Positions 1-64,000 of a stretch of DNA of 64,000 nucleotides are shown piece by piece (position 1 is the first letter of the stretch; each line of letters begins with the position of its first letter). The stretch covers positions 128,001 to 192,000 of the forward strand of contig CAWJTV010000013.1 in assembly GCA_963845755.1 (NCBI GenBank), in the 5' to 3' direction. Both the position numbers and the translations under genes were made by a program. Below the pieces are notes generated by a model. That model did not search any database, was not told the origin of the DNA, and saw only the letters and a program-made list of their open reading frames with translations. The DNA comes from an uncultured Planctomycetota bacterium (lineage in GTDB: Bacteria > Planctomycetota > Planctomycetia > Isosphaerales > Isosphaeraceae).

Positions 1-267
1 AGTATCGCCTGCTCGGTCTCGCCGCTAAAGCCTTCGAAATGGTTGCACTGTGCTAGCCCGTCGGCAATTCGCTCGATGGTTGCCGTCTGCCTTGGTTCCG
101 TCCCGTTTTCCGAGTTTGCTTAATGTTTCCTGAAACTTTCCTTTACCTCGCCGCCAACCGAAGCTGAACATATAAAACACGGCCGGCAGAACGGCAGACA
201 GATCGAAATCTTGTACTGTGATCGGCAGGGCCTTTTCATAGTTCCCTGACCAGATCTCGCGGGTCAT
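1..267 (-). CDS. 5' part of a hypothetical protein coupled to the NERD-kinase-ATPase gene (Mad7/DndG-like position); runs off the window edge
   Basis: The ATG at 267 overlaps the upstream TGA (ATGA at 267-264); a GTG at 291 is an alternative start. Reads MTREIWSGNYEKALPITVQDFDLSAVLPAVFYMF, then after an indel near 90-100 continues QTATIERIADGLAQCNHFEGFSGETEQAIL to position 1. Confidence 0.6.
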
Positions 268-3200
268 ACCACGCCCAAGCACCTCGTCCACGATGCGCGG
301 GCCGTTGTGGCAATCTTTCCCGGGCTCACGCCCCGCCTCCTGGTGCGACTACACTCAGGTTTATTCGCTGATCTCATTCGCGGTTTGCTCCAAATTGTGG
401 AGACCTTGAAGATCTTCTCTTCCTGCATCGGATTCAAGGCCAACAGTTCACTCTCATCCTCGCGGACCAAGCGTTGGATAAAGATAGAGAGATTGGCGAA
501 CGTATCGTCGGTCGAGACGTCGCCCAACTGGTATCCGTCGCTCAACTCCAGAAGCAGATGAAAGACTGCCCGCTTCAAGCCCCGAGCGCTCTTCACGGCC
601 GTCGCGATAGCGATAGATCAGGAACGCTTGCCGGTGCAGGCGCTCCATGCCCTCCGCTTCCGGCGGAAGATCTGCCTCAAGTCGAAACGAGGTGACCGGC
701 TTCTCTACCCAAAAGTCCGTTTCTGTTGGCGTTCGAGGCGTGATGGCCAGAGGGATTACGTTGGGCCTGTCGAGCGCCTGGGGTGGCAGATCTTCAAGTC
801 GCGAAATGCCACGACACAGACGCTCGCAGAGGCTCACCAGCTTCTGTGGGTCCTTGACAATCGGGAGATCTCGGAAAAGACGCAGGTGCCGCCCGCGTGC
901 CAGATCGAGGGCCTCGGGCTTGCCCGCGAACTCGTCATCGAGCGCCGGGCTTGCCCGCGATCTCCTCTATGTGTTCCTGCGTCCATTCGAAGAATGCCCG
1001 GCGCCGGGCTGATTCCAATTTGAGTCGGTCGTAATGAAGCGCCGTCCTGTCGCTGTCCGGGGAGGGTTTGCTAAGCAGGTGCCGATCGATCTGGGGATGA
1101 GCCTCGAGAGTGGGGTCGAAGCGGACCAGTTCTCGTAATACTTCGCCTTGTCGGCTAGGCGAATCGGCGGAGAAGGCACGGTCCCAGTATGGTGGAACTT
1201 CAGATCCGGCGTGGTAATCCTCGCAGAAGTGGACGCCGAAGAGAATATAGACCAGGGCTGCGCGTAACTCGCGGACAGTGATGTGCGTTTCCCCGCGAAG
1301 GTGGACGGCTTGCAGCGCCGCGAACAGCCGTTGGCGGGCGCGGTCGCGAATGTCCTTGTTCGCTGACCCAGGAAGACCCTCCGGACCGAAGATTCGGTTC
1401 GCACGGAAGACTTCACAGCGATCCTTTGCCGAACAGGATCGGCAAGGTGCCCATGTCGCAGACGCTCGTTCCCCACCATACAAGGAGTCCATCAGGGGCT
1501 CGAAAAAGCTGGTCTCGATTCGGCTCCCGTCAGGTGTGATGCCCCCGACGAGGGACCTTTGATTGAGGCTCACGAATCGGATGTAGGAGTCCTGCGTGGC
1601 AACTTCTCGTCGGAGTAGGTCGTACAGTTCTCCCGTGAGCGCCGTTTCATTGCCACCTTCGCGTGATTCCACACCCTCGATCCACTCGAGCAAACGCCCA
1701 TCGTTAATCGCGAGGAGATGCACAATGTCATCGGTGGGCGGTCCATGCTGGAATGGTGCCAGAAACTCGTCGAGGAGGTTGTCGGCAGAGCGTCCCTGCA
1801 CGCTCCATGCCGCCGATCCGTCCAGATTCATGCGAACAACCAAACCGTCACGCATTCGAGATTGCAGGATGTGCTCGGACGAGGAGTGCTTCCGAACTCC
1901 GAGTCGCGTAGCGAGATGCTGAAGTAGAGCAGTCTTGCCGTCGCCAGCATTGCCACATAAGATCACGAGGCGGACTCGTCGCTCAAATACATCATGATAT
2001 AAGGATTCTTCGAGCCTTGTTTCAACGTAGGTCTGAGAGGCGAAACCCGTGTCGAGCCCCCGCGTCTCACGATTTCCCCACCGCGATCCCGGATAGGACT
2101 GCAACAGTGAACTCAGCCACTCGATTCGTTCCTGGTGCAGTTCCACTCCGGCGCGTTCTTCTTGAGCCCGTTCGGAAGCGCCCGGGAACTACCTTGGCGG
2201 TCCTTCCTTTTGTAGCCGTAGTCGGGTCCGCTTTCGGCTCGGGCGCCTCGAGGACCGCCAGGGCCGCACGAGCTGAGGCAAACCGCTGTCCCGGGTCGGG
2301 ATGGGTTGCCTTGTCGAGGAAATCAGCCAGCGCGAGGCTTTCCGAGCGTTCAATTCCATCCCAGTTCAACCCCCGCTCTTTAGCTTGAGTGCCGGCGAAC
2401 TGGAAAGGTTCCCTCCCGAAGACCACGTGAAAGAAGCTGGACGCCAAAGCGTAGATGTCGTCTGACGGCGAGGTCGCTCGCTGCTCCTGATAAGAGGGTG
2501 AACAATACAAAACGGTGCCGGGCGAAGCAACGGTTTCGCCAATCTTGCCGACGAAATCGTAGTCTGTCAGGACGAGATCGCTTCCGGAAACGATCATGTT
2601 TCGAGGGCTGATGTCGCCGTGAATCAAGCGGTTGCGATGGAGCACATCGAGCGCCCGACACAAAGGCGCGCAGCCACCGCAAGGCCAAGGCTTCACTGGA
2701 CGTCTCTTGCTGCTCTTCTGCCAAAAGTGGGAAGACGCCGGTGAACTCGCCAAGCGGCGTGCCTTCAACCCAGGTCATCAGCGCGACGAATTGGTTCTCC
2801 CGCGGTTCGCCCGCCACCTCAAGGATGGCGGAGAGGCCCGAATGACGGCCGAGGTACGATTGCGCCAGTCTATAGGCCTTCAGGACTCGCTCGCCGGTTT
2901 CCACACTATGCCCAACTTTGGCCACGTAAGTCCCGAGATCCTCTTTCGTTCAACCGGTCGATCTCCACCACCTTGAAGGCCGTCCCCATACCTCCGGATC
3001 CGAGACGTGCAACAATTCGATAATCGCGGTCGTGGAAGCGTACTACCTGCTCTTCCGTCCAGAAGCGGGCCGGAGGGGTTGCCGGCGGCGGTAGTGATTC
3101 GCCCAGCAGTTCGGAGGCCGACGCGTTCAGGGCTTCCAGCGTACAACGCTGCGCCGGGCTCTTCCGCCATGCCTTTCGCGAACACCTCCACGGCCTGCCG

Positions 3201-4410
3201 GCTAGTCTCATCGTCCCGTCCCTGGAACAGTGGTGTCAGACAAGCGCAAAGCGAATATACATCCGAGCGAAAGTCCGCAACGCTCAGGCCGAGCGCTCGA
3301 ACCTCTGGAGAAGCCGTGGCATCCCATTCGCGGGACGGCGTTCCGCTGGATGCCACGGTGATGTCGGAGGGGATCTTGGTGCGATCAAAGCCTGTGAGGA
3401 TCGGCGAATTATCGTATTTCACCAGGATCGTTCTGGGCGTGAGGTTCCGGTGAACCATGGCCTCACCGGCCGCCCCCGCCTTGTGCAACTCGGCCAGCGC
3501 GCGAACGGCCGCCTTGTGCAAAGGTCAACCGCCTAGTCGCGTCCCATGTAGGGTCGGTCGCTCGCTCCTCGATGCTTGGTGCGGCGGGGTTGACCACCGT
3601 GAAGAAGAACATCTCACCCGCATACCCAGGCACTTCCTGATAGGAATCCAGAATTCGAGGAGCCCATTCGCACAGTTGTAACCGATGGAGCGCTTCGAAC
3701 TCGCGTTTGGCCTTGGCCTCGGCATTCTTCTCGTCGTTTGCAGATAGGTCATAGAGATGTAAGATGACCCGATCTTGGCGTGCGGGGTGGCACCCTTTGT
3801 AGACACGATGAAAACGTTCCTCCTTCGACGTTTGGAGCTCCAGGTTAACATAACCGGCGAGCCGGCGCAACGAGCCATCCATAGCGACGGCGATCTTTGG
3901 CTCCAAGGCGTGCCCCAACCTCGCAACTTGTTGAGGCGACAGTGCTCGTCCGGAGTCGACGCCGATGGCGCCTTTCCAATCATTCAGTGTATGGAACCGG
4001 ACCCCTCGTACCTCCTTGTTGGCGAGCCGCTTGACTTTGCTCGGCTCTTGAGTCAGCAGGATAGCGCCAGCCACATGAGGAAGGTTCGGAGCAATCTTGC
4101 GGAGCGTTGTCCCGATCTTGCGAGCCTTGTTCGTAACTCGTTCCGCCTCCTGCTCCACCAGATCTCGATGCTGGTCCACCCATGAAGGACTCCAATGTTT
4201 AACCTCGACGACTCGAACGCCGGGCGAGCCGATCACGACAATGTCGATCTCGTCCGACTGCAACTGATTGGTAATCGAGAAGGCGAGGTTCGTTAGTAGG
4301 ACCCATGGGTCGTCTCCCGCTGCGGTTTGGAGGCGGCTTTTCAATTGCTCGACGGCTTTGCGCTCGCTTTCGTTCACCGCGGGGCCGCAGGGGAAGACGG
4401 TCACTTTCAT
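264..4410 (-). CDS. Multidomain NERD nuclease - pseudokinase - Ser/Thr kinase - P-loop ATPase (MADS Mad6-like / PglW-related defence kinase), about 1380 aa, split by several indels
   Basis: Stitched from ORFs 3463-4410, 2880-3521, 2906-3211, 2380-2925, 2067-2768, 935-2146, 454-837 and 264-596. NERD motif EIDIVVIG..VVEVKHW; kinase-like 1 HRNLTPRTIL..TGFD; kinase 2 LGSGGMG..VAK..HGDISPRN..TDYD; Walker A CGNAGDGKT; LLAINDGRL; CxxC-x4-C (CRSCSAKDRC). Confidence 0.8.
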
Positions 4411-4499
4411 CTTCTTACCTCCGTTTCCTGCATCCGAAACCTCAGCGGATCGGGGTGAGTGGGAGACCTATGGCGCAGGCCGCCACGCCGACCGTCGCA

Positions 4500-4770
4500 G
4501 ACTGCAAGGTGGTCCAGTCAGGTGATGGCCATATGCATTGGATCGGGTGTCATCTCGCTTTTGGTCCGAGGGGCGGGCGGAAGCGCGGGCGTTTCCTCTC
4601 GTCGGCAATGCGGTGGCCTGTCGGATACGAGTCGAGGTAGTTCTCCAGCGCGTGATGCGCGGGCATTTCATGTTTCTTGCTGCTTCTCTCACGAAGCCGC
4701 GTCCAGACAATTTTCCTTGAGCGTAATCTTCTTCGTTCGCCATTGCAACCATGGCGTCAGGGTAGATAGA
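4500..4770 (-). pseudogene. Fragment of a tyrosine recombinase/integrase
   Basis: Across frames it reads AMVAM.NEEDYAQGK..WTRLRERSSKKHEMPAHHALENYLDSY..IADERKRPRFR, resembling the 'VEDYYxxGKRWWVRLHEKGGKxHEMPAHH' segment of XerD-like integrases. Truncated, with stops. Confidence 0.65.
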
Positions 4771-5120
4771 AATAATTGGTCGTTGCGGTGATGATTGCCG
4801 CGCTCGTCGGGGATCAGGTAGACGCTGGAAATCAAGCTGCTTCGGTCCGACGACACAGACGAATGCTCGAACTCTTCCGGACTGGTACCGGTATCGACTC
4901 TGGAGGCGTCTTCGGGCCGCAAGGAGACACCCGGGCGTCGGGCGGCGATCCCGTCGAGATCCCCGTGCGACGGTTGCGGGACGCAACGAGGATGCGACCC
5001 CGGCCGGTGTTGAAGTGCGACCACGCGTTCATCCAGGCGCCCGGCCGAGCACTCGGGTGGGGGAATCGGCCTACGCCACCCCAGCCGCCCGCGGTAGAAT
5101 GCCGCCGGGAGGTGACCGTG

Positions 5121-5534
5121 ATGCAGACCATAACTCTGTCCGCCCAGGCCGTGGCCGTGCTCCGGTTCGAGATCCGGGGGTGGAAGGCGAAGGCCCCGGC
5201 CGGCCGGCTGTCCGCCTACCGCGAGCTGGCCGCGGCCGGGGTCATGGAAACGGTGCCGGGCTCGGAGGGGGAGTACCGCTTCACCCGGGAGGGACGGGAG
5301 CATGGCGGGGCCATCCTCGAGCGGGAGGCGGAGCGGATCGAGCGGGAGCGGTACGAGCCGCCCGATGCCAGTCGTCTGTCGCATGTGGCCAGGGAACTAT
5401 GGCGGCGTGCCAATCATCGCGGGCTTGCAGAAGAGGTCGCGGAGGCGCCGGAACGGATTGTGCATGCCGGGACGATTCCACGTTTCGCGACAGATGGCAA
5501 GCCGCCCACCGGGGGACAAGGTGAATTCGCGTGA
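5121..5534 (+). CDS. Hypothetical protein (3' end possibly degenerate)
   Basis: GGAGG RBS before ATG 5121 and a TAGAAT -10-like box at 5095-5100; MQTITLSAQAVAVLRFEIRGWKAK... with coding-like codon usage. Confidence 0.5.
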   Translation: MQTITLSAQAVAVLRFEIRGWKAKAPAGRLSAYRELAAAGVMETVPGSEGEYRFTREGREHGGAILEREAERIERERYEPPDASRLSHVARELWRRANHRGLAEEVAEAPERIVHAGTIPRFATDGKPPTGGQGEFA

Positions 5535-5736
5535 TGCCTTGACGACCGCTTCCCGCGCCGCGCCATTCCTCGCTTCGCCTCCCCCTGCCCGTGTTGGTGC
5601 GGGCATGGTGCCCAGATCCCGGAAGGGGCCCGGAAAGGGGACGGAACGAATCTTGGACCCCGAAGGCGACGGGGCCCGGGACTATCCGCCGAGATCACGG
5701 TTTGTGGATGACCCGTTCGTGACCGCGGGTCTCTTA

Positions 5737-6644
5737 GAGTGCTCGGAAAAAATGAGTTCACTGGCCCAGGAGCCTCAAACAGATCAAGGAACATGCTAAC
5801 TTGAGGAACGCGTCTTGAATCTCGGTGAGCCGATCCAAACGGCGGCGCAGCCGGCCGAAGGAGTGCAGCCACGCGATGGTCCGCTCTACGTACCAGCGGG
5901 ACTTGCCCAAACCGCTGCCGTGCTCCGTATTGCGGGCCGCCAGCACCGGCGTGGTCCCCCGGCCGCGCAAACCCTGCCGCACCGGTTCCGAGTCGTAGCC
6001 CCGATCCCCCTGCAAGCGGTCGGGCTTCTGCCGCTTCGGCCCCGGCTTGCCGCCCACCGGCGGCATGTCGTCGAGCGTCGTGAAGACCTGGGTGATCTCG
6101 GGGACGTTGGCGGCGGTCACCGTCGCCGCCAGCGGCACGCCTTGGGCGTCGGTCATCACGTGGTGCTTGCTGCCGGATTTGCTCCGGTCCGTCGGATTCG
6201 GGCCGGTATCCTCGCCCCCTTCCGGGGCCTTGGCGAAGGAGGCGTCGATCAGCGCCCGCTCCCAGTCGATCGCGTCAGCGCCGTTGAGCTCGGCCAGCAA
6301 GACGGCGTGCAACTGGCGCCAGACACGGCCTGCTGCCACGCCTGCAGGTAGGACCGGCAGGTCTTGCCGCAGCCGCAGCCGAGGTCGGCGGGCAAGTCGT
6401 CCCAGGCGATGCCGGTCTTGAGCACGAACAAGATGCCGGTGAGGATCTTGCGGTAGTCCAGGGGTTTGCGTCCCGGGAAGCGGAAGCGGCGCGGAGGCGG
6501 GGGTGGCAGCAAGGGCTCCAGGCGCTTCCACAGCGCATCGGAGACAAGGGGTTTCATGGTGGTCCTCCTTCGGTTCGGGAGATCACTCTCCGAAGGACTC
6601 AAGAGCAGACAGCGTGCCAGTGGATTCATTTTTTCCGAGCGCTC
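5737..6644 (-). mobile_element. IS5-family insertion sequence (908 bp)
   Basis: 29-bp terminal inverted repeats, 26/29 identical: GAGTGCTCGGAAAAAATGAGTTCACTGGC (5737-5765) and the reverse complement of 6616-6644. TTA target duplication at 5734-5736 and 6645-6647. Confidence 0.93.
5758..6557 (-). CDS. IS5-family DDE transposase (one indel near 6326)
   Basis: N-terminal MKPLVSDALWKRLEPLLP..ILFVLKTGIAWDDLP (DUF4096-like); C-terminal IDAS..GPNPTDRSKSGSKHHVMTD..GDRGYDS..RWYVERTIAWL. Confidence 0.9.
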
Positions 6645-6688
6645 TTAGGAAGTCCGTAGGGTTTCCAGTGTTCGGAGCGCGCAGTACT

Positions 6689-6925
6689 CTGTCTACCGTC
6701 ACATTCGAGGAAGCCAAGGCTTATCGGGATGAGTTGATCACAGGTCTCTGGCCGGGCGAGGAGCTGATCATCACGCGCGGCGAGCGGCTGGTCGGGACGC
6801 CCACCGAGGTGCCCCGCCCGCTGCCGGGACGCGGTCAAGGTATGCTGACGATCGTCTTGGAAGACGACAACCATCTCAAGGATTTCGCCGAGTCCATGCC
6901 GTGATGCGCTGCTCGATACGCATCG
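6689..6925 (+). pseudogene. Decayed Phd-like antitoxin plus the first codons of a PIN/VapC toxin
   Basis: The start has mutated to CTG: (M)STVTFEEAKAY..PGEELIITRG..GRGQGMLTIVLEDDNHLKDFAESMP*. An overlapping atg cgc tg ctc gat acg cat follows, an MRLLLDTH-like remnant. Confidence 0.6.
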
Positions 6926-7249
6926 TCGAGATCATGCGCGAGATCCAGGATCTGCTGGCGAGGAGGTCATGAGCCGAACCCGCAGGATTCCATCACCGAC
7001 TCCGGTTGACCTCAAGATTCCCGGGTATGACGTAGAGAGGCCGTGCTCAGACCAGAGGTCGTGCTCAGACCAGGTTTCTAGTTTCTTGGCCGCCGCTTCC
7101 TCTCCGAATCCACACCGGCCTTCCGACTCGACTACCGCCAGGAATACGGCCGCCTCACCCTCTCCGTCATCACCGTCATGGGGATGGTCAAGGGCCTGGA
7201 GAAGGTCCAGGTGACGCTCCCACTCGACATGCCGCTGGCAGGAGATTAC

Positions 7250-7309
7250 GTAGGTCAGGCTTCCCAGCCTGACAGAGCCAGACTGTCAGGCTGGGAAGCC
7301 TGACCCTAC
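7250..7309. repeat. GTAG-type REP-like palindrome
   Basis: Perfect 23-bp arms GGTCAGGCTTCCCAGCCTGACAG (7253-7275) and CTGTCAGGCTGGGAAGCCTGACC (7283-7305), bounded by GTAG...CTAC. Confidence 0.8.
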
Positions 7310-7530
7310 CGAAGACGATACAACCGAACCGGATAAAAGCTCTTCGGCGAGGAATGAAACAACTCGCGATCCTGAGTCAGGCCCAGGCTGGCGCGGAGCC
7401 CCTCCAGGTAAGGTCCCCACGTCTCGGGTCGATGTCCGGCGGCGGTTCGAACTGAGTCCCAGAGGAAGTGGGTGACGCGATACTGGGCGATCACCTCCTG
7501 GATCCGCCGGAACTCGTTTTTCTGGAAAGA
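7306..7530 (-). pseudogene. C-terminal fragment of an unidentified gene
   Basis: ..NEFRRIQEVIAQYRVTHFLWDS..YPVRLYRLR* has coding-like codon usage but no plausible N-terminus. Confidence 0.3.
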
Positions 7531-7587
7531 TCTTGCTCAGGGCCGCATTCTATGGTACCCTTAAACGTACCTTTGGAGGTACTGATC

Positions 7588-7863
7588 ATGGCTAGAGTCC
7601 CCGCCATCGTTCCGGTATCCGATCTCAGACAGGACGCGGCGGCCGTCCTGAAGAAGGCACGCGATTCGGATGAACCGATCTTCATTACACAGCGGGGGCG
7701 GGCGACGGCTGTCCTTCTGAGCATCGACGCCTTCGAGCGATCGGAGAACCAGCGAGAGCTCCTCCAACTCCTGGCTCGGGGCGAACAGGAGATTGCTAGC
7801 GGCATCGGCCACAGCCTTGACAGCGTGCTGACCGAAGCCGACACGCTCCTGTCGGAAGGCTGA
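7588..7863 (+). CDS. Type II antitoxin, Phd/YefM family
   Basis: GGAGG RBS; MARVPAIVPVSDLRQDAAAVLKKARDSDEPIFITQRGRATAVLLS. Three GTAC palindromes upstream (7555-7583) may be operators. Confidence 0.9.
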   Translation: MARVPAIVPVSDLRQDAAAVLKKARDSDEPIFITQRGRATAVLLSIDAFERSENQRELLQLLARGEQEIASGIGHSLDSVLTEADTLLSEG

Positions 7864-7865
7864 TC

Positions 7866-8162
7866 ATGGACGTTCGATTCACGGCCACGGGTCGGGCGCA
7901 GTTCCTCGGTGCGATCGATTCGATTCGTCGAAAGAGCCCCCAGGCCGCCCGGCAGTTTCGCCAGCGATCTGAGAAGTCGCTCAAGCGACTGGCGAAGTTC
8001 CCCAACTCCGGCGCGCTCGTTACCGAGTTCCGCCATCTGCCCTATCGCGAGGTGTATGTCCAGCCCTACCGGTTTTTCTACCGCGTTCGGGAAAAAACCG
8101 TATGGGTCGTTGCGGTCTGGCATGGTGCCCAGATCCCGGAGGAACCGGAGGCGCGGAGCTGA
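7866..8162 (+). CDS. Type II toxin, RelE/ParE family
   Basis: 98 aa, 2 bp after the antitoxin; LAKFPNSG..YREVYVQPYRFFYRV..VWVVAVWHG. Confidence 0.9.
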   Translation: MDVRFTATGRAQFLGAIDSIRRKSPQAARQFRQRSEKSLKRLAKFPNSGALVTEFRHLPYREVYVQPYRFFYRVREKTVWVVAVWHGAQIPEEPEARS

Positions 8163-8221
8163 TCGCGCGGCCGTGTGTCGAACTTGGAGCATCGCATCAG
8201 CTCTCGGGTGGCTCGTCATCG

Positions 8222-9619
8222 TCACTGAGTTCGCCTTCGACTCAATTCCTCTTCGATCTGGTGAGCGGCGGCGGTGAGCCCTCGCACGTCCTTGAGCTTG
8301 GCCAGGTAGACGCATGCGCCGATCAATCCGCCGCCGTACATCAGCACGCGGAAGCCCAGCAACGCCAGATCGCCGCCAGGGTGGTCGACCAGATTGAAGA
8401 TCTGGGCGGCGACCAGCTCGCTGATACCCAGGGCGCCGAACGGCAGCGGCACGGCCGTCGTGAAGAGGATCAAGGGGACCATCAGGAAGTGCTGGGCGAT
8501 GGTGGTCGTCATCGCCGGGAAGAGCATCTTCCCGACGATGTAGAACGCGAGCACGTTGAGCGTATGGTTGCCCATCGACATCAACGTGCAGAACGAGACC
8601 ACGTCCAGCCGGCGCCGGTAGGTCGTCAACATCGACTTCAACTCGGAGACGATCAGGCTCAACCGGGAATGCCCCCTCCCGAGTTGAGGGAAGATCGCGG
8701 TGAACACCTGGCCGAAGATCGCGGCCAGGACCAGCACGCCAAGGCCGGTCGCGATCCAGGCGGCCACGATCAGGTTGCGGACCTCGGTCGGAGGGTTCGC
8801 ACTCCAGGCGATCAACCCGCCGATCGACGCCAGGATGAACAGGCCGAGGAGTCCGACGATCCGGTCGATCACCATGGACGCGATCGCCTGCGTCTTCTTG
8901 ATGTGCATCTTCGCCAGGTAGGCCGCCTTGATCAGGTCGCCCCCCACCGCGCCGGGGATCACCAGGTTGAACACGTTGCCGATGAAGCCCAGGAGGATCG
9001 CCGCGCGGAGGGTGAACCGCGGGTCGATGACCCGGACCAGGAGGAACCAGCGGAAGAATGTCGAGACCAGCCCGATCATGTAGATCACGAGCGCCAGCCC
9101 CAGCAAGCGGAGGTCCAGCGGGGGTCTGAAGAGGGTCTGACCGGTGATTGATGTTGCCTCGCTGAGGACCTGCACCGTCTCGGCACTGCTGAGGACCTGC
9201 TGGGGCAACCAGCCCGGGAGCTGCTGCTTGAGGGTCGCGATCGCGCCGGCTTGGCCGGTGGAGAGGCTCGACTCCAGCTCGTCCGACAGGATCTTGCCGG
9301 AGGCATCGGCGGACGCGAGGTGCAGCGCGCCGCTGCGATCGCTCGTCTCATAGGTGTCGGTGCGGACGCCGGCGGAATCGAAGGTCCGGATGTGGACCAG
9401 GCCGTTGTTGTCGAGGCCGGCGATGACGAGGTTGTTACCCGAGGTCGGCACCCCCGCGCCGTCCCCCCAGGACATCAATTGCAGGTCGGGCCCGCTGAAG
9501 ACCTCCTGGAGCTTGTACCGATTCCTCCAGATGACCCAGCCCAGCAGGCCGAAGGCCAGCGCCACCAGGAGGGCGTTGATGATCAATCCGAGCTTCGAGC
9601 GTGGTGCAGGATTTGTCAT
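8222..9619 (-). CDS. Lysylphosphatidylglycerol synthase TM-domain / UPF0104 flippase-like membrane protein with a 123-aa in-frame insertion
   Basis: RWFLLVR..FIGNVFNLVIPGAVGGDLIKA..DRIVGL..PFGALGISE motifs and multiple TM segments. Confidence 0.85.
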   Translation of the reverse strand: MTNPAPRSKLGLIINALLVALAFGLLGWVIWRNRYKLQEVFSGPDLQLMSWGDGAGVPTSGNNLVIAGLDNNGLVHIRTFDSAGVRTDTYETSDRSGALHLASADASGKILSDELESSLSTGQAGAIATLKQQLPGWLPQQVLSSAETVQVLSEATSITGQTLFRPPLDLRLLGLALVIYMIGLVSTFFRWFLLVRVIDPRFTLRAAILLGFIGNVFNLVIPGAVGGDLIKAAYLAKMHIKKTQAIASMVIDRIVGLLGLFILASIGGLIAWSANPPTEVRNLIVAAWIATGLGVLVLAAIFGQVFTAIFPQLGRGHSRLSLIVSELKSMLTTYRRRLDVVSFCTLMSMGNHTLNVLAFYIVGKMLFPAMTTTIAQHFLMVPLILFTTAVPLPFGALGISELVAAQIFNLVDHPGGDLALLGFRVLMYGGGLIGACVYLAKLKDVRGLTAAAHQIEEELSRRRTQ

Positions 9620-9856
9620 TTCGGACCATTGTTGGTAGTCATGAGAACGGTTCGCGAACCAGTCTCATTGAGATTATCATATATTATTTATTAAATTAAA
9701 TCTGGTGCATCTAGTGTTCTAGTGAACAGTATTTTCGGCCTGTTCCACCTGTTATGCTACCTGTTCTGAGGCACAAGGCTCCTGAGCGTCAATCGCTCTG
9801 GGTCGCGTACGCGCCGCGCGAGCACCATCGCGGGCGCGACACATTTGTGAACCTCT

Positions 9857-10459
9857 TTAGAGCGTTCCCTTGGTTGAGGGGACTCCAGGGCACCGGGGAT
9901 CCGCCTCGATCGCCGAGCGGAGGGCGCGGGCCGCCGCCTTGAAGATCGCCTCGCTGACGTGGTGCGTGTTGCGTCCGTGGTGCAGCAGGGCGTGGAAGTT
10001 CATCCGGCCGTGGTTGGCGACCGCCTGCCAGAAGTCGGCGACCAGCTCGCTGTCGAACGTGCCGATCTTGGGCGACGGCATCGTGACGTGCCATACCCAG
10101 TAGGGCCGACCGCCCAGGTCCACGGCGACGGTCACCAGCGTCTCATCCATCGGGAGCACCGCGTGGCCATACCGTCGGATACCCGCCCGATCGCCCAGCG
10201 CCCGATCGATCGCCTGGCCCAGGCAGATGCCCACGTCCTCGGTCGTGTGATGGTCGTCGACGTGCAGGTCCCCCGTACAGGCGACGGTCAGGTCCACGAG
10301 CGAATGCCGTGCGAACAGCTCGAGCATATGGTCGAGGAAGCCGACTCCCGTGCTCACCTCCGCCCGACCTTCCCCATCCAGCCGGAGGCTCAGGCGAATG
10401 TCGGTCTCTCGGGTCTTCCGCACGATCTCGGCGGAGCGTGCGGCCTGGTCATTAGTCAT
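9857..10459 (-). CDS. hisB: Imidazoleglycerol-phosphate dehydratase
   Basis: [25 protein letters not shown] and [20 protein letters not shown] motifs. Confidence 0.97.
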
Positions 10460-10480
10460 TGGTCATCAGTCATTGGTTAT
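10447..10480. repeat. 7-bp tandem repeat (RGTCATY x about 4.5) across the hisC stop and hisB start
   Basis: ggtcatt agtcatt ggtcatc agtcatt ggttat; it encodes the HisB N-terminus MTNDQ. Confidence 0.7.
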
Positions 10481-11532
10481 GGGGTCGAGATTTGACGAAG
10501 CGCCACGAGGAAACGGTCGATCTCCTCATCCGTGCCGACGCTGATCCTCAGGCCCTCGGGATAGCCGGGATAGGCCATCAGCCGGACCAGGATCTTGCGG
10601 TCCTTGAGCCGCCTGGAAGGTCGCTCGCGCCGGCGGGCCGCCGGTCGCCCAGACGAAGTTCGACTGGCTGTCGGGCACCTCGTAGCCCAGGGCGCGCAAG
10701 GCGTCGGTGAGTCGTGCACGCGTCGCCAGGACCTTGGCTCGCGTCACCGCCAGGTACTCTTGATCCAGGAGCGCGGCCACCCCGGCGACCTGGCTGAGCC
10801 TGTTGCAGTTATACGAGTCCTTGACCTTGATCAGGTGCTCGACAATCTCCGCCCGAGCCACCAGGTAGCCCAGGCGGATGCCGGCCAGGCTGTACCCCTT
10901 GCTGAAGGATCGCGTGACGATCACGTTGGGGTGTTCCGCCAGCAGGGGGATGCTGTGGTATTCCGGATCGGCGAAATCGGCATAGGCTTCGTCGACCAGG
11001 AGCGGACAGTCGAGCGAGCCCGCCAGCTCGGCGACCTCCGCGCGGGATCGCGGTGCCTGAGGGGCTGTCCGGATTGGCCAGGTAGACCAGCTTGAGGCCG
11101 GGTACGGCCAGCGCGCCGCGGTCGAGCCTCCAGTCCCGGGAATAGGGCACCGTCACGGCGCGACCGTCCTGGAGCTGGATGAGCGTCGCGTAGAGCAGAT
11201 AGCTCGGCGACGCGAAGGCCGCCGGGTCGCCCGGCCCGATGAAAGAGCCGCGTCACGACCGTCAGGATGTCATCCGATCCGTTGCCGGCCAGGATCATCT
11301 CGGGTTCGACCCCGTGCAACTGGGCCGCGGCCCGACACAACTCGGTGCACATCGGGTCGGGATAGAGGCGGAGCCGGTCGGTGACCGCCTCCGCGATCGC
11401 CGCCTTGACCTGGGGCGAGGGAGGATAGGGATTCTCGTTGGTGTTCAGCTTGGTGAATCCGCCGTCGCGCGGCTGTTCGCCCGGCAGATAACCGGCCATC
11501 CGCGCGATGTTCGGACGAAAGAAGCGGCTCAT
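10477..11532 (-). CDS. hisC: Histidinol-phosphate aminotransferase (several indels)
   Basis: KLNTNENPYPP, AGNGSDD, ANPDSPSG, RSFSKGYSLAGIRLG and LRISVGT are spread over ORFs 10921-11565, 10809-11156, 10526-10924 and 10477-10719. Confidence 0.93.
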
Positions 11533-11565
11533 CCCGTTCGGGTCCTCTGGGGCCGTCGCGAACAA

Positions 11566-12120
11566 TCAGGATTCTTGGGCCAGGGCGGCGAGGTGGCGGA
11601 GCGGTTCGTCGTCGAGGCGGTAGACGGTCCACTCGTCCATGGGCCTGGCCCCCACCGCGCGGTAGAAGGCGATCGACGGGGCGTTCCAGTCGAGCACAGA
11701 CCACTCCAGCCGGCCGCAGCCGCGCTCCACGGCCAGCCGGGCGAGGAATGCCAGCAGGGCCTTGCCGATCCCTCGGCCGCGGAATTCCGGCCTCACGAAG
11801 AGATCCTCGAGGTACAGCCCGGGCTGGCCTCGGAACGTCGAGAAGTTGGAGAACCACAGGGCAAAGCCGGCCGGCTCCCCTTCGACCTCAGCGAGGGCGG
11901 CCTCGGCGGCGGGGCGCGGGCCGAAGAGGTGCCGGCGGAAGTCGTCGGGCGTCGCCTTCGCGTACGGTTCCAACTTCTCGTAGATCGCCAGCTCGCGGAC
12001 CAGGTTCACCAGGGTCTCCGCATCGTCGGGCCGGGCCGGCCGGATCGTGAACGAGGCGGTCCGGAAGCCGTTGAATCGCGATGGCGTCGATTCGGACCGC
12101 TCGTTCGGCGCGGAATTCAT
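11566..12120 (-). CDS. GNAT family N-acetyltransferase (diamine/SSAT-like)
   Basis: RELAIYEKL..FSTFRGQPGLYLEDLFVRPEFRGRGIGKALL..WSVLDWNAPSIAFY; ATG 12120 overlaps the hisD stop (ATGA). Confidence 0.9.
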   Translation of the reverse strand: MNSAPNERSESTPSRFNGFRTASFTIRPARPDDAETLVNLVRELAIYEKLEPYAKATPDDFRRHLFGPRPAAEAALAEVEGEPAGFALWFSNFSTFRGQPGLYLEDLFVRPEFRGRGIGKALLAFLARLAVERGCGRLEWSVLDWNAPSIAFYRAVGARPMDEWTVYRLDDEPLRHLAALAQES

Positions 12121-13491
12121 GACGGGCGTTCTCCTTCCAAGTCTCCCTCGACCCGGAGGTTGACACTCAGGCGGTGCGCAGTCGAGCCCTTCTTTGTCGG
12201 CGAGGAGGCGGATATCGGGCGCCAGCGCGGCGAGCCCGTCGCGCGACAGGGCGATCAGGCTCGACCGCTTGAGGAAGTCGTTCACCGAGAGCCCCGAGGC
12301 CCATCGGGCGATTCCACTGGTGGGGAGCACATGCGAGGGCCCAGCGGCGTAATCGCCCGCGGCGACCGGCGAAAAATGGCCCAGGAAGATCGCGCCGGCA
12401 TTGGTCAGCCGCGGAAGGAGCCGTTTTGGATCGAACGTCGAGACGTGCAGGTGTTCGGGCGCAATCCGATTCGAAAGCGTCACGGCCTCGGACTCGTCAC
12501 GGGTGAGGACCATCGCCCCGAACCGTTCGAGGCTGTCGTGCGCCAGGCTGCCCCGGCTCAGCCTCTTGAGCTGCTCCTCCAGGGCCACGACGACGCGATC
12601 GATCAGCGACGGCTCCCAGGTCAGGAGGATGCTGGCGCCCGGCGAATGTTCGGCCTGGCTGATCAGGTCCGCGGCGAGGAACCTGGGGATCGCGGTGGCG
12701 TCGGCGATCACGACGACCTCGCTCGGCCCGGCGATGCAGTCGATGTCAACCGTGCCATAGACGTGCCGCTTGGCCAGCGCAACGAAGAGGTTTCCCGGCC
12801 CGACGATCTTGTCCACGGGCTCGAGCCCGATCTCGCGGATCCCGTAGGCCAGGGCGGCGACGCCTTGCGCACCGCCGATCCGGTAGACCTCCGAAACGCC
12901 CAACGCCTGACAGGCGGCCAGGAGATCGACATTGTAGCCGCCGAATCGCGTGGGGGGGACGATAACGGCGATCTCGGCGACCCCCGCCGCCTGGGCCGGG
13001 ACGACCGTCATGAGCAAACTCGAGGGATAGGCCGCCGCCCCGCCGGGGATGCAGACCCCCACCCGTCGCAACGGCCGGTAGAGCATTCCCAGCTCGATCC
13101 CCGGCCCGCGGTCGAGCCGGACGTCGCCGTGCCGGATGGCCTCCTGATAAGCCAGGATGTTGCCACGGACCCGATCGATCGTCTCGAGAAAGGCGGGATC
13201 GGCCTGACGATGGGCGTCGGCCAGCTCGTCCGCCGAAACCCGGAGTTGGCCCGGCTCGAGCACGGCGCCGTCGAGGCTACGGCCGTAGTCGAGCACAGCG
13301 TCGAGCCCGCGCGCGGCGACGTCGTCGCAGATCCGCTCGACGACTTGCCGGGGCTCCAGGGCTTCGCCGAACGCCGCAATGGTTCGCGCACGCCCCTCGG
13401 GGCTCACCACGTTCCCCCGGGGACTCAACTCGGCGCGGAGCTCGGCGATCGCCCGCTCCGCGTCGTCACTGGCGCAGTCGATTCGTCGCAT
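12117..13491 (-). CDS. hisD: Histidinol dehydrogenase (one extra base near 12180)
   Basis: PGGAAAYPSS, GGAQGVAALAYG, KIVGPGN, IDCIAGPSE, SQAEH, APEHL, GDYAAGPSHVLPT. The corrected C-terminus reads EGLTAHRLSVNLR..PS*. Confidence 0.95.
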
Positions 13492-13612
13492 TCTCAGCGC
13501 CACTCTTGGCTCCCCGACTTCTCCAGGTGAGGCACGATGCACGATCTCAGGCCGGATGTCTCGATCGCCTCACCATGGGGTTAGACACGCGTGGGGAACC
13601 CTCCGGCTCTTT

Positions 13613-13677
13613 GTCGGGTGCTCGCTGAGCACCGGAGAGGGCCTGACGCGGGGATCGGTGCTCACAGAGCACCCGAC
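13613..13677. repeat. Inverted REP-like doublet
   Basis: GTCGGGTGCTCGCTGAGCACCG (13613-13634) and its near reverse complement CGGTGCTCACAGAGCACCCGAC (13656-13677); each unit is itself a hairpin. Confidence 0.7.
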
Positions 13678-13870
13678 GCGCCCGTGTGAAACCCGACCGT
13701 GAGGCGCTCTACCAATACCGTGCAACACGGTTCGGCCGCAATGCCGAAGCCCGGCATCCCCTTGCGGATCCGCACCGTCATGGACCAGGCCACCGGCAAT
13801 CCGATCCGCACGATCAAATACCGGACGATGGCGATCTGAGCATCCGGACGAGCGTGGCCTCGCCTCTCTC

Positions 13871-14512
13871 TCATCCATCCATGTCGTAGGCGAACCGGAG
13901 CCAGTACTTGACCTCCGCGTCGATGTCGGTCGGTGAGGTGATCGCGATCCGGTGGGTGATCCGGTCCTTCTTGGCCAGGCCCCCGGTGTCGATGAGCCGT
14001 TCGGGCACCGGCGTATCCTTCAGAGACAGGCCCAGGTCGATGCGCATGTTGGTCGTCGGCTTGATCTGGGCGAAGACGTGTCGGCGATAGAGCGGGACGA
14101 TCGTCTGGCACGGGCAGACCTTCACGTCGTCACCCAGGGCCCTGCCCAGCTTCAGCAGCGTGTCGTAGATCGGCCGCAGGGCGGCCCGCTTGCCGGAGAA
14201 CATCGCGGAGACATAGCCCTCGGCGGCCTCCAGGTAGGCGACCGGATCGCCGTCTTCGCGGCCACGGCCCGAAACCCGATCCACGATCCACCAGGCCGAG
14301 TTCGTCCCCAGGCCATGATGCGCCTTGAGCCAATCCCGCCGCTCTTCGTCCGAGGCCGGCCCGTCCTCTTCCACCAGCCGAATCCACTCATCCAGCGAGC
14401 GGCCCGTCTTCTCCGGGAGACTCACCAGCCACGACTGCACCATCACCACACCAGGATGGACGCTGTAAATCGATCGCGCTTGCACCTTGACCTTCGCCCG
14501 TGTCATGATCAA
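13871..14512 (-). CDS. DUF4287/DUF5655 domain protein
   Basis: LPEKTGRSLDEW..WLKAHHGLG..LRPIYD..VPLYRRHVFAQI..RIDLGL..RITHRI. Confidence 0.8.
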   Translation of the reverse strand: MIMTRAKVKVQARSIYSVHPGVVMVQSWLVSLPEKTGRSLDEWIRLVEEDGPASDEERRDWLKAHHGLGTNSAWWIVDRVSGRGREDGDPVAYLEAAEGYVSAMFSGKRAALRPIYDTLLKLGRALGDDVKVCPCQTIVPLYRRHVFAQIKPTTNMRIDLGLSLKDTPVPERLIDTGGLAKKDRITHRIAITSPTDIDAEVKYWLRFAYDMDG

Positions 14513-14689
14513 CCCTCGCCCGGTAACAATTGTTCCATGGTCTTACTATACCTGCGAGCTCGTTTTGTTGCGAGAGCGAGGCGGGGTTCGGATACCCGTC
14601 CAGGCGGGGAGAGCGATCGGTCGGCCGCCCACTGTCGGGCGCGTCGGGCTGGCGTGACGACCGGGAACCGGGCGATCACCCGAAAGCCG

Positions 14690-16545
14690 TCATGGAGTGC
14701 GCGGAGGCGTTGGGCCTTGGGCGGCCATGTCCGGACCGGGCGTGGGGTTCGAGGTCGTCTCCAGTCGATCGAGCCGCTGTTCGAGGCGGTCCATCCGCTC
14801 GACGAACGCCTGGGGCAGGGTGTGCCGCAGTTCATGGATCGAGACCGCCGGATTCGGGGTCCGGCGGGTCGGGCGATCCGAGTGTGAGGGGTAAGTCGTC
14901 GCGGGCTCCGGGGCCGGTGGACGCGAGGGAGGTGAGGCCGCCGGGACGGGTTCCGGCGGCGCCGGCGCCGGTTCTGCAGGAGCGGCCCGCGAGGCGGTGG
15001 GCGTCACGGGCACGTTCGCTCGCGGTGTTGCGGAGACGGTGACCGTCGGCGACCGTGCGGGACTGGGACCCCCCGGCGTCGCGTCCGGCCGACTGGCCGT
15101 GTGCAGGGAGACTTCGATCCGCACGCGTGCCCGGCCATCACCGCGGACGATGCTCAGGATGATGGTGATCTGCGCGGGGAGTCGATCCAGCCGGTCGATC
15201 AGTTCGTGGTGCGACCGGATTGCCTGGCCGTCGAGCGCGATGATGCGATCGCCGGGACGGAGGCCGGCCGTCGCCGCGGGCGTACCGGTCAGGACCTCGC
15301 TCACCCGGGCGCCGTCCCCCGCGGCGGTCGGCGCCGGCATCGTGCCGGCTTCGCCCGGACCCGTCGGCGCCGTGGCCGGCTCGACCGGCGGCGCGAGCGG
15401 ACCCACGGCGTGCAGCAGGGTCAACTCGATCCGGACTCCCAGGTAGGCGCGGTCGACGTACCCGTGGGTCCGTAGCTGGTCCGCGACCCAGAGCGCATCG
15501 CGGGTCGGGATGGCGAAGCCGAAGTCGGTATCGCGGTCGTCGTCGGGATCGACCCCGTCGGCTCGCGCCGCCGGGGCGGGTTCGGCGTCGGCGTCGGGGC
15601 CTGAGCCCGGAATCGCCAGCCCGCCGCGGATCAGCCCAAGCCAGGCGCCGCGAACATCGACGACCGCCGCGCCGCTGTCCCCGGGATAGAGCGGCGCCTG
15701 GACCTGGATCAGTCCGCCCAGTTGGCGAGTGCCCAGCTCGAGCGCGATCCAGGCCAGCGACATGCCCCCGGCTCACGGAATGACCCATGCCGAACGGGCT
15801 GCCCACCACGAACACCTGGCAACCCAGCTTCGGACCGCTGGCCGCGGACGAGATCGGCCGCATGGCGCGCGGTGAGACTTGCAGCAGTGTCAACCCCGTC
15901 TCGGGGTCGGCCGCGACCCATCGGGCCGCATGACGGCGGCCCAGGAAGTCACGCGCGACGATCGGCGCCAGGTTCTTCCGTGTCCCCGGCGCCGGTCGCG
16001 TGGGAGGTGGATCAATTCGAACCGAAAGGATCTCACCTCCATTATTGATCACCACGCCGGTCGCCACCCGCCGCGTATCGGCCGGTGCATCCGACGCAGT
16101 GTATTCCAGTGCCACAACCGACTCGCGCCCGCGCCACCGCCGCGGCGATCCGCTGTTCCAGGCGATCCCAGGCCGCGAGCAAGTCGTCGGGATGCGACGC
16201 GGCGCCATGGCCATCGCGATCGCCGGCGCCGACGGGATGCCCCGCCTGGCTCCCGGGCGGCCGGTGCGGCTCATTACCAGGACTCGCTCCCTCGGTTGTC
16301 TCATCCGGTTGCCGCGCTCCCGCGGCCGAGGTCGGTGATTCCCCGCCGTCACGAGGTCCCGCCGGATCCATCGCCGCGACCGCCACGGGCGGCCGGCGCC
16401 CGGCCGAACCTCGTCCCCACAGGCCAATCCGCGGTCCCACCAACCCGGCGGCCAGCACCCCGCCGGCCAGCACCAGCGCGGCTCCGCCGGCCAGCCAGGC
16501 CGCCGGCGTTTTCGACCTCGGATGATGGAGTAAGGGCAAACTCAT
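14690..16545 (-). CDS. HtrA/trypsin-like (S1C) protein with PDZ domain, probably catalytically degenerate (indels near 16150 and 15740)
   Basis: N-terminal TM segment; ATGVVI..ADPETGLTLL..VFVVGSPFGMGHSVSRGHV..IQVQAPLYPGDSG..FGFAIP..AYLGV; PDZ segment VLTGTPAATAGLRPGDRII. Confidence 0.8.
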
Positions 16546-16687
16546 CGGATTCCCTGTCAGTCCTCGTCAGCGGGCAGGCAACATGGACGAGGAGCGCACG
16601 CCGGTAGTTACTGCGTATTCAGCGGATCGTGAAAAAGACCCCTCCGATATTTCACTGCGTACACACTCCTGCCGACTACCTACTATT

Positions 16688-17584
16688 CTAATACACCGGT
16701 TTGGCATCGCGTGCGTGGGGCGGCATGGGGGTCCCATGCTCCAGGTCATAATTCCAGCGGGACGGCGACGGGGGTGGAGCGGGAGCCGGAGCCGCGGTCA
16801 CCGTCGCGGTGACGGTCTTGGAGGCCGGCGCCGATTCCGTGGTCGGAGTCTCAGGCACCGGGATCGGGTCGGTCTGCGTCAGCTCGCTGGGAGAAGGATC
16901 GGCATCGTCCGCGGAGTTTGTCAGCGCCGGAGTCTCCGCCTCGACCGGGATCGGCGGCTTGACCGCGCCGGCCAGAGGCTGGGTATTGGCGCTGATGATG
17001 GACTGGGCGGATCCCTGCTGGCGATGCGCCTCCGGCAGGCCGATCGTCAGCACCAGGACGGCCGCAGCCACTCCGGTCCCGATGATCCCGGCCGATCTTC
17101 GCATCCAATGCCGTCGCACCTCCCGGCCGCGAGCCCTCGGCTCGCCCAGACCGGTGCCCTTCAGCGCCTCCCCCAGACTGTCGCTCATCCACGCGATGCG
17201 TAGGGCGCGTTCGCCCTGGAAATCGACCCAGGCTCGCAAACCGCGCTCGCTGATTCCATGCACGGGACGAAGCCATCGCGGACGATTGCGTGCCTGGTGG
17301 GCCATCATCCGTCGATCCAGAGCGGGCCAGAGCGAAGGCCCCTCCGACGCGGACGGCAAGGAACTGGCGACAAGGCTGAGGGTCTCCAGAGCCCGCTCCA
17401 AACCGGCCCGGTGGTGCGCGCAGCACGGGCAGGATCCCAGGTGCCCCTCGATGGATCGTCGGTCTTCGGGGCTGAGATCGCCCGCTTCGTCGTTTGGCTC
17501 GATTAGGTCATCGCGCACGCCAACCCAGAGAGGCAGGTGTACACGGACCCATTCACACTCGGGATTGCCCATCGTCGTGCCCAT
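16688..17584 (-). CDS. Zinc-binding (zf-HC2) transmembrane anti-sigma factor
   Basis: CEWVRVHLPLWV..HLGSCPCC (HxxxCxxC) and a TM segment IIGTGVAAAVLVLTIGL; overlaps the ECF sigma stop. Confidence 0.8.
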   Translation of the reverse strand: MGTTMGNPECEWVRVHLPLWVGVRDDLIEPNDEAGDLSPEDRRSIEGHLGSCPCCAHHRAGLERALETLSLVASSLPSASEGPSLWPALDRRMMAHQARNRPRWLRPVHGISERGLRAWVDFQGERALRIAWMSDSLGEALKGTGLGEPRARGREVRRHWMRRSAGIIGTGVAAAVLVLTIGLPEAHRQQGSAQSIISANTQPLAGAVKPPIPVEAETPALTNSADDADPSPSELTQTDPIPVPETPTTESAPASKTVTATVTAAPAPAPPPSPSRWNYDLEHGTPMPPHARDAKPVY

Positions 17585-18326
17585 GGGTTGGTTTGCCCTC
17601 CTTGGCTCCGGCGTGAGCGCCATCCTGTCGGCGCTGCCAGATCTCGCGGAATTTGTCACGGGCCTTCGCCAGCCGCCATCGTACTGTCGCCTCTCGACGC
17701 CCCACGATCGCCGCGACCTCGGACGTCGAGAACCCCTCCAGATCGCGGAGGACCAGCATGGTCCGATAGCTGACCGGCATCTGACTGAGAATGAACTGAA
17801 CTTCTTGTGCTAGTTCGGTTTGAATCCTGGGATCGGGGTCTGGCAGCTCGAAAGTCGCCTGCCCGTCCGCATCGGTCCGGTTGATCGAGGCGGCTGGCGG
17901 TGGATCGGTCCGAGCGCTGCGGAGCCAGTCCAGACCCAGGTTGACTCCGACCCGAAAGAGCCAGGGACCAAACCGCCTGGCGGTATCAAACCGATCGAGG
18001 CGGGTATAGACGCGCCAAAAGGTTTCTTGGGCCAGGTCGCGGGCCTGCTCAGGCTCGCGGACCAGCCGCATGAGTACGCGGATCAATTTCCGCTCATAAC
18101 GCCGCACCAGGACGGCGAACGCCTGATGATCACCGTGCCGGGCGTGCTCGACCAGCCATGCGTCGTTGAGGTGTTGCTCGTCGCCACCACCGTCCGGGTC
18201 CGACGCCCCGAAGGTCCCTTCGGCGCGGGGCGAACGAGCCCCCGCTCCTGAGACCGGGGTTCGTGAATCCCTCAACGCCTCGGTCCTGGCCCCTGGCTCG
18301 TGCCCGGGCTTGGCCGGCTCCCGCAT
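17553..18326 (-). CDS. ECF RNA polymerase sigma factor (RpoE/SigW-like)
   Basis: GDHQAFAVLVRRY..ARDLAQETF..FGPWLFRV..LRDLEGFSTSEVA..TVRWRL; GGAGG RBS. Confidence 0.93.
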   Translation of the reverse strand: MREPAKPGHEPGARTEALRDSRTPVSGAGARSPRAEGTFGASDPDGGGDEQHLNDAWLVEHARHGDHQAFAVLVRRYERKLIRVLMRLVREPEQARDLAQETFWRVYTRLDRFDTARRFGPWLFRVGVNLGLDWLRSARTDPPPAASINRTDADGQATFELPDPDPRIQTELAQEVQFILSQMPVSYRTMLVLRDLEGFSTSEVAAIVGRREATVRWRLAKARDKFREIWQRRQDGAHAGAKEGKPTHGHDDGQSRV

Positions 18327-18835
18327 CGTGCGACCTCCTCAACGCTCTTTATGATACGATGAAGAGCTGCCCGCGCGCTGGATTTTTTTCCAGCATGTTC
18401 TTCCGGAACAACGGCGACACACGAGCACATCCCGGCGGCCCGGGTCGAGAGTCCGACGTCGGTCCCTTCGCCTTAATCCGCTGCCGGCCTTCACTTTCCA
18501 AGTCGATGTGAGAGAGAACAGCGGGCGGAAAGGGAGTTGAGAACGTGTCAACTTTGTTGACGATAACGGGTGTACGCCGGGACGGGAAAGGCAAATTCTC
18601 GGAGCGGCCTGCTGAGATGGGCGCGGATGTTCCCATGCTCGTCCTCGGAAAAACCTGGCCTGGCAAAGCCCGATGGAGTGTCAACCAATTCAGGCCTGCC
18701 ACCATGGGGAAAAACCGCCGGGGATAGGCCAAGGCGCCCGCCCGCCTTATCATCGAGGGCTCTGGTGTCGGTCCGGGGGATCGTGACTCGTCGTGACCGA
18801 CCGATCCGATCCGATTCGCGTGTGGGGTCTGGGCG

Positions 18836-19876
18836 GTGATGAGGGAATTCGGTCCGCGGGTGATGCCGTGTCCGGAGGAAGCGCGCGGGTCTGCGCTGGC
18901 GGTGCTCTATCGCCGGGTGCCGTCGTCGCTGCGCGATCCGCTGATCGCCGGCGTGCTCGACGAGGCGAGCCGGGGTGAGGTCAACCTCTCGGGGCTGTGG
19001 GTGGCTCGCGCGGGATCGGGTCGGATCCTCGGCGCGATGTTGACGCAGTCGTTGGCCGGCAAGGCGGCGGCGGTCTGGGCGCCCGAGGTGAGGTCGTTGT
19101 GGCGGCGATCGGCACTGGCCGCCGCGCTGGTGGAGGCCGCCCTGACCGACCTGTCAACGCGAGGGTTCCGGCTGGCGCAGGCGGTGCTCGACGAGTCGGC
19201 CGGGCCACAAGCAGGCCTCGACCTGATCCGCGGCGGCATGCCCCGCGTCACCGAGCTGCTCTACATGGAAAGGGACACGGCCACCCCGCTGCCTCCGCCG
19301 GAGGTGCCGGTGGGGCGCAGGTCGGTCAACCCCGCCCAGAGCCGGACCGAAGGTCGTCCACCCCAACTCGATCCCGGCCCGGACTTCGAATGGCGGCCGT
19401 TCGAACCGGCGATCGAGGAGGAGTTCCGCGCGGTCTTGCTGGCAACGTACGCGGACAGCCTGGACATGCCCGAACTGGAGGGCGCACGGGGGCTCGACGA
19501 CATTCTGGAAGGACACCGTGCCGCAGGGCTGTTCGTGCCCCACCGCTGGCAAGTGGGGCGGATCCCCGGCGAGCCCGACGCGGCCGCCGTGCTCCTGATG
19601 GCCGAGGCGCCCGGCCGCGACGCTTGGGAAGTGATCTACCTGGGCCTGAGCCCCGCTGCTCGCAGACGCGGCCTGGGACGCGTCGTGCTCGGCCACGCGC
19701 TGGAGCTGGCCCGGGCCCACACCCCTCGGCTTGAGCTGGCCGTCAACCTCCGCAACACCCCCGCCGTCCGCCTCTACCGCGCCACCGGATTCACCATCCG
19801 CGACCGCCGCACGGTCCATCTGGCCATCCTCGGCACCCCAAGCGCGGCCGCGCCCGTGGCCCCCGCCCAGCCCTGA
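18836..19876 (+). CDS. GNAT family N-acetyltransferase (tandem GNAT-like)
   Basis: WEVIYLGLSPAARRRGLGR..LAVNLRNTPAVRLYRATGF. Confidence 0.8.
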   Translation: MMREFGPRVMPCPEEARGSALAVLYRRVPSSLRDPLIAGVLDEASRGEVNLSGLWVARAGSGRILGAMLTQSLAGKAAAVWAPEVRSLWRRSALAAALVEAALTDLSTRGFRLAQAVLDESAGPQAGLDLIRGGMPRVTELLYMERDTATPLPPPEVPVGRRSVNPAQSRTEGRPPQLDPGPDFEWRPFEPAIEEEFRAVLLATYADSLDMPELEGARGLDDILEGHRAAGLFVPHRWQVGRIPGEPDAAAVLLMAEAPGRDAWEVIYLGLSPAARRRGLGRVVLGHALELARAHTPRLELAVNLRNTPAVRLYRATGFTIRDRRTVHLAILGTPSAAAPVAPAQP

Positions 19877-20215
19877 ATCCGTGGCGAGCTCGCCTTTGCG
19901 CTCACCGGTCGATTTGCCGCGCCTCGATTGACGTTCTAGTCTGCGCTGGGAGTCGTCCGCCGGACACTTCCCCTCAAAACGGGGTCGATCATCGCAGCGC
20001 CCTGCCATCCGGAGGCAGGCCGGGAATCCCCGTGCCGGCCCGCCCCACGGACTGGCCGCTCCAACCGACCGGACGCGCGGACTCCCCCCTCGTGCTGGCC
20101 TCGGCGGATCGACAGAGGGATTTGAGGTTCACGATGGTGCCTCCGAGACATTCATCGGCTCGACGAGAATGACGCTCGGCTTCTTCATCGGGGCTCGCCT
20201 GGAAGGGATTCAGCC

Positions 20216-23200
20216 ATGCTCAATCTCTCCTCTCCTACATCCCACGACCTGGAAGTCACGGCTGAGCGACGTCGCCTTCGCCTTCGCAGCCACCGCCGTC
20301 GCTCCGGCCGCGATCGATCCCGGGGCCGGGGCCACCAGCCCAGCTTGGAGTTCCTGGAGTCCGGATCACGCCCTCGACCGAGATCTGGCTGGGTGCCGAC
20401 GGCAACAACTGGGATGACGCGGCAAACTGGGTGGATGGCATCGCTCCCGTCGCGAATGACGATCTGGTCTTCCCCGCCACCGCGGACAACGATGTCTCGA
20501 CGAACAATTTCGCGGCCGGAACGACCTTCGACTCGATCTCGGTCGAGGGATCGGGCTACTCGCTCAGCGGCAACCCGGTGGATTTGACCAAAGGGATCAC
20601 CACCAGCTATTCGTCGGGCAAGACGACCGACGCCATCGACACGGTCTTGCTCAACGGCAGCGTCTCCATCGGATCCGGCGGCACGTTCGACCTGAACGGC
20701 GCGGTTTCGGGCACGGCCGGGATCACCAAGACGGGCCCAGGGCAGATGGAACTTGCCGGCAACAACTCCTACACCGGCGCCACCACGATCGGCGCAGGGG
20801 ATCGTGTCGCTCGACGATAGCAATGCGCTCGGCGATACCAGCGGCGTCGCCATCGCCGACGGCGCGGAGCTCGATATCAGCGGTGGGCTCACGGTCGGCG
20901 CGCCGATCACATCGGTCGAGGGCGCGGGTACCACCGGCGTCGGCGCCATCGTGAACCTCGGGGGAACGAACAGTTTGACCGGCGACATCACGCTCGCCGG
21001 TGAGACCACGATCGGCGTGAAAGCCGGCCAGCTCACGCTCTCCGGCGTCGTCGATGACGGCGGCAACACCTATGGCGTGACCCTCGCTGGCGGCGGAACG
21101 CTCACCTACACCAATGCGAACACTTATTCTGGAATGACCGACGTGACCGCCGGCACGCTCGAGCTGGATAGCACCTTCGGCGCCGCGCTGTCCGGGCCGT
21201 TGACGGTCAACGCCATCACCAGCGGCGACGCCACAGTTCAGGATGAAGCGGCGAGCCAGCTCACGGCCATCAACGCGAACGTCACGCTGATCGGCGGCGG
21301 GGCCACATTCGACCTCAACGGCTACAACGGGATCGTCAACTCGCTGACGTTCACCGGTGGGACGATCACGACCGGCGCCGGCACACTGCTTGTGGGCATC
21401 GGCGGCGTGACGACCAACGCCGCCTCGAGCACCGCCACGATCGCCGGCAACCTCGACCTCGCCAGCGGGACGCGGACCTTCACCGTCGCCCAGGGCAATG
21501 TTCCCGATGGCGGCGCCGACCTCGAGATCTCGGCGATGGTCATCGACGGCGGGCTGACCAAGGCGGGGGCGGGCGCGCAGAGCTCAGCGGAGCCAACACC
21601 TTCGACAAAGGCGTCACGGTCTCGACCGGCCTCGTCCTCGCCACCAACGACGCCGCGCTGGGGACGGGCGCCGCCACGGTGGACAGCGGCGCCGAGCTGG
21701 ACCTCTCCGGCGGGGTCGCCATCGCCAACGCGCTGGACATCGCCGGCACGGGCGTATCGGGCGGCGCGCTGGTCAACACCGGAGGAACCAACACCCTCAG
21801 CGGCGCGATCACCCTGGCCGTTAACACCACGATCGGTGTCGAGGCGGGCCAGCTCACGCTCTCGGGCGCCATCAGCGGCTCCGCCAACCTGACCAAGGCG
21901 GGCAACGGCACACTCGTCCTGGGCGGCGGCGCCCCCAACGATTACACCGGCACCACCACCGTCATCGCGGGCACGTTGCAGCTCTCCGACACTGGCGGGG
22001 CAGCGATGGACGGCCCGCTCGTCATCGGCGACGGGACCGATACAGCCCTTGTCCAGGAGACGGCCTCCTACCAGATCGGAAGTGGATCGACGTCGATCCG
22101 CGTCAACCCTTCGGGCTCCTTCGGCCTCGATGGTCATAACGACGTCATCGGCTCGTTGACGCTGGACGCAGGCACCGTGTTGACCGGGACCGGCACCTTG
22201 ACGCTGGACGGCGGCGTCACCACCATCGCCGCGACAAGCACGGCAACCATTAGCGGCCAGATAGCCCTGGGAAACGATCTGACCTTCCTGGTCGTCGTCA
22301 ACACCGTTCAGAATGGGCCCGACCTCGACGTCCCGGCGATCATCTCCGGGGGCCATGCGATCATCAAGGCCGGGGCGGGCACACTTGAGCTCGACGGCAG
22401 CAACACTTACAGCGGCAATACGACGATCGACGCGGGCATCCTGGAGACGACGAACTCATGGGGTCTCGGCGGAGGCGGTGGGGCCAACATCACGGTCGCG
22501 GGAGGCGCCGAGCTGCTCGCCACGGGCGCGATCAACATCACGGCCACCACGCTGACGATCAACGGCACCGGCGTCGACAACGCCGGGACACTGGTACTCG
22601 ACAACAATGCCGGCGTCCGGGCCGCGAGCTTCATCCTCGGCTCGAATGCGACGATCGGCGTGACCCACGGCAATTCATCGATCCAGGTCCCTATCGGCGA
22701 TGGCGGAAACTATTACGGTGTGACCCTCGTCGGCGGCGGTACGCTCACTTTCACCGCGACGAACACCTATACCGGCACCACGATCATCGACCGTGGCAAC
22801 CTCCTGATCGACGGGAACAGCTCCTCCAGCAGCGTCTTCACGGTCGATAGCGGCGGAAGCCTCATCGGCGATGTCTCGGGTGGAAGCACGGCCGTCTCCG
22901 GCATGACGGTCAACAGCGGCGCCACGGTCGCGCCGGGCTTCGGCGACAGTATGGCCGAGCTCGCGTGTTTGGGCGATGTCCGCTTCGCCAGCGGCTCGAC
23001 CTACAGCGTCGTGCTCGGCGGCGCAACCGTCGGCACGCAGTACGACCAACTCAACGTCACCGGCACTGTGGACCTCAACTTCGACTCGGGCACGGGCGCC
23101 ACGCTCGCGCTCTCGCTCGCCGACGGTTATATCCCCAGGCCGGGCACGACCTACACGATCATCGCCTCCACCGGAACGCTTTCCCATACGTTTGACGGCT

Positions 23201-26200
23201 ACGGCGACGGTACGACCATCATGGCCGGGAACTACCCGTTCCGGATCACCTACCAGGCCAACGCGGTGGTGTTGACGGCCCTGCTGCGCATCGACACCTG
23301 GACCGGCGCGGGGACCGACGACAACTGGTCCACGGTCGGAAACTGGCAAGACAACGTCGCCCCCAATCTCTACGACACCCTGGTCTTCCCCGCCAGCCCG
23401 ACCGAGTCGTCATCGAACAACAACTTGGCCGCCAGCACCGAATTCACCTCGATCAGCATCGACGACAGCAGCTACGCGTTCACCGGCAATGCGATTTTGC
23501 TGGATGAGGGGCTCACAGCGAATAATGCATCGGGCACGGCGGCGTTCTCCATGAACATCGCGCTCAACGCCGATCAGACGTTCACAGTCGCCAGCGGTGG
23601 GATGCTGGACATCTCCGGCGTCATCTCCGGCGCGTACGCACTGACCAAGGCCGGCGCGGGGACGCTTGAGCTCGATGGCACCAACACCGACTCCGGGAAT
23701 ACGACAATCAGCGATGGCGAGATCGCGATCACCAACCCCGCGGCCCTCGGTAGCGGGCAGGTGAGTATCGAGAATAGCAGCCTGATCGTTCTCAACCTCG
23801 GCGGCAGCAACACGATTCCCAATGGCCTGGTCCTCGACTCGACCAATAGCCCGTCGATGGAGAACCTGGGCGGCAACAATACGTTCAACGGCCCGATCAC
23901 CGTCGGCGCCAGCACCGACGATGGGAACCTCTTGGTCGCCGACATCGACACTGCCAGCAGCACCACGCTGACCTTCGCGAGCGGCATCACCGAGTATTCC
24001 TCGGGTTATGGTCTCGTCAAGAGTGGGGCGGGGACCCTGATCCTGGGCAACAGCAATAGCTACAATGGGGGCACAACAGTCACTGCCGGCACACTCGAGC
24101 TGGACAATCCTGATCTCCCATCGGCGCCCACGATCTCCGGACCACTGATGATCGACGCCGGCACCAGCGGCAGCGCCACGGTTCAGGATGAAGCGAGCGA
24201 TCAGCTCCTGGGCGGCGGCGTGGATATCACGCTGATCGGTCCGGGAGCCACGTTCGACCTCAACGGCTTCAGTGATACAATCAACTCGCTGATCCTCACC
24301 GGCGGTTCGGTGACGACCGGGGCCGGCGTGCTCGTCCTTGGCGGCGACGTGACGACCAATGCCGCGGCGACCACAGCGGCAATCAGCGGCAACCTGGATC
24401 TCGGCAGCGGCACGCGGACCTTCACCGTCGCGCAGGGCATCGACCCCAGCGGGATCGACCTGTCGATCTCGGCAGTGATCATCGACGGCGGGCTCACCAA
24501 GGCCGGCGCAGGGGACGATGGGCCTCTCGGCCGCCAACGCCTACGCCGGTGGGACGACGATCAACGCCGGCACGCTCGGCGTCGAGAACAACGGCGGTGC
24601 CCTGGGCACCGGCCCTGTCAGCATCAACAATTCCGCCGAGATGATGGTGTTCGTCGGGCCCGATTTCTCGAGCGCGAGCCTCACCAACGAGATCACCTTC
24701 AATACGACCAACCCGACCGCGATGAAGATCATCGGCGGGTCCGTCTCGATCAGCGGGGCGCTCATGCTCACGAGGTCCGCGACCTTCGACGTGAAAGCTG
24801 GCTCCGAGGCGAATGTCACCGGTGCAATTGGCGACGGCAGCCCGAGCCAAGGCGTTGGGCTTACGAAGAGAGATTCGGGCACGCTCGACCTCTCCGGCAC
24901 CAGCACTTACACCGGGGCGACCGTCGTGTCGGGCGGTACCCTCGAGGTCAACGGCAGTATCAGCGGCAGTGCAGTCAACGTCGATGCCGGCGCGATCCTC
25001 GGCGGCTATGGCACGGTCGGCGACGTAGTCTCGACCGGCGGCACCGTCGCGCCGGCCGACGCCCCGAATGTTCTCGACACGGGCTCGTTCTCGCTCGACG
25101 ACACTTCCACGTTCGCGGTCCAGCTCGACGGCACCACACCGGGCGGCGCCGGCGGCTACGACCAGGTCGTCGCCGTCGGCGCGGTCAGCCTGGACGGCGC
25201 CACGCTCGACGCGGTGATTGGCGGTTCCTATACGCCGGCGCCCGGCGATCAGCTCACGATCATCAAGATGGATAGCGACTCGGCCGTCGTCGGCACATTC
25301 AAAGGACCGCCCGAGGACGACCTCTTCACCATCGACGGTTACCTCTTCGAGATCACGTACCTGGGCGGGCTGAGCGGCCACGATGTCGTCCTGACCGCCC
25401 TGGAGGCGACGACGACCCAGGTTTCGACGTCGCCCCAGCCCTCGACCTACGGCCAGGCAGTCACCTTCACGGCATCGGTCTCGGCCGCATCCGGCACCCC
25501 GTCGGGCTCGGTCAACTTCTACGATGGCGATCCATCCGGCGGCGGCACCTTGCTCGGCACCGGTCCGGTAGACCTCAAGGGCCACGCGACGTTCTCGACC
25601 TCGGCCCTTCACGTCAGCGGCTCGCCGCACCAGATCTACGCCAAATATGATCCCTCGGCGTCGTCCGGATTCCTGGCCAGCACGTCAACCGCCTTCGGCC
25701 AGACGGTCGATCCCGCGGCGGTGACGGTCACTGCAAACAATGTGAACAAGGCCTACGGCGATCCGCTGCCGAGCTTCACGTTACGCTACACCGGGCTTCA
25801 GAATGGGGATTCGGCCGCCGATTTCGCCACGCAACCCACGGCCGTCACGACTGCTACCGCGGCCAGTCACGTCAATCTCGACGGCTACGCCATCACTCCC
25901 TCAGGTGCCGTCGACCCCGACTACCGCTTCAGTTATCTCAGCGGCACGCTCACCGTCACCCCCGTCAGCCTGACCGTCACCGCCGACAATGTGAGCAAGG
26001 AGTACGGTGCGCCGATCCCCACCCTGACGGCCAGCTTCAGCGGGTTCGTCAACGGCGACTCGGCCGCCAGCCTCACCGCGCAACCGGTCCTCAGCACGAC
26101 GGCCACCCAGTCCAGCCCGATCATCGCGGGGGGCTACCTCATCATCCCCTCCGGCGCCATCGACCCCGACTACAGCTTCCGATACACGAGCGGCACGCTG

Positions 26201-27913
26201 ACGATCACCCAGGCGCCTCTGACCGTGACTGCCAACGACCTGTCGATGACCTATGGTTCGACAGTCCCGGAGTTGACCGATCGGATCACCGGGTTCGTCA
26301 ACGGCGATACGGCGAGCGTCGTCTCGGGGACGCCCTCGCTTGAGACGACGGCCACCCAGTCCAGCTCGGTGGGAGCGTACGCCATCACGGTGGATGTCTC
26401 GAGCCTCTCGGCCACCAACTACACCTTCAGCGGTCAATCTGGCAGTTTGGCGATCGACCCGGCCGCGCTCGACGTGACGGCGAATGATCAATCGATGACC
26501 TACGGCGGGACCGTGCCGTCCTTGACCTTCGTTATCAGCGGACTGGTCAACGGCGATACACAGAGCTCGGTCCTCTCCGGCGGTTTGACGACAACGGGCA
26601 CATCGAGTTCCGACATCGGTGGCTACGCCATCACCCAGCGAAACCTGGCCTCCAACAGCAACTACGCCCTGACGTTCACGCCCGGAACCTTCACCATCAA
26701 CCCCGCCGAACTCGACGTGGCGGCCAATAACCGATCGATGACCTACGGGGGGACCATGCCGGCTTTGACCTTCGGCGTCAGCGGGCTGGTCAACGGCGAC
26801 ACCCAGGGCTCAGTCCTCTCCGGCGCCCTGACGACCACCGCCTCAACGACCTCCAACGCCGGCAAGTACGGCATCGCCCAGGGATCGCTGGCCGCCGACG
26901 CAAATTACACGGTCAGCTTCACACCAGGCACGCTCACGATCACCCCGGCACCGCTGAGGATCACTGCGAACAATGCGAGCACGGTCTTCGGCGCACCCCT
27001 GCCGGCCTTGACGGCCGGTTTCAGCGGATTCGTCAACGGCGACACGGCCGTCAAACTGACGACCCAGCCAACCTCGAGCACCTCGGCAACATCGACTAGC
27101 CCGGTGGGCTCCTATCCCATTCAAGTCTCGGGGGCCACCTCGGCCAACTACACGATCACGTTCCAGCCCGGCACGCTGACGGTCGCTCGGGCGAGCACGT
27201 CATCCACCTTGCTCACATCGAGCGGCTCGACGGTCTTCGGCCAGATGGTGTCCTTCACCGTTCATGTCGGGTCGATCAGTCCCAGCACGGCCGTGCCCTC
27301 GGGGAGCGTGACCTTCTTTGTCGATGGAGCCGCGATCGGTTCGGCCATCGACTCCGACGGCCAGGCGACATTCAGCACCGCCTCGCTGGGTGTGGGCGCG
27401 CACGCCGTCACGGCGGCTTACTCGGGCAGCAGCAGCTTTGTGTCCAGCGGATCCGGCGCGGTCCCGCAGGTGATAGTCCAGGCCGGCACGCAGTCGGTCC
27501 TGACGGCGACGGCCGTCCGGAACCGCCACGGCCAGATCATCGATGTGAACTTGACCTCGCAAGTCCTCATGATGTCGGCGGGCGGTGGAACGCCCACGGG
27601 CACGGTCACCGATTTCGTCGGCAGACGGCAGTTGGCGACCGGGTCTCTCAGTAACGGGATCGCCGTCCTGACGCTCAAGCCGAAACAGGCATTGAGCAAG
27701 ACGTTCTTCGTCGCATACAGTGGCGACGCGGACTTCCTCTCGAGCACCTCGCCCAAGCTGGTCGTCAACAACCGGGCCTTCAGGGCATCGGCCCGGCCGT
27801 TTACCGCCTTCTCCAAGCAAGGCCACGGACGGGCCCACGCGACGATGCCATCGCGGAACGTGCAGTCAGGGATCGCCGTGTTCAAGGCTCCGAATCACAA
27901 GCACGGCCGTTGA
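20216..27913 (+). CDS. Giant secreted adhesin-like protein: autotransporter-associated beta-strand repeats, Ig-like (Big_3) and MBG domains (several indels)
   Basis: Arg-rich leader with PSLEFLES (LEPR-xLL-like); many LTKxGxGTLxLxxxNxYxGxTxVxxGTL repeats; about 5 MBG units (LTVTAxxxSxxYG..GxVNGD); Ig units TYGQAVTFTA and VFGQMVSFTV. No beta-barrel is visible. Confidence 0.85.
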
Positions 27914-28052
27914 AGGCTCGAATCGTGTTCAGTCGCCAGTAAGAGACGCGCAGGGCGCGAGGCTCCCAACCCTGCCCAGCCCCCGGTACGACGGACTCCA
28001 GATTCGTCACACTACATGCTCGCCCGATTATCGGCGATTCGGGGATCGCCTC

Positions 28053-28952
28053 TCAGTCCCCCCGCTTGCCTTTTCGCGGCGCGAGCGCCCGGTGGAAGAC
28101 GTCGAGATCCGGGCAGTTGCTGGCGAGCTCGAGGAGATCCTTGAACCGGTCGTCGCGCAGTCTCTTCAATTCGGCCTGCACGCCCGCGGCCTTGACCCCG
28201 AACCGAGCCACAAGGACGGCCAGAAGTGCCGCCTCAGTTGCCTCCCGCTTGCCTTCGCGCTTGCCCTTCTGAATCGCCTCGTCGATCACTTCCCGAAGCA
28301 ACGGCGATTTCACCTTGATCATGGCTTTGGTCCCTCCCAGCAACTGGAACACGCTCGGGTCATTATACCTCAGTCCGGCGAGGAAGTGAGTGGCCACCCG
28401 CAAGCTCTCGCGTTCCTCCTCGGGTGCGTCCCGCTCGATTCGTTCACGGCATTCTCGGAAAATGGGCTCGGCGGGACCTTCGAACTGGGCCAGCGGTATC
28501 CAGGGGATCAACCCGATGTCCCCGGTCGCCAGCAGGTCCGCGGCCGGGACCTTCCACAACTCGACCACCTTCCAGTAGACGTGGATGCTCGAGAAGCCCT
28601 CCTCGCTGGAGATGATCAGCTTCCGAGGAGTCGGCCGCTTGCCTCGGGGATGAAGGACCAGTGCCACGACCTCGGGCACCACGCGGCGTTCGAGATAGAC
28701 CAGGAGGGCATCATCACCGGCCTGCTTGGCCAGCCGCTGGTAGGGATAGCTGGAGACCTCCAGCACGAAGTGAACAAGCCGGGACCGGCCGGGGCGCTGG
28801 ACCTCGATCAGGCCGTCGGGGAGGCGCCGAGGATGCACCGGCTCGGCCTGGAGCGGCTTCCAGGATTCGATGTTGTGGAAGCCGGCGAGGCGGAGGATCG
28901 CGTCGGCGTGGTGCTGGATCATCCACTTGCAACTGGTGTCATAATCGAGCAT
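28053..28952 (-). CDS. Rpn/YhgA-like PD-(D/E)xK nuclease (putative transposase family)
   Basis: MLDYDTSCKWMIQ..RLPDGLIEV..FVLEVSSYP..VVELWKVPAADLLA..GLIPWIPL..EGKREA..LVARFG; the C-terminal helical domain is typical of the family. Confidence 0.7.
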   Translation of the reverse strand: MLDYDTSCKWMIQHHADAILRLAGFHNIESWKPLQAEPVHPRRLPDGLIEVQRPGRSRLVHFVLEVSSYPYQRLAKQAGDDALLVYLERRVVPEVVALVLHPRGKRPTPRKLIISSEEGFSSIHVYWKVVELWKVPAADLLATGDIGLIPWIPLAQFEGPAEPIFRECRERIERDAPEEERESLRVATHFLAGLRYNDPSVFQLLGGTKAMIKVKSPLLREVIDEAIQKGKREGKREATEAALLAVLVARFGVKAAGVQAELKRLRDDRFKDLLELASNCPDLDVFHRALAPRKGKRGD

Positions 28953-29216
28953 CTCGGGCCCCTCGGCGACGATGAGCCTCTCCCGGCCTCCACAGTCGGC
29001 CAGAGTCATCCGAACTCTTATCGGCGACACGGACGACCCGTCCGCAAGGAGAACCCCCTCGACCGACGAGAGATCACGATCCTCGTTCGCGATCGACAAA
29101 TGTTAAGGATAGATCGAGGGAATGACGTCCGGGAGGTTCCACGACGGGATGGCCGGGTCATGCCGTCAGTGCCGGCGCGGCACTCCGTTCCGGTCACATC
29201 GCATTGCGGCAAAGGT

Positions 29217-29993
29217 TCAGGAGATGGGGTTGGCCGCGGGCGAATCCAGGCTCGGGTTCAGGCGCGGCGGCTCCGGCATCACAGCGGGCCGATGACGGAG
29301 GATCTCCCCCTGCTCGAGGTAGATGACCGACTCGGCGATCTTGGCGGCGTGGTCGGCGATCCGCTCGAGGTTCCGCGCGGTGTTCACCAGCCGCAGCAGG
29401 GTGTTGATCCGCTCGGGGTTGCCGGCGAGCTGCTGCTTGAGCTGCTTCTGGATGGCCCGGTAGTCGCGATCGATCCGCTGATCGGCGGCGATGACGGCCT
29501 GGGCCAGGGAGACATCGGCCTGGGTGAGCGCGTCGAGGCTGTTGCGGACCTGGCCCAGGGCCTCGATCCCGAGGTTCTCCAGCGGCTGGGGGATGGGCAC
29601 CGCCTGGGGATCTCCGGACAGCTTCTTGACCCGCTTGGCGATATGCCGGGCCAGGCCGCAGAGTCGATGCAGTTCGCCGTTGATCTTGAGCACGACGGCG
29701 ACCCGCCGCAGGTCGGAGGCCACCGGCTGATGCAGCGCCAGCACCCGGACGCACTCCCGCTCGATCTCGACCTCCCAGCGGTCGACCACACGCTTCTGAC
29801 GCTTCACCGCGCCGGCCAGCTCGACCCGGACGTCGCACAAGGCATGGATACTCTGGCTCAGCGCGTCCTCGACGACCGCCGCCAGCTTCAAGATCTCGGC
29901 CCAGAGGCCCTCCATGTCTCGAAGAAAACCGCGGCCCACCGTGACCCGACCATGGTCGCCATCCGGATCGGACGGCTGCGGTTCTTGCAGCAT
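29217..29993 (-). CDS. phoU: Phosphate signalling complex protein PhoU
   Basis: EIERECVRVLALHQPVASDLR..ADQRID..ARNLERIADHAAKIAESVIY. Confidence 0.92.
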   Translation of the reverse strand: MLQEPQPSDPDGDHGRVTVGRGFLRDMEGLWAEILKLAAVVEDALSQSIHALCDVRVELAGAVKRQKRVVDRWEVEIERECVRVLALHQPVASDLRRVAVVLKINGELHRLCGLARHIAKRVKKLSGDPQAVPIPQPLENLGIEALGQVRNSLDALTQADVSLAQAVIAADQRIDRDYRAIQKQLKQQLAGNPERINTLLRLVNTARNLERIADHAAKIAESVIYLEQGEILRHRPAVMPEPPRLNPSLDSPAANPIS

Positions 29994-30463
29994 CAGGTGA
30001 TTCCCCGTCCCGTTGTCTGAACTGGCTTGACCCCACCTCGTTCGATCGCGGACCTCCGGATTCCTCGTCGCTCAACAAGACCTCGGCGGTCCGGCTCATC
30101 GCGCCGCCGATCGTCGTCTTGCCGAAACCGGCCCGGTCAGAGCCTTGCCCGACCGGGAGGAATCGATCGATTCCCGCACCGAATGCCCCTCTATCCTTCA
30201 GCTTAGGAGATCGAGCCTCTCGGAACAACGTCAAAACCGGCAAATACACGAGAAATTCACAGTGGCATGATCGATGAGGGCGAAAACATCCGCTATTCTG
30301 TCGGCAAGACAGTCGGTCACGCGTTCCCGCCCCATGGGGTCTTTCTCCGGGTCGAACCTCGAACGAATGCCCATCGAACGGCCATGATCCGCTGGAGCAA
30401 TTCGGGGGCGTGTTGGATAATACGGCTCCATGGCAACCCGAACCCCAACCGCGAGGCCGCAAC

Positions 30464-31933
30464 ATGCGCACGATCATTCTGGCAGGATTCTGCTCCGGAT
30501 TGATGCTGACCTCGGCTCCGAGGGCCGAAGGGGCCGGGCGGCCCAACATCGTGCTGATCATCGCCGACGATATGGCGCGGGAGGATTGCGGCGCGTACGG
30601 GCACCCGGCGGTCCGGACGCCGAACATCGACAGGCTGGCGCGGGAGGGAATGCGATTCGAGCGGGCATTCGTGACGGCCAGCTCGTGCAGTCCCAGCCGA
30701 TCGAGCCTCATCACGGGTCGGTATCCGCACAACACCGGCGCCCTGGAGCTGCATCAGCCGTTGCCGCCGGAGCAAGTCACCTTCGTCGAGAAGCTGAAGT
30801 CCGCCGGCTACTGGACAGGCGCGGCGGGGAAGTGGCACCTGGGCAACGCCGTCAAGGATCGGTTCGACGTCGTCCGCGAGGCCGGCACGGCCGGCTTCCA
30901 GCTCCCGACCGGACCGAACCCGAACCCCAATCCGCAAATGACTGCCGAAGGTGCCGGGGCGATCCAGAGCGGGTGCGCCCAGTGGGTGCCCGTGCTCCGC
31001 GAACGGCCCGGCGACAAACCCTTCTTCCTCTGGCTGGCCGCCTTCGACCCGCACCGGGACTACCAGGAGGGGACCATCCCCCGCCCGCACCGGCCCGAGG
31101 ACGCCGTCGTTCCGCCTTATCTTCCGGACGTGCCCGAAGTCCGCAAGGACCTGGCTTTGTACTACGACGAGATCGCCCGGCTCGATTCTTACGTCGGCGC
31201 GGTCCTGGCCGAGCTGGATCGTCAGGGCGAGGCCGGCAATACACTGGTCCTGTTCCTCAGCGACAACGGCCGCCCGTTCCCGCGCTGCAAGACGACGCTG
31301 TATGACAGCGGCATCCGCATGCCCTGGATCGTCCGATGGCCGGGGCAGGTCCCGCCGGGCCGTCGCTGCACCAGCCTGGTCAGCACCGTCGACATCGCTC
31401 CGACCATGCTGAAGCTGGCCGGCATCGAGCCGGGACCCAACTTCCAGGGCAAGGACTTCTCGCCGTTATTCAAAGACCCGAAGGCGAGAATTCATGAGAC
31501 GATCTTCGCCGAACGGAACTGGCACGACTACGCCGCGCGCGGCCGGTCGGTCCGCTCCGAACAGTTCCAGTACATCCGGAACGACGACCATGAGATGCCG
31601 CTGACACCGCCCGCCGACGCGGTGCGCAGCCCGACCTTCCAGGCGATGCGCCGGCTCCGCGACGAAGGAAAGCTGATGCCGGCCCAGCGCGCCTGCTTCC
31701 TGCATCCCCGGCCCACCGAAGAGCTCTACGACGTCGATACCGACCCGCATGAGCTGCACAACCTCGCCGGAGATCCAAAATTCGCCAAGGTCCTCGACGA
31801 GATGCGACGAGCGATCGTGGAGTGGGAGCGAGAGACGAACGATGTCGCGACCGGCAAGCTCAGCCCCGATGAGTTCGACCGCGAGACCGGCGAGCCGTTG
31901 CCCAACCGGGTGCGTCCGCGATCGGTGAAGTAG
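30464..31933 (+). CDS. Secreted formylglycine-dependent sulfatase (S1, sulfamidase-like)
   Basis: Signal peptide; PNIVLIIADD, CSPSR (CxPxR), LITGRY, GKWHLG, DPHR and SDNG motifs. Confidence 0.95.
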   Translation: MRTIILAGFCSGLMLTSAPRAEGAGRPNIVLIIADDMAREDCGAYGHPAVRTPNIDRLAREGMRFERAFVTASSCSPSRSSLITGRYPHNTGALELHQPLPPEQVTFVEKLKSAGYWTGAAGKWHLGNAVKDRFDVVREAGTAGFQLPTGPNPNPNPQMTAEGAGAIQSGCAQWVPVLRERPGDKPFFLWLAAFDPHRDYQEGTIPRPHRPEDAVVPPYLPDVPEVRKDLALYYDEIARLDSYVGAVLAELDRQGEAGNTLVLFLSDNGRPFPRCKTTLYDSGIRMPWIVRWPGQVPPGRRCTSLVSTVDIAPTMLKLAGIEPGPNFQGKDFSPLFKDPKARIHETIFAERNWHDYAARGRSVRSEQFQYIRNDDHEMPLTPPADAVRSPTFQAMRRLRDEGKLMPAQRACFLHPRPTEELYDVDTDPHELHNLAGDPKFAKVLDEMRRAIVEWERETNDVATGKLSPDEFDRETGEPLPNRVRPRSVK

Positions 31934-32013
31934 TCGGAGGCGGGTGCGTCTGGCGGATCAGCCGGATTGGCGGACTTCGCGCGAGACCTGGCAAGCCGGG
32001 TCACGAGCTATAA

Positions 32014-33930
<1,917 letters not shown>

Positions 33931-33940
33931 GTAGTGGGCG

Positions 33941-33994
33941 GTAGGCAGTCGGCAGTGAATACGGGGCGGTCTGTCTTCACTGCCGACTGCCTAC
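33941..33994. repeat. Palindromic hairpin repeat after guaB (possible terminator or RNA-stabilising element)
   Basis: Perfect 19-bp arms GTAGGCAGTCGGCAGTGAA / TTCACTGCCGACTGCCTAC, built from heptamer-like units. Confidence 0.75.
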
Positions 33995-34022
33995 GGCCTA
34001 CTGAAAAGCAAGGAGGCGTGGC

Positions 34023-36794
34023 TTGCGTCGCACAACAACGGCATGGATCGCGGGGACGCTCGGGGCTGGCCTGACGGCCTCGATCGTCTTGGCCCAGCAG
34101 CTACCCCAGTCGCGTTCCTCGGGGGGCGGTGCGCCGGACGCGTCGCCGACGGCCGATACCGCGCCGCTGTACGGGGCCGGCAACTCGCGCGGGGGGCGGT
34201 ATCTGCTGCGAAACGGCCTGGACTATCTCCAGTACCAACAATACGAGCGGGCACTCCGGTTTCTCCGCGATGCGGAGAACCACGTGAAGGAGCTGACCGC
34301 GCCCGAGAAGCTCGCGCTAAAAAAGGGGATCGAGCAGGCCCAGAACGGGCTGAGGGCGGCGGCGGACTCGCAATCCCCCTACGCGCTGAGCGAGCGGTCT
34401 CAACCGAGCCGCGGATTCACGGTGGCCCGGCCGGAGACGGCGATCGCCTCGAGCCCGGCGTCGCCGTTTCGCGCGGACAGCCGGGGCCGGTCGGATCGTC
34501 CGGTCGCTCACTCGGGAAACGAGCCCGCGGGCGAGCCGATCCGTCTCACCAGCGTCGAGGCGCCTGAAACCACCCCGCCCCCGACGCGAGCCCGCTCGAC
34601 TCCGTTCGGGAACGAGTTGACGGCCAGCGGCCCTCAGGCAGCGGTCTCCGAGATCCCGACGCTGACCGCGCCGGAGATCCCGACGCTGACCGCGGTCCCT
34701 TCGTCGAACGATCCTGCGGTCCCCGGCCTTGGCGCGAATCCGCCCTCGACCGCGGACCCGGCCTTGGTGCCGGCCAGCCCGAGCCAGCCGGTGACGTCCT
34801 CCGAGCCGAGTTCGAGTCCTCCCGACCGTCACGATGTCACGCCCCCGCCGGACGCCTCGACACAGGCCGCCGCTGCGCTGCCGATCCTCCCCTCAGACCT
34901 CTCGCCGCCGACCGACCAGGTCAACGTCTCGGGTTCGGGCCAGCCCGTGCCCCGGGACCCGGCCGTCGCCGGGGCCGCGACCGCGACCGCGACCGTCCTC
35001 CCGGAGGGACCGTCGGCAACGACCGAGGCCCCCGCGCCGAGCTCGCCGCCGGCACGGCCGAACGTGGAGAGCTCGGCCGCACCGGCAACGGACGTCGCAC
35101 CCGCCCCCCGGCCTGATTCGGAGACAACGCCTCCGGCCGGCGCGCCCAGTCTGACGCCACAGGAAGCCGCGCCCGTCGCCGCCCAGGCTCCGGCCCTGAT
35201 CCTGCTGGAGACGCCTTCGGCGACGGATCAACCCGCTCCCGCACCCGGACCTGCCCCCACGACGGTTCCGGCTCCCACGAACACGGAGAGGGTCGCGCCC
35301 GCGCCGCCATCCGGCGGGCTGATCCCTGCGGCGATGCAGGATTCCGCATCGTCCGGATCGGTACCGACCTCGGAAGAGACGCCCGCGGCTTCCGCCGTGA
35401 CGAGCCCCCAGCCCGCTGACGCGGACGCGACCCCCTTGCCGCCGCTCGGAGCCGATGCGCAGAGCGGTGCCAATTCCAGCGGTTCACCGCCCCAGGCGGT
35501 TGCGGAGCCGGCCGGGGTGTCGGAGGCTGCGAACGCGACGTCTCCAGCCGGGACGGTGCCGGCCTCGGCCGTCGAGACCCCGCCGGTCGAATCCAAGGAA
35601 ACCTACGAGTTGCCGCCCTTGCCGACCGACCTGGGTCGCGAACCGGTGGGCACCAACCCGTCGAGCGGGACCGCATCCACCGGGAGCTCGGCCCCGACGC
35701 CCGCGCCCCTGGTAACCGCGACGGCCGCCGAATCGGCTCCCGCGAGCACCGAGACGGCGAACGAGCCCCTGCCTCCGCTGCCCGTCGGGATCGAGGCACC
35801 GGCGCCCATCGGCGCCGCTGCCGCGCCGGCCCCGATCGGCACCGCGACCGCGCCGGCCCAGGCAGAGAGCCGGCACGACGTCGCCGATGCCGGCTCCGCG
35901 GAGCAACCCCCGGCACAGGCTCAGCCCGGCTCGGCGCCCGTATCGACAGCCGACGGCTCGATTCCGCTTCCTTCCGCCGCAACCTCCGCAGACGAACCAG
36001 CCCCAGCCGCCGCGGTCATCGATTCCGGTGCCGTCCCCGGCGTGAACCCGCAGGCGGACCGTTCGTCCGGCCCCGCGCCGGAAGCCGGCTCACCGCCGAC
36101 GGCCGCGGCCTCCCGGATGGCGTCCACTCCCCCCGGCCACCAGGCCGATCCGTTTCTCCCCGAACGTCCCAACCCGGGCTCGAACCTCGATGTCGGTCTC
36201 CAGCGACGCGTCGAGCAGATCGCGCGCAACCAGGAGCGCGAAGAGGCGCTGCGGATCCACGAGCAGAATCGAGTTCAGCCGGACACCCCGCCCCGTGATG
36301 GCGGCATGTCCAACCTCTCGTCTCAGACCCAGCTCGACATCATCCGTGCCCCGAGCCCGGCCGAAGCCCGGCCCATCAAGGCCATCCCCGTTCCCGAGGA
36401 CTGGGTCCCCCTGGCTGCACGCAAGTGGAGCCCTCAGAGCAAGTACTGGGCCGCCGCGGCCACCTGCCACCTCCCGCTCTATTTCCAGGATCCGGTCCTG
36501 GAACGTTACGGGCACCCGGTTGAACAGTTCGTCGGCCCGGTCGGGCGGTACCTGTCCTATCCCGTCGACGATCCCAAGCAGTCCACCCAGCGCAACTACC
36601 TCGTCCAGCCGTGGTTCTCCGCCGGCCTGTTCGCCTTGCAGATCCTTGCCTGGCCGTACAACGGCATCATGGATCCCCCCTGGGAAGCGCAGTACGACCT
36701 GGGCTACTACCGGCCCGGTGATATGATCCCGATCGATACCTACTGGCTCCCCTTGCATGGCTACGGCCCTCCACTCCGTGGGGACCGGTATTGA
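34023..36794 (+). CDS. Secreted Pro/Ala-rich protein with an N-terminal TPR-like helix pair and a conserved planctomycete-type C-terminal domain
   Basis: Signal peptide; YLLRNGLDYLQYQQYERALRFL; about 550-aa PAST-rich linker; C-terminal WAAAATCHLPLYFQDPVLERYGH..YDLGYYRPGD. Confidence 0.75.
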   Translation: MRRTTTAWIAGTLGAGLTASIVLAQQLPQSRSSGGGAPDASPTADTAPLYGAGNSRGGRYLLRNGLDYLQYQQYERALRFLRDAENHVKELTAPEKLALKKGIEQAQNGLRAAADSQSPYALSERSQPSRGFTVARPETAIASSPASPFRADSRGRSDRPVAHSGNEPAGEPIRLTSVEAPETTPPPTRARSTPFGNELTASGPQAAVSEIPTLTAPEIPTLTAVPSSNDPAVPGLGANPPSTADPALVPASPSQPVTSSEPSSSPPDRHDVTPPPDASTQAAAALPILPSDLSPPTDQVNVSGSGQPVPRDPAVAGAATATATVLPEGPSATTEAPAPSSPPARPNVESSAAPATDVAPAPRPDSETTPPAGAPSLTPQEAAPVAAQAPALILLETPSATDQPAPAPGPAPTTVPAPTNTERVAPAPPSGGLIPAAMQDSASSGSVPTSEETPAASAVTSPQPADADATPLPPLGADAQSGANSSGSPPQAVAEPAGVSEAANATSPAGTVPASAVETPPVESKETYELPPLPTDLGREPVGTNPSSGTASTGSSAPTPAPLVTATAAESAPASTETANEPLPPLPVGIEAPAPIGAAAAPAPIGTATAPAQAESRHDVADAGSAEQPPAQAQPGSAPVSTADGSIPLPSAATSADEPAPAAAVIDSGAVPGVNPQADRSSGPAPEAGSPPTAAASRMASTPPGHQADPFLPERPNPGSNLDVGLQRRVEQIARNQEREEALRIHEQNRVQPDTPPRDGGMSNLSSQTQLDIIRAPSPAEARPIKAIPVPEDWVPLAARKWSPQSKYWAAAATCHLPLYFQDPVLERYGHPVEQFVGPVGRYLSYPVDDPKQSTQRNYLVQPWFSAGLFALQILAWPYNGIMDPPWEAQYDLGYYRPGDMIPIDTYWLPLHGYGPPLRGDRY

Positions 36795-36825
36795 TTTTAG
36801 GAATGGGCGTTGGCCCGAAAAGCCC

Positions 36826-36860
36826 GCGAGCCCCCAGGACCCTGGCTCCTGGGGGCTCGC
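36826..36860. terminator. GC hairpin between convergent genes (probable terminator)
   Basis: 14-bp arms GCGAGCCCCCAGGA / TCCTGGGGGCTCGC. Confidence 0.55.
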
Positions 36861-36910
36861 ATTTCAGCCACTTCGACGAGGCCTCTCACGGGCGACCTGC
36901 CCGTTGACAT

Positions 36911-38600
36911 TCATTTCGGCGCGGGCGGTGTGGGTAGCGCGGGCGCCGCCGGGGCCGCGGCAGGTTCCCATTCGAGTTTCAGCTCCACTTCCTTGCCACC
37001 ACGGAGGACCGTGAGGACCTTCTTCGGTCCGCCCTCCCGGATGGCACCGTTCAGCGCCATCCGGTCGGCGACCTTGGTCCCGTTGACCTTGACGATCACG
37101 TCACCTTCCTTGATTCCGCCCTTCTGGCCGACGCTGTCGTCGAGCACTTCGGAGACGGTCAGCTCCTCGAGCTGGACTCCGAGCGTCCGGCGGTTGCTCC
37201 TCGCAACCGGCGTGCGGAGCTTCTCGCGCGAGAGCAGGTGGTCGAGGTTGGCGATGCCGTAAGCCCCCAGCGCGACGACCAGCGACGAGTGCTTCTGGTA
37301 CTCGGGGACGGCGGCGTCGAAGGTATCGAACTGGGTGTGGTGGGTGTGCTGATATCGGGCCTTGCCCGACTGTCTCCAGAAGAAGCCCGGCACGTTGGCG
37401 GAGAGGAACGAGGCGTGGTCGCTGCCGCCGCCGGTCAGGCCGGCGACTTTCCGCACCGCGAACGGGTAATCGTGATCGAGCTCCTTGACCGGGGTGAAGA
37501 CCTGCTCGAGGTCGCCGAGCATGGCCTCGGTCCCGCCGATCCCGGAGAGGTAATTGGTGCCGCCATCGTGCACGAGCACGGCCGAGATCTTGGGCATGAG
37601 CTCCTTATGGGCCTTCACGTAGGCGGCCGAGCCGAGCAGGCCCTGCTCCTCGCCGCTCCAGACCATGAACCGGATCGTCCGCCTCGGCTTGGCGCCGGCC
37701 TTCATCAGGATCCGGGCCGCTTCGAGGGCGGTGGCGACGCCCGTGCCGTTGTCGGTCGTGCCGGTGGCACCGTCCCACGAGTCGATGTGTCCGCCGACGA
37801 TCACGTATTCATCGGGCTGCTCGACCCCCGGGATATCGGCGATGACGTTGTACAGGTTGATCGGGCCCTTCTTGAAGTAGTTGCGGATGTCGAACTCGAG
37901 GGTGACGGCCTTGCCGTCCTTGAGCCAGGCGACGATTTCCTCGAACTGCTTTCGCAGCAGGTTGACCGCGGGGACGGTCGGGAGCTTGTCCCAGGTGATC
38001 CGGTACTGGCCGCTGGTGACCAGCTCGGAGGCGGCCCCGCGGGCGACGATGCCGGCCACCTTGGCGTTTTCCAGCTCCCTCCGCATCGTGCGGGGGGTGC
38101 CCGGTACCAGCAGCACCCATGCGCCGGCGAGCGTCCCCTTCGCCTTGGCCTCGTCGAGCTCCTTCTGATCCTTGGGCGCGAGCACGGCCTTGCCGCGGAC
38201 CGCGCCTTTCGTACCGGCCGACCACGACATGGTGACGAACTCGAGCGCCTTCGATTCCGGCTCGATGACCCGGCCGAACCACGGGCCGCGATTGAACCCG
38301 ACGGGGAACTCGCCCCACTTATCGAGCCGGGCGTTCTCGATCCCGAACGACTTGAACCGATCGCGCACCCACTCGCAGGCATTGGTGAGGTTGTCCGAGC
38401 TGGTCAACCTCGGACCGATCCGGTTACACAGCACGTCGAGGTGATCCATCACCTGGGGATCCTCGCGCCCCGCGGAGAGGATCCGCTCGAGATCCATGCT
38501 CCGGGCCTTCGCGTTGTCCTTCTCCCCCTGCGCCGACATGGAATGTGACGGATAACCCCGTCACCACAATAGCCCACCCAACCCAGAAACGCCGTCTCAT
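36911..38600 (-). CDS. Secreted M28 family metallopeptidase with PA-like and C-terminal PDZ domains (indel in the signal-peptide region)
   Basis: IGPRLTSS, GGHIDSWD, DNGTG, SGEEQGLLGS, GSDHASF, HHTQFDTFD; PDZ segment IKEGDVIVKVNG. Confidence 0.9.
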
Positions 38601-38813
38601 GCATGACCTCCGTTGAAGAATGACCGGCAGCCAGACCGAATTCGCAACGCCGACCGGAGAGCAATCAGCCACGATTCATTGAGGGAATATTCTTCTCGAT
38701 CCGAACGGCTGCGTCCAGCCTGTCGATTCTCGGACAGTCTCCTCGGAGAATCCGTGCGGCGGTCGTGGGGCCCCGCATTGACGACGGGTGCGCATCACGC
38801 CGATCGCCTCGTG

Positions 38814-39527
38814 TCATGAGGGCGGCTCGACCCCCATCGCCCGCAACTGGGCCGCCATCTGCTCGGCACGTTGACGCTCGGCGTCGCGCTCGCGAGCCAC
38901 CTGGTCGCGCTCCTGGGCCACCTGGTCGCGCTCCTGGACCAACCGGTCGCGCTCGTCGGCGATTTCCTGATAGGTCAAGAACCGCTGGTCATCGGGACCA
39001 AGGATCGTGAGCTCGCTCCCCGAGAGGTCGAATCGGATGCCCAGGCGGGGGCTGGTCCAGCGGTCGATCTGGGGGATTTGAACGAGAACGCCTTGGCTGC
39101 GCTGCCACCCCTCCAGCACGATGTCATCGGGGTCGTAAAGATAGTACTCCTCCACGCCGTATTTCTCGTAAAAAACCAGCTTCTTCTGCATCTCGCGATA
39201 GCTGTTGTTGGGCGAGAGGACTTCGAAGACGACCTGGGGTGCGATCCCGCCTTCCTCCCACTGTTTGTACGACCCGCGGTAGCCCTTGGGACGCCCGATG
39301 GCGACCAGCGCGTCCGGGGCCAGGCAAATCTCGGGGTGCCCGACCACCGGGTACCAGAGCAGGTCTCCGGCGACGAACACGTCGGGACGGTTGCGATAGA
39401 CCCGATCCAGCCCCTCCTTGATCGTCACGATCCAACCGAACTGGAGCGTGTTATCCGCCATGGGCTGTCCATCACTGTCGGGGTAGATGATCTGCGGCCG
39501 CGCAGGACGGGGAGTCAAGATACTCAT
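38814..39527 (-). CDS. Uma2 (DUF820) family PD-(D/E)xK endonuclease with a heptad-repeat tail
   Basis: YPDSDGQPMADNT..APDALV..PQVVFEVLSP..YEKYGVEEYYLYDP; 21-bp repeats encode ERDQVAQERDQVARERD. Confidence 0.92.
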   Translation of the reverse strand: MSILTPRPARPQIIYPDSDGQPMADNTLQFGWIVTIKEGLDRVYRNRPDVFVAGDLLWYPVVGHPEICLAPDALVAIGRPKGYRGSYKQWEEGGIAPQVVFEVLSPNNSYREMQKKLVFYEKYGVEEYYLYDPDDIVLEGWQRSQGVLVQIPQIDRWTSPRLGIRFDLSGSELTILGPDDQRFLTYQEIADERDRLVQERDQVAQERDQVARERDAERQRAEQMAAQLRAMGVEPPS

Positions 39528-39595
39528 GAAACGAGTCCTCGGATGGGCCATCCGGGTCATTAAGAGCGCCTATGGCTAGCGTGGGATAGGGCCCA

Positions 39596-39682
39596 GGAAA
39601 AAGGGGACTGGCTCCCGGCCTCGAGGGGTTCCGTCGATTTCGGGCTCAGCGCCCGTGGGCCGGGTGCCTGTCCCCTTTTTCC
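39596..39682. repeat. Planctomycete-type inverted repeat (AAAGGGGACxGGC)
   Basis: 25-bp arms with 2 mismatches: GGAAAAAGGGGACTGGCTCCCGGCC / GGCCGGGTGCCTGTCCCCTTTTTCC. Confidence 0.7.
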
Positions 39683-39911
39683 GCGCACTCAACCCAAGCG
39701 TGAAGTGCTCCAGGCTTTTTATCCGATTCTACCCGCGCGATCGTCGGATACCAACGTGAAAGGCATCGTCCGAGTCGTTCTTGCGATAAGAACGGCTCTG
39801 ACCGGATCGTTCGAGCTCCCTGCGTCCTTGGAGTCGCCCGAACATCGCGATACATTTGATGAAACCAACGGGGGTTCTCGGGCCGGGTCCTGTCCCGAAA
39901 TCGGTGAAACG

Positions 39912-42900
39912 ATGAACGGTCACCACTTCATCAGTTATTCGGGCGCCAACGCGCAAGACTTCGCCTTCCAACTCCACGACGCGCTGGAAGGGGGACATCC
40001 TCACATCCCGACCTGGCTCGACAAGAAGGATATTAAGGCCGACCGGGATTGGGATGTTCAAATCGACGAGGCGATCCGCGATTGTGCGAGCCTGCTGTTC
40101 GTGATGTCGATCGACAGCGTGGAGGACCACTCGGTCTGCAAGCGCGAGTGGACCCGAGCGCTGCGATTCAAGAAGCCGATCGTGCTCCTCGCCTACGATC
40201 GGGAAGCCGTCCCGCCCTTCCGGCTGGATGGCCGCCAGCACATCGACTTCACCAAATCGTTCGACCAAGCCCTGGCCCCGTTGCGGAACCACTTGAAGTG
40301 GCTCAAAGAGCCCGAGGGCCAGCTCCGCGCTCTGGAAGACCGCCTGGCGGACGCCATTCGCGACCTCCGCCGCGCGGAGGGTTCCGATCAGGAATCGCGA
40401 GTCCGTAGCGATATTGCCGATTTGGAGGCGCAGATCGAAGCCCAGAGGCGCATCGCCGCCGACCCCGAAGCAGCGAAGAAGCGAACCGAGGAGAGCATCG
40501 CGCGGGGCCTGGAGCGGGAGCGGCAGCCGGCGCAACCGGTCGCGGGCATCCCTCGCACCAGATTCCTCAACCCGCGGCCGGCCCTCGCGCCGAGCTACTT
40601 CCAGGACCGCCACGTCGAGACGCAACTCATCGGTGACTTCTTGAAAGACGAGTCCAAACGGCTGATGACGATCGGCGGCCGTGCCGGGATCGGCAAGACG
40701 GCGACCGTCTGTCGCGTCCTGAAGGCCCTGGAACGGGGAGTTCTGCCGGACGACCTCGGGCCGCTCGAGGTCGATGGCATCATCTACCTGAGCGCCATCG
40801 GCTCGCGACGGGTCAATGCGCCCAACTTATACGAAGACTTGCTCAAGCTGCTGCCCGCAGAGTCGGTCCGGCGGGTCGAGCCAATCGTGCGGGACGCGAA
40901 GACCGCCACCGAGGTCAAGATTCGCGCCCTGCTCGAGGCCTTCCCGACCAGCCGCACTGTGGTGCTGTTGGACAACTTCGAGGATGTGATCGATCCCGCG
41001 ACGCACAACCTCATCGACGCCGAGCTGGACGAGGCTCTCCGCGCACTGCTGAGACTGCCTCACCACGGCGTCAAGGTGATCCTGACGACTCGCGTCGCGC
41101 CCCGGGCCCTGAACCTGGTGCAGCCGGGCCGGCAGATGTCACTCGTCCTCGACGGCGGCCTGGAATCCCCCTACGCCGAGAACATCCTGCGCGAGATGGA
41201 CGCCGACGGCAAGCTGGGGCTCAAGTCGGCCACGAACGAGCGGCTGGCCCTGGCGGCGAGCGGACCCGCGGCTTCCCCTGGGCGCTGGAGGCCCTCTTCG
41301 CGATCCTCTCGGCCGACCGCGACACGACCCTGGAGGAGGTCCTGGCGGGGGTGCTGCCCGAGAACGTGACCGAGGCCCTGGTCGGCGAGGCATTCAGCCG
41401 GCTCGATCTCACCCAGCAGCGGGTCATGCAGGCCCTGGCCGTCTATGGCCGCCCGGTGCCGTCGGCAGCCGTCGATTACCTGCTCCAGTCCCATCAGCCC
41501 GGCCTCGACACGCCCCGGTCCTCAGTCGGCTGGTCAATATGCACTTCGCGCGCAAGGAGGCTGGGCGATTTTACCTGCACCCGGTCGATCGGGAATATGC
41601 GCTCTCGCGCCTCGCGCCCGGCGAGGTATCGGACCGCCGGGCCAATGAGCCGGTCTTCACGCTCTACGGCCTCCGCCACCGCGCCGCACAGTATTTCGAG
41701 GAGGCTCGCCTGCCCCGGGCGAACTGGAAGACGATCGAGGATCTCGCGCCGCAACTCGCCGAATTCGACCTCCGCTGCGAGGGCCAGGATTATGAGACGG
41801 CGGGGTATGTTCTCGTGGGCATCAGCTCCAACTACCTGATGCTCTGGGGGTGGAACCGACGGGTGGTCGAGCTGAACGAGTGTTTGCTTGACAAGCTCGG
41901 CGATTTCCACATCAAGCAGTGCATCTTGACGAACCAGGGGTATTCGTACCATTGCCTGGGCCAGTCGGGTCGGGCTCTTGGATACCACGAACAGGCCCTT
42001 GCCATGTCGCGAGAGGACGGCGACCGAAGCTCTGAACGGTACCCCCTCGTCAACCTGGGCCTCTGTTATTGGGCTCTAGGCCAGACCCTCCGCGCCGTCG
42101 ATTTCCTCGAGCGGGCCCAGGCGATCATGCGCGAGGTCGGCGACCGCTATGGCGAGGGGCTCGCCCTCGTTAACCTGGGCCTCTGCTACAGCGACCTAGG
42201 CCGGATGGCCCGCGCCATCGACTCCCTCGAGCAGGCGCTGGCCATCGCGCGCGAAGTGGGCCAGCGAGTTGCGGAGGGAATCGACCTTGAGAACCTGGCA
42301 TGGTGTCACTGGACCCTGGGTCAGACGGCCCGCGCCATCGAGTACGCTGAGCAGGCACTGGCCGTCGCCCGCGCAGTTGGCGACCGGAGAGTCGAGGGCT
42401 ACGCTCTCTATACCCTGGCGCGGCTGTCTATCGATGAAGGGCGGCCTGATGACGCGATCTGCCAGGCGATTGAAGCCGTGCGACTTGGCGAAGAGACAGG
42501 AGACCCAATGATCATCAGCGTGGGCGATGAGAACTTAGCCCTGGCGCATCTCTGTATTGGAGACTTGCCCGCTGCCCGCGCCGCAGCGGAAGCCGCTCGC
42601 AAGCAAGATATCGCGATGAATAACCACAACGTCTTGTCGCTATCGGGACTGATCGCACTGCGACAAGGTGATCGCAACGCGGCTGTCGAATCGTACTCGG
42701 CGGCGATCGCGCAGGCCGAGATGATGCTCGATTGCTGCAACCAGAATTACCAGGCTTTGGATGCCAAGGGATTGGCCCTGGCCGGCCTGGCGGTGCTCGA
42801 AGGAGGCAATCGCGCGGCAGAGGCTATCGCGACTTTCCAAGCCGCCCGGGCGATCACCTCGGCCGCCGGGATCGTCGGCCGCGTGCGGCGGTTGCTCGAC

Positions 42901-42993
42901 GCCCTGGCGCCGGCCGATGCGGCCGGCATGTTGACTCCCATCTACCCGGCCGCTGAGTGGCGCGAGGACTCAGCGGGATCGGCCTCGTCATAG
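39912..42993 (+). CDS. TIR - coiled coil - STAND (NB-ARC-like) NTPase - TPR protein (indels near 41255 and 41510)
   Basis: TIR FISYS..WLDKKDI..IDEAIRDC..VCKREW; Walker A GRAGIGKT; Walker B VVLLDNFE; ILTTR; GFPWALE after frame correction; 40-aa TPRs LGLCYxxLGQxxRAxxxxEQALAIAREVG. Confidence 0.88.
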
Positions 42994-43109
42994 GCGAACA
43001 GCCTCTTCATCGGCATGACGATCTGAATCGCGAAACACGCCATCGTGCTCAAGGACTTCGTCGAGGCCGTCGATGCCGGGGATTGGGAAGGTTTGCACCA
43101 ACCAGGATC

Positions 43110-43586
43110 TCATGTCTGGCGCTGCGGGAACAACCCATTCGGCCGGATCTCGACGCGGGATCGCTGACTATCGAACGTGACGTTGAAGTAGCGAAAGAAC
43201 CCAACTTGACCGAGGGTGATGGTAATCGTCTCCTCACCGTTCGCTTCCGGTGTTTGATACGAGAATGCGACCTTCGGGACGACCCATCGGTACGACGTCT
43301 TTCCTTGCCTCAATTCGAAGCCGATATCCTTACCCTAGAAGCCCTTCGCTTGCTGACCCCCAGTACCTCGGAATCGCGCCGGCTCACGAGAATCGATCGC
43401 AAGGCCCAAGCGAGTAGCCACGTTCATCGGTATCGTCGTTTCATCGGCCCCCGTATCCACCAAACCGAACAGCCTGCTCGTCCCAGCGGGTCCGAAGACT
43501 CTCATCGGAACGACGGGGCGCCAGAGCTTCGGATGAGGATGGGCCGGGCTGGGAACGACCTCAAAAGGGCGGAAAGGAAACCTCAC
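43110..43586 (-). CDS. Retropepsin-like aspartyl protease with an in-frame TAG at 43335-43337 (possible pseudogene)
   Basis: WRPVVPMRV..LVDTGADET..GTGG..GF*GKDIGFEL..LGQVGFFRYFNVTFD; both ORF halves are in the same frame. Confidence 0.8.
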
Positions 43587-43822
43587 CGCCTGAGCCCCCC
43601 TGGAGCGACCTCGAAGATCGCGTCATGTTCTCCGGCGGCTGATGCCGCCGCTTCGGCCTCCTCGATGGTTTTACCTGAGCCGATGATGCGCAGGCCATCG
43701 GACGACCAGGTCACCCAGCGACCAGCCAATTCCATGGGCATGGGCTGAGGTTCATCGCTCTTGTCCAACTCGACTCTCCTGCGATTACGCGGATCCTTTG
43801 ATGATGCCCGACTCTTACTCAT
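43583..43822 (-). CDS. Small DUF5678-like protein
   Basis: ELAGRWVTWSSDGLRIIGSGKTIEEAEAAA; its stop overlaps the protease GTG start (GTGA). Confidence 0.7.
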   Translation of the reverse strand: MSKSRASSKDPRNRRRVELDKSDEPQPMPMELAGRWVTWSSDGLRIIGSGKTIEEAEAAASAAGEHDAIFEVAPGGLRR

Positions 43823-44313
43823 GATCGCGACGAACTCCCAACCTCGACGTCCTCATCCAGTGATCGATCCAAATGGCGGAACTCACGCCCGCACCTGAGG
43901 ACTTCTTCGAAGCCCTCGATGTCGGTGATCGACCCGATCAATTTCTGCAACCCGACCTGGAATCCGGCACCTTCGCGTGGCGCCGTTGAATCTCGGCGAC
44001 CGCTTGCTCGACTGCGGCAAGTCGATGCTCGATCTCTTCTTCCTCGGTCATGGCTTCAACCTTCGCTGCGACTCGAACCTCATACAATGAACTCTATCCG
44101 CCCCCTCTCTCCGGGACAAGCGAAGTCGAAGAGACGCCCCCCGCGAAGAGTCAGCGTACGGCTCGAGTTCCTGCCGTCATCGCCATGCCGCGACCGCTCC
44201 CTTGCCGTCTTGCGATCGTCCGTGCCATAATCCACGCGGAACCATCCGTCAATCACTCTACAATGTAATCCGCCTCAACCAATGCCTGCCGGCTCTCGAG
44301 GAGACCTGGAACC

Positions 44314-45040
44314 ATGATCCCGCCCCGATTGTTTCAAAAGGTCGCCATGCGTGCCGTCCTCTTGACCGTGGTGATGTCGGCGCCGCTCGTGATGCCGTCC
44401 GCGACGCGCGCCGAGCAGTTCGTCCTCTTCGACGCGACCTTCACATACACCAAGAAGGATGCCGATAACTCGAGGCCGAGCAAGTCGCATTACTATGTCA
44501 AGGGTGACAAGCTCAATCCCAAGCGGCCGCGAGACTGGACGGCCCCGGTGGACTATCGCAACGGGACGGTCCACATCCGCGCGGAGGTCCTCGAGAAACC
44601 TCCCGGCGGCGAACCTACGACCTGGACGATCTGCTATATCCCGAACAAGGGGAAAGGGAACGGCTACGGTTGCACGGGCACCGACCTCTACCGCGAAAAA
44701 GGCGTGTATGAGAAAGATATCTCGATGAAATCATTCTGGGAGAACGACTCCATCATCTGGTCGGAAGGCATCAAGCAGATGGATCTGGTCATCAAGGACA
44801 ACAGCGGCGGCCGGGGCCACGCCGCACAAGCGAGCCGATCATGAGAAGTTCTTTCCGACCAAGATGCGGATCACCGTGGTGCAGGTATCCGCCGGTTCAA
44901 AGTACGATCCCAGCCTGGTCCCGAATCTTCCGGCCAGGAAAGTCGAGGTCGGCGCAAGAGTGCAAGACGGCCGAATCGCAGAGGGCGACGAATCGGCCAA
45001 GAAGTCCGAAGGCTGCGCGGCTTGCGAAAAGTCAGAGTAA
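44314..45040 (+). CDS. Secreted hypothetical protein (indel near 44825)
   Basis: Signal peptide ending ATRA-EQFVLFD; continues HKRADHEKFFPTKMRITVVQV after the shift, stop TAA at 45038-45040. Confidence 0.65.
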
Positions 45041-45161
45041 ATGAGGCAAGGTCGCTCGATTGCGGTACCACAAGGCCAGACCGCCTTCCCGCAGGATCGG
45101 ATGCTCGAGCGGCCTATCACGCGCGGATGCGCCGCGTGATAGGCCACCGCATTGCGCGCGA

Positions 45162-45584
45162 TCAACTCACCAATTGGGGATAGTCCACGGTCTCTTGCTC
45201 GCCGCGCCGGGCGTCCTCGATGGCGTCGCGAATCGCCGCCTTTCGGCTATCAGCGAACTCGACCCAATCGTCGAGCCCGATCAAGGTTGCCCCCAACTGC
45301 AATTGGTTGGCGAGATGGCACACCCGGACCCGGCCCACCCGGCGCACGAAATTCGCGATCTCCCCGAAAGCCGTGCTGCCGAGCGACCGCACATTCGCGA
45401 AGTCGATCACGTAATTTCGAGGTAGCTCGGGCCGGATCAGCGAATTGAGCTGCTCCCCCAGCTCCAGGGCATGCACGGAACTGGTGATCTCCGGGCTCAG
45501 GAATTCCACGACAACCACCTCGGGCGCGCTGTCGTCGATCAGTTCATAAGCGATGTGAGCTTGCACGTTTGCAATAGTAGACAT
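45162..45584 (-). CDS. STAS-domain anti-anti-sigma factor
   Basis: VVVVEF..ELGEQLNSLI..YVIDFANVRSLGSTAFG. Confidence 0.75.
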   Translation of the reverse strand: MSTIANVQAHIAYELIDDSAPEVVVVEFLSPEITSSVHALELGEQLNSLIRPELPRNYVIDFANVRSLGSTAFGEIANFVRRVGRVRVCHLANQLQLGATLIGLDDWVEFADSRKAAIRDAIEDARRGEQETVDYPQLVS

Positions 45585-45884
45585 GGCACCATATCCTTTC
45601 CCTGGGAAGTCTCAAGGATGGGAGACGTGCGATCGAAAGGAAACTCTTCAGCAAAGCGCATGCCGATTCCGCGGCGGTTCGCTCTGGCGTTGTCTCGACG
45701 CGATCATCATAAAACGGATCAAGCGACCGGTTTGTGACACACAGGCTGAATGCCAGCCGACGGCAACCTGGCCTACCGCCTGGCCTGGGAGGGCTGGCAT
45801 GTCCTTTGCACCTCGATCCTGCCGTAAGAGACAGCCCCATCGCGAAGCGGGGGTACCTTTCCAACCCAAGAAGAGGAGGGCGTC

Positions 45885-46322
45885 ATGGCTGGGACTTTGA
45901 AAGACAAGGCAAAAGCAGCAGGCAACACGATTTCCGAGAAGGCCACCGAAGCCGGGCACCGGGTCGGCGAGACCATGGAAGAGGCCAAGGATTGGGTCAA
46001 GGAGAAGGCCCACCAGGTCGGGAACCGGGTCCAGGAAGCGACGCAGAAGGCCGAGCATAAGGTCGAGGAGATGTTCGGCGATCGCAGTACCCAGACCGGG
46101 ACGACCGCCGATATCCGCGAGCATATGGATGTGTACGCATCATGCGGCACGAAGGTCGGACGCGTCGATCACGTCGAAGGTAGCCGGATCAAGCTGACCA
46201 AGAACGACAGCCCGGACGGTCTGCACCACTTCATCCCGACGAGCTGGGTGACGTGTGTCGATGATGGTGTCCACTTGAGTATGGATCACAGGGAAGTCCA
46301 GAGCCACTGGCAGAGCGCGTGA
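45885..46322 (+). CDS. DUF2171 protein with an N-terminal LEA/CsbD-like helical repeat (general stress protein)
   Basis: GGAGG RBS; IREHMDVYASCGTKVGRVDHVEGSRIKLTKNDS.DGLHHFIP. Confidence 0.85.
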   Translation: MAGTLKDKAKAAGNTISEKATEAGHRVGETMEEAKDWVKEKAHQVGNRVQEATQKAEHKVEEMFGDRSTQTGTTADIREHMDVYASCGTKVGRVDHVEGSRIKLTKNDSPDGLHHFIPTSWVTCVDDGVHLSMDHREVQSHWQSA

Positions 46323-46352
46323 GCGAACGGCCGTTGCCGCGCCAAGACCACA

Positions 46353-46379
46353 ACGGGCCGGGGCGAGTCCCCGGCCCGT
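46353..46379. terminator. GC hairpin between convergent genes
   Basis: ACGGGCCGGGG-cgagt-CCCCGGCCCGT. Confidence 0.55.
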
Positions 46380-46408
46380 GTCGTCTCGAAACCTCGCATA
46401 GAAAAGCC

Positions 46409-48351
46409 CTACTTGCCGCTCGGAGTCGCCGATAGCTTCAACAACCGATCCACCGAATCGACCGTGATCGGATGATAACCCGGCCGGGCCGTGGCGTAGA
46501 TCGCCTCGGCACGCTGGCGCCCGGCGGGCGTCGCGAGCAACGCTTTATACAAGGGCAACACCAGCTTCCGGCGGCCGATCGTCGTCAGGTAGGACTTCAA
46601 CCGCTCATCCGCCTTCGCGTACTGGTTCCGGATCGCGATCAATAGCCACTGGTGGGCGATCTCGGAGTTGCCGCGCTCGGTCAGGCCGAACTTCTGATCG
46701 AGGTCGTTCAGGCGGTCTACGGGCAGCGTTTCGGGCAGGGCCTGGAGGAACCGGATCCATTCCTGGGTGGACCACTCCCCTGCCCCGAGCTTATCCGCGG
46801 CGATTGTCCCATCGAGCCAGCCGTGCGCGGCCATGTCGATCGCGTCGAGTCGCGTCGACTTCGGCTCGGTGAAGCCGGCGGGGAGACCGGGGCCTTCCAG
46901 CCAGGCGGTCAGGTCGATGAATTTGGCCTCGACCGGATCCGCCAGCAGGTTTTCTTTGAGGTAGGCCACGAAGTCGGCCGTGGTGATGCTCTGGAACGTG
47001 AAGTGATCGAAATACGCGCGGAGGAATCCGTCGAACCGGGCGCGGCCGAACTGCTTCTCCAGCGTCCGGAGGAAGAGTGCCCCTTTCTCGTAGGGAATGC
47101 GGTTCATCCCCTCGTCCGGGTCGCGGCCGGTGAGGTCGACGTGCAGCACCTGGTCTTTCGGCGGCTGGTCTTTTAACTCCGCGCCAGCTCCACCAGGCCG
47201 AGGCCCCATTCCATCTCGGCGCGATCGGCGCCGTAGAGGTCCTCGACGATCCGGCGTTCGAGATAGGTCGTGAACCCTTCATTGAGCCAGAAGTCGCGCC
47301 AGGTCGCGTTCGTCACCAGGTTGCCGGACCACGAGTGGGCCAGCTCGTGCGCGATCAGCGAGACCAGCGATCGGTCCCCCGCCAGGACCGTCGGCGTGGC
47401 GAACGTGAGCCGGGGGTTCTCCATCCCGCCGAACGGGAAGCTCGGGGGAAGCACCAGGATGTCGTAGCGGCCCCACCGATACCGGCCGAACCGCTTCTCG
47501 ATCGAGCCGACCATCGCCTCGACGTCGCCGAACTCGTACGCCGCCGCTTTGAGCACGCTCGGCTCGGCCCAGACCCCCGTCCGCTCCCCCAGCTTCTCGA
47601 ACGCCAGGTCGCCCACCGCCAGGGCCATCAGGTACGGCGGGATCGGCTGGGGCATCACGAATCGGAACACCCCTTCGCGGGCCTCGTCGGGTCGGACGCG
47701 CGACTCCGCCGCCATCACCGCCGTCAACCCCCGCGGGACCCGGATCGTCGCCGAGTAGTTGATCCGCACTCCCGGCGAGTCTTGCAGCGGAACCCACGAC
47801 CGCGCATGAATCGCCTCTGACTGCGTAAACAAGAACGGCCGGGACTTCCCCGCCGTCAGTGAGGGCTCCAGCCACTGGAGCGCGCTCGCCGTCGGCGCGG
47901 TCCGATAGCTGATGCGGACCTGGTTCGCCTCCGGCGTGAGATCGATGGTCAACCGTGAGCCCAGGATCGGATCGGCGGGAGCGAGCTGATGACGCGTCGG
48001 CGTGAACGGACTGGGATTGACCGTCAACCTGCGGAGGCTGATCTCGTGGATCGTCAGTCCGCGGGTGTCGAGGACCAGCGGCGCGTCGGGCGGACAGCCG
48101 TCTTGTCTTTGAATGTCGAGGACCGCCTCGCCCTTCAGCTCGCGACGGTCGAAGTCCACGCTGAGGTCGAGCGCGACCTGCCGGACCCGCACCTGATCCG
48201 GATTACCGTACGAGTGCACATCGCGACGTACGGCGTCCTTCCCATTCGCACGCTCGGGCTCCACGCCGCTGGCGAAGCCCGGGTGCACCACGCTTATCGC
48301 GAACCAGACGAGTGCGATCAGACCAACCGACACATGCGATGCAGTGGACAT
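46409..48351 (-). CDS. M1 family aminopeptidase (leukotriene A4 hydrolase-like; indel near 47180)
   Basis: FPFGGMENP, HELAHSWSGNLVT..WLNEGFT, PYEKG and IGRRK motifs; signal peptide. Confidence 0.93.
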
Positions 48352-48919
48352 CTCGCGGCCTTTCGGGAATTGGAGTGCGTTCCATGTCTCCGACCGTTCG
48401 TGAGCGTCGATTGTCCCCTCGAACGCCCCGGATTTGCCAGACCGCTTACGCCCGCTTTAAGAGATTAACCAGGCGCTCTGCGAGGATGAGAAGGCGCCTC
48501 CATCCTAGCCGCCCACGGCTAATCGTCACGACCGACTCGGGCGCCGGGGACAGATGGCCCGCGATACGTGGGAAGGGTAGGTCGGTAGGTTGCTTGCTGC
48601 GCGCGACATCGTGCGGGGATGGCCCCCCGCCCGGGGCCACCCCGAGGTCGTCGAAGGCCCGCACGGTGGGGGTGTAACTCCTCGCCGAGAATGTGGAGAA
48701 TCCATGAGCGACTTGATGTTCCCGGCGCCGTTAGGCACTGGATCAAGGTCGCTGACCGACGCCATCAACCACTGGGTTCTGAAGTCCCGGCCTCCGCCCG
48801 CGACCTGGTGACATCGACGGTGGAGGCGAGACTCTACTGCATGGTCGAGTGGTTGACGCGGGTCGAGCGGGCCATGAGTGCCGTCGGTAGGACCACCCAA
48901 GCGCATGATCAGTTTAGAC

Positions 48920-49490
48920 CATGCCTTTGGTTTCCGGGTCTTCTACCCGGGCCCCTGCCTGGGGGCCACTGCATCCCGATCGACCCGTTCTACCTCACGT
49001 GGGTCTCGGGAGAGCACGGCCTGACTTCGCAATTCATCGAACTGGCCGGCGAGATCAACACGTCCATGGCCGCCTATGTCGTGAGCAGGGGTCGCCGCTG
49101 CGCTGAACGACCGGGGCAAGCCGGTCGAGTGGGCCGAGATCATCCTCTTGAGCGTGGCCTCCAAGAAGGATGCGTGCGATCGACGCAAGTCTCCAAGTCT
49201 CCAAGTCTCCCGTTCGTGCTGATGGAACACTTGCTGGAGAAGGGGGCCGAGGTATAATGCAACGTCCCCCACATTCTCACGCTGACGGCGATGCTCCGCT
49301 ATCCCGACCTGCGGACGTCCAGCCGGGAGCTGACGGAAGACTACCTGGAATCGCGCGACTGCGTGCTCATCGTCACCGACCATTCCACCTACGACTGAAA
49401 CCGGGCCGGCCGGCAGGTTCCGCGGATCGTCAACGCTCACAACGCGACCCGGAACCTGATCTACCCGAGGACCACGATCGTCCGCGCCTC
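48920..49490 (+). pseudogene. Decayed nucleotide-sugar dehydrogenase (WecC/WbpO-like), C-terminal half
   Basis: [45 protein letters not shown], with stops, substitutions and an AAGTCTCC x3 slippage at 49187-49210. Confidence 0.8.
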
Positions 49491-49532
49491 AATCACAAGA
49501 GGCCATTCACCGCGGCGCAAGGAGAGATCGCC

Positions 49533-50471
49533 ATGAGCAGACCTGGATTGGCATTAGTGACTGGGGGCGCCGGCTTCATCGGCTCGCACCTGGTCGAAGC
49601 ACTATTGGGAGAGGGCCTACGGGTCCGCGTGGTGGATAACCTGGCGACGGGCCGTTTGTCCAACCTGGCGCATCTGGAGGGGCGGTTCGAGTGGATCGAG
49701 GGAAACGCGGCGGATTTCGCGGTCTGCCGCCGGGCCGCCGAGGGCGTGGATTATGTGTTCCACCAGGCGGCAATCCCCAGCGTTCCGCGCTCGGTGCGCG
49801 AGCCGTTGCTGTCGCACGAGAGCGGGCCGACCTCCACGCTGAACATGCTGGAGGCCGCGCGTCAGACGGGGGTGAGGCGCTTCATGTTCGCCGCCTCGAG
49901 CAGCGCCTATGGCGACACGGTCGAGCTGCCGAAGCACGAAGGAATGCTGCCGCTGCCGCTCAGTCCGTATGCCGCCGGCAAGCTGGCCGGTGAGTACTAT
50001 GTGCGGGTCTATGCGAGGACGATGGGGCTGGACGGGGTGAGCCTGCGCTACTTCAACATCTTCGGACCCCGGCAGGACCCGTCGAGCCCGTACAGCGGCG
50101 TGATCTCTCTGTTCATCAAGCGCATGTCGCAGGGCCAGGGCCCGATCATTTTCGGGGACGGGGAGCAGACCCGGGACTTCACTTACGTCGCCAATGCCGT
50201 GGCGGCCAACCTGGCTGCGATGCGGCACCCCGAGCCGTTAGCCGGCGAGATACTCAATGTCGGGACGGGACGACGAATCCGGCTGCTCGACGTGGTGGAC
50301 ACTCTGAACCGCATCTACCAGACGGACCACCAGCCAGAATTCCAGCCATCGCGCCTCGGCGACGTGCGTGACTCCCTGGCCAGCTTGGAGCGGATCGGCC
50401 GCGTCCTCGGTTATCGACCACTCATCCCGTTCGATGAAGGATTGAGACTTACCGTTGAGGCCAGCCGCTGA
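49533..50471 (+). CDS. NAD-dependent nucleotide-sugar epimerase/dehydratase (SDR; GalE/WbpP-like)
   Basis: LVTGGAGFIGSHL, HQAAIPSVPRSV, SPYAAGK (YxxxK), LRYFNIFGPRQDP, RDFTYV; RBS AAGGAG. Confidence 0.93.
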   Translation: MSRPGLALVTGGAGFIGSHLVEALLGEGLRVRVVDNLATGRLSNLAHLEGRFEWIEGNAADFAVCRRAAEGVDYVFHQAAIPSVPRSVREPLLSHESGPTSTLNMLEAARQTGVRRFMFAASSSAYGDTVELPKHEGMLPLPLSPYAAGKLAGEYYVRVYARTMGLDGVSLRYFNIFGPRQDPSSPYSGVISLFIKRMSQGQGPIIFGDGEQTRDFTYVANAVAANLAAMRHPEPLAGEILNVGTGRRIRLLDVVDTLNRIYQTDHQPEFQPSRLGDVRDSLASLERIGRVLGYRPLIPFDEGLRLTVEASR

Positions 50472-50521
50472 TCGGTCGATCGCGGCGCTTCGATTCTCAT
50501 GACCAAACGCGGCATAGCCGC

Positions 50522-51462
50522 TTGACGACCTGGTTCCCGCTGACCGTCCAGGTCCATGTCAACGGCTGCTCCTGGCTGGGCCAGCAGATGCTCGCCCGCC
50601 GGCTGACATTCAACATTCAGGACAATGCCCTCACGGCCCTCGAGGATCCTCAGGCCGCTCAGGAGTTGGCCGATTCGGTCGTCCGTCACAACTGGGTCAA
50701 GATCCTCAACCGCCCGGTGCGCTCGGTCAACCTCTTGATGAACGAGCGGTGGTTTCGCGGCCTCAGCGATTATTGGGCGGTGGACCAAGCCGAGTAGGCC
50801 AACCCGTCTGATCGTCACCAGCCGCGAGGTGCTGGCCGGCTGGGATCCGCGGCTGCTGGATGACTCCGCGGTCCACATCTCGGCCAAGTCGATGCCGGGT
50901 TTCTTGGGGCGGCGGTTGCATCCCCGGTTCGACGGGGAGGTGCTCACCGATTGTCGGAAAGGACAAGAGCGTGGCCGACCTCTACCGGTACCGCGCGGTG
51001 GCGCTGGCGTCCAACTGCCGTTACCTGGGCGCGTTGGCGGTGGTGGACGACCCGGCGCCGGCGTATCGCCAGGTCGAGGAACTGACCGAGCCGGTGGTGG
51101 TCTCGGGGCGGGTCCATGGCGGGTTCAACCCGGCCAGCCCGGCGGACGTGCGGCTGTTCCAGGCGGTCTTAGCCGGCGAGAAGCTGCTGCGGGGCTTCCG
51201 CAACGCCGAGATCCGCACGGCGTTGTATCGCACGACGGAGGACGACGGCCAACGCCGTCGTCAAAGCCACGCAGTCGGCCGGATGATGAAGCGATTGCAC
51301 GTGCGCGGCCGGATCGTGGAGGTGCCGCGCAGCCACCGGAGGCACGTCAGCGTCAAGGGCCGGCACGTTCTCGGTGCAATCGTGCGGCTGGATCATGAGG
51401 GGATTCCGGCGGCGTCATTCGCCCGAAAGATGCGCACGGCGCAGAGATCCTACGAAGGTTAA
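50522..51462 (+). pseudogene. Remnant of an unclassified putative mobile-element protein (C-terminal winged HTH), with internal deletions
   Basis: TWFPLTVQVHVNG..QDNAL..YWAVDQAE*..FLGRRLHPRFDGEV..LYRYRAVALASNCRYL..GFRNAEIR..MKRLHVRGRI..PRSHR. Assignment is from memory of a transposase-like hypothetical family. Confidence 0.55.
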
Positions 51463-53431
51463 GTCTAAAACGCCCGGATTAAATAAAAGAGATCATCAGA
51501 AAATGACACGATTGAACCTTTGTTGACACGCGCGCTGCCTAACCGTGAGCAAACGCCTTCTCAGGTGGCCGGCCTTGTGCTGGCCACTCGACCAATGGGT
51601 TTCGCCTGAAGGTCGCCTGGCGAGGAAGTTCCCTCGCGAGGTTTAACATCCATCACGTCACCACGGACTCTGGTTACCATGGCTGGATCCGGCTGGTCTT
51701 GCCAGATGCCTTGATCCTGATAACCTCTTGTGGACGCTTCGTTTCCGCGGTGGAATCGGGCGACCTTCATTCCCGGCATTCCCAAATCGTCGAGCGTTGG
51801 GTCCCGCGAGGAGTCGGAACCGGCTCGCGCCACGCGTGGCGAACCAGAGCCGACTTTCATGACAATCCGGTCGCCTCGACACCGGCGCGGGACTTGCACG
51901 AAAGCGCATCCGCTGAATCACTGGAACCGATGGCGACGATTGAGTCGCAGGGCCAGCGCCCTGCCGTGATCGGGGCTTTCACGCCGCATCCCGAGGACGC
52001 CTCGCCCCCTGAACCAGGCCAGCCGACAAACGGCCTAATCTGTCGATTCAAGCTGGAGCTGTGCACGCTGTTAGCCTTAATGAATAAGGCATACGCCGAT
52101 CGGGTCGCTCGAACCTTGTAGCGAATCCCCCGTCCGCTGACCCTCAGGCCCACCTTCTCGGCGCTCCGCGGCAAAGTTAAATTAGGCTTCAATCTTTGAA
52201 TAAACAATAAAACATCAGATCAAATAAGAATTTCAAAAAATTATTATAGATAACTATAAATAAAAATGAGAATATTTGAATTTTTTAACGACCGCCCGAA
52301 GCCTTTGTCCCGGCACGAAAACGGTCGGGATCGCCGCCCCCAGGCAACGCGACGAGGGTGGCCCCAGTTGCCGGGGAGGGGTCGAGGATTCTCGACGGCC
52401 TGCGCGCAGGTGGACTCGAGGCTGCCCATCGGCAAGGGTCAGTTTCAGTGATGCATGAATGTGTTCTCTCATGTCCTCAATAATCCACAGGTGCTCGCGT
52501 CAGTGCATCATTACCTATAGATTTTCTTTAATATCGATTCTTGACATCCTCTGGGCACCTTGCTAACTTGAGCGATCTCTTATTTCTCAGGGTATTTGGA
52601 CTGACGCATAAACGCGCTCGATTTGCGGGCGGCTCCGGCATCCATCATTCGAACAACGTCTACATCCATTCTGACAACCAATTCATATTCATAAAAATCA
52701 TCGCTGAGTCAGAATTATCGAGTCACAAAGTCGAGTTGACCGAGTACCGCTTGGTGTGTTCTGACTACGGCTACCCCAGGAACTTTCCCGTACCTCGATT
52801 CCAGCGGTCACTAAGCAAAGCTCTCTTTCATGCATGGTTGTGCGAGGACGCCGCTTGGTGAGGGTTCGCCGATCGCGGTACCAGTTCCGTCTCGTTTTGA
52901 CGACAAGCAGTTGTTCCGCATGCCAGAGTGTCCTATTTATGTAATAGGGCAGAGGTGACTAAACGTACTTCGCGGACCCGACCAGCAGCCCTCCCGCACC
53001 GTAGATATCCGAACCTGAAGACGCAATTTTTATTGATCATATGAAGGTTTGAACGTGTATGGTATGGCGCAAGCCAGCCGCACGTTACGATCGCGCTGCG
53101 CCTGCCGGACGCCGACCGCATGGGAATCAGCCAGCGAGGGTTACGATGAGTCCGCCGATCGCGATCGCCGGCCTTTTCCAAGTGCGCCCTCTGGGTTGCC
53201 GGACTACGACCAAGCTGTCCGTCGAGCCGTTCAGGGACCGGGCCTGCCGGTCCAAGCTTCTTCGAGTCGCCATGCATGTAGGGATGCAATCCTGGACGCA
53301 TCCTTGCTGAGTTCCTCTCGACCATTGGTTCGAGATGGTTGAAGTCCGCGAGTGCAGGCCCCGTCCCCTCTCCCGACCGAGCCGCCGATCCGGCTGGCTC
53401 CGACTTGAGATTCATCAGGAGATTTGCTTCG

Positions 53432-56400
53432 ATGCGTCACTTGATCACACGTTTTCCCCGCGTCGCGAGACTCAATATCAAGACCTCGAGGCGGGTCGAT
53501 CGGCGAGGAGTCGCGCTCCGGCCGCGGTTCGAGTCCTTGGAGCCGCGACTGGTGTTGAGCACCTACTACATCGCCACGACCGGGAACGACAAAAACAACG
53601 GCTCGAAGTCCAGCCCCTTCGCCACCCTCCAGCACGCCATGATCTCGCTCGAGCCTGGCGACATCCTCGACGTCGAGTCCGGGTCCTATGCCGGCTTCAT
53701 CTCCGGCTGGGATTCTTCCACCCCGGCCAGTTCCGGAGATCCCTACGGCTATATCGACGGCACCGCCGGCAACCCGATCACCATCCAGGCCGATCCCAGC
53801 GCACCCGCTGGCTCGGTCATCATCGACTCGCGCGACAACGAGACGGCCGTCGGCATCGACCTGGAACCCGGTGATAACTACATCACCATTTCCGGCTTGA
53901 CGATCGAGGACGGCGACGGCAGCATCACCAAGGACGGATTCAAAGTGACCGGGATCAACGACAGCCTTATCGATAACACCGTGACCGGGGTCGGAGGGTT
54001 CGGCATTATTGCCGACAACGCGAATAACGTGCTCCTCCAGGGCAATACCGTCTCCGGTACCACGGGAAGTGGCGATACCGGCCATGGGATCTACATCTCC
54101 GGCAGCACCAACGACGCGGTGGTCGAAGGGAACACCATCGCGAACAACGATTATATCGGCATCCATATTAATGGAGATGCGAGCGAGGGAGGCCTGGGAC
54201 TGGTCACCAATGCCCTCATCGAGGACAACGTGATCTACGGCAACGGCCAGAATGGCATCAACGCCGACGGCCTTCAGAATTCCACCATCGAGAACAACCT
54301 GATCTACAACTATCAGGATTTCGGGATCTGTCTCTATCAGGTCAACGCGTCCGGGCCCAGCAAGAACAACATCATCGTTGACAACACCATCGATTACGGC
54401 ACTTCCAGCGGCGCCGGTGCGGCATCCGTATCCTGGATGGGAGCACGGGCAATACCGTCTTGAATAACATCTTGCTGGGCGGCGGAGGGATCACGATCCG
54501 GATCAGCAGCGACAGCATGAGCGGCCTGACGAGCAACTACAACGTCGTCGAGTCGCTGTTCCAGTCGGAGGACACCGGCAACACCGAGTCCCTCGCCCAG
54601 TGGCAGAGTTCGACCGGCCAGGACGCGAAATCGTTCACGGCGACGCCGTCGCAGCTCTTCGTCAATCCGTCGGGCAACAACTACCAGGAGCTATCGACCA
54701 GCCCGTCGATCGGTGCCGGGACCGCGACGGATTCACCGAGCACGGACATCCTCGGCAATCCGCGCCCCAGCTCCTATGGCTATGACATCGGTGCCTACGA
54801 ATATGAAGGCTCGTCATCCGGGGCGCCGACGGTGGTCAGCGAGAGTCCGGGACAGAATGCGTCCAACGTGAATGTGTCGACGACCGCGACTGCGACGTTC
54901 AACGAGGCGGTCCAGTCGAGCACGATCACCTTCACGCTGACGCCCAGCGGCGGCAGCCCGGTCGCGGCCAGCCTCTCCTACAACAGCACGACCGACACGG
55001 CGACGTTGACCCCCAGCTCGGCCCTGGCCTACAACACCAGTTACACGGCCACCGTCAGCGGGGCCAAGAGCACCTCCGGTATCGCCATGAGCTCGCCATT
55101 CTCGTGGTCGTTCACGACCGACGTGGCGCCGCCGAGCGTCACGAGCGAGTCGCCGGCCAAGGGTGCGACGAATGTGGCCGTGTCGACGACCGCGACCGCG
55201 ACGTTCAACGAGGCGGTCCAGTCGAGCACGATCACCTTCACGCTGACGCCCAGCGGCGGCAGCCCGGTCGCAGCCAGCCTCTCCTACAACAGCACGACCG
55301 ACACGGTGACGTTGACCCCCAGCTCGGCCCTGGCCTACAACACCAGTTACACGGCCAGCGTGAGCGGGGCCAAGGACAGCGCCGGCGATCCCATGAGCTC
55401 GCCATTCTCATGGTCGTTCACGACCGTTGGGGTGCCGCCGAGCGTCACGAGCGAGTCGCCGGCCAAGGGTGCGACGAATGTGGCCGTGTCGACGACCGCG
55501 ACTGCGACGTTCAACGAGGCGGTCCAGTCCAGCACGATCACCTTCACGTTGACGCCCAGCGGCGGCAGCCCGGTCGCAGCCAGCCTCTCCTACAACAGCA
55601 CGACCGACACGGCGACGTTGACCCCCAGCTCGGCCCTGGCCTACAACACCAGTTACACGGCCACCGTCAGCGGGGCCAAGAGCACAACCGGCGTTGCCAT
55701 GAGCTCGCCATTCTCATGGTCGTTCACGACCGACGTGGCGCCACCGAGCGTCACGAGCGAGTCGCCGGCCAAGGGTGCGACGAATGTGGCCGTGTCGACG
55801 ACCGCGACCGCGACGTTCAACGAGGCGGTCCAGTCGAGCACGATCACCTTCACGCTGACGCCCAGCGGCGGCAGCCCGGTCGCAGCCAGCCTCTCCTACA
55901 ACAGCACGACCGACACGGCGACGTTGACCCCCAGCTCGGCCCTGGCCTACAACACCAGTTACACGGCCAGCGTGAGCGGGGCCAAGGACAGCGCCGGCGA
56001 TCCCATGAGCTCGCCGTTCTCGTGGTCGTTCACGACCGACGTGGCGCTCGCCGAGCGTCACGAGCGAGTCGCCGGCCAAGGGGGCGACGAACGTGGCCGT
56101 GTCGACGACCGCGACCGCGACGTTCAACGAGGCGGTCCAGTCGAGCACGATCACCTTCACGCTGACGCCCAGCGGCGGCAGCCCGGTCGCGGCCAGCCTC
56201 TCCTACAACAGCACGACCGACACGGCGACGTTGACCCCCAGCTCGGCCCTGGCCTACAACACCAGTTACACGGCCAGCGTGAGCGGGGCCAAGGACAGCG
56301 CCGGCGATCCCATGAGCTCGCCATTCTCGTGGTCGTTCACGACCGTCGGGGTGCCGCCGAGCGTCACGAGCGAGTCGCCGGCCAAGGGTGCGACGAATGT

Positions 56401-59400
56401 GGCCGTGTCGACGACCGCGACCGCGACGTTCAACGAGGCGGTCCAGTCGAGCACGATCACCTTCACGCTGACGCCCAGCGGCGGCAGCCCGGTCGCGGCC
56501 AGCCTCTCCTACAACAGCACGACCGACACGGCGACGTTGACCCCCAGCTCGGCCCTGGCCTACAACACCAGTTACACGGCCAGCGTGAGCGGGGCCAAGA
56601 GCACAACCGGCGTCGCCATGAGCTCGCCATTCTCATGGTCGTTCACGACCGACGTGGCGCCGCCGAGCGTCACGAGCGAGTCGCCGGCCAAGGGGGCGAC
56701 GAACGTGGCCGTGTCGACGACCGCGACCGCGACGTTCAACGAGGCGGTCCAGTCGAGCACGATCACCTTCACGCTGACGCCCAGCGGCGGCAGCCCGATC
56801 GCGGCCAGCCTCTCCTACAACAGCACGACCGACACGGCGACGTTGACCCCCAAGTCGGCCCTGGCCTACAACACCAGTTACACGGCCAGCGTGAGCGGGG
56901 CCAAGGACAGCGCCGGCGATCCCATGAGCTCGCCGTTCTCGTGGTCGTTCACGACCGACGTGGTGCCACCGAGCGTCACGAGCGAGTCGCCGACCAAGGG
57001 TGCGACGAATGTGGCCGTGTCAACGACCGCGACCGCGACGTTCAACGAGGCGGTCCAGTCGAGCACGATCACCTTCACGCTGACGCCCAGCGGCGGCAGC
57101 CCGATCGCGGCCAGCCTCTCCTACAACAGCACGACCGACACGGCGACGTTGACCCCCAAGTCGGCCCTGGCCTACAACACCAGTTACACGGCCAGCGTGA
57201 GCGGGGCCAAGGACAGCGCCGGCGATCCCATGAGCTCGCCGTTCTCGTGGTCGTTCACGACCGTGCCAGCGTCGCTAACCACGTACTATGTGGCCACGAC
57301 CGGGAGCGACAAAAACAACGGCTCGAAGTCCAGCCCCTTCGCCACCTTCCAGCACGCCATGATGTCGCTCCAGCCGGGTGATACCCTGGACGTCGAGTCC
57401 GGGTCCTATGCCGGCTTCATCTCCGGCTGGGATTCCACCCCGGCCAGTTCGGGAGATCCCTACGGCTACATCGACGGTACGGCCGGCAACCCGATCACCA
57501 TCCAGGCCGATCCCAGCGCACCCGCTGGCTCGGTCATCATCGACTCGCGCGACAACAAGACGGCCGTCGGTATCGACCTGGAACCCGCTGATAACTACAT
57601 CACCATTTCCGGTTTGACGATCGAGGACGGCGACGGCAGCATCACCCGTGCGGGATTCAAGGTGACCGGGACCAACGACAGCCTTATCAATAACACCGTG
57701 ACCGGGGTCGGAGGGTTCGGCATCCTCGCCGACAACGCGAATAACGTGCTCCTCCAGGGCAACACCGTCTCTGGTACCACGGGAAGTGGCGCTACCGGCC
57801 ATGGGATCTACATCTCCGGCAGCACCAACGACGCGGTGGTCGAAGGGAACACCATCGCGAACAACGGTTATATCGGCATCCATGTTGATGGAGATGCGAG
57901 CGAGGGAGGCCTGGGACTGGTCACCAATGCCCTCATCGAGGACAACGTGATCTACGGCAACGGCCAGAATGGCATCAACGCCGACGGCCTTCAGAATTCC
58001 ACCATCGAGAACAACCTGATCTACAACTATCAGGATTACGGGATCTGTCTCTATCAGGTCAACGCGTCGGGGCCCAGCAAGAACAACATCATCGTTGACA
58101 ACACCATCGATTACGGCACTTCCAGCGGCGCCGGTGCGGCGCTCCGCATCCTGGATGGGAGCACGGGCAATACCGTCTTGAATAATATCTTGCTGGGTGG
58201 CGGAGGGATCACGATCCGGATCAGCAGCGACAGCATGAGCGGCCTGACGAGCAACTACAACGTCGTCGAGTCGCTGTTCCAGTCGGAGGACACCGGCAAC
58301 ACCGAGTCCCTCGCCCAGTGGCAGAGTTCGACCGGCCAGGACGCGAAATCGTTCACGGCGACGCCGTCGCAGCTCTTCGTCAACCCGTCGGGCAACAACT
58401 ACCAGGAGCTATCGACCAGCCCGTCGATCGGTGCCGGGACCGCGACGGATTCGCCGAGCACGGACATCCTCGGCAATCCGCGCCCCAGCTCCTATGGTTA
58501 TGACATCGGCGCCTACGAATATAAAGGCTCGTCATCCGGGGCGCCGACGGTGGTCAGCGAGAGTCCGGGACAGAATGCGTCCAACGTGAATGTGTCGACG
58601 ACCGCGACCGCGACGTTCAACGAGGCGGTCCAGCCCAGCACGATCACCTTCACGCTGACGCCCAAGGGCGGTAGCCCGGTCGCGGCCAGCGACTCCTACA
58701 ACACTTCTACCGACACGGTGACGTTGACGCCCAAGTCGGCCCTGGCCTACAACACCAGTTACACGGTCACCGTCAGCGGGGCCAAGAGCACAACCGGCGT
58801 CATCATGAGCTCGCCATTCTCATGGTCGTTCACGACCGAAGTCAAGCCGCCGAGCATCACGAGCGAGTCGCCGGCTAATAAGGCACCTAATGTTTCAGTA
58901 ACGACCAAGGTGACTGCTACGTTCAATGAGGCAGTGCAGGCCAGCTCCATCGTTTTCACTCTCAAGAACCACTCGGGCGGAACGGTGTCTGCAGCCTTAT
59001 CCTATAACTCCACGACCCACACCGCCGCTTTGGCTCCGAGATCGAGCTTGGCCTACTCGACGACCTACACGGCCACGGTCAGCGGTGCCAAGGATAGCGC
59101 GGGTGACCCCATGCCTGGCCCATTCTCATGGTCGTTCACGACGCCAGCGAATCCGAAGTCTCCCGCGATGATGACATTGCTTGGATTGCCTTCCAGCCAA
59201 TTCTCAAGCCCGATTGCGCAATCGAGCTCAAGTGCTGCCAACTTGAACGAGAGAGGCTCGGAACCGAAATCCACCGGTAACGGCAGTGCGGCATCTCCGA
59301 GCATGGTGCTACAATCCGACTTCCCGTACGACGACCTGCAAACGGCAGCCGCTGTCAACTTGGTGACCGACAGCCCGCTCGGGACCGTGCCGGAAACGGT

Positions 59401-59476
59401 CTTGACAACGCTCGCTCGAGCTCGTCTCCAACCTTCGCAAAAGAAGCCATCCGTTGTGGGACAATACAACGGTTGA
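53432..59476 (+). CDS. Giant secreted protein: two right-handed beta-helix domains plus 10 Ig-like (Big_5/SbsA-type) repeats (indels near 54424 and 56048)
   Basis: Leader RPRFESLEPRLVLS; YYIATTGND..PFATLQHA..PGD..GHGIYIS..DIGAYEY occurs twice; SESPxxGATNV..TATFNEAV..TLTP..LAYNTSYTA.VSGAKD..SWSFTT occurs 10 times. Confidence 0.9.
54826..57265 (+). repeat. Eight tandem 306-bp coding repeats (Ig-like domains)
   Basis: Near-identical units recur every 306 bp (e.g. GAGTCGCCGGCCAAGGG at about 55148, 55454, 55760, 56067, 56373 and 56679). Confidence 0.92.
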
Positions 59477-59966
59477 CCCGCTTGCTCTCCGGGGGAAGTC
59501 TTTGCTGAGGGTCAAACTGAGTGCGAGAATCCATCGAACCGGACACCGGCCGGCTTGGCCGGTCGGTGATTCGGCCCTGGGTCTTGCGGAGTTTCGAGGA
59601 TCGAGTCGCCGAGGCAAGCCGACAGTTGTCGAGACGACGGTACGAGGACGAGGTTCCGCAGTGAAGGGTAGGATCGGGAACTGGCCGCGAGGGACCTTCG
59701 CTCGATCGATAGACGAGGATCACGATCCCTCGCGGTGCCGTCTCGGGCGACCACCCCACGTGAAGTTCGGCCATCTGATATCGATTGTGATTGGCGCCCT
59801 GTTCTGCGGCGCCTTTGGATCGTGTCCTGGGCTAATTCCCGGCGACCATGCCGGGTCCCTTCCCGGGCCCGCGAGGCACTCCTCCGCGGTCGGTGCCGGT
59901 GCCGGCCAGCGAGGTCGCCAGTCATGTGATGTGCTTAATCCGTCACGCCGACCACGTCAGCCGGCC

Positions 59967-62216
59967 TCATGCGCAGTCCTCGCGGGGTGGCAATCCGTGA
60001 TCCTTTCGCTCTCCGAGGATCCCGTAACGCCCCGAAGCCTCGAAGAAAGGTTGAAGCATGGCCGTGTAATTACGCCACCGCCCCACCGAATGCGTATGAA
60101 TCGGCTCGCGCACCTGAAGCAGGCTGGCCGTCCGCACGACTCGCTTCGACTTGTGGAACTCCAAGCAGGACGGCTCCCAGTCCAGGCCCACGAAGGCGAT
60201 CAGGCGCCGGGCATGGCCCTCCAGGTCGCGGACAAGTTCTTCGTACACGACTTCGAGCCAATCGATCGGCTTGGTTTCTCTCCAGTGTGCAAACAACCTC
60301 TGGTGATCGGCAAATCGCCGCACAATATGCTCCCAGTTGTTGGTCCAGGGATTCGTGGCGAACGACGTTTGCCAGCAAGATACAGCGATGTCGCGCAGGT
60401 CTCGATTACAAACGATCACCCGCGCCCGGGGCCACAAGAGGGCGATCAGTCCCAGCAAATTGAAGTTGTCGGGCATCTTGTCCACGACGCGCCTCGCCGA
60501 GGGGGGAGCCAGTCGATCCAGGCTTGCGAGATACTTGCGGGCCGCCGCGCGAGCCGAGTCGGGGCCGAGAGCCGTCAAGGCTTCAAACGGATCGCCTCTC
60601 GGCCGGCCCACCAGTTCGGGCATTGTGCGGAACAGGCGGATCGCCTCGTGCAGCTCACCCGCGCCATGGACTTGGGAATGCGAAGCCAGGATCTGCTCAA
60701 CCAGGGTCGTTCCTGAGCGTGGCAAACCGACAACGAAGATCGGTCGCGGATCGGGGTCGCCCCAACTTCGGCCGCGTGCGCGCAGGTCGGGGTTGAAGAC
60801 AACGATCAGCCGATCGATCATGCGAGAATACACGTCGGGATCGAATGACTGGCCTTTTGAGGCCTGGAGCGCCCTCTGGAGACTGTTGGCGATTTCGAAG
60901 TGTTCGGCGGCCTGAGCGTAGAGACCGCGCCCATCGAAGACGCCCCCCAGTGCGAAATTTAGTCCGGCCTTCAAGCTGTGAGAAACGTACTTGTGCTCGA
61001 GCAACTCTTGCATCGCCTTGATGTCGTGATCGGGTAGAGCTCCCCTGAGATTCATGGCCAGCCGCCAGTAGGCATCCGCCACATTCGGGCGTACCGCCAG
61101 GATCCGACGTGCCGTCTTGCACGATTCTTCTCGGTCACCGCGCTCCGCCTGGAGCCGCGCCAGCGCGACCCAGGGCGTGGTGAGGGTGGGGTCGTTGCGA
61201 ATCGCCTCACGGTAGGAGGTTTCAGCTTGATCCAACAAGCCCTGATCATTCCGCGCAAGACCAAGTCCGTAGTGTGCCTCGGCCGACGTGGCATCGAGCG
61301 CCACCGCCGCTTGATAGTGCGCGGCGGCATCATGGGGTCGCTGGCGGGCCAGCGACAAACTGCCCAGTTGGACGTACAGGCGCGGGTTGTTCGGATCGAG
61401 AGCCCCGGCTTCCTGCAAGGCCCGTACCGCGTCGTCGTAACGCCCGCATCCCAGGAGAAGCTCGCCCATTGCGATCCGGATCGAAGCATTGCGCGGGGCC
61501 AGCTCCAACACTTGCTCGTAACAGGCGAGCGCCTCGCGGAACCGCCCCTGGAGGCGAAGTACCTGGCCGAGGTTCTCGAGCGCCTCGGGAAGCTGCGGTG
61601 CCAGGCTCAAGGCGCGGCGACAATGCATTTCGGCTTCATCGACCAAGTCGGGGTCTCTCAGCTCCCAGAGGGCTTGCCCCAGCTTGGTGAGGGCCAGAGA
61701 ATTGTCGGGCTCGATCCTCAGAGCCGCGCACAGCGCCTCGGCGGCCTCGATGTGCTGGTGTAGCGCCAGCAGCGCAATCCCCAGGTTGATGTGGCCCGGT
61801 ACCAACCGAGGCGATAGTCGGATGGCCTCCCGATAAGCTGCCACCGCGTCGTCAAGGTGCTTTCGGTCGTGCGCCAGGTGACCGAGAACGTTCCAGCATT
61901 GAGCCGAGCCCGGATCCAGAGCGAGTGCTCTCTGCGTTTCGCCCGCAGCCTCGTCGGGGCGGCCAAGAATGCGCAACACCTCGCCGAGGTTGGCGTGCAA
62001 GCGAGCCGAGTCCGGTACAATCGCCAGCCCCCGTGCAAAGAGCGCCCTGGCTTCGTCGGGGCGTCCCAGATGGAGTGACAAGACACCGAGCCCTTCCAGC
62101 GCTGCGACCTCATCCGGCTGCACCTGCAGGACCTCGCGATAGAGCCCCTCGGCCTCGGCCAGCCTCCCTTGCGCATGGAAGGCTCGTGCACGTTCCAACC
62201 CGCCTTCCCTCCCCAT
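59967..62216 (-). CDS. TPR-repeat sulfotransferase family protein
   Basis: About 11 TPRs, then the PAPS-binding PIFVVGLPRSGTTLVEQILASH, VDKMPDNF, RDLRDIAVS and VRTASLLQVREPI motifs. Confidence 0.92.
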   Translation of the reverse strand: MGREGGLERARAFHAQGRLAEAEGLYREVLQVQPDEVAALEGLGVLSLHLGRPDEARALFARGLAIVPDSARLHANLGEVLRILGRPDEAAGETQRALALDPGSAQCWNVLGHLAHDRKHLDDAVAAYREAIRLSPRLVPGHINLGIALLALHQHIEAAEALCAALRIEPDNSLALTKLGQALWELRDPDLVDEAEMHCRRALSLAPQLPEALENLGQVLRLQGRFREALACYEQVLELAPRNASIRIAMGELLLGCGRYDDAVRALQEAGALDPNNPRLYVQLGSLSLARQRPHDAAAHYQAAVALDATSAEAHYGLGLARNDQGLLDQAETSYREAIRNDPTLTTPWVALARLQAERGDREESCKTARRILAVRPNVADAYWRLAMNLRGALPDHDIKAMQELLEHKYVSHSLKAGLNFALGGVFDGRGLYAQAAEHFEIANSLQRALQASKGQSFDPDVYSRMIDRLIVVFNPDLRARGRSWGDPDPRPIFVVGLPRSGTTLVEQILASHSQVHGAGELHEAIRLFRTMPELVGRPRGDPFEALTALGPDSARAAARKYLASLDRLAPPSARRVVDKMPDNFNLLGLIALLWPRARVIVCNRDLRDIAVSCWQTSFATNPWTNNWEHIVRRFADHQRLFAHWRETKPIDWLEVVYEELVRDLEGHARRLIAFVGLDWEPSCLEFHKSKRVVRTASLLQVREPIHTHSVGRWRNYTAMLQPFFEASGRYGILGERKDHGLPPREDCA

Positions 62217-62578
62217 CCCGGACCTCCGCGGTTTTCTGGAGGGGCCTGGTGTGACCACCCGAGACCCGCCCAGCGAGGAAACGCAAATGCCGCCGGATGG
62301 CCAGCTCCCAAGCACACGGCCTCCGCCTGATCCAAAGCCCCCTTACTCCGCACGCGCGCAGGCGCTCAGTTTGGCGAACCCGTCTTCTGTTATCCTGGCA
62401 TCCTGTCCTGATTATCGTCAACACACGAGATAGCGACGGGTGCAATCGCATTCTTGTAGGTGCAGCTCGAGGGCTAACGCGCTCCAACTTCGGTTCGATC
62501 TCGATCCTTGCCGTCTTGATGCTTCCTGAAGTCGCCGACGGAGCTGGCGGCGCGATGGGCCTCGGTCCCTCGAGTCGG

Positions 62579-64000
62579 TCACCGCGGGGCTCGCATGTCT
62601 CCCCGGGAATGGAGCGCCTGATTCAGCTCGGGCAGGAGCTGCAGCAGAAAACCGGTATAGGAGGCGTCCTCTGCGGCTTCCATGCCCCCGCCTGTGCGGT
62701 GAATCAGGTAAAGCTTGTACAGGAAGAGTTGGGATCCGAACGCAACCCGGGGGCTATAGGGAACGCTCCAGGTCCCCGTCGTCTTCCAGGACCAATAGAT
62801 CCGTATGTGCTCAGGCGGGAAGACAGAGTGCCGTTCGAAGTCGGCCCAAGCAAGCTCGGCCCGATCCTCCTTTCGATCAACCGGCACGGAGAGCGTCTCC
62901 GGACGCTTCTCGACCATCTCATAACCGACTCCGGGATAGCAGACCTCTGGAGTATGGAGGGAGACAGGGCCCGGCCGTCCGCAGACGATGAACAGGGTGG
63001 CCGCCCTATGCGTCCTGGTGTTCTCATAAAGCCGCATCAGACAACCATCGAGCTCCGCGGCCACCATTTCCCGCGGGTCAACAGCCACATCTCGACCAAC
63101 CCAATCGCCGATCGCCATGGGGACGCGATCGAGACGTCCGAGGGCGTTTTTCAGTTCTTCCGACTCCTTCCAGCGGTCCGTCCAGAGACCATCGATGATC
63201 GCCGATCCCACGACTAGCACGATCCCGACCATGACGGGGATCACAAGCGACCCTTGCACGTTCGGGACGGCCTGTTCTCGGCACCTCGAGAAGTCTTTCC
63301 CGAAGTTGGCGCGACTCGATCGCTGGTCGTCGTTCTCGATAAAGAGGTGCGAAAGCAGTTGACACTCGATGAAGAGGATGGCCAAAGTCAGGAGCATCAT
63401 GAGCCATCCGGCCAGGTCATGATAGACCACGTCGGCGACTCGCTTGCCCACCAGAATATGCAACAAGCCGGTCGCTACAATCCGAGCGACGTTCACAACC
63501 AACGCGATGGGGATCGCGCCGAGGACGAGCAAGAGCCTGTCCAGAAGTGGACGACTGACCATGATGGCCGCCGCAACCGAGAGGGCCAGGAACATGTAGG
63601 ACATCCCGAGTCCATTGCAGGCGTCAACGACCCCGATCCGAAAATCGTCGATGACTATCGTATTGCCGGAGCTGAATGCTGGGAGCCCGAAGACTTGCAG
63701 CGCGTAGGTGCTCGCCTCCGTCGCCATTCGCTGGAGCGGGAATCCCAGCGCCGTCTCGACACTGTAGGGAAGCGGCACCATGAAAATGAGGAATGCGAGG
63801 GCTGGCCACGCCCACGGCAAGGTGGTCCAGCCGCCGCACAGCGTGACCAGCCCTGTGAGCCCGACAAGGAGTGACATCGTCTCGAGCCACGAAAAGTAGG
63901 TATAGGCGCCCAGCAACCTCAGCGCACCGGCGCCTGCCAGCAGGATCAGCCCGGGCCAACGTGGTCCGACCCGTTCGGGCCGAAGCCGGCGGCGGGTCCA
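62579..64000 (-). CDS. Exosortase fused to an EpsI-family periplasmic domain (5' end outside the window)
   Basis: FLIFMVPLP; VVDACNGL (Cys), VNVARI (Arg), YHDLAGW (His); then GLWTDRW..IGDWVG..CGRPGPVSLHTPEVCYPGVG (EpsI-like). The frame is open to 64000. Confidence 0.88.
   Translation of the reverse strand, partial: WTRRRLRPERVGPRWPGLILLAGAGALRLLGAYTYFSWLETMSLLVGLTGLVTLCGGWTTLPWAWPALAFLIFMVPLPYSVETALGFPLQRMATEASTYALQVFGLPAFSSGNTIVIDDFRIGVVDACNGLGMSYMFLALSVAAAIMVSRPLLDRLLLVLGAIPIALVVNVARIVATGLLHILVGKRVADVVYHDLAGWLMMLLTLAILFIECQLLSHLFIENDDQRSSRANFGKDFSRCREQAVPNVQGSLVIPVMVGIVLVVGSAIIDGLWTDRWKESEELKNALGRLDRVPMAIGDWVGRDVAVDPREMVAAELDGCLMRLYENTRTHRAATLFIVCGRPGPVSLHTPEVCYPGVGYEMVEKRPETLSVPVDRKEDRAELAWADFERHSVFPPEHIRIYWSWKTTGTWSVPYSPRVAFGSQLFLYKLYLIHRTGGGMEAAEDASYTGFLLQLLPELNQALHSRGDMRAPR

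Follow-up and report, generated by a model that had tools for sequence, protein, structure and literature searches.

A three-gene operon lies across position 1 of the window, which is the whole 64,000-nucleotide stretch of DNA that was analyzed. Gene A is the first gene, and the second and third genes (B and C) are found beyond position 1, where coordinates carry a minus sign. Gene A encodes, in order, a NERD nuclease, a pseudokinase, an active-looking kinase and a P-loop/Cys-cluster module that matches SspF/DndF profiles. The features and the evidence for each are:

326..4410, minus strand: gene A, read as a kinase-fused DndF of ~1359 codons (frameshift-aware alignment with agreeing tblastn pieces)
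4408..4425, minus strand: gene A start and Shine-Dalgarno, with ATG at 4410-4408 and GGAGG ~7 nt upstream (direct sequence reading)
4126..4374, minus strand: NERD (PD-(D/E)xK-type) nuclease domain, residues 13-95 (Pfam PF08378, E=3.4e-9)
4192-4254, minus strand: NERD motifs (D..EVK), DEIDIVV at 4234-4254 and EVKHW at 4192-4206
3090..3810 (approximate limits), minus strand: first kinase fold, degenerate (PADLOC MkoA, PD-T4-6 and mad6 kinase profile matches)
3748-3768, 3441-3452 and 3384-3395, minus strand: first kinase motifs VILH, HRN and TGF, which replace VAIK, HRD and DFG, respectively
2250..3025 (approximate limits), minus strand: second kinase, with intact-looking motifs (Pfam Pkinase, E=1.2e-12)
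2984-3001, 2908-2922 (near), 2598-2621 and 2556-2567, minus strand: second kinase motifs GSGGMG, the YVAKV lysine, HGDISPRN and TDYD, respectively
326..2140, minus strand: DndF/SspF-like core including the C-terminal alpha+beta part (PADLOC SspF, E=4.9e-15; DndF, E=4.5e-5)
1931-1954, 1694-1711 and 1415-1447, minus strand: core motifs, Walker A GNAGDGKT, AINDGR and the Cys cluster PCRSCSAKDRC (PCxxCx5C), respectively
329..-1509, minus strand: gene B, MAD7/SspG-like, ~610 aa, with its 5' end in 1..329 (tblastn and frameshift-aware alignment)
-1496..-7177, following gene B: gene C, DndH/MAD8-like HerA/FtsK ATPase, ~1680 aa (tblastn and profile matches)
5727..6652, minus strand: IS5-family insertion sequence that adjoins the cassette and is outside the system (Pfam DDE_Tnp_1 and DUF4096)

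Frameshift-aware alignment gave 73-76% identity between gene A and the homologues P0002, P0004 and P0022. A first-pass annotation made from the sequence alone had proposed one polypeptide of ~1380 aa. The single polypeptide stands, but only by reading through seven well-supported frame breaks (near 3510, 3152, 2950, 2661, ~2200, ~937 and 567), and the length is corrected to the ~1359 codons listed above. Each of the seven breaks (7/7) fits one extra base in the assembly. Two more, near 397 and 372 in the poorly conserved tail, are seen with two of the three references. The stop at 937-935 was considered as the junction with an ATGA-coupled partner and rejected; it results from one of the gene A frame breaks, and the true junction is at 329-326. 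The family is labelled 'NERD domain-containing protein kinase family protein' in public annotation, and no gene A paralogue was found in the genome that carries it.

Every motif named in the first pass is present on the minus strand, and Pfam confirms the NERD and Pkinase domains. Across 60 full-length homologues the motifs named, with the degenerate first-kinase set among them, show at least 90% conservation, and the homologue alignment (A1) has Walker A, AINDGR and PCxxCx5C as invariant columns. An AF2 model of the DndF core computed from a 13-row alignment has a P-loop core, a long helical region and an alpha+beta end, and at its mean pLDDT of 64 this predicted topology would fit a DndF core, for which PMC10853773 gives a P-loop with canonical Walker A, a large helical lid bearing a Zn-type insert and an alpha+beta domain at the C-terminus. 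Foldseek comparison of the model with the PDB returned nothing at E<=0.001 and generic P-loop proteins only (TM <0.2), and a PDB sequence search with gene A returned ordinary kinases only.

A 403-aa piece of gene A was used as the query for the homologue search, which yielded 1215 homologues longer than the piece itself. The best 120 of these are 720-1367 aa long and 69-80% identical over the piece; most have NERD and Pkinase domains, and their source names come from several phyla. The gene A family occurs in 29/29 of the loci fetched, which come from many phyla; the ~610-aa gene follows it in 23/29 and the ~1670-aa gene in 22/29, with many of the loci contig-truncated. The genes are co-oriented in the order F, G, H in this set and in the present genome.

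The gene A stop codon (TGA, 328-326) overlaps the gene B start codon (GTG, 329-327), which follows a GGAGG at 340-336. The coupled partner gene proposed earlier is therefore real, and the ATGA at 377-374 is in the same frame as this partner. Gene B contains seven frame breaks overall and is 62-66% identical to its orthologues at loci L016 and L017. The intact L016 orthologue matches NCBIfam MAD7 over its full length (E=2e-48) and PADLOC mad7 (E=9e-15). The link to DndG comes solely from weak, C-terminal matches to SspG (E=1.3e-5), and DndG is described in the scheme of PMC10853773 as a triple winged-helix DNA-binding protein. A PDB sequence search with gene B gave no match, and its AF2 model from a 9-row alignment (pLDDT 45) was unusable. 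The HerA/FtsK-type DndH/Mad8-like ATPase that had been predicted beyond position 1 was found there as gene C. Residues 1311-1673 of an intact gene C orthologue are co-linear with positions 1285-1666 of the 1678-position PADLOC DndH profile (E=2.4e-22), and the N-terminal 1300 residues have no DndH profile match. PADLOC mad8 covers the last 340 residues only (E=3.9e-18), HerA was matched too, and the closest solved structure is the DptH ATPase domain (PDB 7ES4, E=9.7e-9).

Gene A matches the profiles NCBIfam MAD6 (E=8e-56), PADLOC SspF (E=5e-15) and, on the NERD piece, PADLOC PglW (E=6.6e-11). NCBIfam bit scores relative to cut-offs are 190/460 for MAD6, 166/410 for MAD7, 21/50 for DptF (TIGR03238, E=1e-4) and 43/990 for PglW (NF033442). 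All curated scores are below cut-off, so no named equivalog family takes in these proteins. The profiles nevertheless agree with the resemblance to MADS Mad6-Mad7, the DndF/G arm and PglW that was noticed at first reading.

Rakesh, Aravind and Krishnan (NAR 2024; PMC10853773) describe wHTH and NERD domains and S/T/Y kinase domains, both inactive and active, fused to a DndF core, and treat DndFGH as a stand-alone system whose cassettes are often decoupled from modification genes. The description of kinase-fused DndF and stand-alone DndFGH is repeated in PMC12839542 (NAR 2026). Both the architecture and the stand-alone genomic context are thus already catalogued, and the locus is not the undescribed variant it had been taken for. 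Kinase-fused DndF as set out in PMC10853773 shares with gene A the NERD domain, an inactive then an active S/T/Y kinase and, in what is predicted to be a DndF-type core, the canonical Walker A, an insert with Cys residues (Zn-type) and an alpha+beta part at the C-terminus, and its cassette likewise continues with a DndG-like gene and a ~1700-aa DndH-like HerA/FtsK gene, unlinked to dndABCDE. There is no architectural difference from that account; the present copy is frame-broken, an insertion sequence splits its DndH-like partner, and the domains detected in gene A begin with NERD, with no wHTH among them, unlike the published list. The three-gene order, the SspF/DndF P-loop matches, and the DndH profile and 7ES4 matches are shared with DndFGH/DptFGH and SspFGH. 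The classical DndF/SspF profiles are ~525-600 positions long and so leave no room for a nuclease-kinase head, and classical DndF is not known to have one. Classical systems adjoin dndBCDE or sspABCD, whereas here dndBCDE is on another contig.

A modification module had been predicted beyond position 1, and a scan of 53 frames in that 20 kb detected no DNA methylase or phosphorothioation gene. The claim that methyltransferase genes are missing upstream is correct for 4411-8200 (roughly 4 kb), where no DNA methylase was detected. The upstream 'integrase relic' was not borne out: seven frames over 4459-5872 have no Pfam match at E<=0.01, and this stretch is unique in the genome. The IS5-family element encodes its transposase at 5761-6629 and has at least seven other genome copies at 98.7-99.8% identity (blastn), and a Phd/ParE pair is the other upstream neighbor. 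An unlinked dndBCDE cluster is located on contig C15 (~211,000-216,900), where the frames of dndB, dndC and dndE show no breaks and dndD, with two frame breaks, is recognizable in three pieces. Across the 29 homologous loci, 142 neighboring frames of at least 140 aa gave 0 matches to Dnd/Ssp modification proteins, and the scanned neighbors included no PglX, PglZ, BrxD or other Pgl or Brx partner. A dndC above cut-off is present in 2/10 other trio-bearing genomes, unlinked in both, and the remaining 8/10 are without one. Type I genes for methylase, specificity and restriction functions stand directly upstream in 4/29 loci, 25/29 have no adjacent methylase, and a full mad1-5 block is found in 0/29.

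These data bear on two alternative assignments. The locus could be a truncated or variant MADS consisting of the Mad6-8 arm, with methylase and specificity genes elsewhere or of another type. MAD6 is the top NCBIfam match for gene A and MAD7 for gene B, gene C matches PADLOC mad8, the NERD and double-kinase head is shared with MADS of Pseudomonas aeruginosa SMC4386, MAD6-8 are the sole components required by the detection model for MADS (bioRxiv 10.1101/2023.03.30.534895), and the four loci with an upstream Type I set point the same way. Because mad6-8 are each required for phage resistance (bioRxiv 10.1101/2023.03.30.534895, PMC13662399), the MADS arm is the nearest bench-tested relative. Membership is nonetheless very unlikely: the scores are far under the MAD6 and MAD7 cut-offs, gene A has ~600 extra SspF/DndF-matching residues relative to the 612-position MAD6 model, and gene C has ~1680 aa compared to the 314-position mad8 model. 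Genes mad1-5 (HTH, methylase, the Mad3/Mad4 ATPase-nuclease module and Mad5) are absent here, in line with the missing mad1-5 blocks, the 25 loci with no adjacent methylase and the two methylase-free flanks described above. There is next to no chance that gene A is a BREX type 2 PglW or a fragment of one. The NERD, inactive-kinase, active-kinase layout is the same (PMC12839542) and the NERD piece matches the PglW profile, but the NCBIfam match scores far below its cut-off and is confined to the N-terminus, no PglX or PglZ was found among the scanned neighbors, and the C-terminal half of gene A matches SspF/DndF in place of the triple-wHTH and inactive STAND domains given for PglW in PMC12839542. 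With its domain content, operon structure, conservation across phyla and lack of a linked modification module, 326-4410 is very probably a kinase-fused DndF, the first subunit of a stand-alone DndFGH/MADS Mad6-8-class restriction cassette of which this copy has most likely ceased to function.

The loss of function is suggested by the DndH-like gene, which lacks ~238 codons with the Walker A, and by one-base breaks throughout the trio. A diverged 1.28-kb repeat at -6243..-4968 replaces DndH residues ~1165-1402, including the GLPGMGKT Walker A that is invariant in 15/15 intact homologues, and the lost codons are absent from the entire assembly. The element is taken as an insertion sequence because of its repeat copies in the genome; it may have an IS66-like zinc-finger look, and a 366-aa plus-strand frame inside the gap has no Pfam match. 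In the DndH copy, 42 substitutions and 13 indel columns are private, compared to 0-4 and 1-3, respectively, in its five sisters. At least 26 one-base frame breaks occur in the 10.3 kb of genes A-C compared to 5 in ~12.9 kb of rpoB, rpoC and dndBCDE, a ~6.5-fold higher rate (binomial p=7e-6), and no unexpected breaks were seen in the adjoining IS5 and Phd/ParE genes. The dead locus that the first-pass annotation had set against its own proposal is therefore largely what is present, with an old insertion sequence in the DndH-like gene and the Walker A gone. Broken frames occur in rpoB and rpoC as well, and because both are essential genes, indel errors must arise in the assembly itself; some of the breaks in the trio may be assembly noise. 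Indel direction gives no clear verdict, with 16 insertions and 10 deletions in genes A-C and 7/7 insertions in gene A. A DNA search of 40 related genomes found two 38-44-base, chance-level matches only (E ~5e-4) and none in the same-genus genome, giving no near-identical copy against which to call the indels.

A live cassette would require that the one-base breaks are long-read assembly errors and the DndH insertion a strain variant or mis-join, with the trio restricting DNA, perhaps by reading the phosphorothioate marks of the C15 dndBCDE cluster. The broken frames of rpoB, rpoC and dndD and the largely unbroken state of the C15 genes are consistent with this reading, and two results count against decay. 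No unambiguous nonsense codon was seen in the trio, where ~3 are expected under decay (P=0.04), and the sole consistent stop (-4693) resembles a short double frame shift. Of 675 conserved columns, 93.8% are retained in frame-corrected gene A, a value within the 88.6-97.8% seen in 33 held-out intact homologues. Survival is nevertheless unlikely given the break density, which has no counterpart in the genes immediately upstream, the 42 substitutions of the DndH repeat, of a kind that consensus noise does not make in the sisters, the 238 codons found nowhere in the assembly, and the lack of a dndC above cut-off in eight of the ten other trio genomes. It is a slim prospect that the cassette is active in the living population, with indel noise and a strain-variant insertion, and works in trans with C15 dndBCDE as a split phosphorothioate restriction-modification system with a kinase-gated restriction arm. 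The kinase-fused trio more generally could be a modification-independent restriction machine that phosphorylation switches on.

A mechanism is proposed for the intact relatives. Their DndF-type P-loop core and variable C-terminal domain would act as the sensor of a nucleotide or of some invader molecule, and the MAD7/DndG-like protein would bind DNA (PMC10853773). The ~1680-aa DndH-like protein may cut and translocate invader DNA through its restriction-nuclease and HerA/FtsK ATPase domains, and the NERD nuclease and pseudokinase-kinase pair may be regulators or back-up effectors. This scheme draws on domain content and on sources that are themselves computational (PMC10853773, PMC12839542).

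Gene A is an anti-phage gene of a type described before, here in an ordinary, damaged and probably non-functional form, and its discovery value is small with the kinase-fused DndF architecture in print. Some value is left in the high conservation of the family, for which the literature searched yielded no bench test. The present genome is a plausible end state in which the phosphorothioate modification genes appear mostly unbroken and an unlinked DndFGH-type cassette decays after an insertion-sequence strike. Cultured strains carry intact copies, one of them on a plasmid of Rhizobium phaseoli R630.

Gene A, the kinase-fused DndF gene on the minus strand of the window, is split into separate open frames by table 11 translation. 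A frameshift-aware alignment with three full-length homologues locates seven frame breaks near 3510, 3152, 2950, 2661, ~2200, ~937, and 567, each compatible with one surplus base in the assembly, and two additional breaks in the poorly conserved tail are seen with two of the three references. Reading through the breaks gives a product of ~1359 residues with 73–76% identity to the references. The motifs named in the first-pass annotation are all present in the sequence. Across 60 homologues, conservation is at least 90% for the degenerate first-kinase motifs (VILH, HRN, and TGF), the intact second-kinase motifs, the Walker A motif, and the PCxxCx5C cluster. Pfam matches in the gene A pieces are NERD and Pkinase. 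Scoring 8000 candidates against the 403-aa P-loop piece returned 1215 longer homologues at E ≤ 0.001. The best 120 of the 1215 are 69–80% identical across the piece, the majority are 1300–1370 aa long and carry NERD and Pkinase domains, and their sources include Planctomycetota, Pyrinomonadaceae, Bryobacteraceae, Anaerolineae, Kallotenue, and Tectimicrobiota.

In contig coordinates the window is C13:128001-192000. Gene A is the first gene of a three-gene cassette, with the following features (negative coordinates lie beyond position 1 of the window).

4410, minus strand: ATG start of gene A, with GGAGG ~7 nt upstream, read from the sequence
328–326, minus strand: TGA stop of gene A, with the sequence read through the breaks
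329 to −1509, minus strand: gene B, the downstream MAD7/SspG-like gene in the same genome
−1496 to −7177, minus strand: gene C, the next downstream gene, DndH/MAD8-like
−6243 to −4968 (C13:121757-123032): 1.28-kb repeat replacing DndH residues ~1165–1402

The proposed coupled partner gene is real because the gene A stop overlaps the GTG start of gene B (GTGA), which has a GGAGG of its own; an ATGA lies 48 nt upstream of this GTG in the gene B frame. The gene order was compared at 29 homologous loci from a scan with one genome per species, in which ORFs were called and clustered anew. Downstream of gene A family members lies a ~610-aa family in 23 of the 29 loci and a ~1670-aa family in 22, with several loci truncated by contig ends. 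An intact trio is found on plasmid pRphaR630c of the cultured Rhizobium phaseoli R630 (NZ_CP013540.1, 21,217–31,933), where the genes are annotated 'NERD domain-containing protein kinase family protein', 'hypothetical protein', and 'ATP-binding protein'. Its neighbors are SIR2 and FRG genes, and no methylase lies beside it. In the genome under study, a PIN-domain gene is located just past the end of gene C on the opposite strand (L002:11808-12266, plus strand, in the stretch extracted beyond position 1; window −8192 to −7734).

Profile searches with intact orthologues were used to classify the three proteins. The gene A orthologues at two of the homologous loci (L016 and L017) match the PADLOC kinase profiles MkoA, mad6 (E = 1e-31), and PD-T4-6, as well as the PglW N terminus and SspF (E = 3e-15). 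Their top NCBIfam match is MAD6 (E = 8e-56; 190 bits against a cut-off of 460). The scores for PglW and DptF are 43 bits (cut-off 990) and 21 bits (cut-off 50), the DptF score coming from the L017 orthologue only. Gene B covers the entire MAD7 model (E = 2e-48; 166 bits against a cut-off of 410), and its end matches SspG weakly. The carboxyl terminus of gene C is co-linear with DndH (E = 2.4e-22) and matches mad8 (E = 3.9e-18) and HerA profiles in PADLOC; among solved structures its best match is 7ES4, the ATPase domain of DptH (E = 9.7e-9). Pfam and PADLOC matches of the window's own gene A pieces agree with those of the orthologues. By these matches the trio is related to both the Mad6-8 arm of MADS and DndFGH/SspFGH. 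The kinship of gene A with MADS, Dnd/Ssp, and PglW proteins is borne out by its matches to MAD6, SspF, and the PglW N terminus, although the trio reaches none of the curated equivalog thresholds. The HerA/FtsK-like, Mad8/DndH-like ATPase anticipated beyond position 1 is gene C.

This layout has been described. The DndF core is a derived P-loop kinase whose Walker A is canonical, whose large helical lid can contain a Zn-chelating insert, and whose α+β domain evolves fast; among the domains fused to its N terminus are NERD and, as a 'tandem inactive and active' pair, S/T/Y kinases (Rakesh, Aravind and Krishnan, NAR 2024, PMC10853773). The same paper argues that DndFGH is often decoupled from DndABCDE and works as a stand-alone counter-invader system. 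A 2026 BREX paper restates the kinase-fused DndF layout, which PglW shares (PMC12839542). In the MADS preprint, defence requires each of mad6, mad7, and mad8, and these are the only mandatory genes of the detection model (10.1101/2023.03.30.534895). A literature search found no experimental work on the kinase-fused trio; the papers' supplements may list the family by name. The observation made in the first-pass annotation is confirmed and its interpretation is borne out in part, for a kind of system already described.

One part that was not supported concerns the modification module. The 20 kb beyond position 1, where the module had been expected, contains genes B and C followed by the PIN gene, an HxlR regulator, an SDR, an M28 peptidase, a glycosyltransferase, SUI1, and a small-molecule-type SAM methyltransferase, with no DNA methylase among the 53 frames scanned. 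On the upstream side, positions 4411–8200 consist of a stretch that is unannotated and unique in the genome, an element of the IS5 family, and a Phd/ParE pair. An integrase relic had been reported in this interval, but an integrase domain was not detected there. A PADLOC scan of the neighbors at the 29 loci covered 142 of 144 frames of at least 140 aa. None of the 142 matches Dnd/Ssp modification proteins, and the full mad1-5 block, which would have made this a truncated MADS, occurs in 0 of the 29 loci. A Type I R-M set is immediately upstream of the trio in four of the 29 (L017, L019, L028, and L030), and other frequent defence neighbors are Dsr2, AbiE, Menshen, and PDC candidates. The genome does contain dndB, dndC, dndD, and dndE on another contig (C15; L045 is the stretch extracted from it).

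C15 ~211,000–216,900 (L045:8040-13900), minus strand: dndB-dndC-dndD-dndE phosphorothioate modification cluster, with host-like third-position GC (GC3)
L045:18586-19737: second DndB-like gene

In this cluster dndD is in three pieces and dndB, dndC, and dndE are unbroken; no dndFGH is linked to it. dndC scores above cut-off in two of 10 other trio-bearing genomes and is distant from the trio in both.

The frame breaks could reflect assembly noise or decay. The assembly makes indel errors because rpoB is in two frames, rpoC and dndD have two breaks each, and aminotransferase and peptidase M1 genes in the window are likewise split. The cassette is far more heavily broken, with seven breaks in gene A, seven in gene B, and at least 12 in gene C, or at least 26 in 10.3 kb, whereas rpoB, rpoC, and dndBCDE together have 5 in ~12.9 kb (binomial p = 7e-6). 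The lack of clear nonsense codons and the retention of conserved columns in gene A point the other way and count against decay. No unambiguous nonsense codon was seen in the cassette, a consistent stop at −4693 resembling a short double frame shift; ~3 should accompany the excess indels if these were genuine decay with the ratio of indels to substitutions found in the repeat copy inside gene C, and the probability of none is 0.04. Frame-corrected gene A retains 93.8% of 675 conserved columns, inside the 88.6–97.8% range of 33 held-out intact homologues. Several same-family genomes in 1–30 contigs have a marker completeness of just 58–74%, a pattern that frame-breaking long-read assemblies would give, as in this genome.

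The structural lesion in gene C is more decisive than the excess of frame breaks. DndH residues ~1165–1402 have no counterpart at gene C or elsewhere in the assembly, and the lost stretch includes GLPGMGKT, which all 15 intact homologues compared share unchanged. The 1.28-kb element in its place, a presumed insertion sequence, has five near-identical sister copies on C16 (two), C24, C26, and C40, and remoter copies at 72–78% identity. The gene C copy is ~4% diverged; 42 substitutions and 13 indel columns are private to it. The insertion is old, unless derived from a diverged source copy, because these private changes far exceed those of the five sisters (0–4 substitutions and 1–3 indel columns). 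We conclude that, in its assembled form, the cassette cannot function. A dead locus, which the first-pass annotation had tied to genuine frameshifts, is thus the probable state of this copy through the loss from its DndH-like gene. A ~105-nt repeat adjoins the element (about −6350 to −6243); it resembles a miniature repeat element and matches ~15 other places in the genome at 79–88% identity.

The cassette frames have a GC3 of 0.60–0.71 versus 0.75–0.90 for most long host genes (window 8225–64000), and the locus is absent from a same-genus genome. The low GC3 and this absence fit horizontal acquisition. The surroundings include the following features.

5727–6652: IS5-family element, DUF4096 and DDE_Tnp_1 in two frames
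7456–8159, plus strand: intact antitoxin (Phd/YefM) and toxin (ParE) pair, lying between the IS5 element and host genes
20266–30274, plus strand: very large gene for a surface protein with repeats of the PATR, MBG_2, and Big_3_5 types, in several overlapping frames
38817–39569, minus strand: Uma2-family endonuclease, just upstream of the TIR/AAA_22 frames
39564–42990, plus strand: TIR domain and AAA_22 NTPase, then TPR repeats in an overlapping frame

The IS5-family element was apparently active recently because at least seven other genomic copies are 98.7–99.8% identical. The TIR, NTPase, and TPR frames are probably one frame-broken defence-type gene, and the surface-protein frames are probably a single gene split by frame shifts.

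Follow-up and report, generated by a model that had tools for sequence, protein, structure and literature searches.

The in-frame insert in a flippase-like membrane protein gene of the window (the whole 64,000-nucleotide stretch of Isosphaeraceae DNA that was analysed) is very probably a non-autonomous DNA transposon (MITE) with ISKra4-family ends, and most likely a tolerated passenger of its host protein, not a functional addition to it. The element has no transposase gene, is bounded by terminal inverted repeats (TIRs) and a target duplication of fixed length (8 bp), has its ends in common with an autonomous insertion sequence (IS) of the same genome, and is present at sites that are filled in one genome and empty in the orthologues of another, with sister copies elsewhere. 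The proposal of a self-spreading in-frame coding insert, made in the initial annotation, is upheld by these features.

The host protein matches PF03706 over residues 168-428 (E=1.3e-27, 97.5 bits vs a gathering score of 33.4); with TIGR00374, the NCBIfam flippase-like domain model, it reaches 39.7 bits, just under the cutoff of 43.2. Its reading frame is intact despite the insert, which is placed after the first hydrophobic segment because the PF03706 match begins at profile position 31, in agreement with the loop after TM1 that had been suggested. On the + strand, the two copies of CTGAAGA that first marked the insert occupy 9126-9132 and 9495-9501, as described; they are offset by 369 bp, and both fall within the 465-aa open reading frame. 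By itself, this repeat is no more than chance: the 7-mer is seen 6 times in the window vs 6.13 expected, and several 7-bp direct repeats are, by our own estimate, expected per 500 bp. The repeat gains meaning because the empty allele of G001, a genome of the same genus as that of the window (G000), has the target a single time (GTCTTCAGC CAC CCG) with the junction exactly there; the junction was placed by an explicit split scan of the filled vs the empty allele, in which the best split fell exactly at the target. The repeat is not coincidental. Once the conserved ends of the element are taken into account, the duplication in the window extends to 8 bp, TCTTCAGC vs TCTTCAGA, identical at 7/8 positions and with the original 7-mer as its core.

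The ends of the window element are in register with those of 31 other copies, and its two terminal arms pair at 16/22 positions; the identities of the arms to the IS given in Table 1 were read by eye. Translated in frame, the element yields ~120 residues. It adds 369 bp, not 294, because of a 75-bp (25-codon) internal duplication, in which positions 114-155 of the DNA profile occur twice with 33 unaligned bases between them. The internal duplicated motif noticed at the outset is recovered by both profiles, the protein profile matching the window copy as 1-55 then 29-91 and the DNA profile as 3-155 then 114-284, and a 24-residue extra block is seen in alignments. In the protein, the duplication is predicted to add a beta hairpin to the fold, the model of the window copy having six beta strands vs four in the canonical fold.

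Table 1. Coordinates of the host gene and of the parts of the inserted element in the window
Feature	Position	Strand	Basis or remark
Host gene: flippase-like membrane protein, PF03706 LPG_synthase_TM / UPF0104 type	8222..9619	-	ORF, 465 aa
Inserted element, 361 bp: canonical 286-bp module-coding MITE plus 75-bp internal duplication (probable)	9133..9493	-	filled/empty comparison with G001
Target-site duplication, upstream copy in gene orientation: TCTTCAGC (gene strand)	9494..9501	-	part of V-F-S
Target-site duplication, downstream copy in gene orientation: TCTTCAGA (gene strand)	9125..9132	-	part of L-F-R
Terminal inverted repeat, 5' end in gene orientation: GGGCCCGACCTGCAATTGATGT (gene strand)	9472..9493	-	16/22 identical to IS terminal repeat
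Terminal inverted repeat, other end: GGGTCTGACCGGTGATTGATGT (+ strand)	9133..9154	+	19/22 identical to IS terminal repeat
Internal partial duplication region, boundaries approximate	9267..9383	-	nhmmer coordinates

Filled and empty alleles can be compared at several sites. The flippase-like orthologue of G001 (L018:1384-2442, 352 aa) lacks the insert, and the segment was not found in any of the orthologues examined. In the other 39 genomes, flippase-like matches start at or beyond query residue 135, nearly all of them at 160-184; three of these genomes have an insert-only match, in another gene. An MMPL gene is filled in G000 and empty in G001, G015 and G012, and four genes are filled in G001 and empty in G000, each with a gain of exactly 294 nt. 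All six testable sites thus differ between the two congeners, with no insertion site common to both; outgroups identify four of the six as gains, among them two of the four G001-filled sites (hosts L071 and L074). For the C33, C11 and C36-kinase hosts, no G001 orthologues were found, and the C34 host has a partial homologue there, 60% identical. A contig from a metagenome is identical over 9400-9550, spanning the insert junction; the empty-site joint was not found in four metagenome runs with patchy cover, a result that has no bearing on polymorphism.

The canonical element is ~286 bp long and, together with its 8-bp duplication, produces a net gain of 294 bp, or 98 codons. Copies measure 279-309 bp, most of them 285 (the canonical 286 includes the terminal C), and the window copy 361 bp. 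The sole open frame, which is open in 32/32 copies compared with 0-19% for the other frames, encodes a 95-residue module without a match to any transposase family. The target duplication matches at at least 6/8 positions in 13/32 copies vs 0.75% of 930 control offsets, it is perfect (8/8) in four of the 32, and in a 9-mer scan its signal peaks on a fixed-spacing diagonal.

A candidate parent is present in this genome: an autonomous IS of 1,421 bp in three copies that are 99.9-100% identical, all with 8-bp duplications (3/3; two perfect, one 7/8). The ends of this IS form a 22-bp perfect inverted repeat (...CACCC) that matches the consensus ends of the element. Its open reading frame, at L088:564-1847 on the - strand, has no match in Pfam and scores 205.8 bits with the NCBIfam ISKra4 model NF033572 (cutoff 205; E=1.2e-60; profile positions 37-416 of 422), a putative family assignment that is marginal by score. 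For ISKra4 members, PMC3942029 gives inverted repeats of 18-39 bp that end in C, and direct repeats of 8 or 9 bp; the inverted repeat (22 bp, terminal C) and the 8-bp duplications of the IS fit this description. In G012 and G015, remnants of ISKra4 elements are bounded by the same ends, as are sibling MITEs in G014 that are non-coding and full of stops.

Among the observations that count against the MITE reading are the following: (i) in 19/32 copies the target duplication matches at fewer than 6/8 positions, which we tentatively attribute to decay; (ii) a near-identical donor of the window element was not found, its closest paralogue (C36) being 77% identical in DNA and no pair among the 32 copies exceeding 80%; (iii) transposase and module show no clean co-occurrence across relatives. 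As to the second point, the divergence of copies from the family consensus is 13-23%, about the same as the per-lineage synonymous divergence between the two genomes (pS 0.23-0.48), so that decay since insertion explains the missing donor. As to the third, the module matches 10 times in G001, where several gains are lineage-specific, yet the ISKra4 relative found there is only 31% identical, and in G015 the transposase is 73% identical and no module was found; many of these assemblies are incomplete (for example, G000 and G001 about 87-88%, G012 60%).

The module is present in 60/121 genomes of the family and, in a representative library, in 1,740 protein clusters, a single protein having as many as 5 copies, nearly always in frame within unrelated genes; 38/41 matches sit in open frames of at least 227 aa. 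The look-alike segments in other proteins to which the initial annotation had pointed do exist (L042, L058, L062, L045 and the C36 copy); together with them, the window copy forms a distinct W-G-D-G subfamily. With sister copies inside unrelated genes, the segment is not single-copy. Besides membrane transporters, hosts include normally cytoplasmic protein types (patatin, SIR2_2, STAND/AAA NTPases, a kinase and a NuoF-type flavoprotein), and the alternative suggestion of an extracytoplasmic domain is therefore unsupported. The module is predicted to form a compact small beta/alpha domain of ~95 residues (beta4-alpha2) with a pLDDT of about 90 (89.8; window copy 89.5). Its consensus starts with G-x-D-L-R-L-M and ends with S-I-V-G-x-T, and none of the 32 copies deviates at R36, F38 or G42. 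Searches for relatives returned little: the window insert matches 0 Pfam families at E<=1, Pfam-A against the 32 copies gave just two isolated weak matches, to different families, and in 26 host proteins the module lies outside all Pfam matches. Foldseek with the module model had no match in the PDB at E<=0.001 (best E=0.14), VIA-align ranked a YTH domain best (Z=5.8, 85 aligned, rmsd 3.7), which is below the background of Z 7-8 stated for the tool, and a protein atlas search gave no usable match. A profile search of PDB sequences marginally matched positions 13-44 to Brat chains (E=0.0024), with no stretch passing alone; this may be a lead, and on the origin of the module only.

The confident fold and the roughly 1,700 clusters could also point to a function of the module, which counts against a passenger. 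In this alternative, the module would be MITE-born but domesticated, kept as a useful folded domain, for example for interaction or oligomerisation in signalling or defence-type proteins. The compactness and confidence of a fold predicted from only 26-32 sequences, the repeated copies per protein, the invariant residues, and a pN below saturation with pS near saturation all speak for it, as does the finding that many of 26 scanned hosts are WD40, STAND/AAA, patatin, SIR2_2 or kinase proteins. We nevertheless consider domestication unlikely. The module evolves under weak constraint: its raw pN/pS is ~0.67, a much weaker constraint than the 0.19-0.43 of host genes (0.27 for the flippase-like gene vs its G001 orthologue), although these values, computed as raw pN and pS only, are a rough guide because synonymous sites are near saturation. 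Some pairs are almost neutral (80% nt vs 62% aa), the hosts are functionally unrelated and lie on both membrane sides, and orthologues do without the module at 6/6 testable sites, none of which congeners share. A tolerated MITE remains the preferred reading of the module.

An ordinary promiscuous domain, spread by illegitimate or microhomology recombination, would account for the repeat as microhomology and for the likeness of the ends as an amino-acid by-product. N-terminal, internal and C-terminal placements in many architectures would suit such a domain, as would the chance frequency of the 7-mer alone and the host sequence P-L-D-L-R-L-L beside the junction, which by eye loosely resembles the module start D-L-R-L-M. 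This explanation is highly improbable, since the insert is constant at 294 nt in 4/4 G001/G000 pairs, the duplication lies at a fixed register, and the 22-bp ends with the 8-bp duplication are also found on the autonomous IS and on non-coding MITEs. Moreover, the ends of the element are constrained as DNA, with ~22-bp TIRs and rare synonymous codons kept on both sides: Leu at codon 6 is TTG in 24/27 (11% genome-wide) and Arg is CGA in 17/22 (14%), and CTA (10/24; 2%), TCA (13/23; 5%), ACA (8/13; 6%) and GGT (12/16; 13%) are likewise used. The consensus arms agree at 20/21 positions, read by eye. Over 32 copies, the inverted repeat averages 12.2/22 (window 16/22), vs 5.6 +/- 2.1 for internal controls (maximum 13 of 5,985) and 7.7 +/- 0.3 for the same proteins with redrawn codons (maximum 8.6 of 500), and thus exceeds what the amino acids dictate. 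These values apply to a register moved by one base in line with the consensus ends, the first register being signal-free (5.7/27 vs 6.2-6.6 in controls); the ends of the IS independently confirm the register used.

An ancestral insert, lost from G001 and other lineages by precise deletion between the short direct repeats, is hardly credible: although such recombination leaves one copy, as at the empty site, no flippase-like match of the other 39 genomes covers the insert, the MMPL, L071 and L074 hosts are empty in 3, 3 and 4 other genomes, respectively, and many independent precise deletions would be required at each site.

The MITE could have spread in the following manner: The transposase of the 1,421-bp IS elsewhere in the genome would recognise the ~22-bp TIRs, insert the ~286-bp element and duplicate 8 bp of target. 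As the net gain of 294 bp is exactly 98 codons, insertion never shifts the reading frame downstream. The one open frame of the element would then encode the ~95-residue domain, predicted to fold on its own. If the insertion has the right orientation and phase and lies in a tolerant loop, the host protein may still work and the insertion persist; insertions in the other five frames would meet stop codons and be lost, and intergenic copies would presumably be removed by deletion. A DNA-profile search of G000 found neither intergenic nor out-of-frame copies, so that random insertion alone is insufficient and such a selection and deletion argument, or a targeting bias, is needed. In the flippase-like gene, the element would have inserted into the loop that follows TM1, at some time after the split from G001, and the window copy may have acquired its 75-bp duplication later. 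While the anatomy of the element can be read off the sequence, the transposition reaction is what we infer from it. There is about an even chance that the whole constitutes a lineage specialised for coding sequence, with an inert self-folding interior and a length that, counted together with the duplication, is divisible by three, which seeds domains, some of them maybe used.

Rickettsia palindromic elements (RPEs), reportedly the subject of work by Ogata et al. in 2000 and 2002, appear to be the closest precedent. The analogy had been drawn in the initial annotation and holds for the in-frame habit and for the larger size of the present element, but not for a strong palindrome at the RNA level: the window element folds with -157.1 kcal/mol vs -154.9 +/- 6.3 for shuffles (z = -0.35), pairing is limited to the termini, and the stable hairpin is absent. 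RPEs are described as short repeats that lie in frame inside unrelated genes, a habit unusually frequent among them (PMC10969869), and both kinds of element encode a conserved peptide that the host tolerates. However, RPEs are about 150 bp long according to that source, compared with 286 bp here, encoding a domain of 95 residues whose fold is predicted with confidence. The present element has ~22-bp TIRs, duplicates 8 bp of target and can be paired with an autonomous IS, whereas the account of RPEs in PMC10969869, as far as its passages on these elements go, names no transposase or insertion mechanism. Moreover, the host here is no obligate intracellular bacterium but a family of free-living planctomycetes whose genomes are very large.

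ISKra4 corresponds to p-MULT 4 of the prokaryotic Mutator-like DDE transposases (Guerillot et al. 2014, PMC3942029), and the element has the ends and the 8-bp duplication length of its parent IS. That paper covers ISs, transposons and, for some ISKra4 members, promoter-proximal insertion; nowhere does the main text use the term MITE. The interior of the present element is protein-coding and embedded in larger open frames, in contrast to its non-coding G014 siblings. Other MITEs are non-autonomous as well and sometimes fuse in frame, adding residues: occasional in-frame insertions are described for Coxiella QMITE1/2 (PMC5896051) and for ERIC, BOX and Anabaena MITEs (PMC10969869). As these sources portray them, such fusions are incidental, the copies mostly intergenic, and the peptides short, basic or unstructured, whereas for the present element in-frame genic residence is the rule and the product is predicted to be a folded domain. 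Among the titles and abstracts listed on ISKra4 MITEs and on planctomycete miniature inverted-repeat elements, none concerns an in-frame coding MITE of this kind. Inteins, too, are selfish sequences held in frame within host genes. A length of 95 residues is too small for the HINT fold, and neither the conserved N-terminal Cys/Ser/Thr nucleophile nor the C-terminal His-Asn is present in the alignment of 32 copies, as the first inspection of the window copy had indicated; the spread of the element takes place at the DNA level, duplicates the target and does not involve homing to a single cognate site.

Our picture of in-frame selfish DNA in bacterial genes has so far rested mostly on RPEs. In the present case, every link can be seen in the sequences: an IS that looks active, a miniature derivative with its ends, 8-bp duplications, dated filled and empty sites between sister species, and a confidently folding product. 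This makes it possible to test how coding sequence tolerates transposons, whether a transposon can come to encode a benign protein, and how new domains enter mid-protein. For annotation, it means that a ~95-residue "domain" that recurs in hundreds of planctomycete proteins is probably the footprint of a transposon and not a sign of shared function, and that the flippase-like gene and the other hosts should be compared with the module removed. If the lineage is indeed specialised for coding sequence, in-frame landings would be harmless and the element would persist where ordinary MITEs cannot. It would then be a natural engine of domain insertion, which has placed one ~95-residue fold in well over a thousand unrelated proteins of a single bacterial family, and some copies of the module may since have gained a use.

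In the flippase-like gene, PF03706 (LPG_synthase_TM) is matched only over residues 168-428 of the 465-aa ORF and from profile position 31 onwards (97.5 bits), indicating ~125 extra residues after the first hydrophobic segment, ahead of the remaining domain. The direct repeat CTGAAGA, which the initial annotation had placed around an in-frame insert, is confirmed at 9126-9132 and 9495-9501, with a spacing of 369 bp; by itself the heptamer is unremarkable (six occurrences in the window, 6.13 expected). No Pfam family matched the insert at E≤1. A metagenome contig, from a run that is possibly the assembly's own source, matches 9400-9550 exactly across the insert junction; the insertion is therefore not an assembly artefact. 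The gene is still constrained (pN/pS 0.27). Its 3' end is adjoined, on the opposite strand, by a Phd/YefM antitoxin (PF02604) and ParE toxin (PF05016) pair (7468-8162, +). Directly upstream of its start lies an AT-rich stretch (9640-9720, e.g. ...TTATCATATATTATTTATTAAATTAAATCT...; genome 64% G+C), possibly the promoter region, and a histidine-biosynthesis cluster occupies 9857-13542 (-), where the split aminotransferase suggests a frameshift, genuine or a sequencing error.

When the whole protein was searched against its own genome (G000) and 40 related ones, the same-genus genome G001 yielded a 352-aa flippase-like gene whose matches to residues 1-44 (80%) and 163-461 (92%) adjoin directly within a single frame. 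In the other 39 genomes, no flippase-like match covers the insert: their starts lie no earlier than query residue 135, and almost all fall at 160-184; three genomes gave an insert-only match, located in a different gene. A split scan placed the junctions (slashes) at ...GTCTTCAGC/CACCCG... in G001 and at ...GTCTTCAGC/GGGCCC...ACCCTCTTCAGA/CCCCCG... in G000, so that the empty site holds a single CTGAAGA and the insert is flanked by two: the empty-site allele proposed for search among orthologues exists. None of the 10 module profile matches in G001 lies at a G000 site. For four of their hosts G000 has an orthologue, ~79-93% identical over the main blocks, that lacks the module and whose flanks abut; in DNA, each of these G001 sites is longer by exactly 294 nt, and the 6-9-bp overlap flanking it occurs only once in G000. 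In outgroup comparison, the host site of locus L071 is empty in G000, G015 and G008, and that of L074 in G000, G015, G456 and G012; the G000 MMPL insertion was not found in G001, G015 or G012. The congeners differ at six sites, the window gene included, four of them polarised gains, two per lineage; no module site common to both was found among the sites compared.

The proposed check for further copies in the same genome was positive: a six-frame search of G000 (14.27 Mb) with an iterated profile gave seven loci, the window included, in unrelated genes whose identities Pfam confirmed, and a DNA-profile search of G000 found no copies beyond those already known. Given its 1-nt deletion and short open frame, the frameshifted C36 copy is a decayed one; its flanking duplication is unrecognisable. 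In the profile search that yielded the 10 matches of G001, 38 of 41 matches sit in open frames of at least 227 aa. Against a library of 1.84 billion representatives, a six-copy profile matched 1,740 clusters at E≤0.001 (1,268 at 1e-10), the module being present one to five times per protein, at any position. No Pfam family covers the module in 26 such proteins; these hosts include SIR2_2, nSTAND1/AAA_35-WD40, kinase-WD40, FGE-sulfatase+VWA, subtilase, KaiC-type ATPase and NuoF-type flavoprotein, as well as a patatin whose profile-aligned span (2-333) encloses the module (161-252). In homologues of the C34 TM+HEAT protein (G456:C17:195288-196508, G012:C96:162617-163809), the module belongs to a different subfamily and lies ~120 residues further downstream than in G000, apparently an independent insertion into a gene of the same type. 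Two to five modules share one open frame in G478:C58:192408-193247, G468:C20:207142-208335, P0002 and P0009; some genes were thus hit repeatedly, or the module was duplicated locally.

Features of the window, module copies in G000, insertion sequences (IS) and related elements; locations lacking a contig are window positions
Feature	Location	Strand	Remarks
Flippase-like gene	8222..9619	-	465-aa ORF
hisB (IGPD)	9857-10459	-	histidine-biosynthesis cluster
Aminotransferase between hisB and histidinol dehydrogenase	10526-10924 and 10921-11565	-	split over at least two frames
Histidinol dehydrogenase + C-terminal GNAT acetyltransferase fusion	11566-13542	-	658 aa; histidine-biosynthesis cluster
Module copy	C11		WD40-like protein
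Module copy	C33		636-aa protein, no Pfam family
Module copy	C36		kinase-WD40 protein, module residues 513-602
Module copy	C34		TM+HEAT protein
Module copy	C37		MMPL transporter, module residues 672-764, directly before second MMPL block
Frameshifted module copy (L016/L002)	C36:341756-342031		1-nt deletion; open frame only 105 aa
ISKra4-family IS, 1,421 bp	G000:C11:365214-366634		22-bp perfect terminal repeat, 8-bp duplication
ISKra4-family IS, further copy	C11:558125-559545		8-bp duplication
ISKra4-family IS, further copy	C27:240631-242051		8-bp duplication
Non-coding MITE, ~292 bp (L108)	G014:C2:185666-185959		same terminal repeats, palindromic interior, 7-8-bp flanking duplication
Non-coding MITE, ~393 bp (L109)	G014:C15:102601-102995		same terminal repeats, palindromic interior, 7-8-bp flanking duplication

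Across 31 full copies from 12 genomes placed in register, the element ends are conserved at the DNA level and rare synonymous codons prevail there (genome-wide shares in brackets): TTG in 24 of 27 Leu (11%), CGA in 17 of 22 Arg (14%), CTA in 10 of 24 (2%), TCA in 13 of 23 (5%), ACA in 8 of 13 (6%) and GGT in 12 of 16 (13%). The ends are inverted repeats, with a mean of 12.2 of 22 positions matching over 32 copies (window copy, 16 of 22), as against 5.6 ± 2.1 in internal windows (maximum 13 among 5,985) and 7.7 ± 0.3 when codons were redrawn at genome-wide usage with the protein sequences kept (maximum 8.6 among 500). The flanking duplication sits at a fixed register; on an 8-bp model, at least six of eight positions match in 13 of 32 copies (four perfect) versus 0.75% of 930 control offsets, which upholds the earlier reading of the direct repeat as an insertion footprint. 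A 286-bp element and an 8-bp duplication make 294 bp, or 98 codons, and the module's frame is the only one open throughout all copies. The anatomy of the insert is that of a transposon, presumably brought to its sites by transposition.

The parent IS was reached through weak paired matches of the right-end model in G000. Its 427-aa ORF exceeds the NCBIfam ISKra4 cutoff (205.8 vs 205); the three G000 copies are mutually 99.9-100% identical, and the IS looks recently active. Its perfect 22-bp terminal repeat, GGGTGTGACCGACGATTGATGT, borne by all three copies, agrees with the consensus ends of the module element. In G012 and G015 this pattern borders ISKra4 remnants, and the reversed pattern, searched as a control, gave zero matches. 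Degenerate IS relatives lie at C11:879433-880711 and C13:271839-273121 (with TGA stops). Bracketed by this repeat in G014, L108 and L109 are siblings of the coding element with the same transposase ends. Across relatives, transposase and module co-occur in part only. According to excerpts of Guerillot et al. 2014 (PMC3942029), Planctomycetes are among the carriers of p-MULT 4, and members of the superfamily have inverted repeats of 18-39 bp bearing a terminal C, with direct repeats 8 or 9 bp long.

A fold of four strands followed by two helices is predicted for the canonical module (pLDDT 89.8, pTM 0.81); the window copy (120 residues; pLDDT 89.5, pTM 0.81) has the same helices and six strands, in agreement with profile evidence of a duplicated hairpin, so that the internal duplicated motif suspected earlier holds. 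A PDB search with the module model gave no assignable fold, no curated protein family exists for the module, and RNA folding of the element is not unusual. Profile positions 13-44 (e.g. L038:1504-1788) match Brat chains in the PDB marginally (E=0.0024), presumably its NHL-repeat beta-propeller domain; the stretch G-K-N-L-I-V-V-A...L-H-F-R-I-F-D resembles, to our eye, a single NHL-type blade, a possible hint that the interior may have been captured from a propeller-repeat gene.

The module occurs in 60 of 121 family genomes (30 of 53 genera), mainly larger ones, in 1-15 copies each; in 400 other genomes sampled across the phylum it was not found at E≤1e-8 among the 12 candidates scored per genome. 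Copies average 59% identity in DNA (maximum 80%) and 42% in protein, the nearest to the window copy being L042 (71%) and, within G000, the decayed C36 copy (77% DNA). Since main-subfamily copies differ from their consensus by 13-23% and G000/G001 orthologues show pS of 0.23-0.48 (pN/pS 0.19-0.43), near-neutral decay since insertion accounts for the missing close donor.

Judged by titles and abstracts, the listed literature on ISKra4-related and planctomycete MITEs contains no in-frame coding MITE of this kind. The proposal of a self-spreading in-frame insert is sustained by multiple copies, empty sites and transposon ends; Rickettsia palindromic elements, with which it was compared, are the closest precedent in the parts consulted of a review (PMC10969869); incidental in-frame MITE fusions are described for Coxiella and others in excerpts of PMC5896051. 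In contrast to both, the interior of this MITE is itself a predicted folding domain, the element resides almost solely in frame within genes, and its partner IS is identifiable. Inside the module, raw pN/pS is ~0.67, and in its hosts it is presumably a tolerated passenger.
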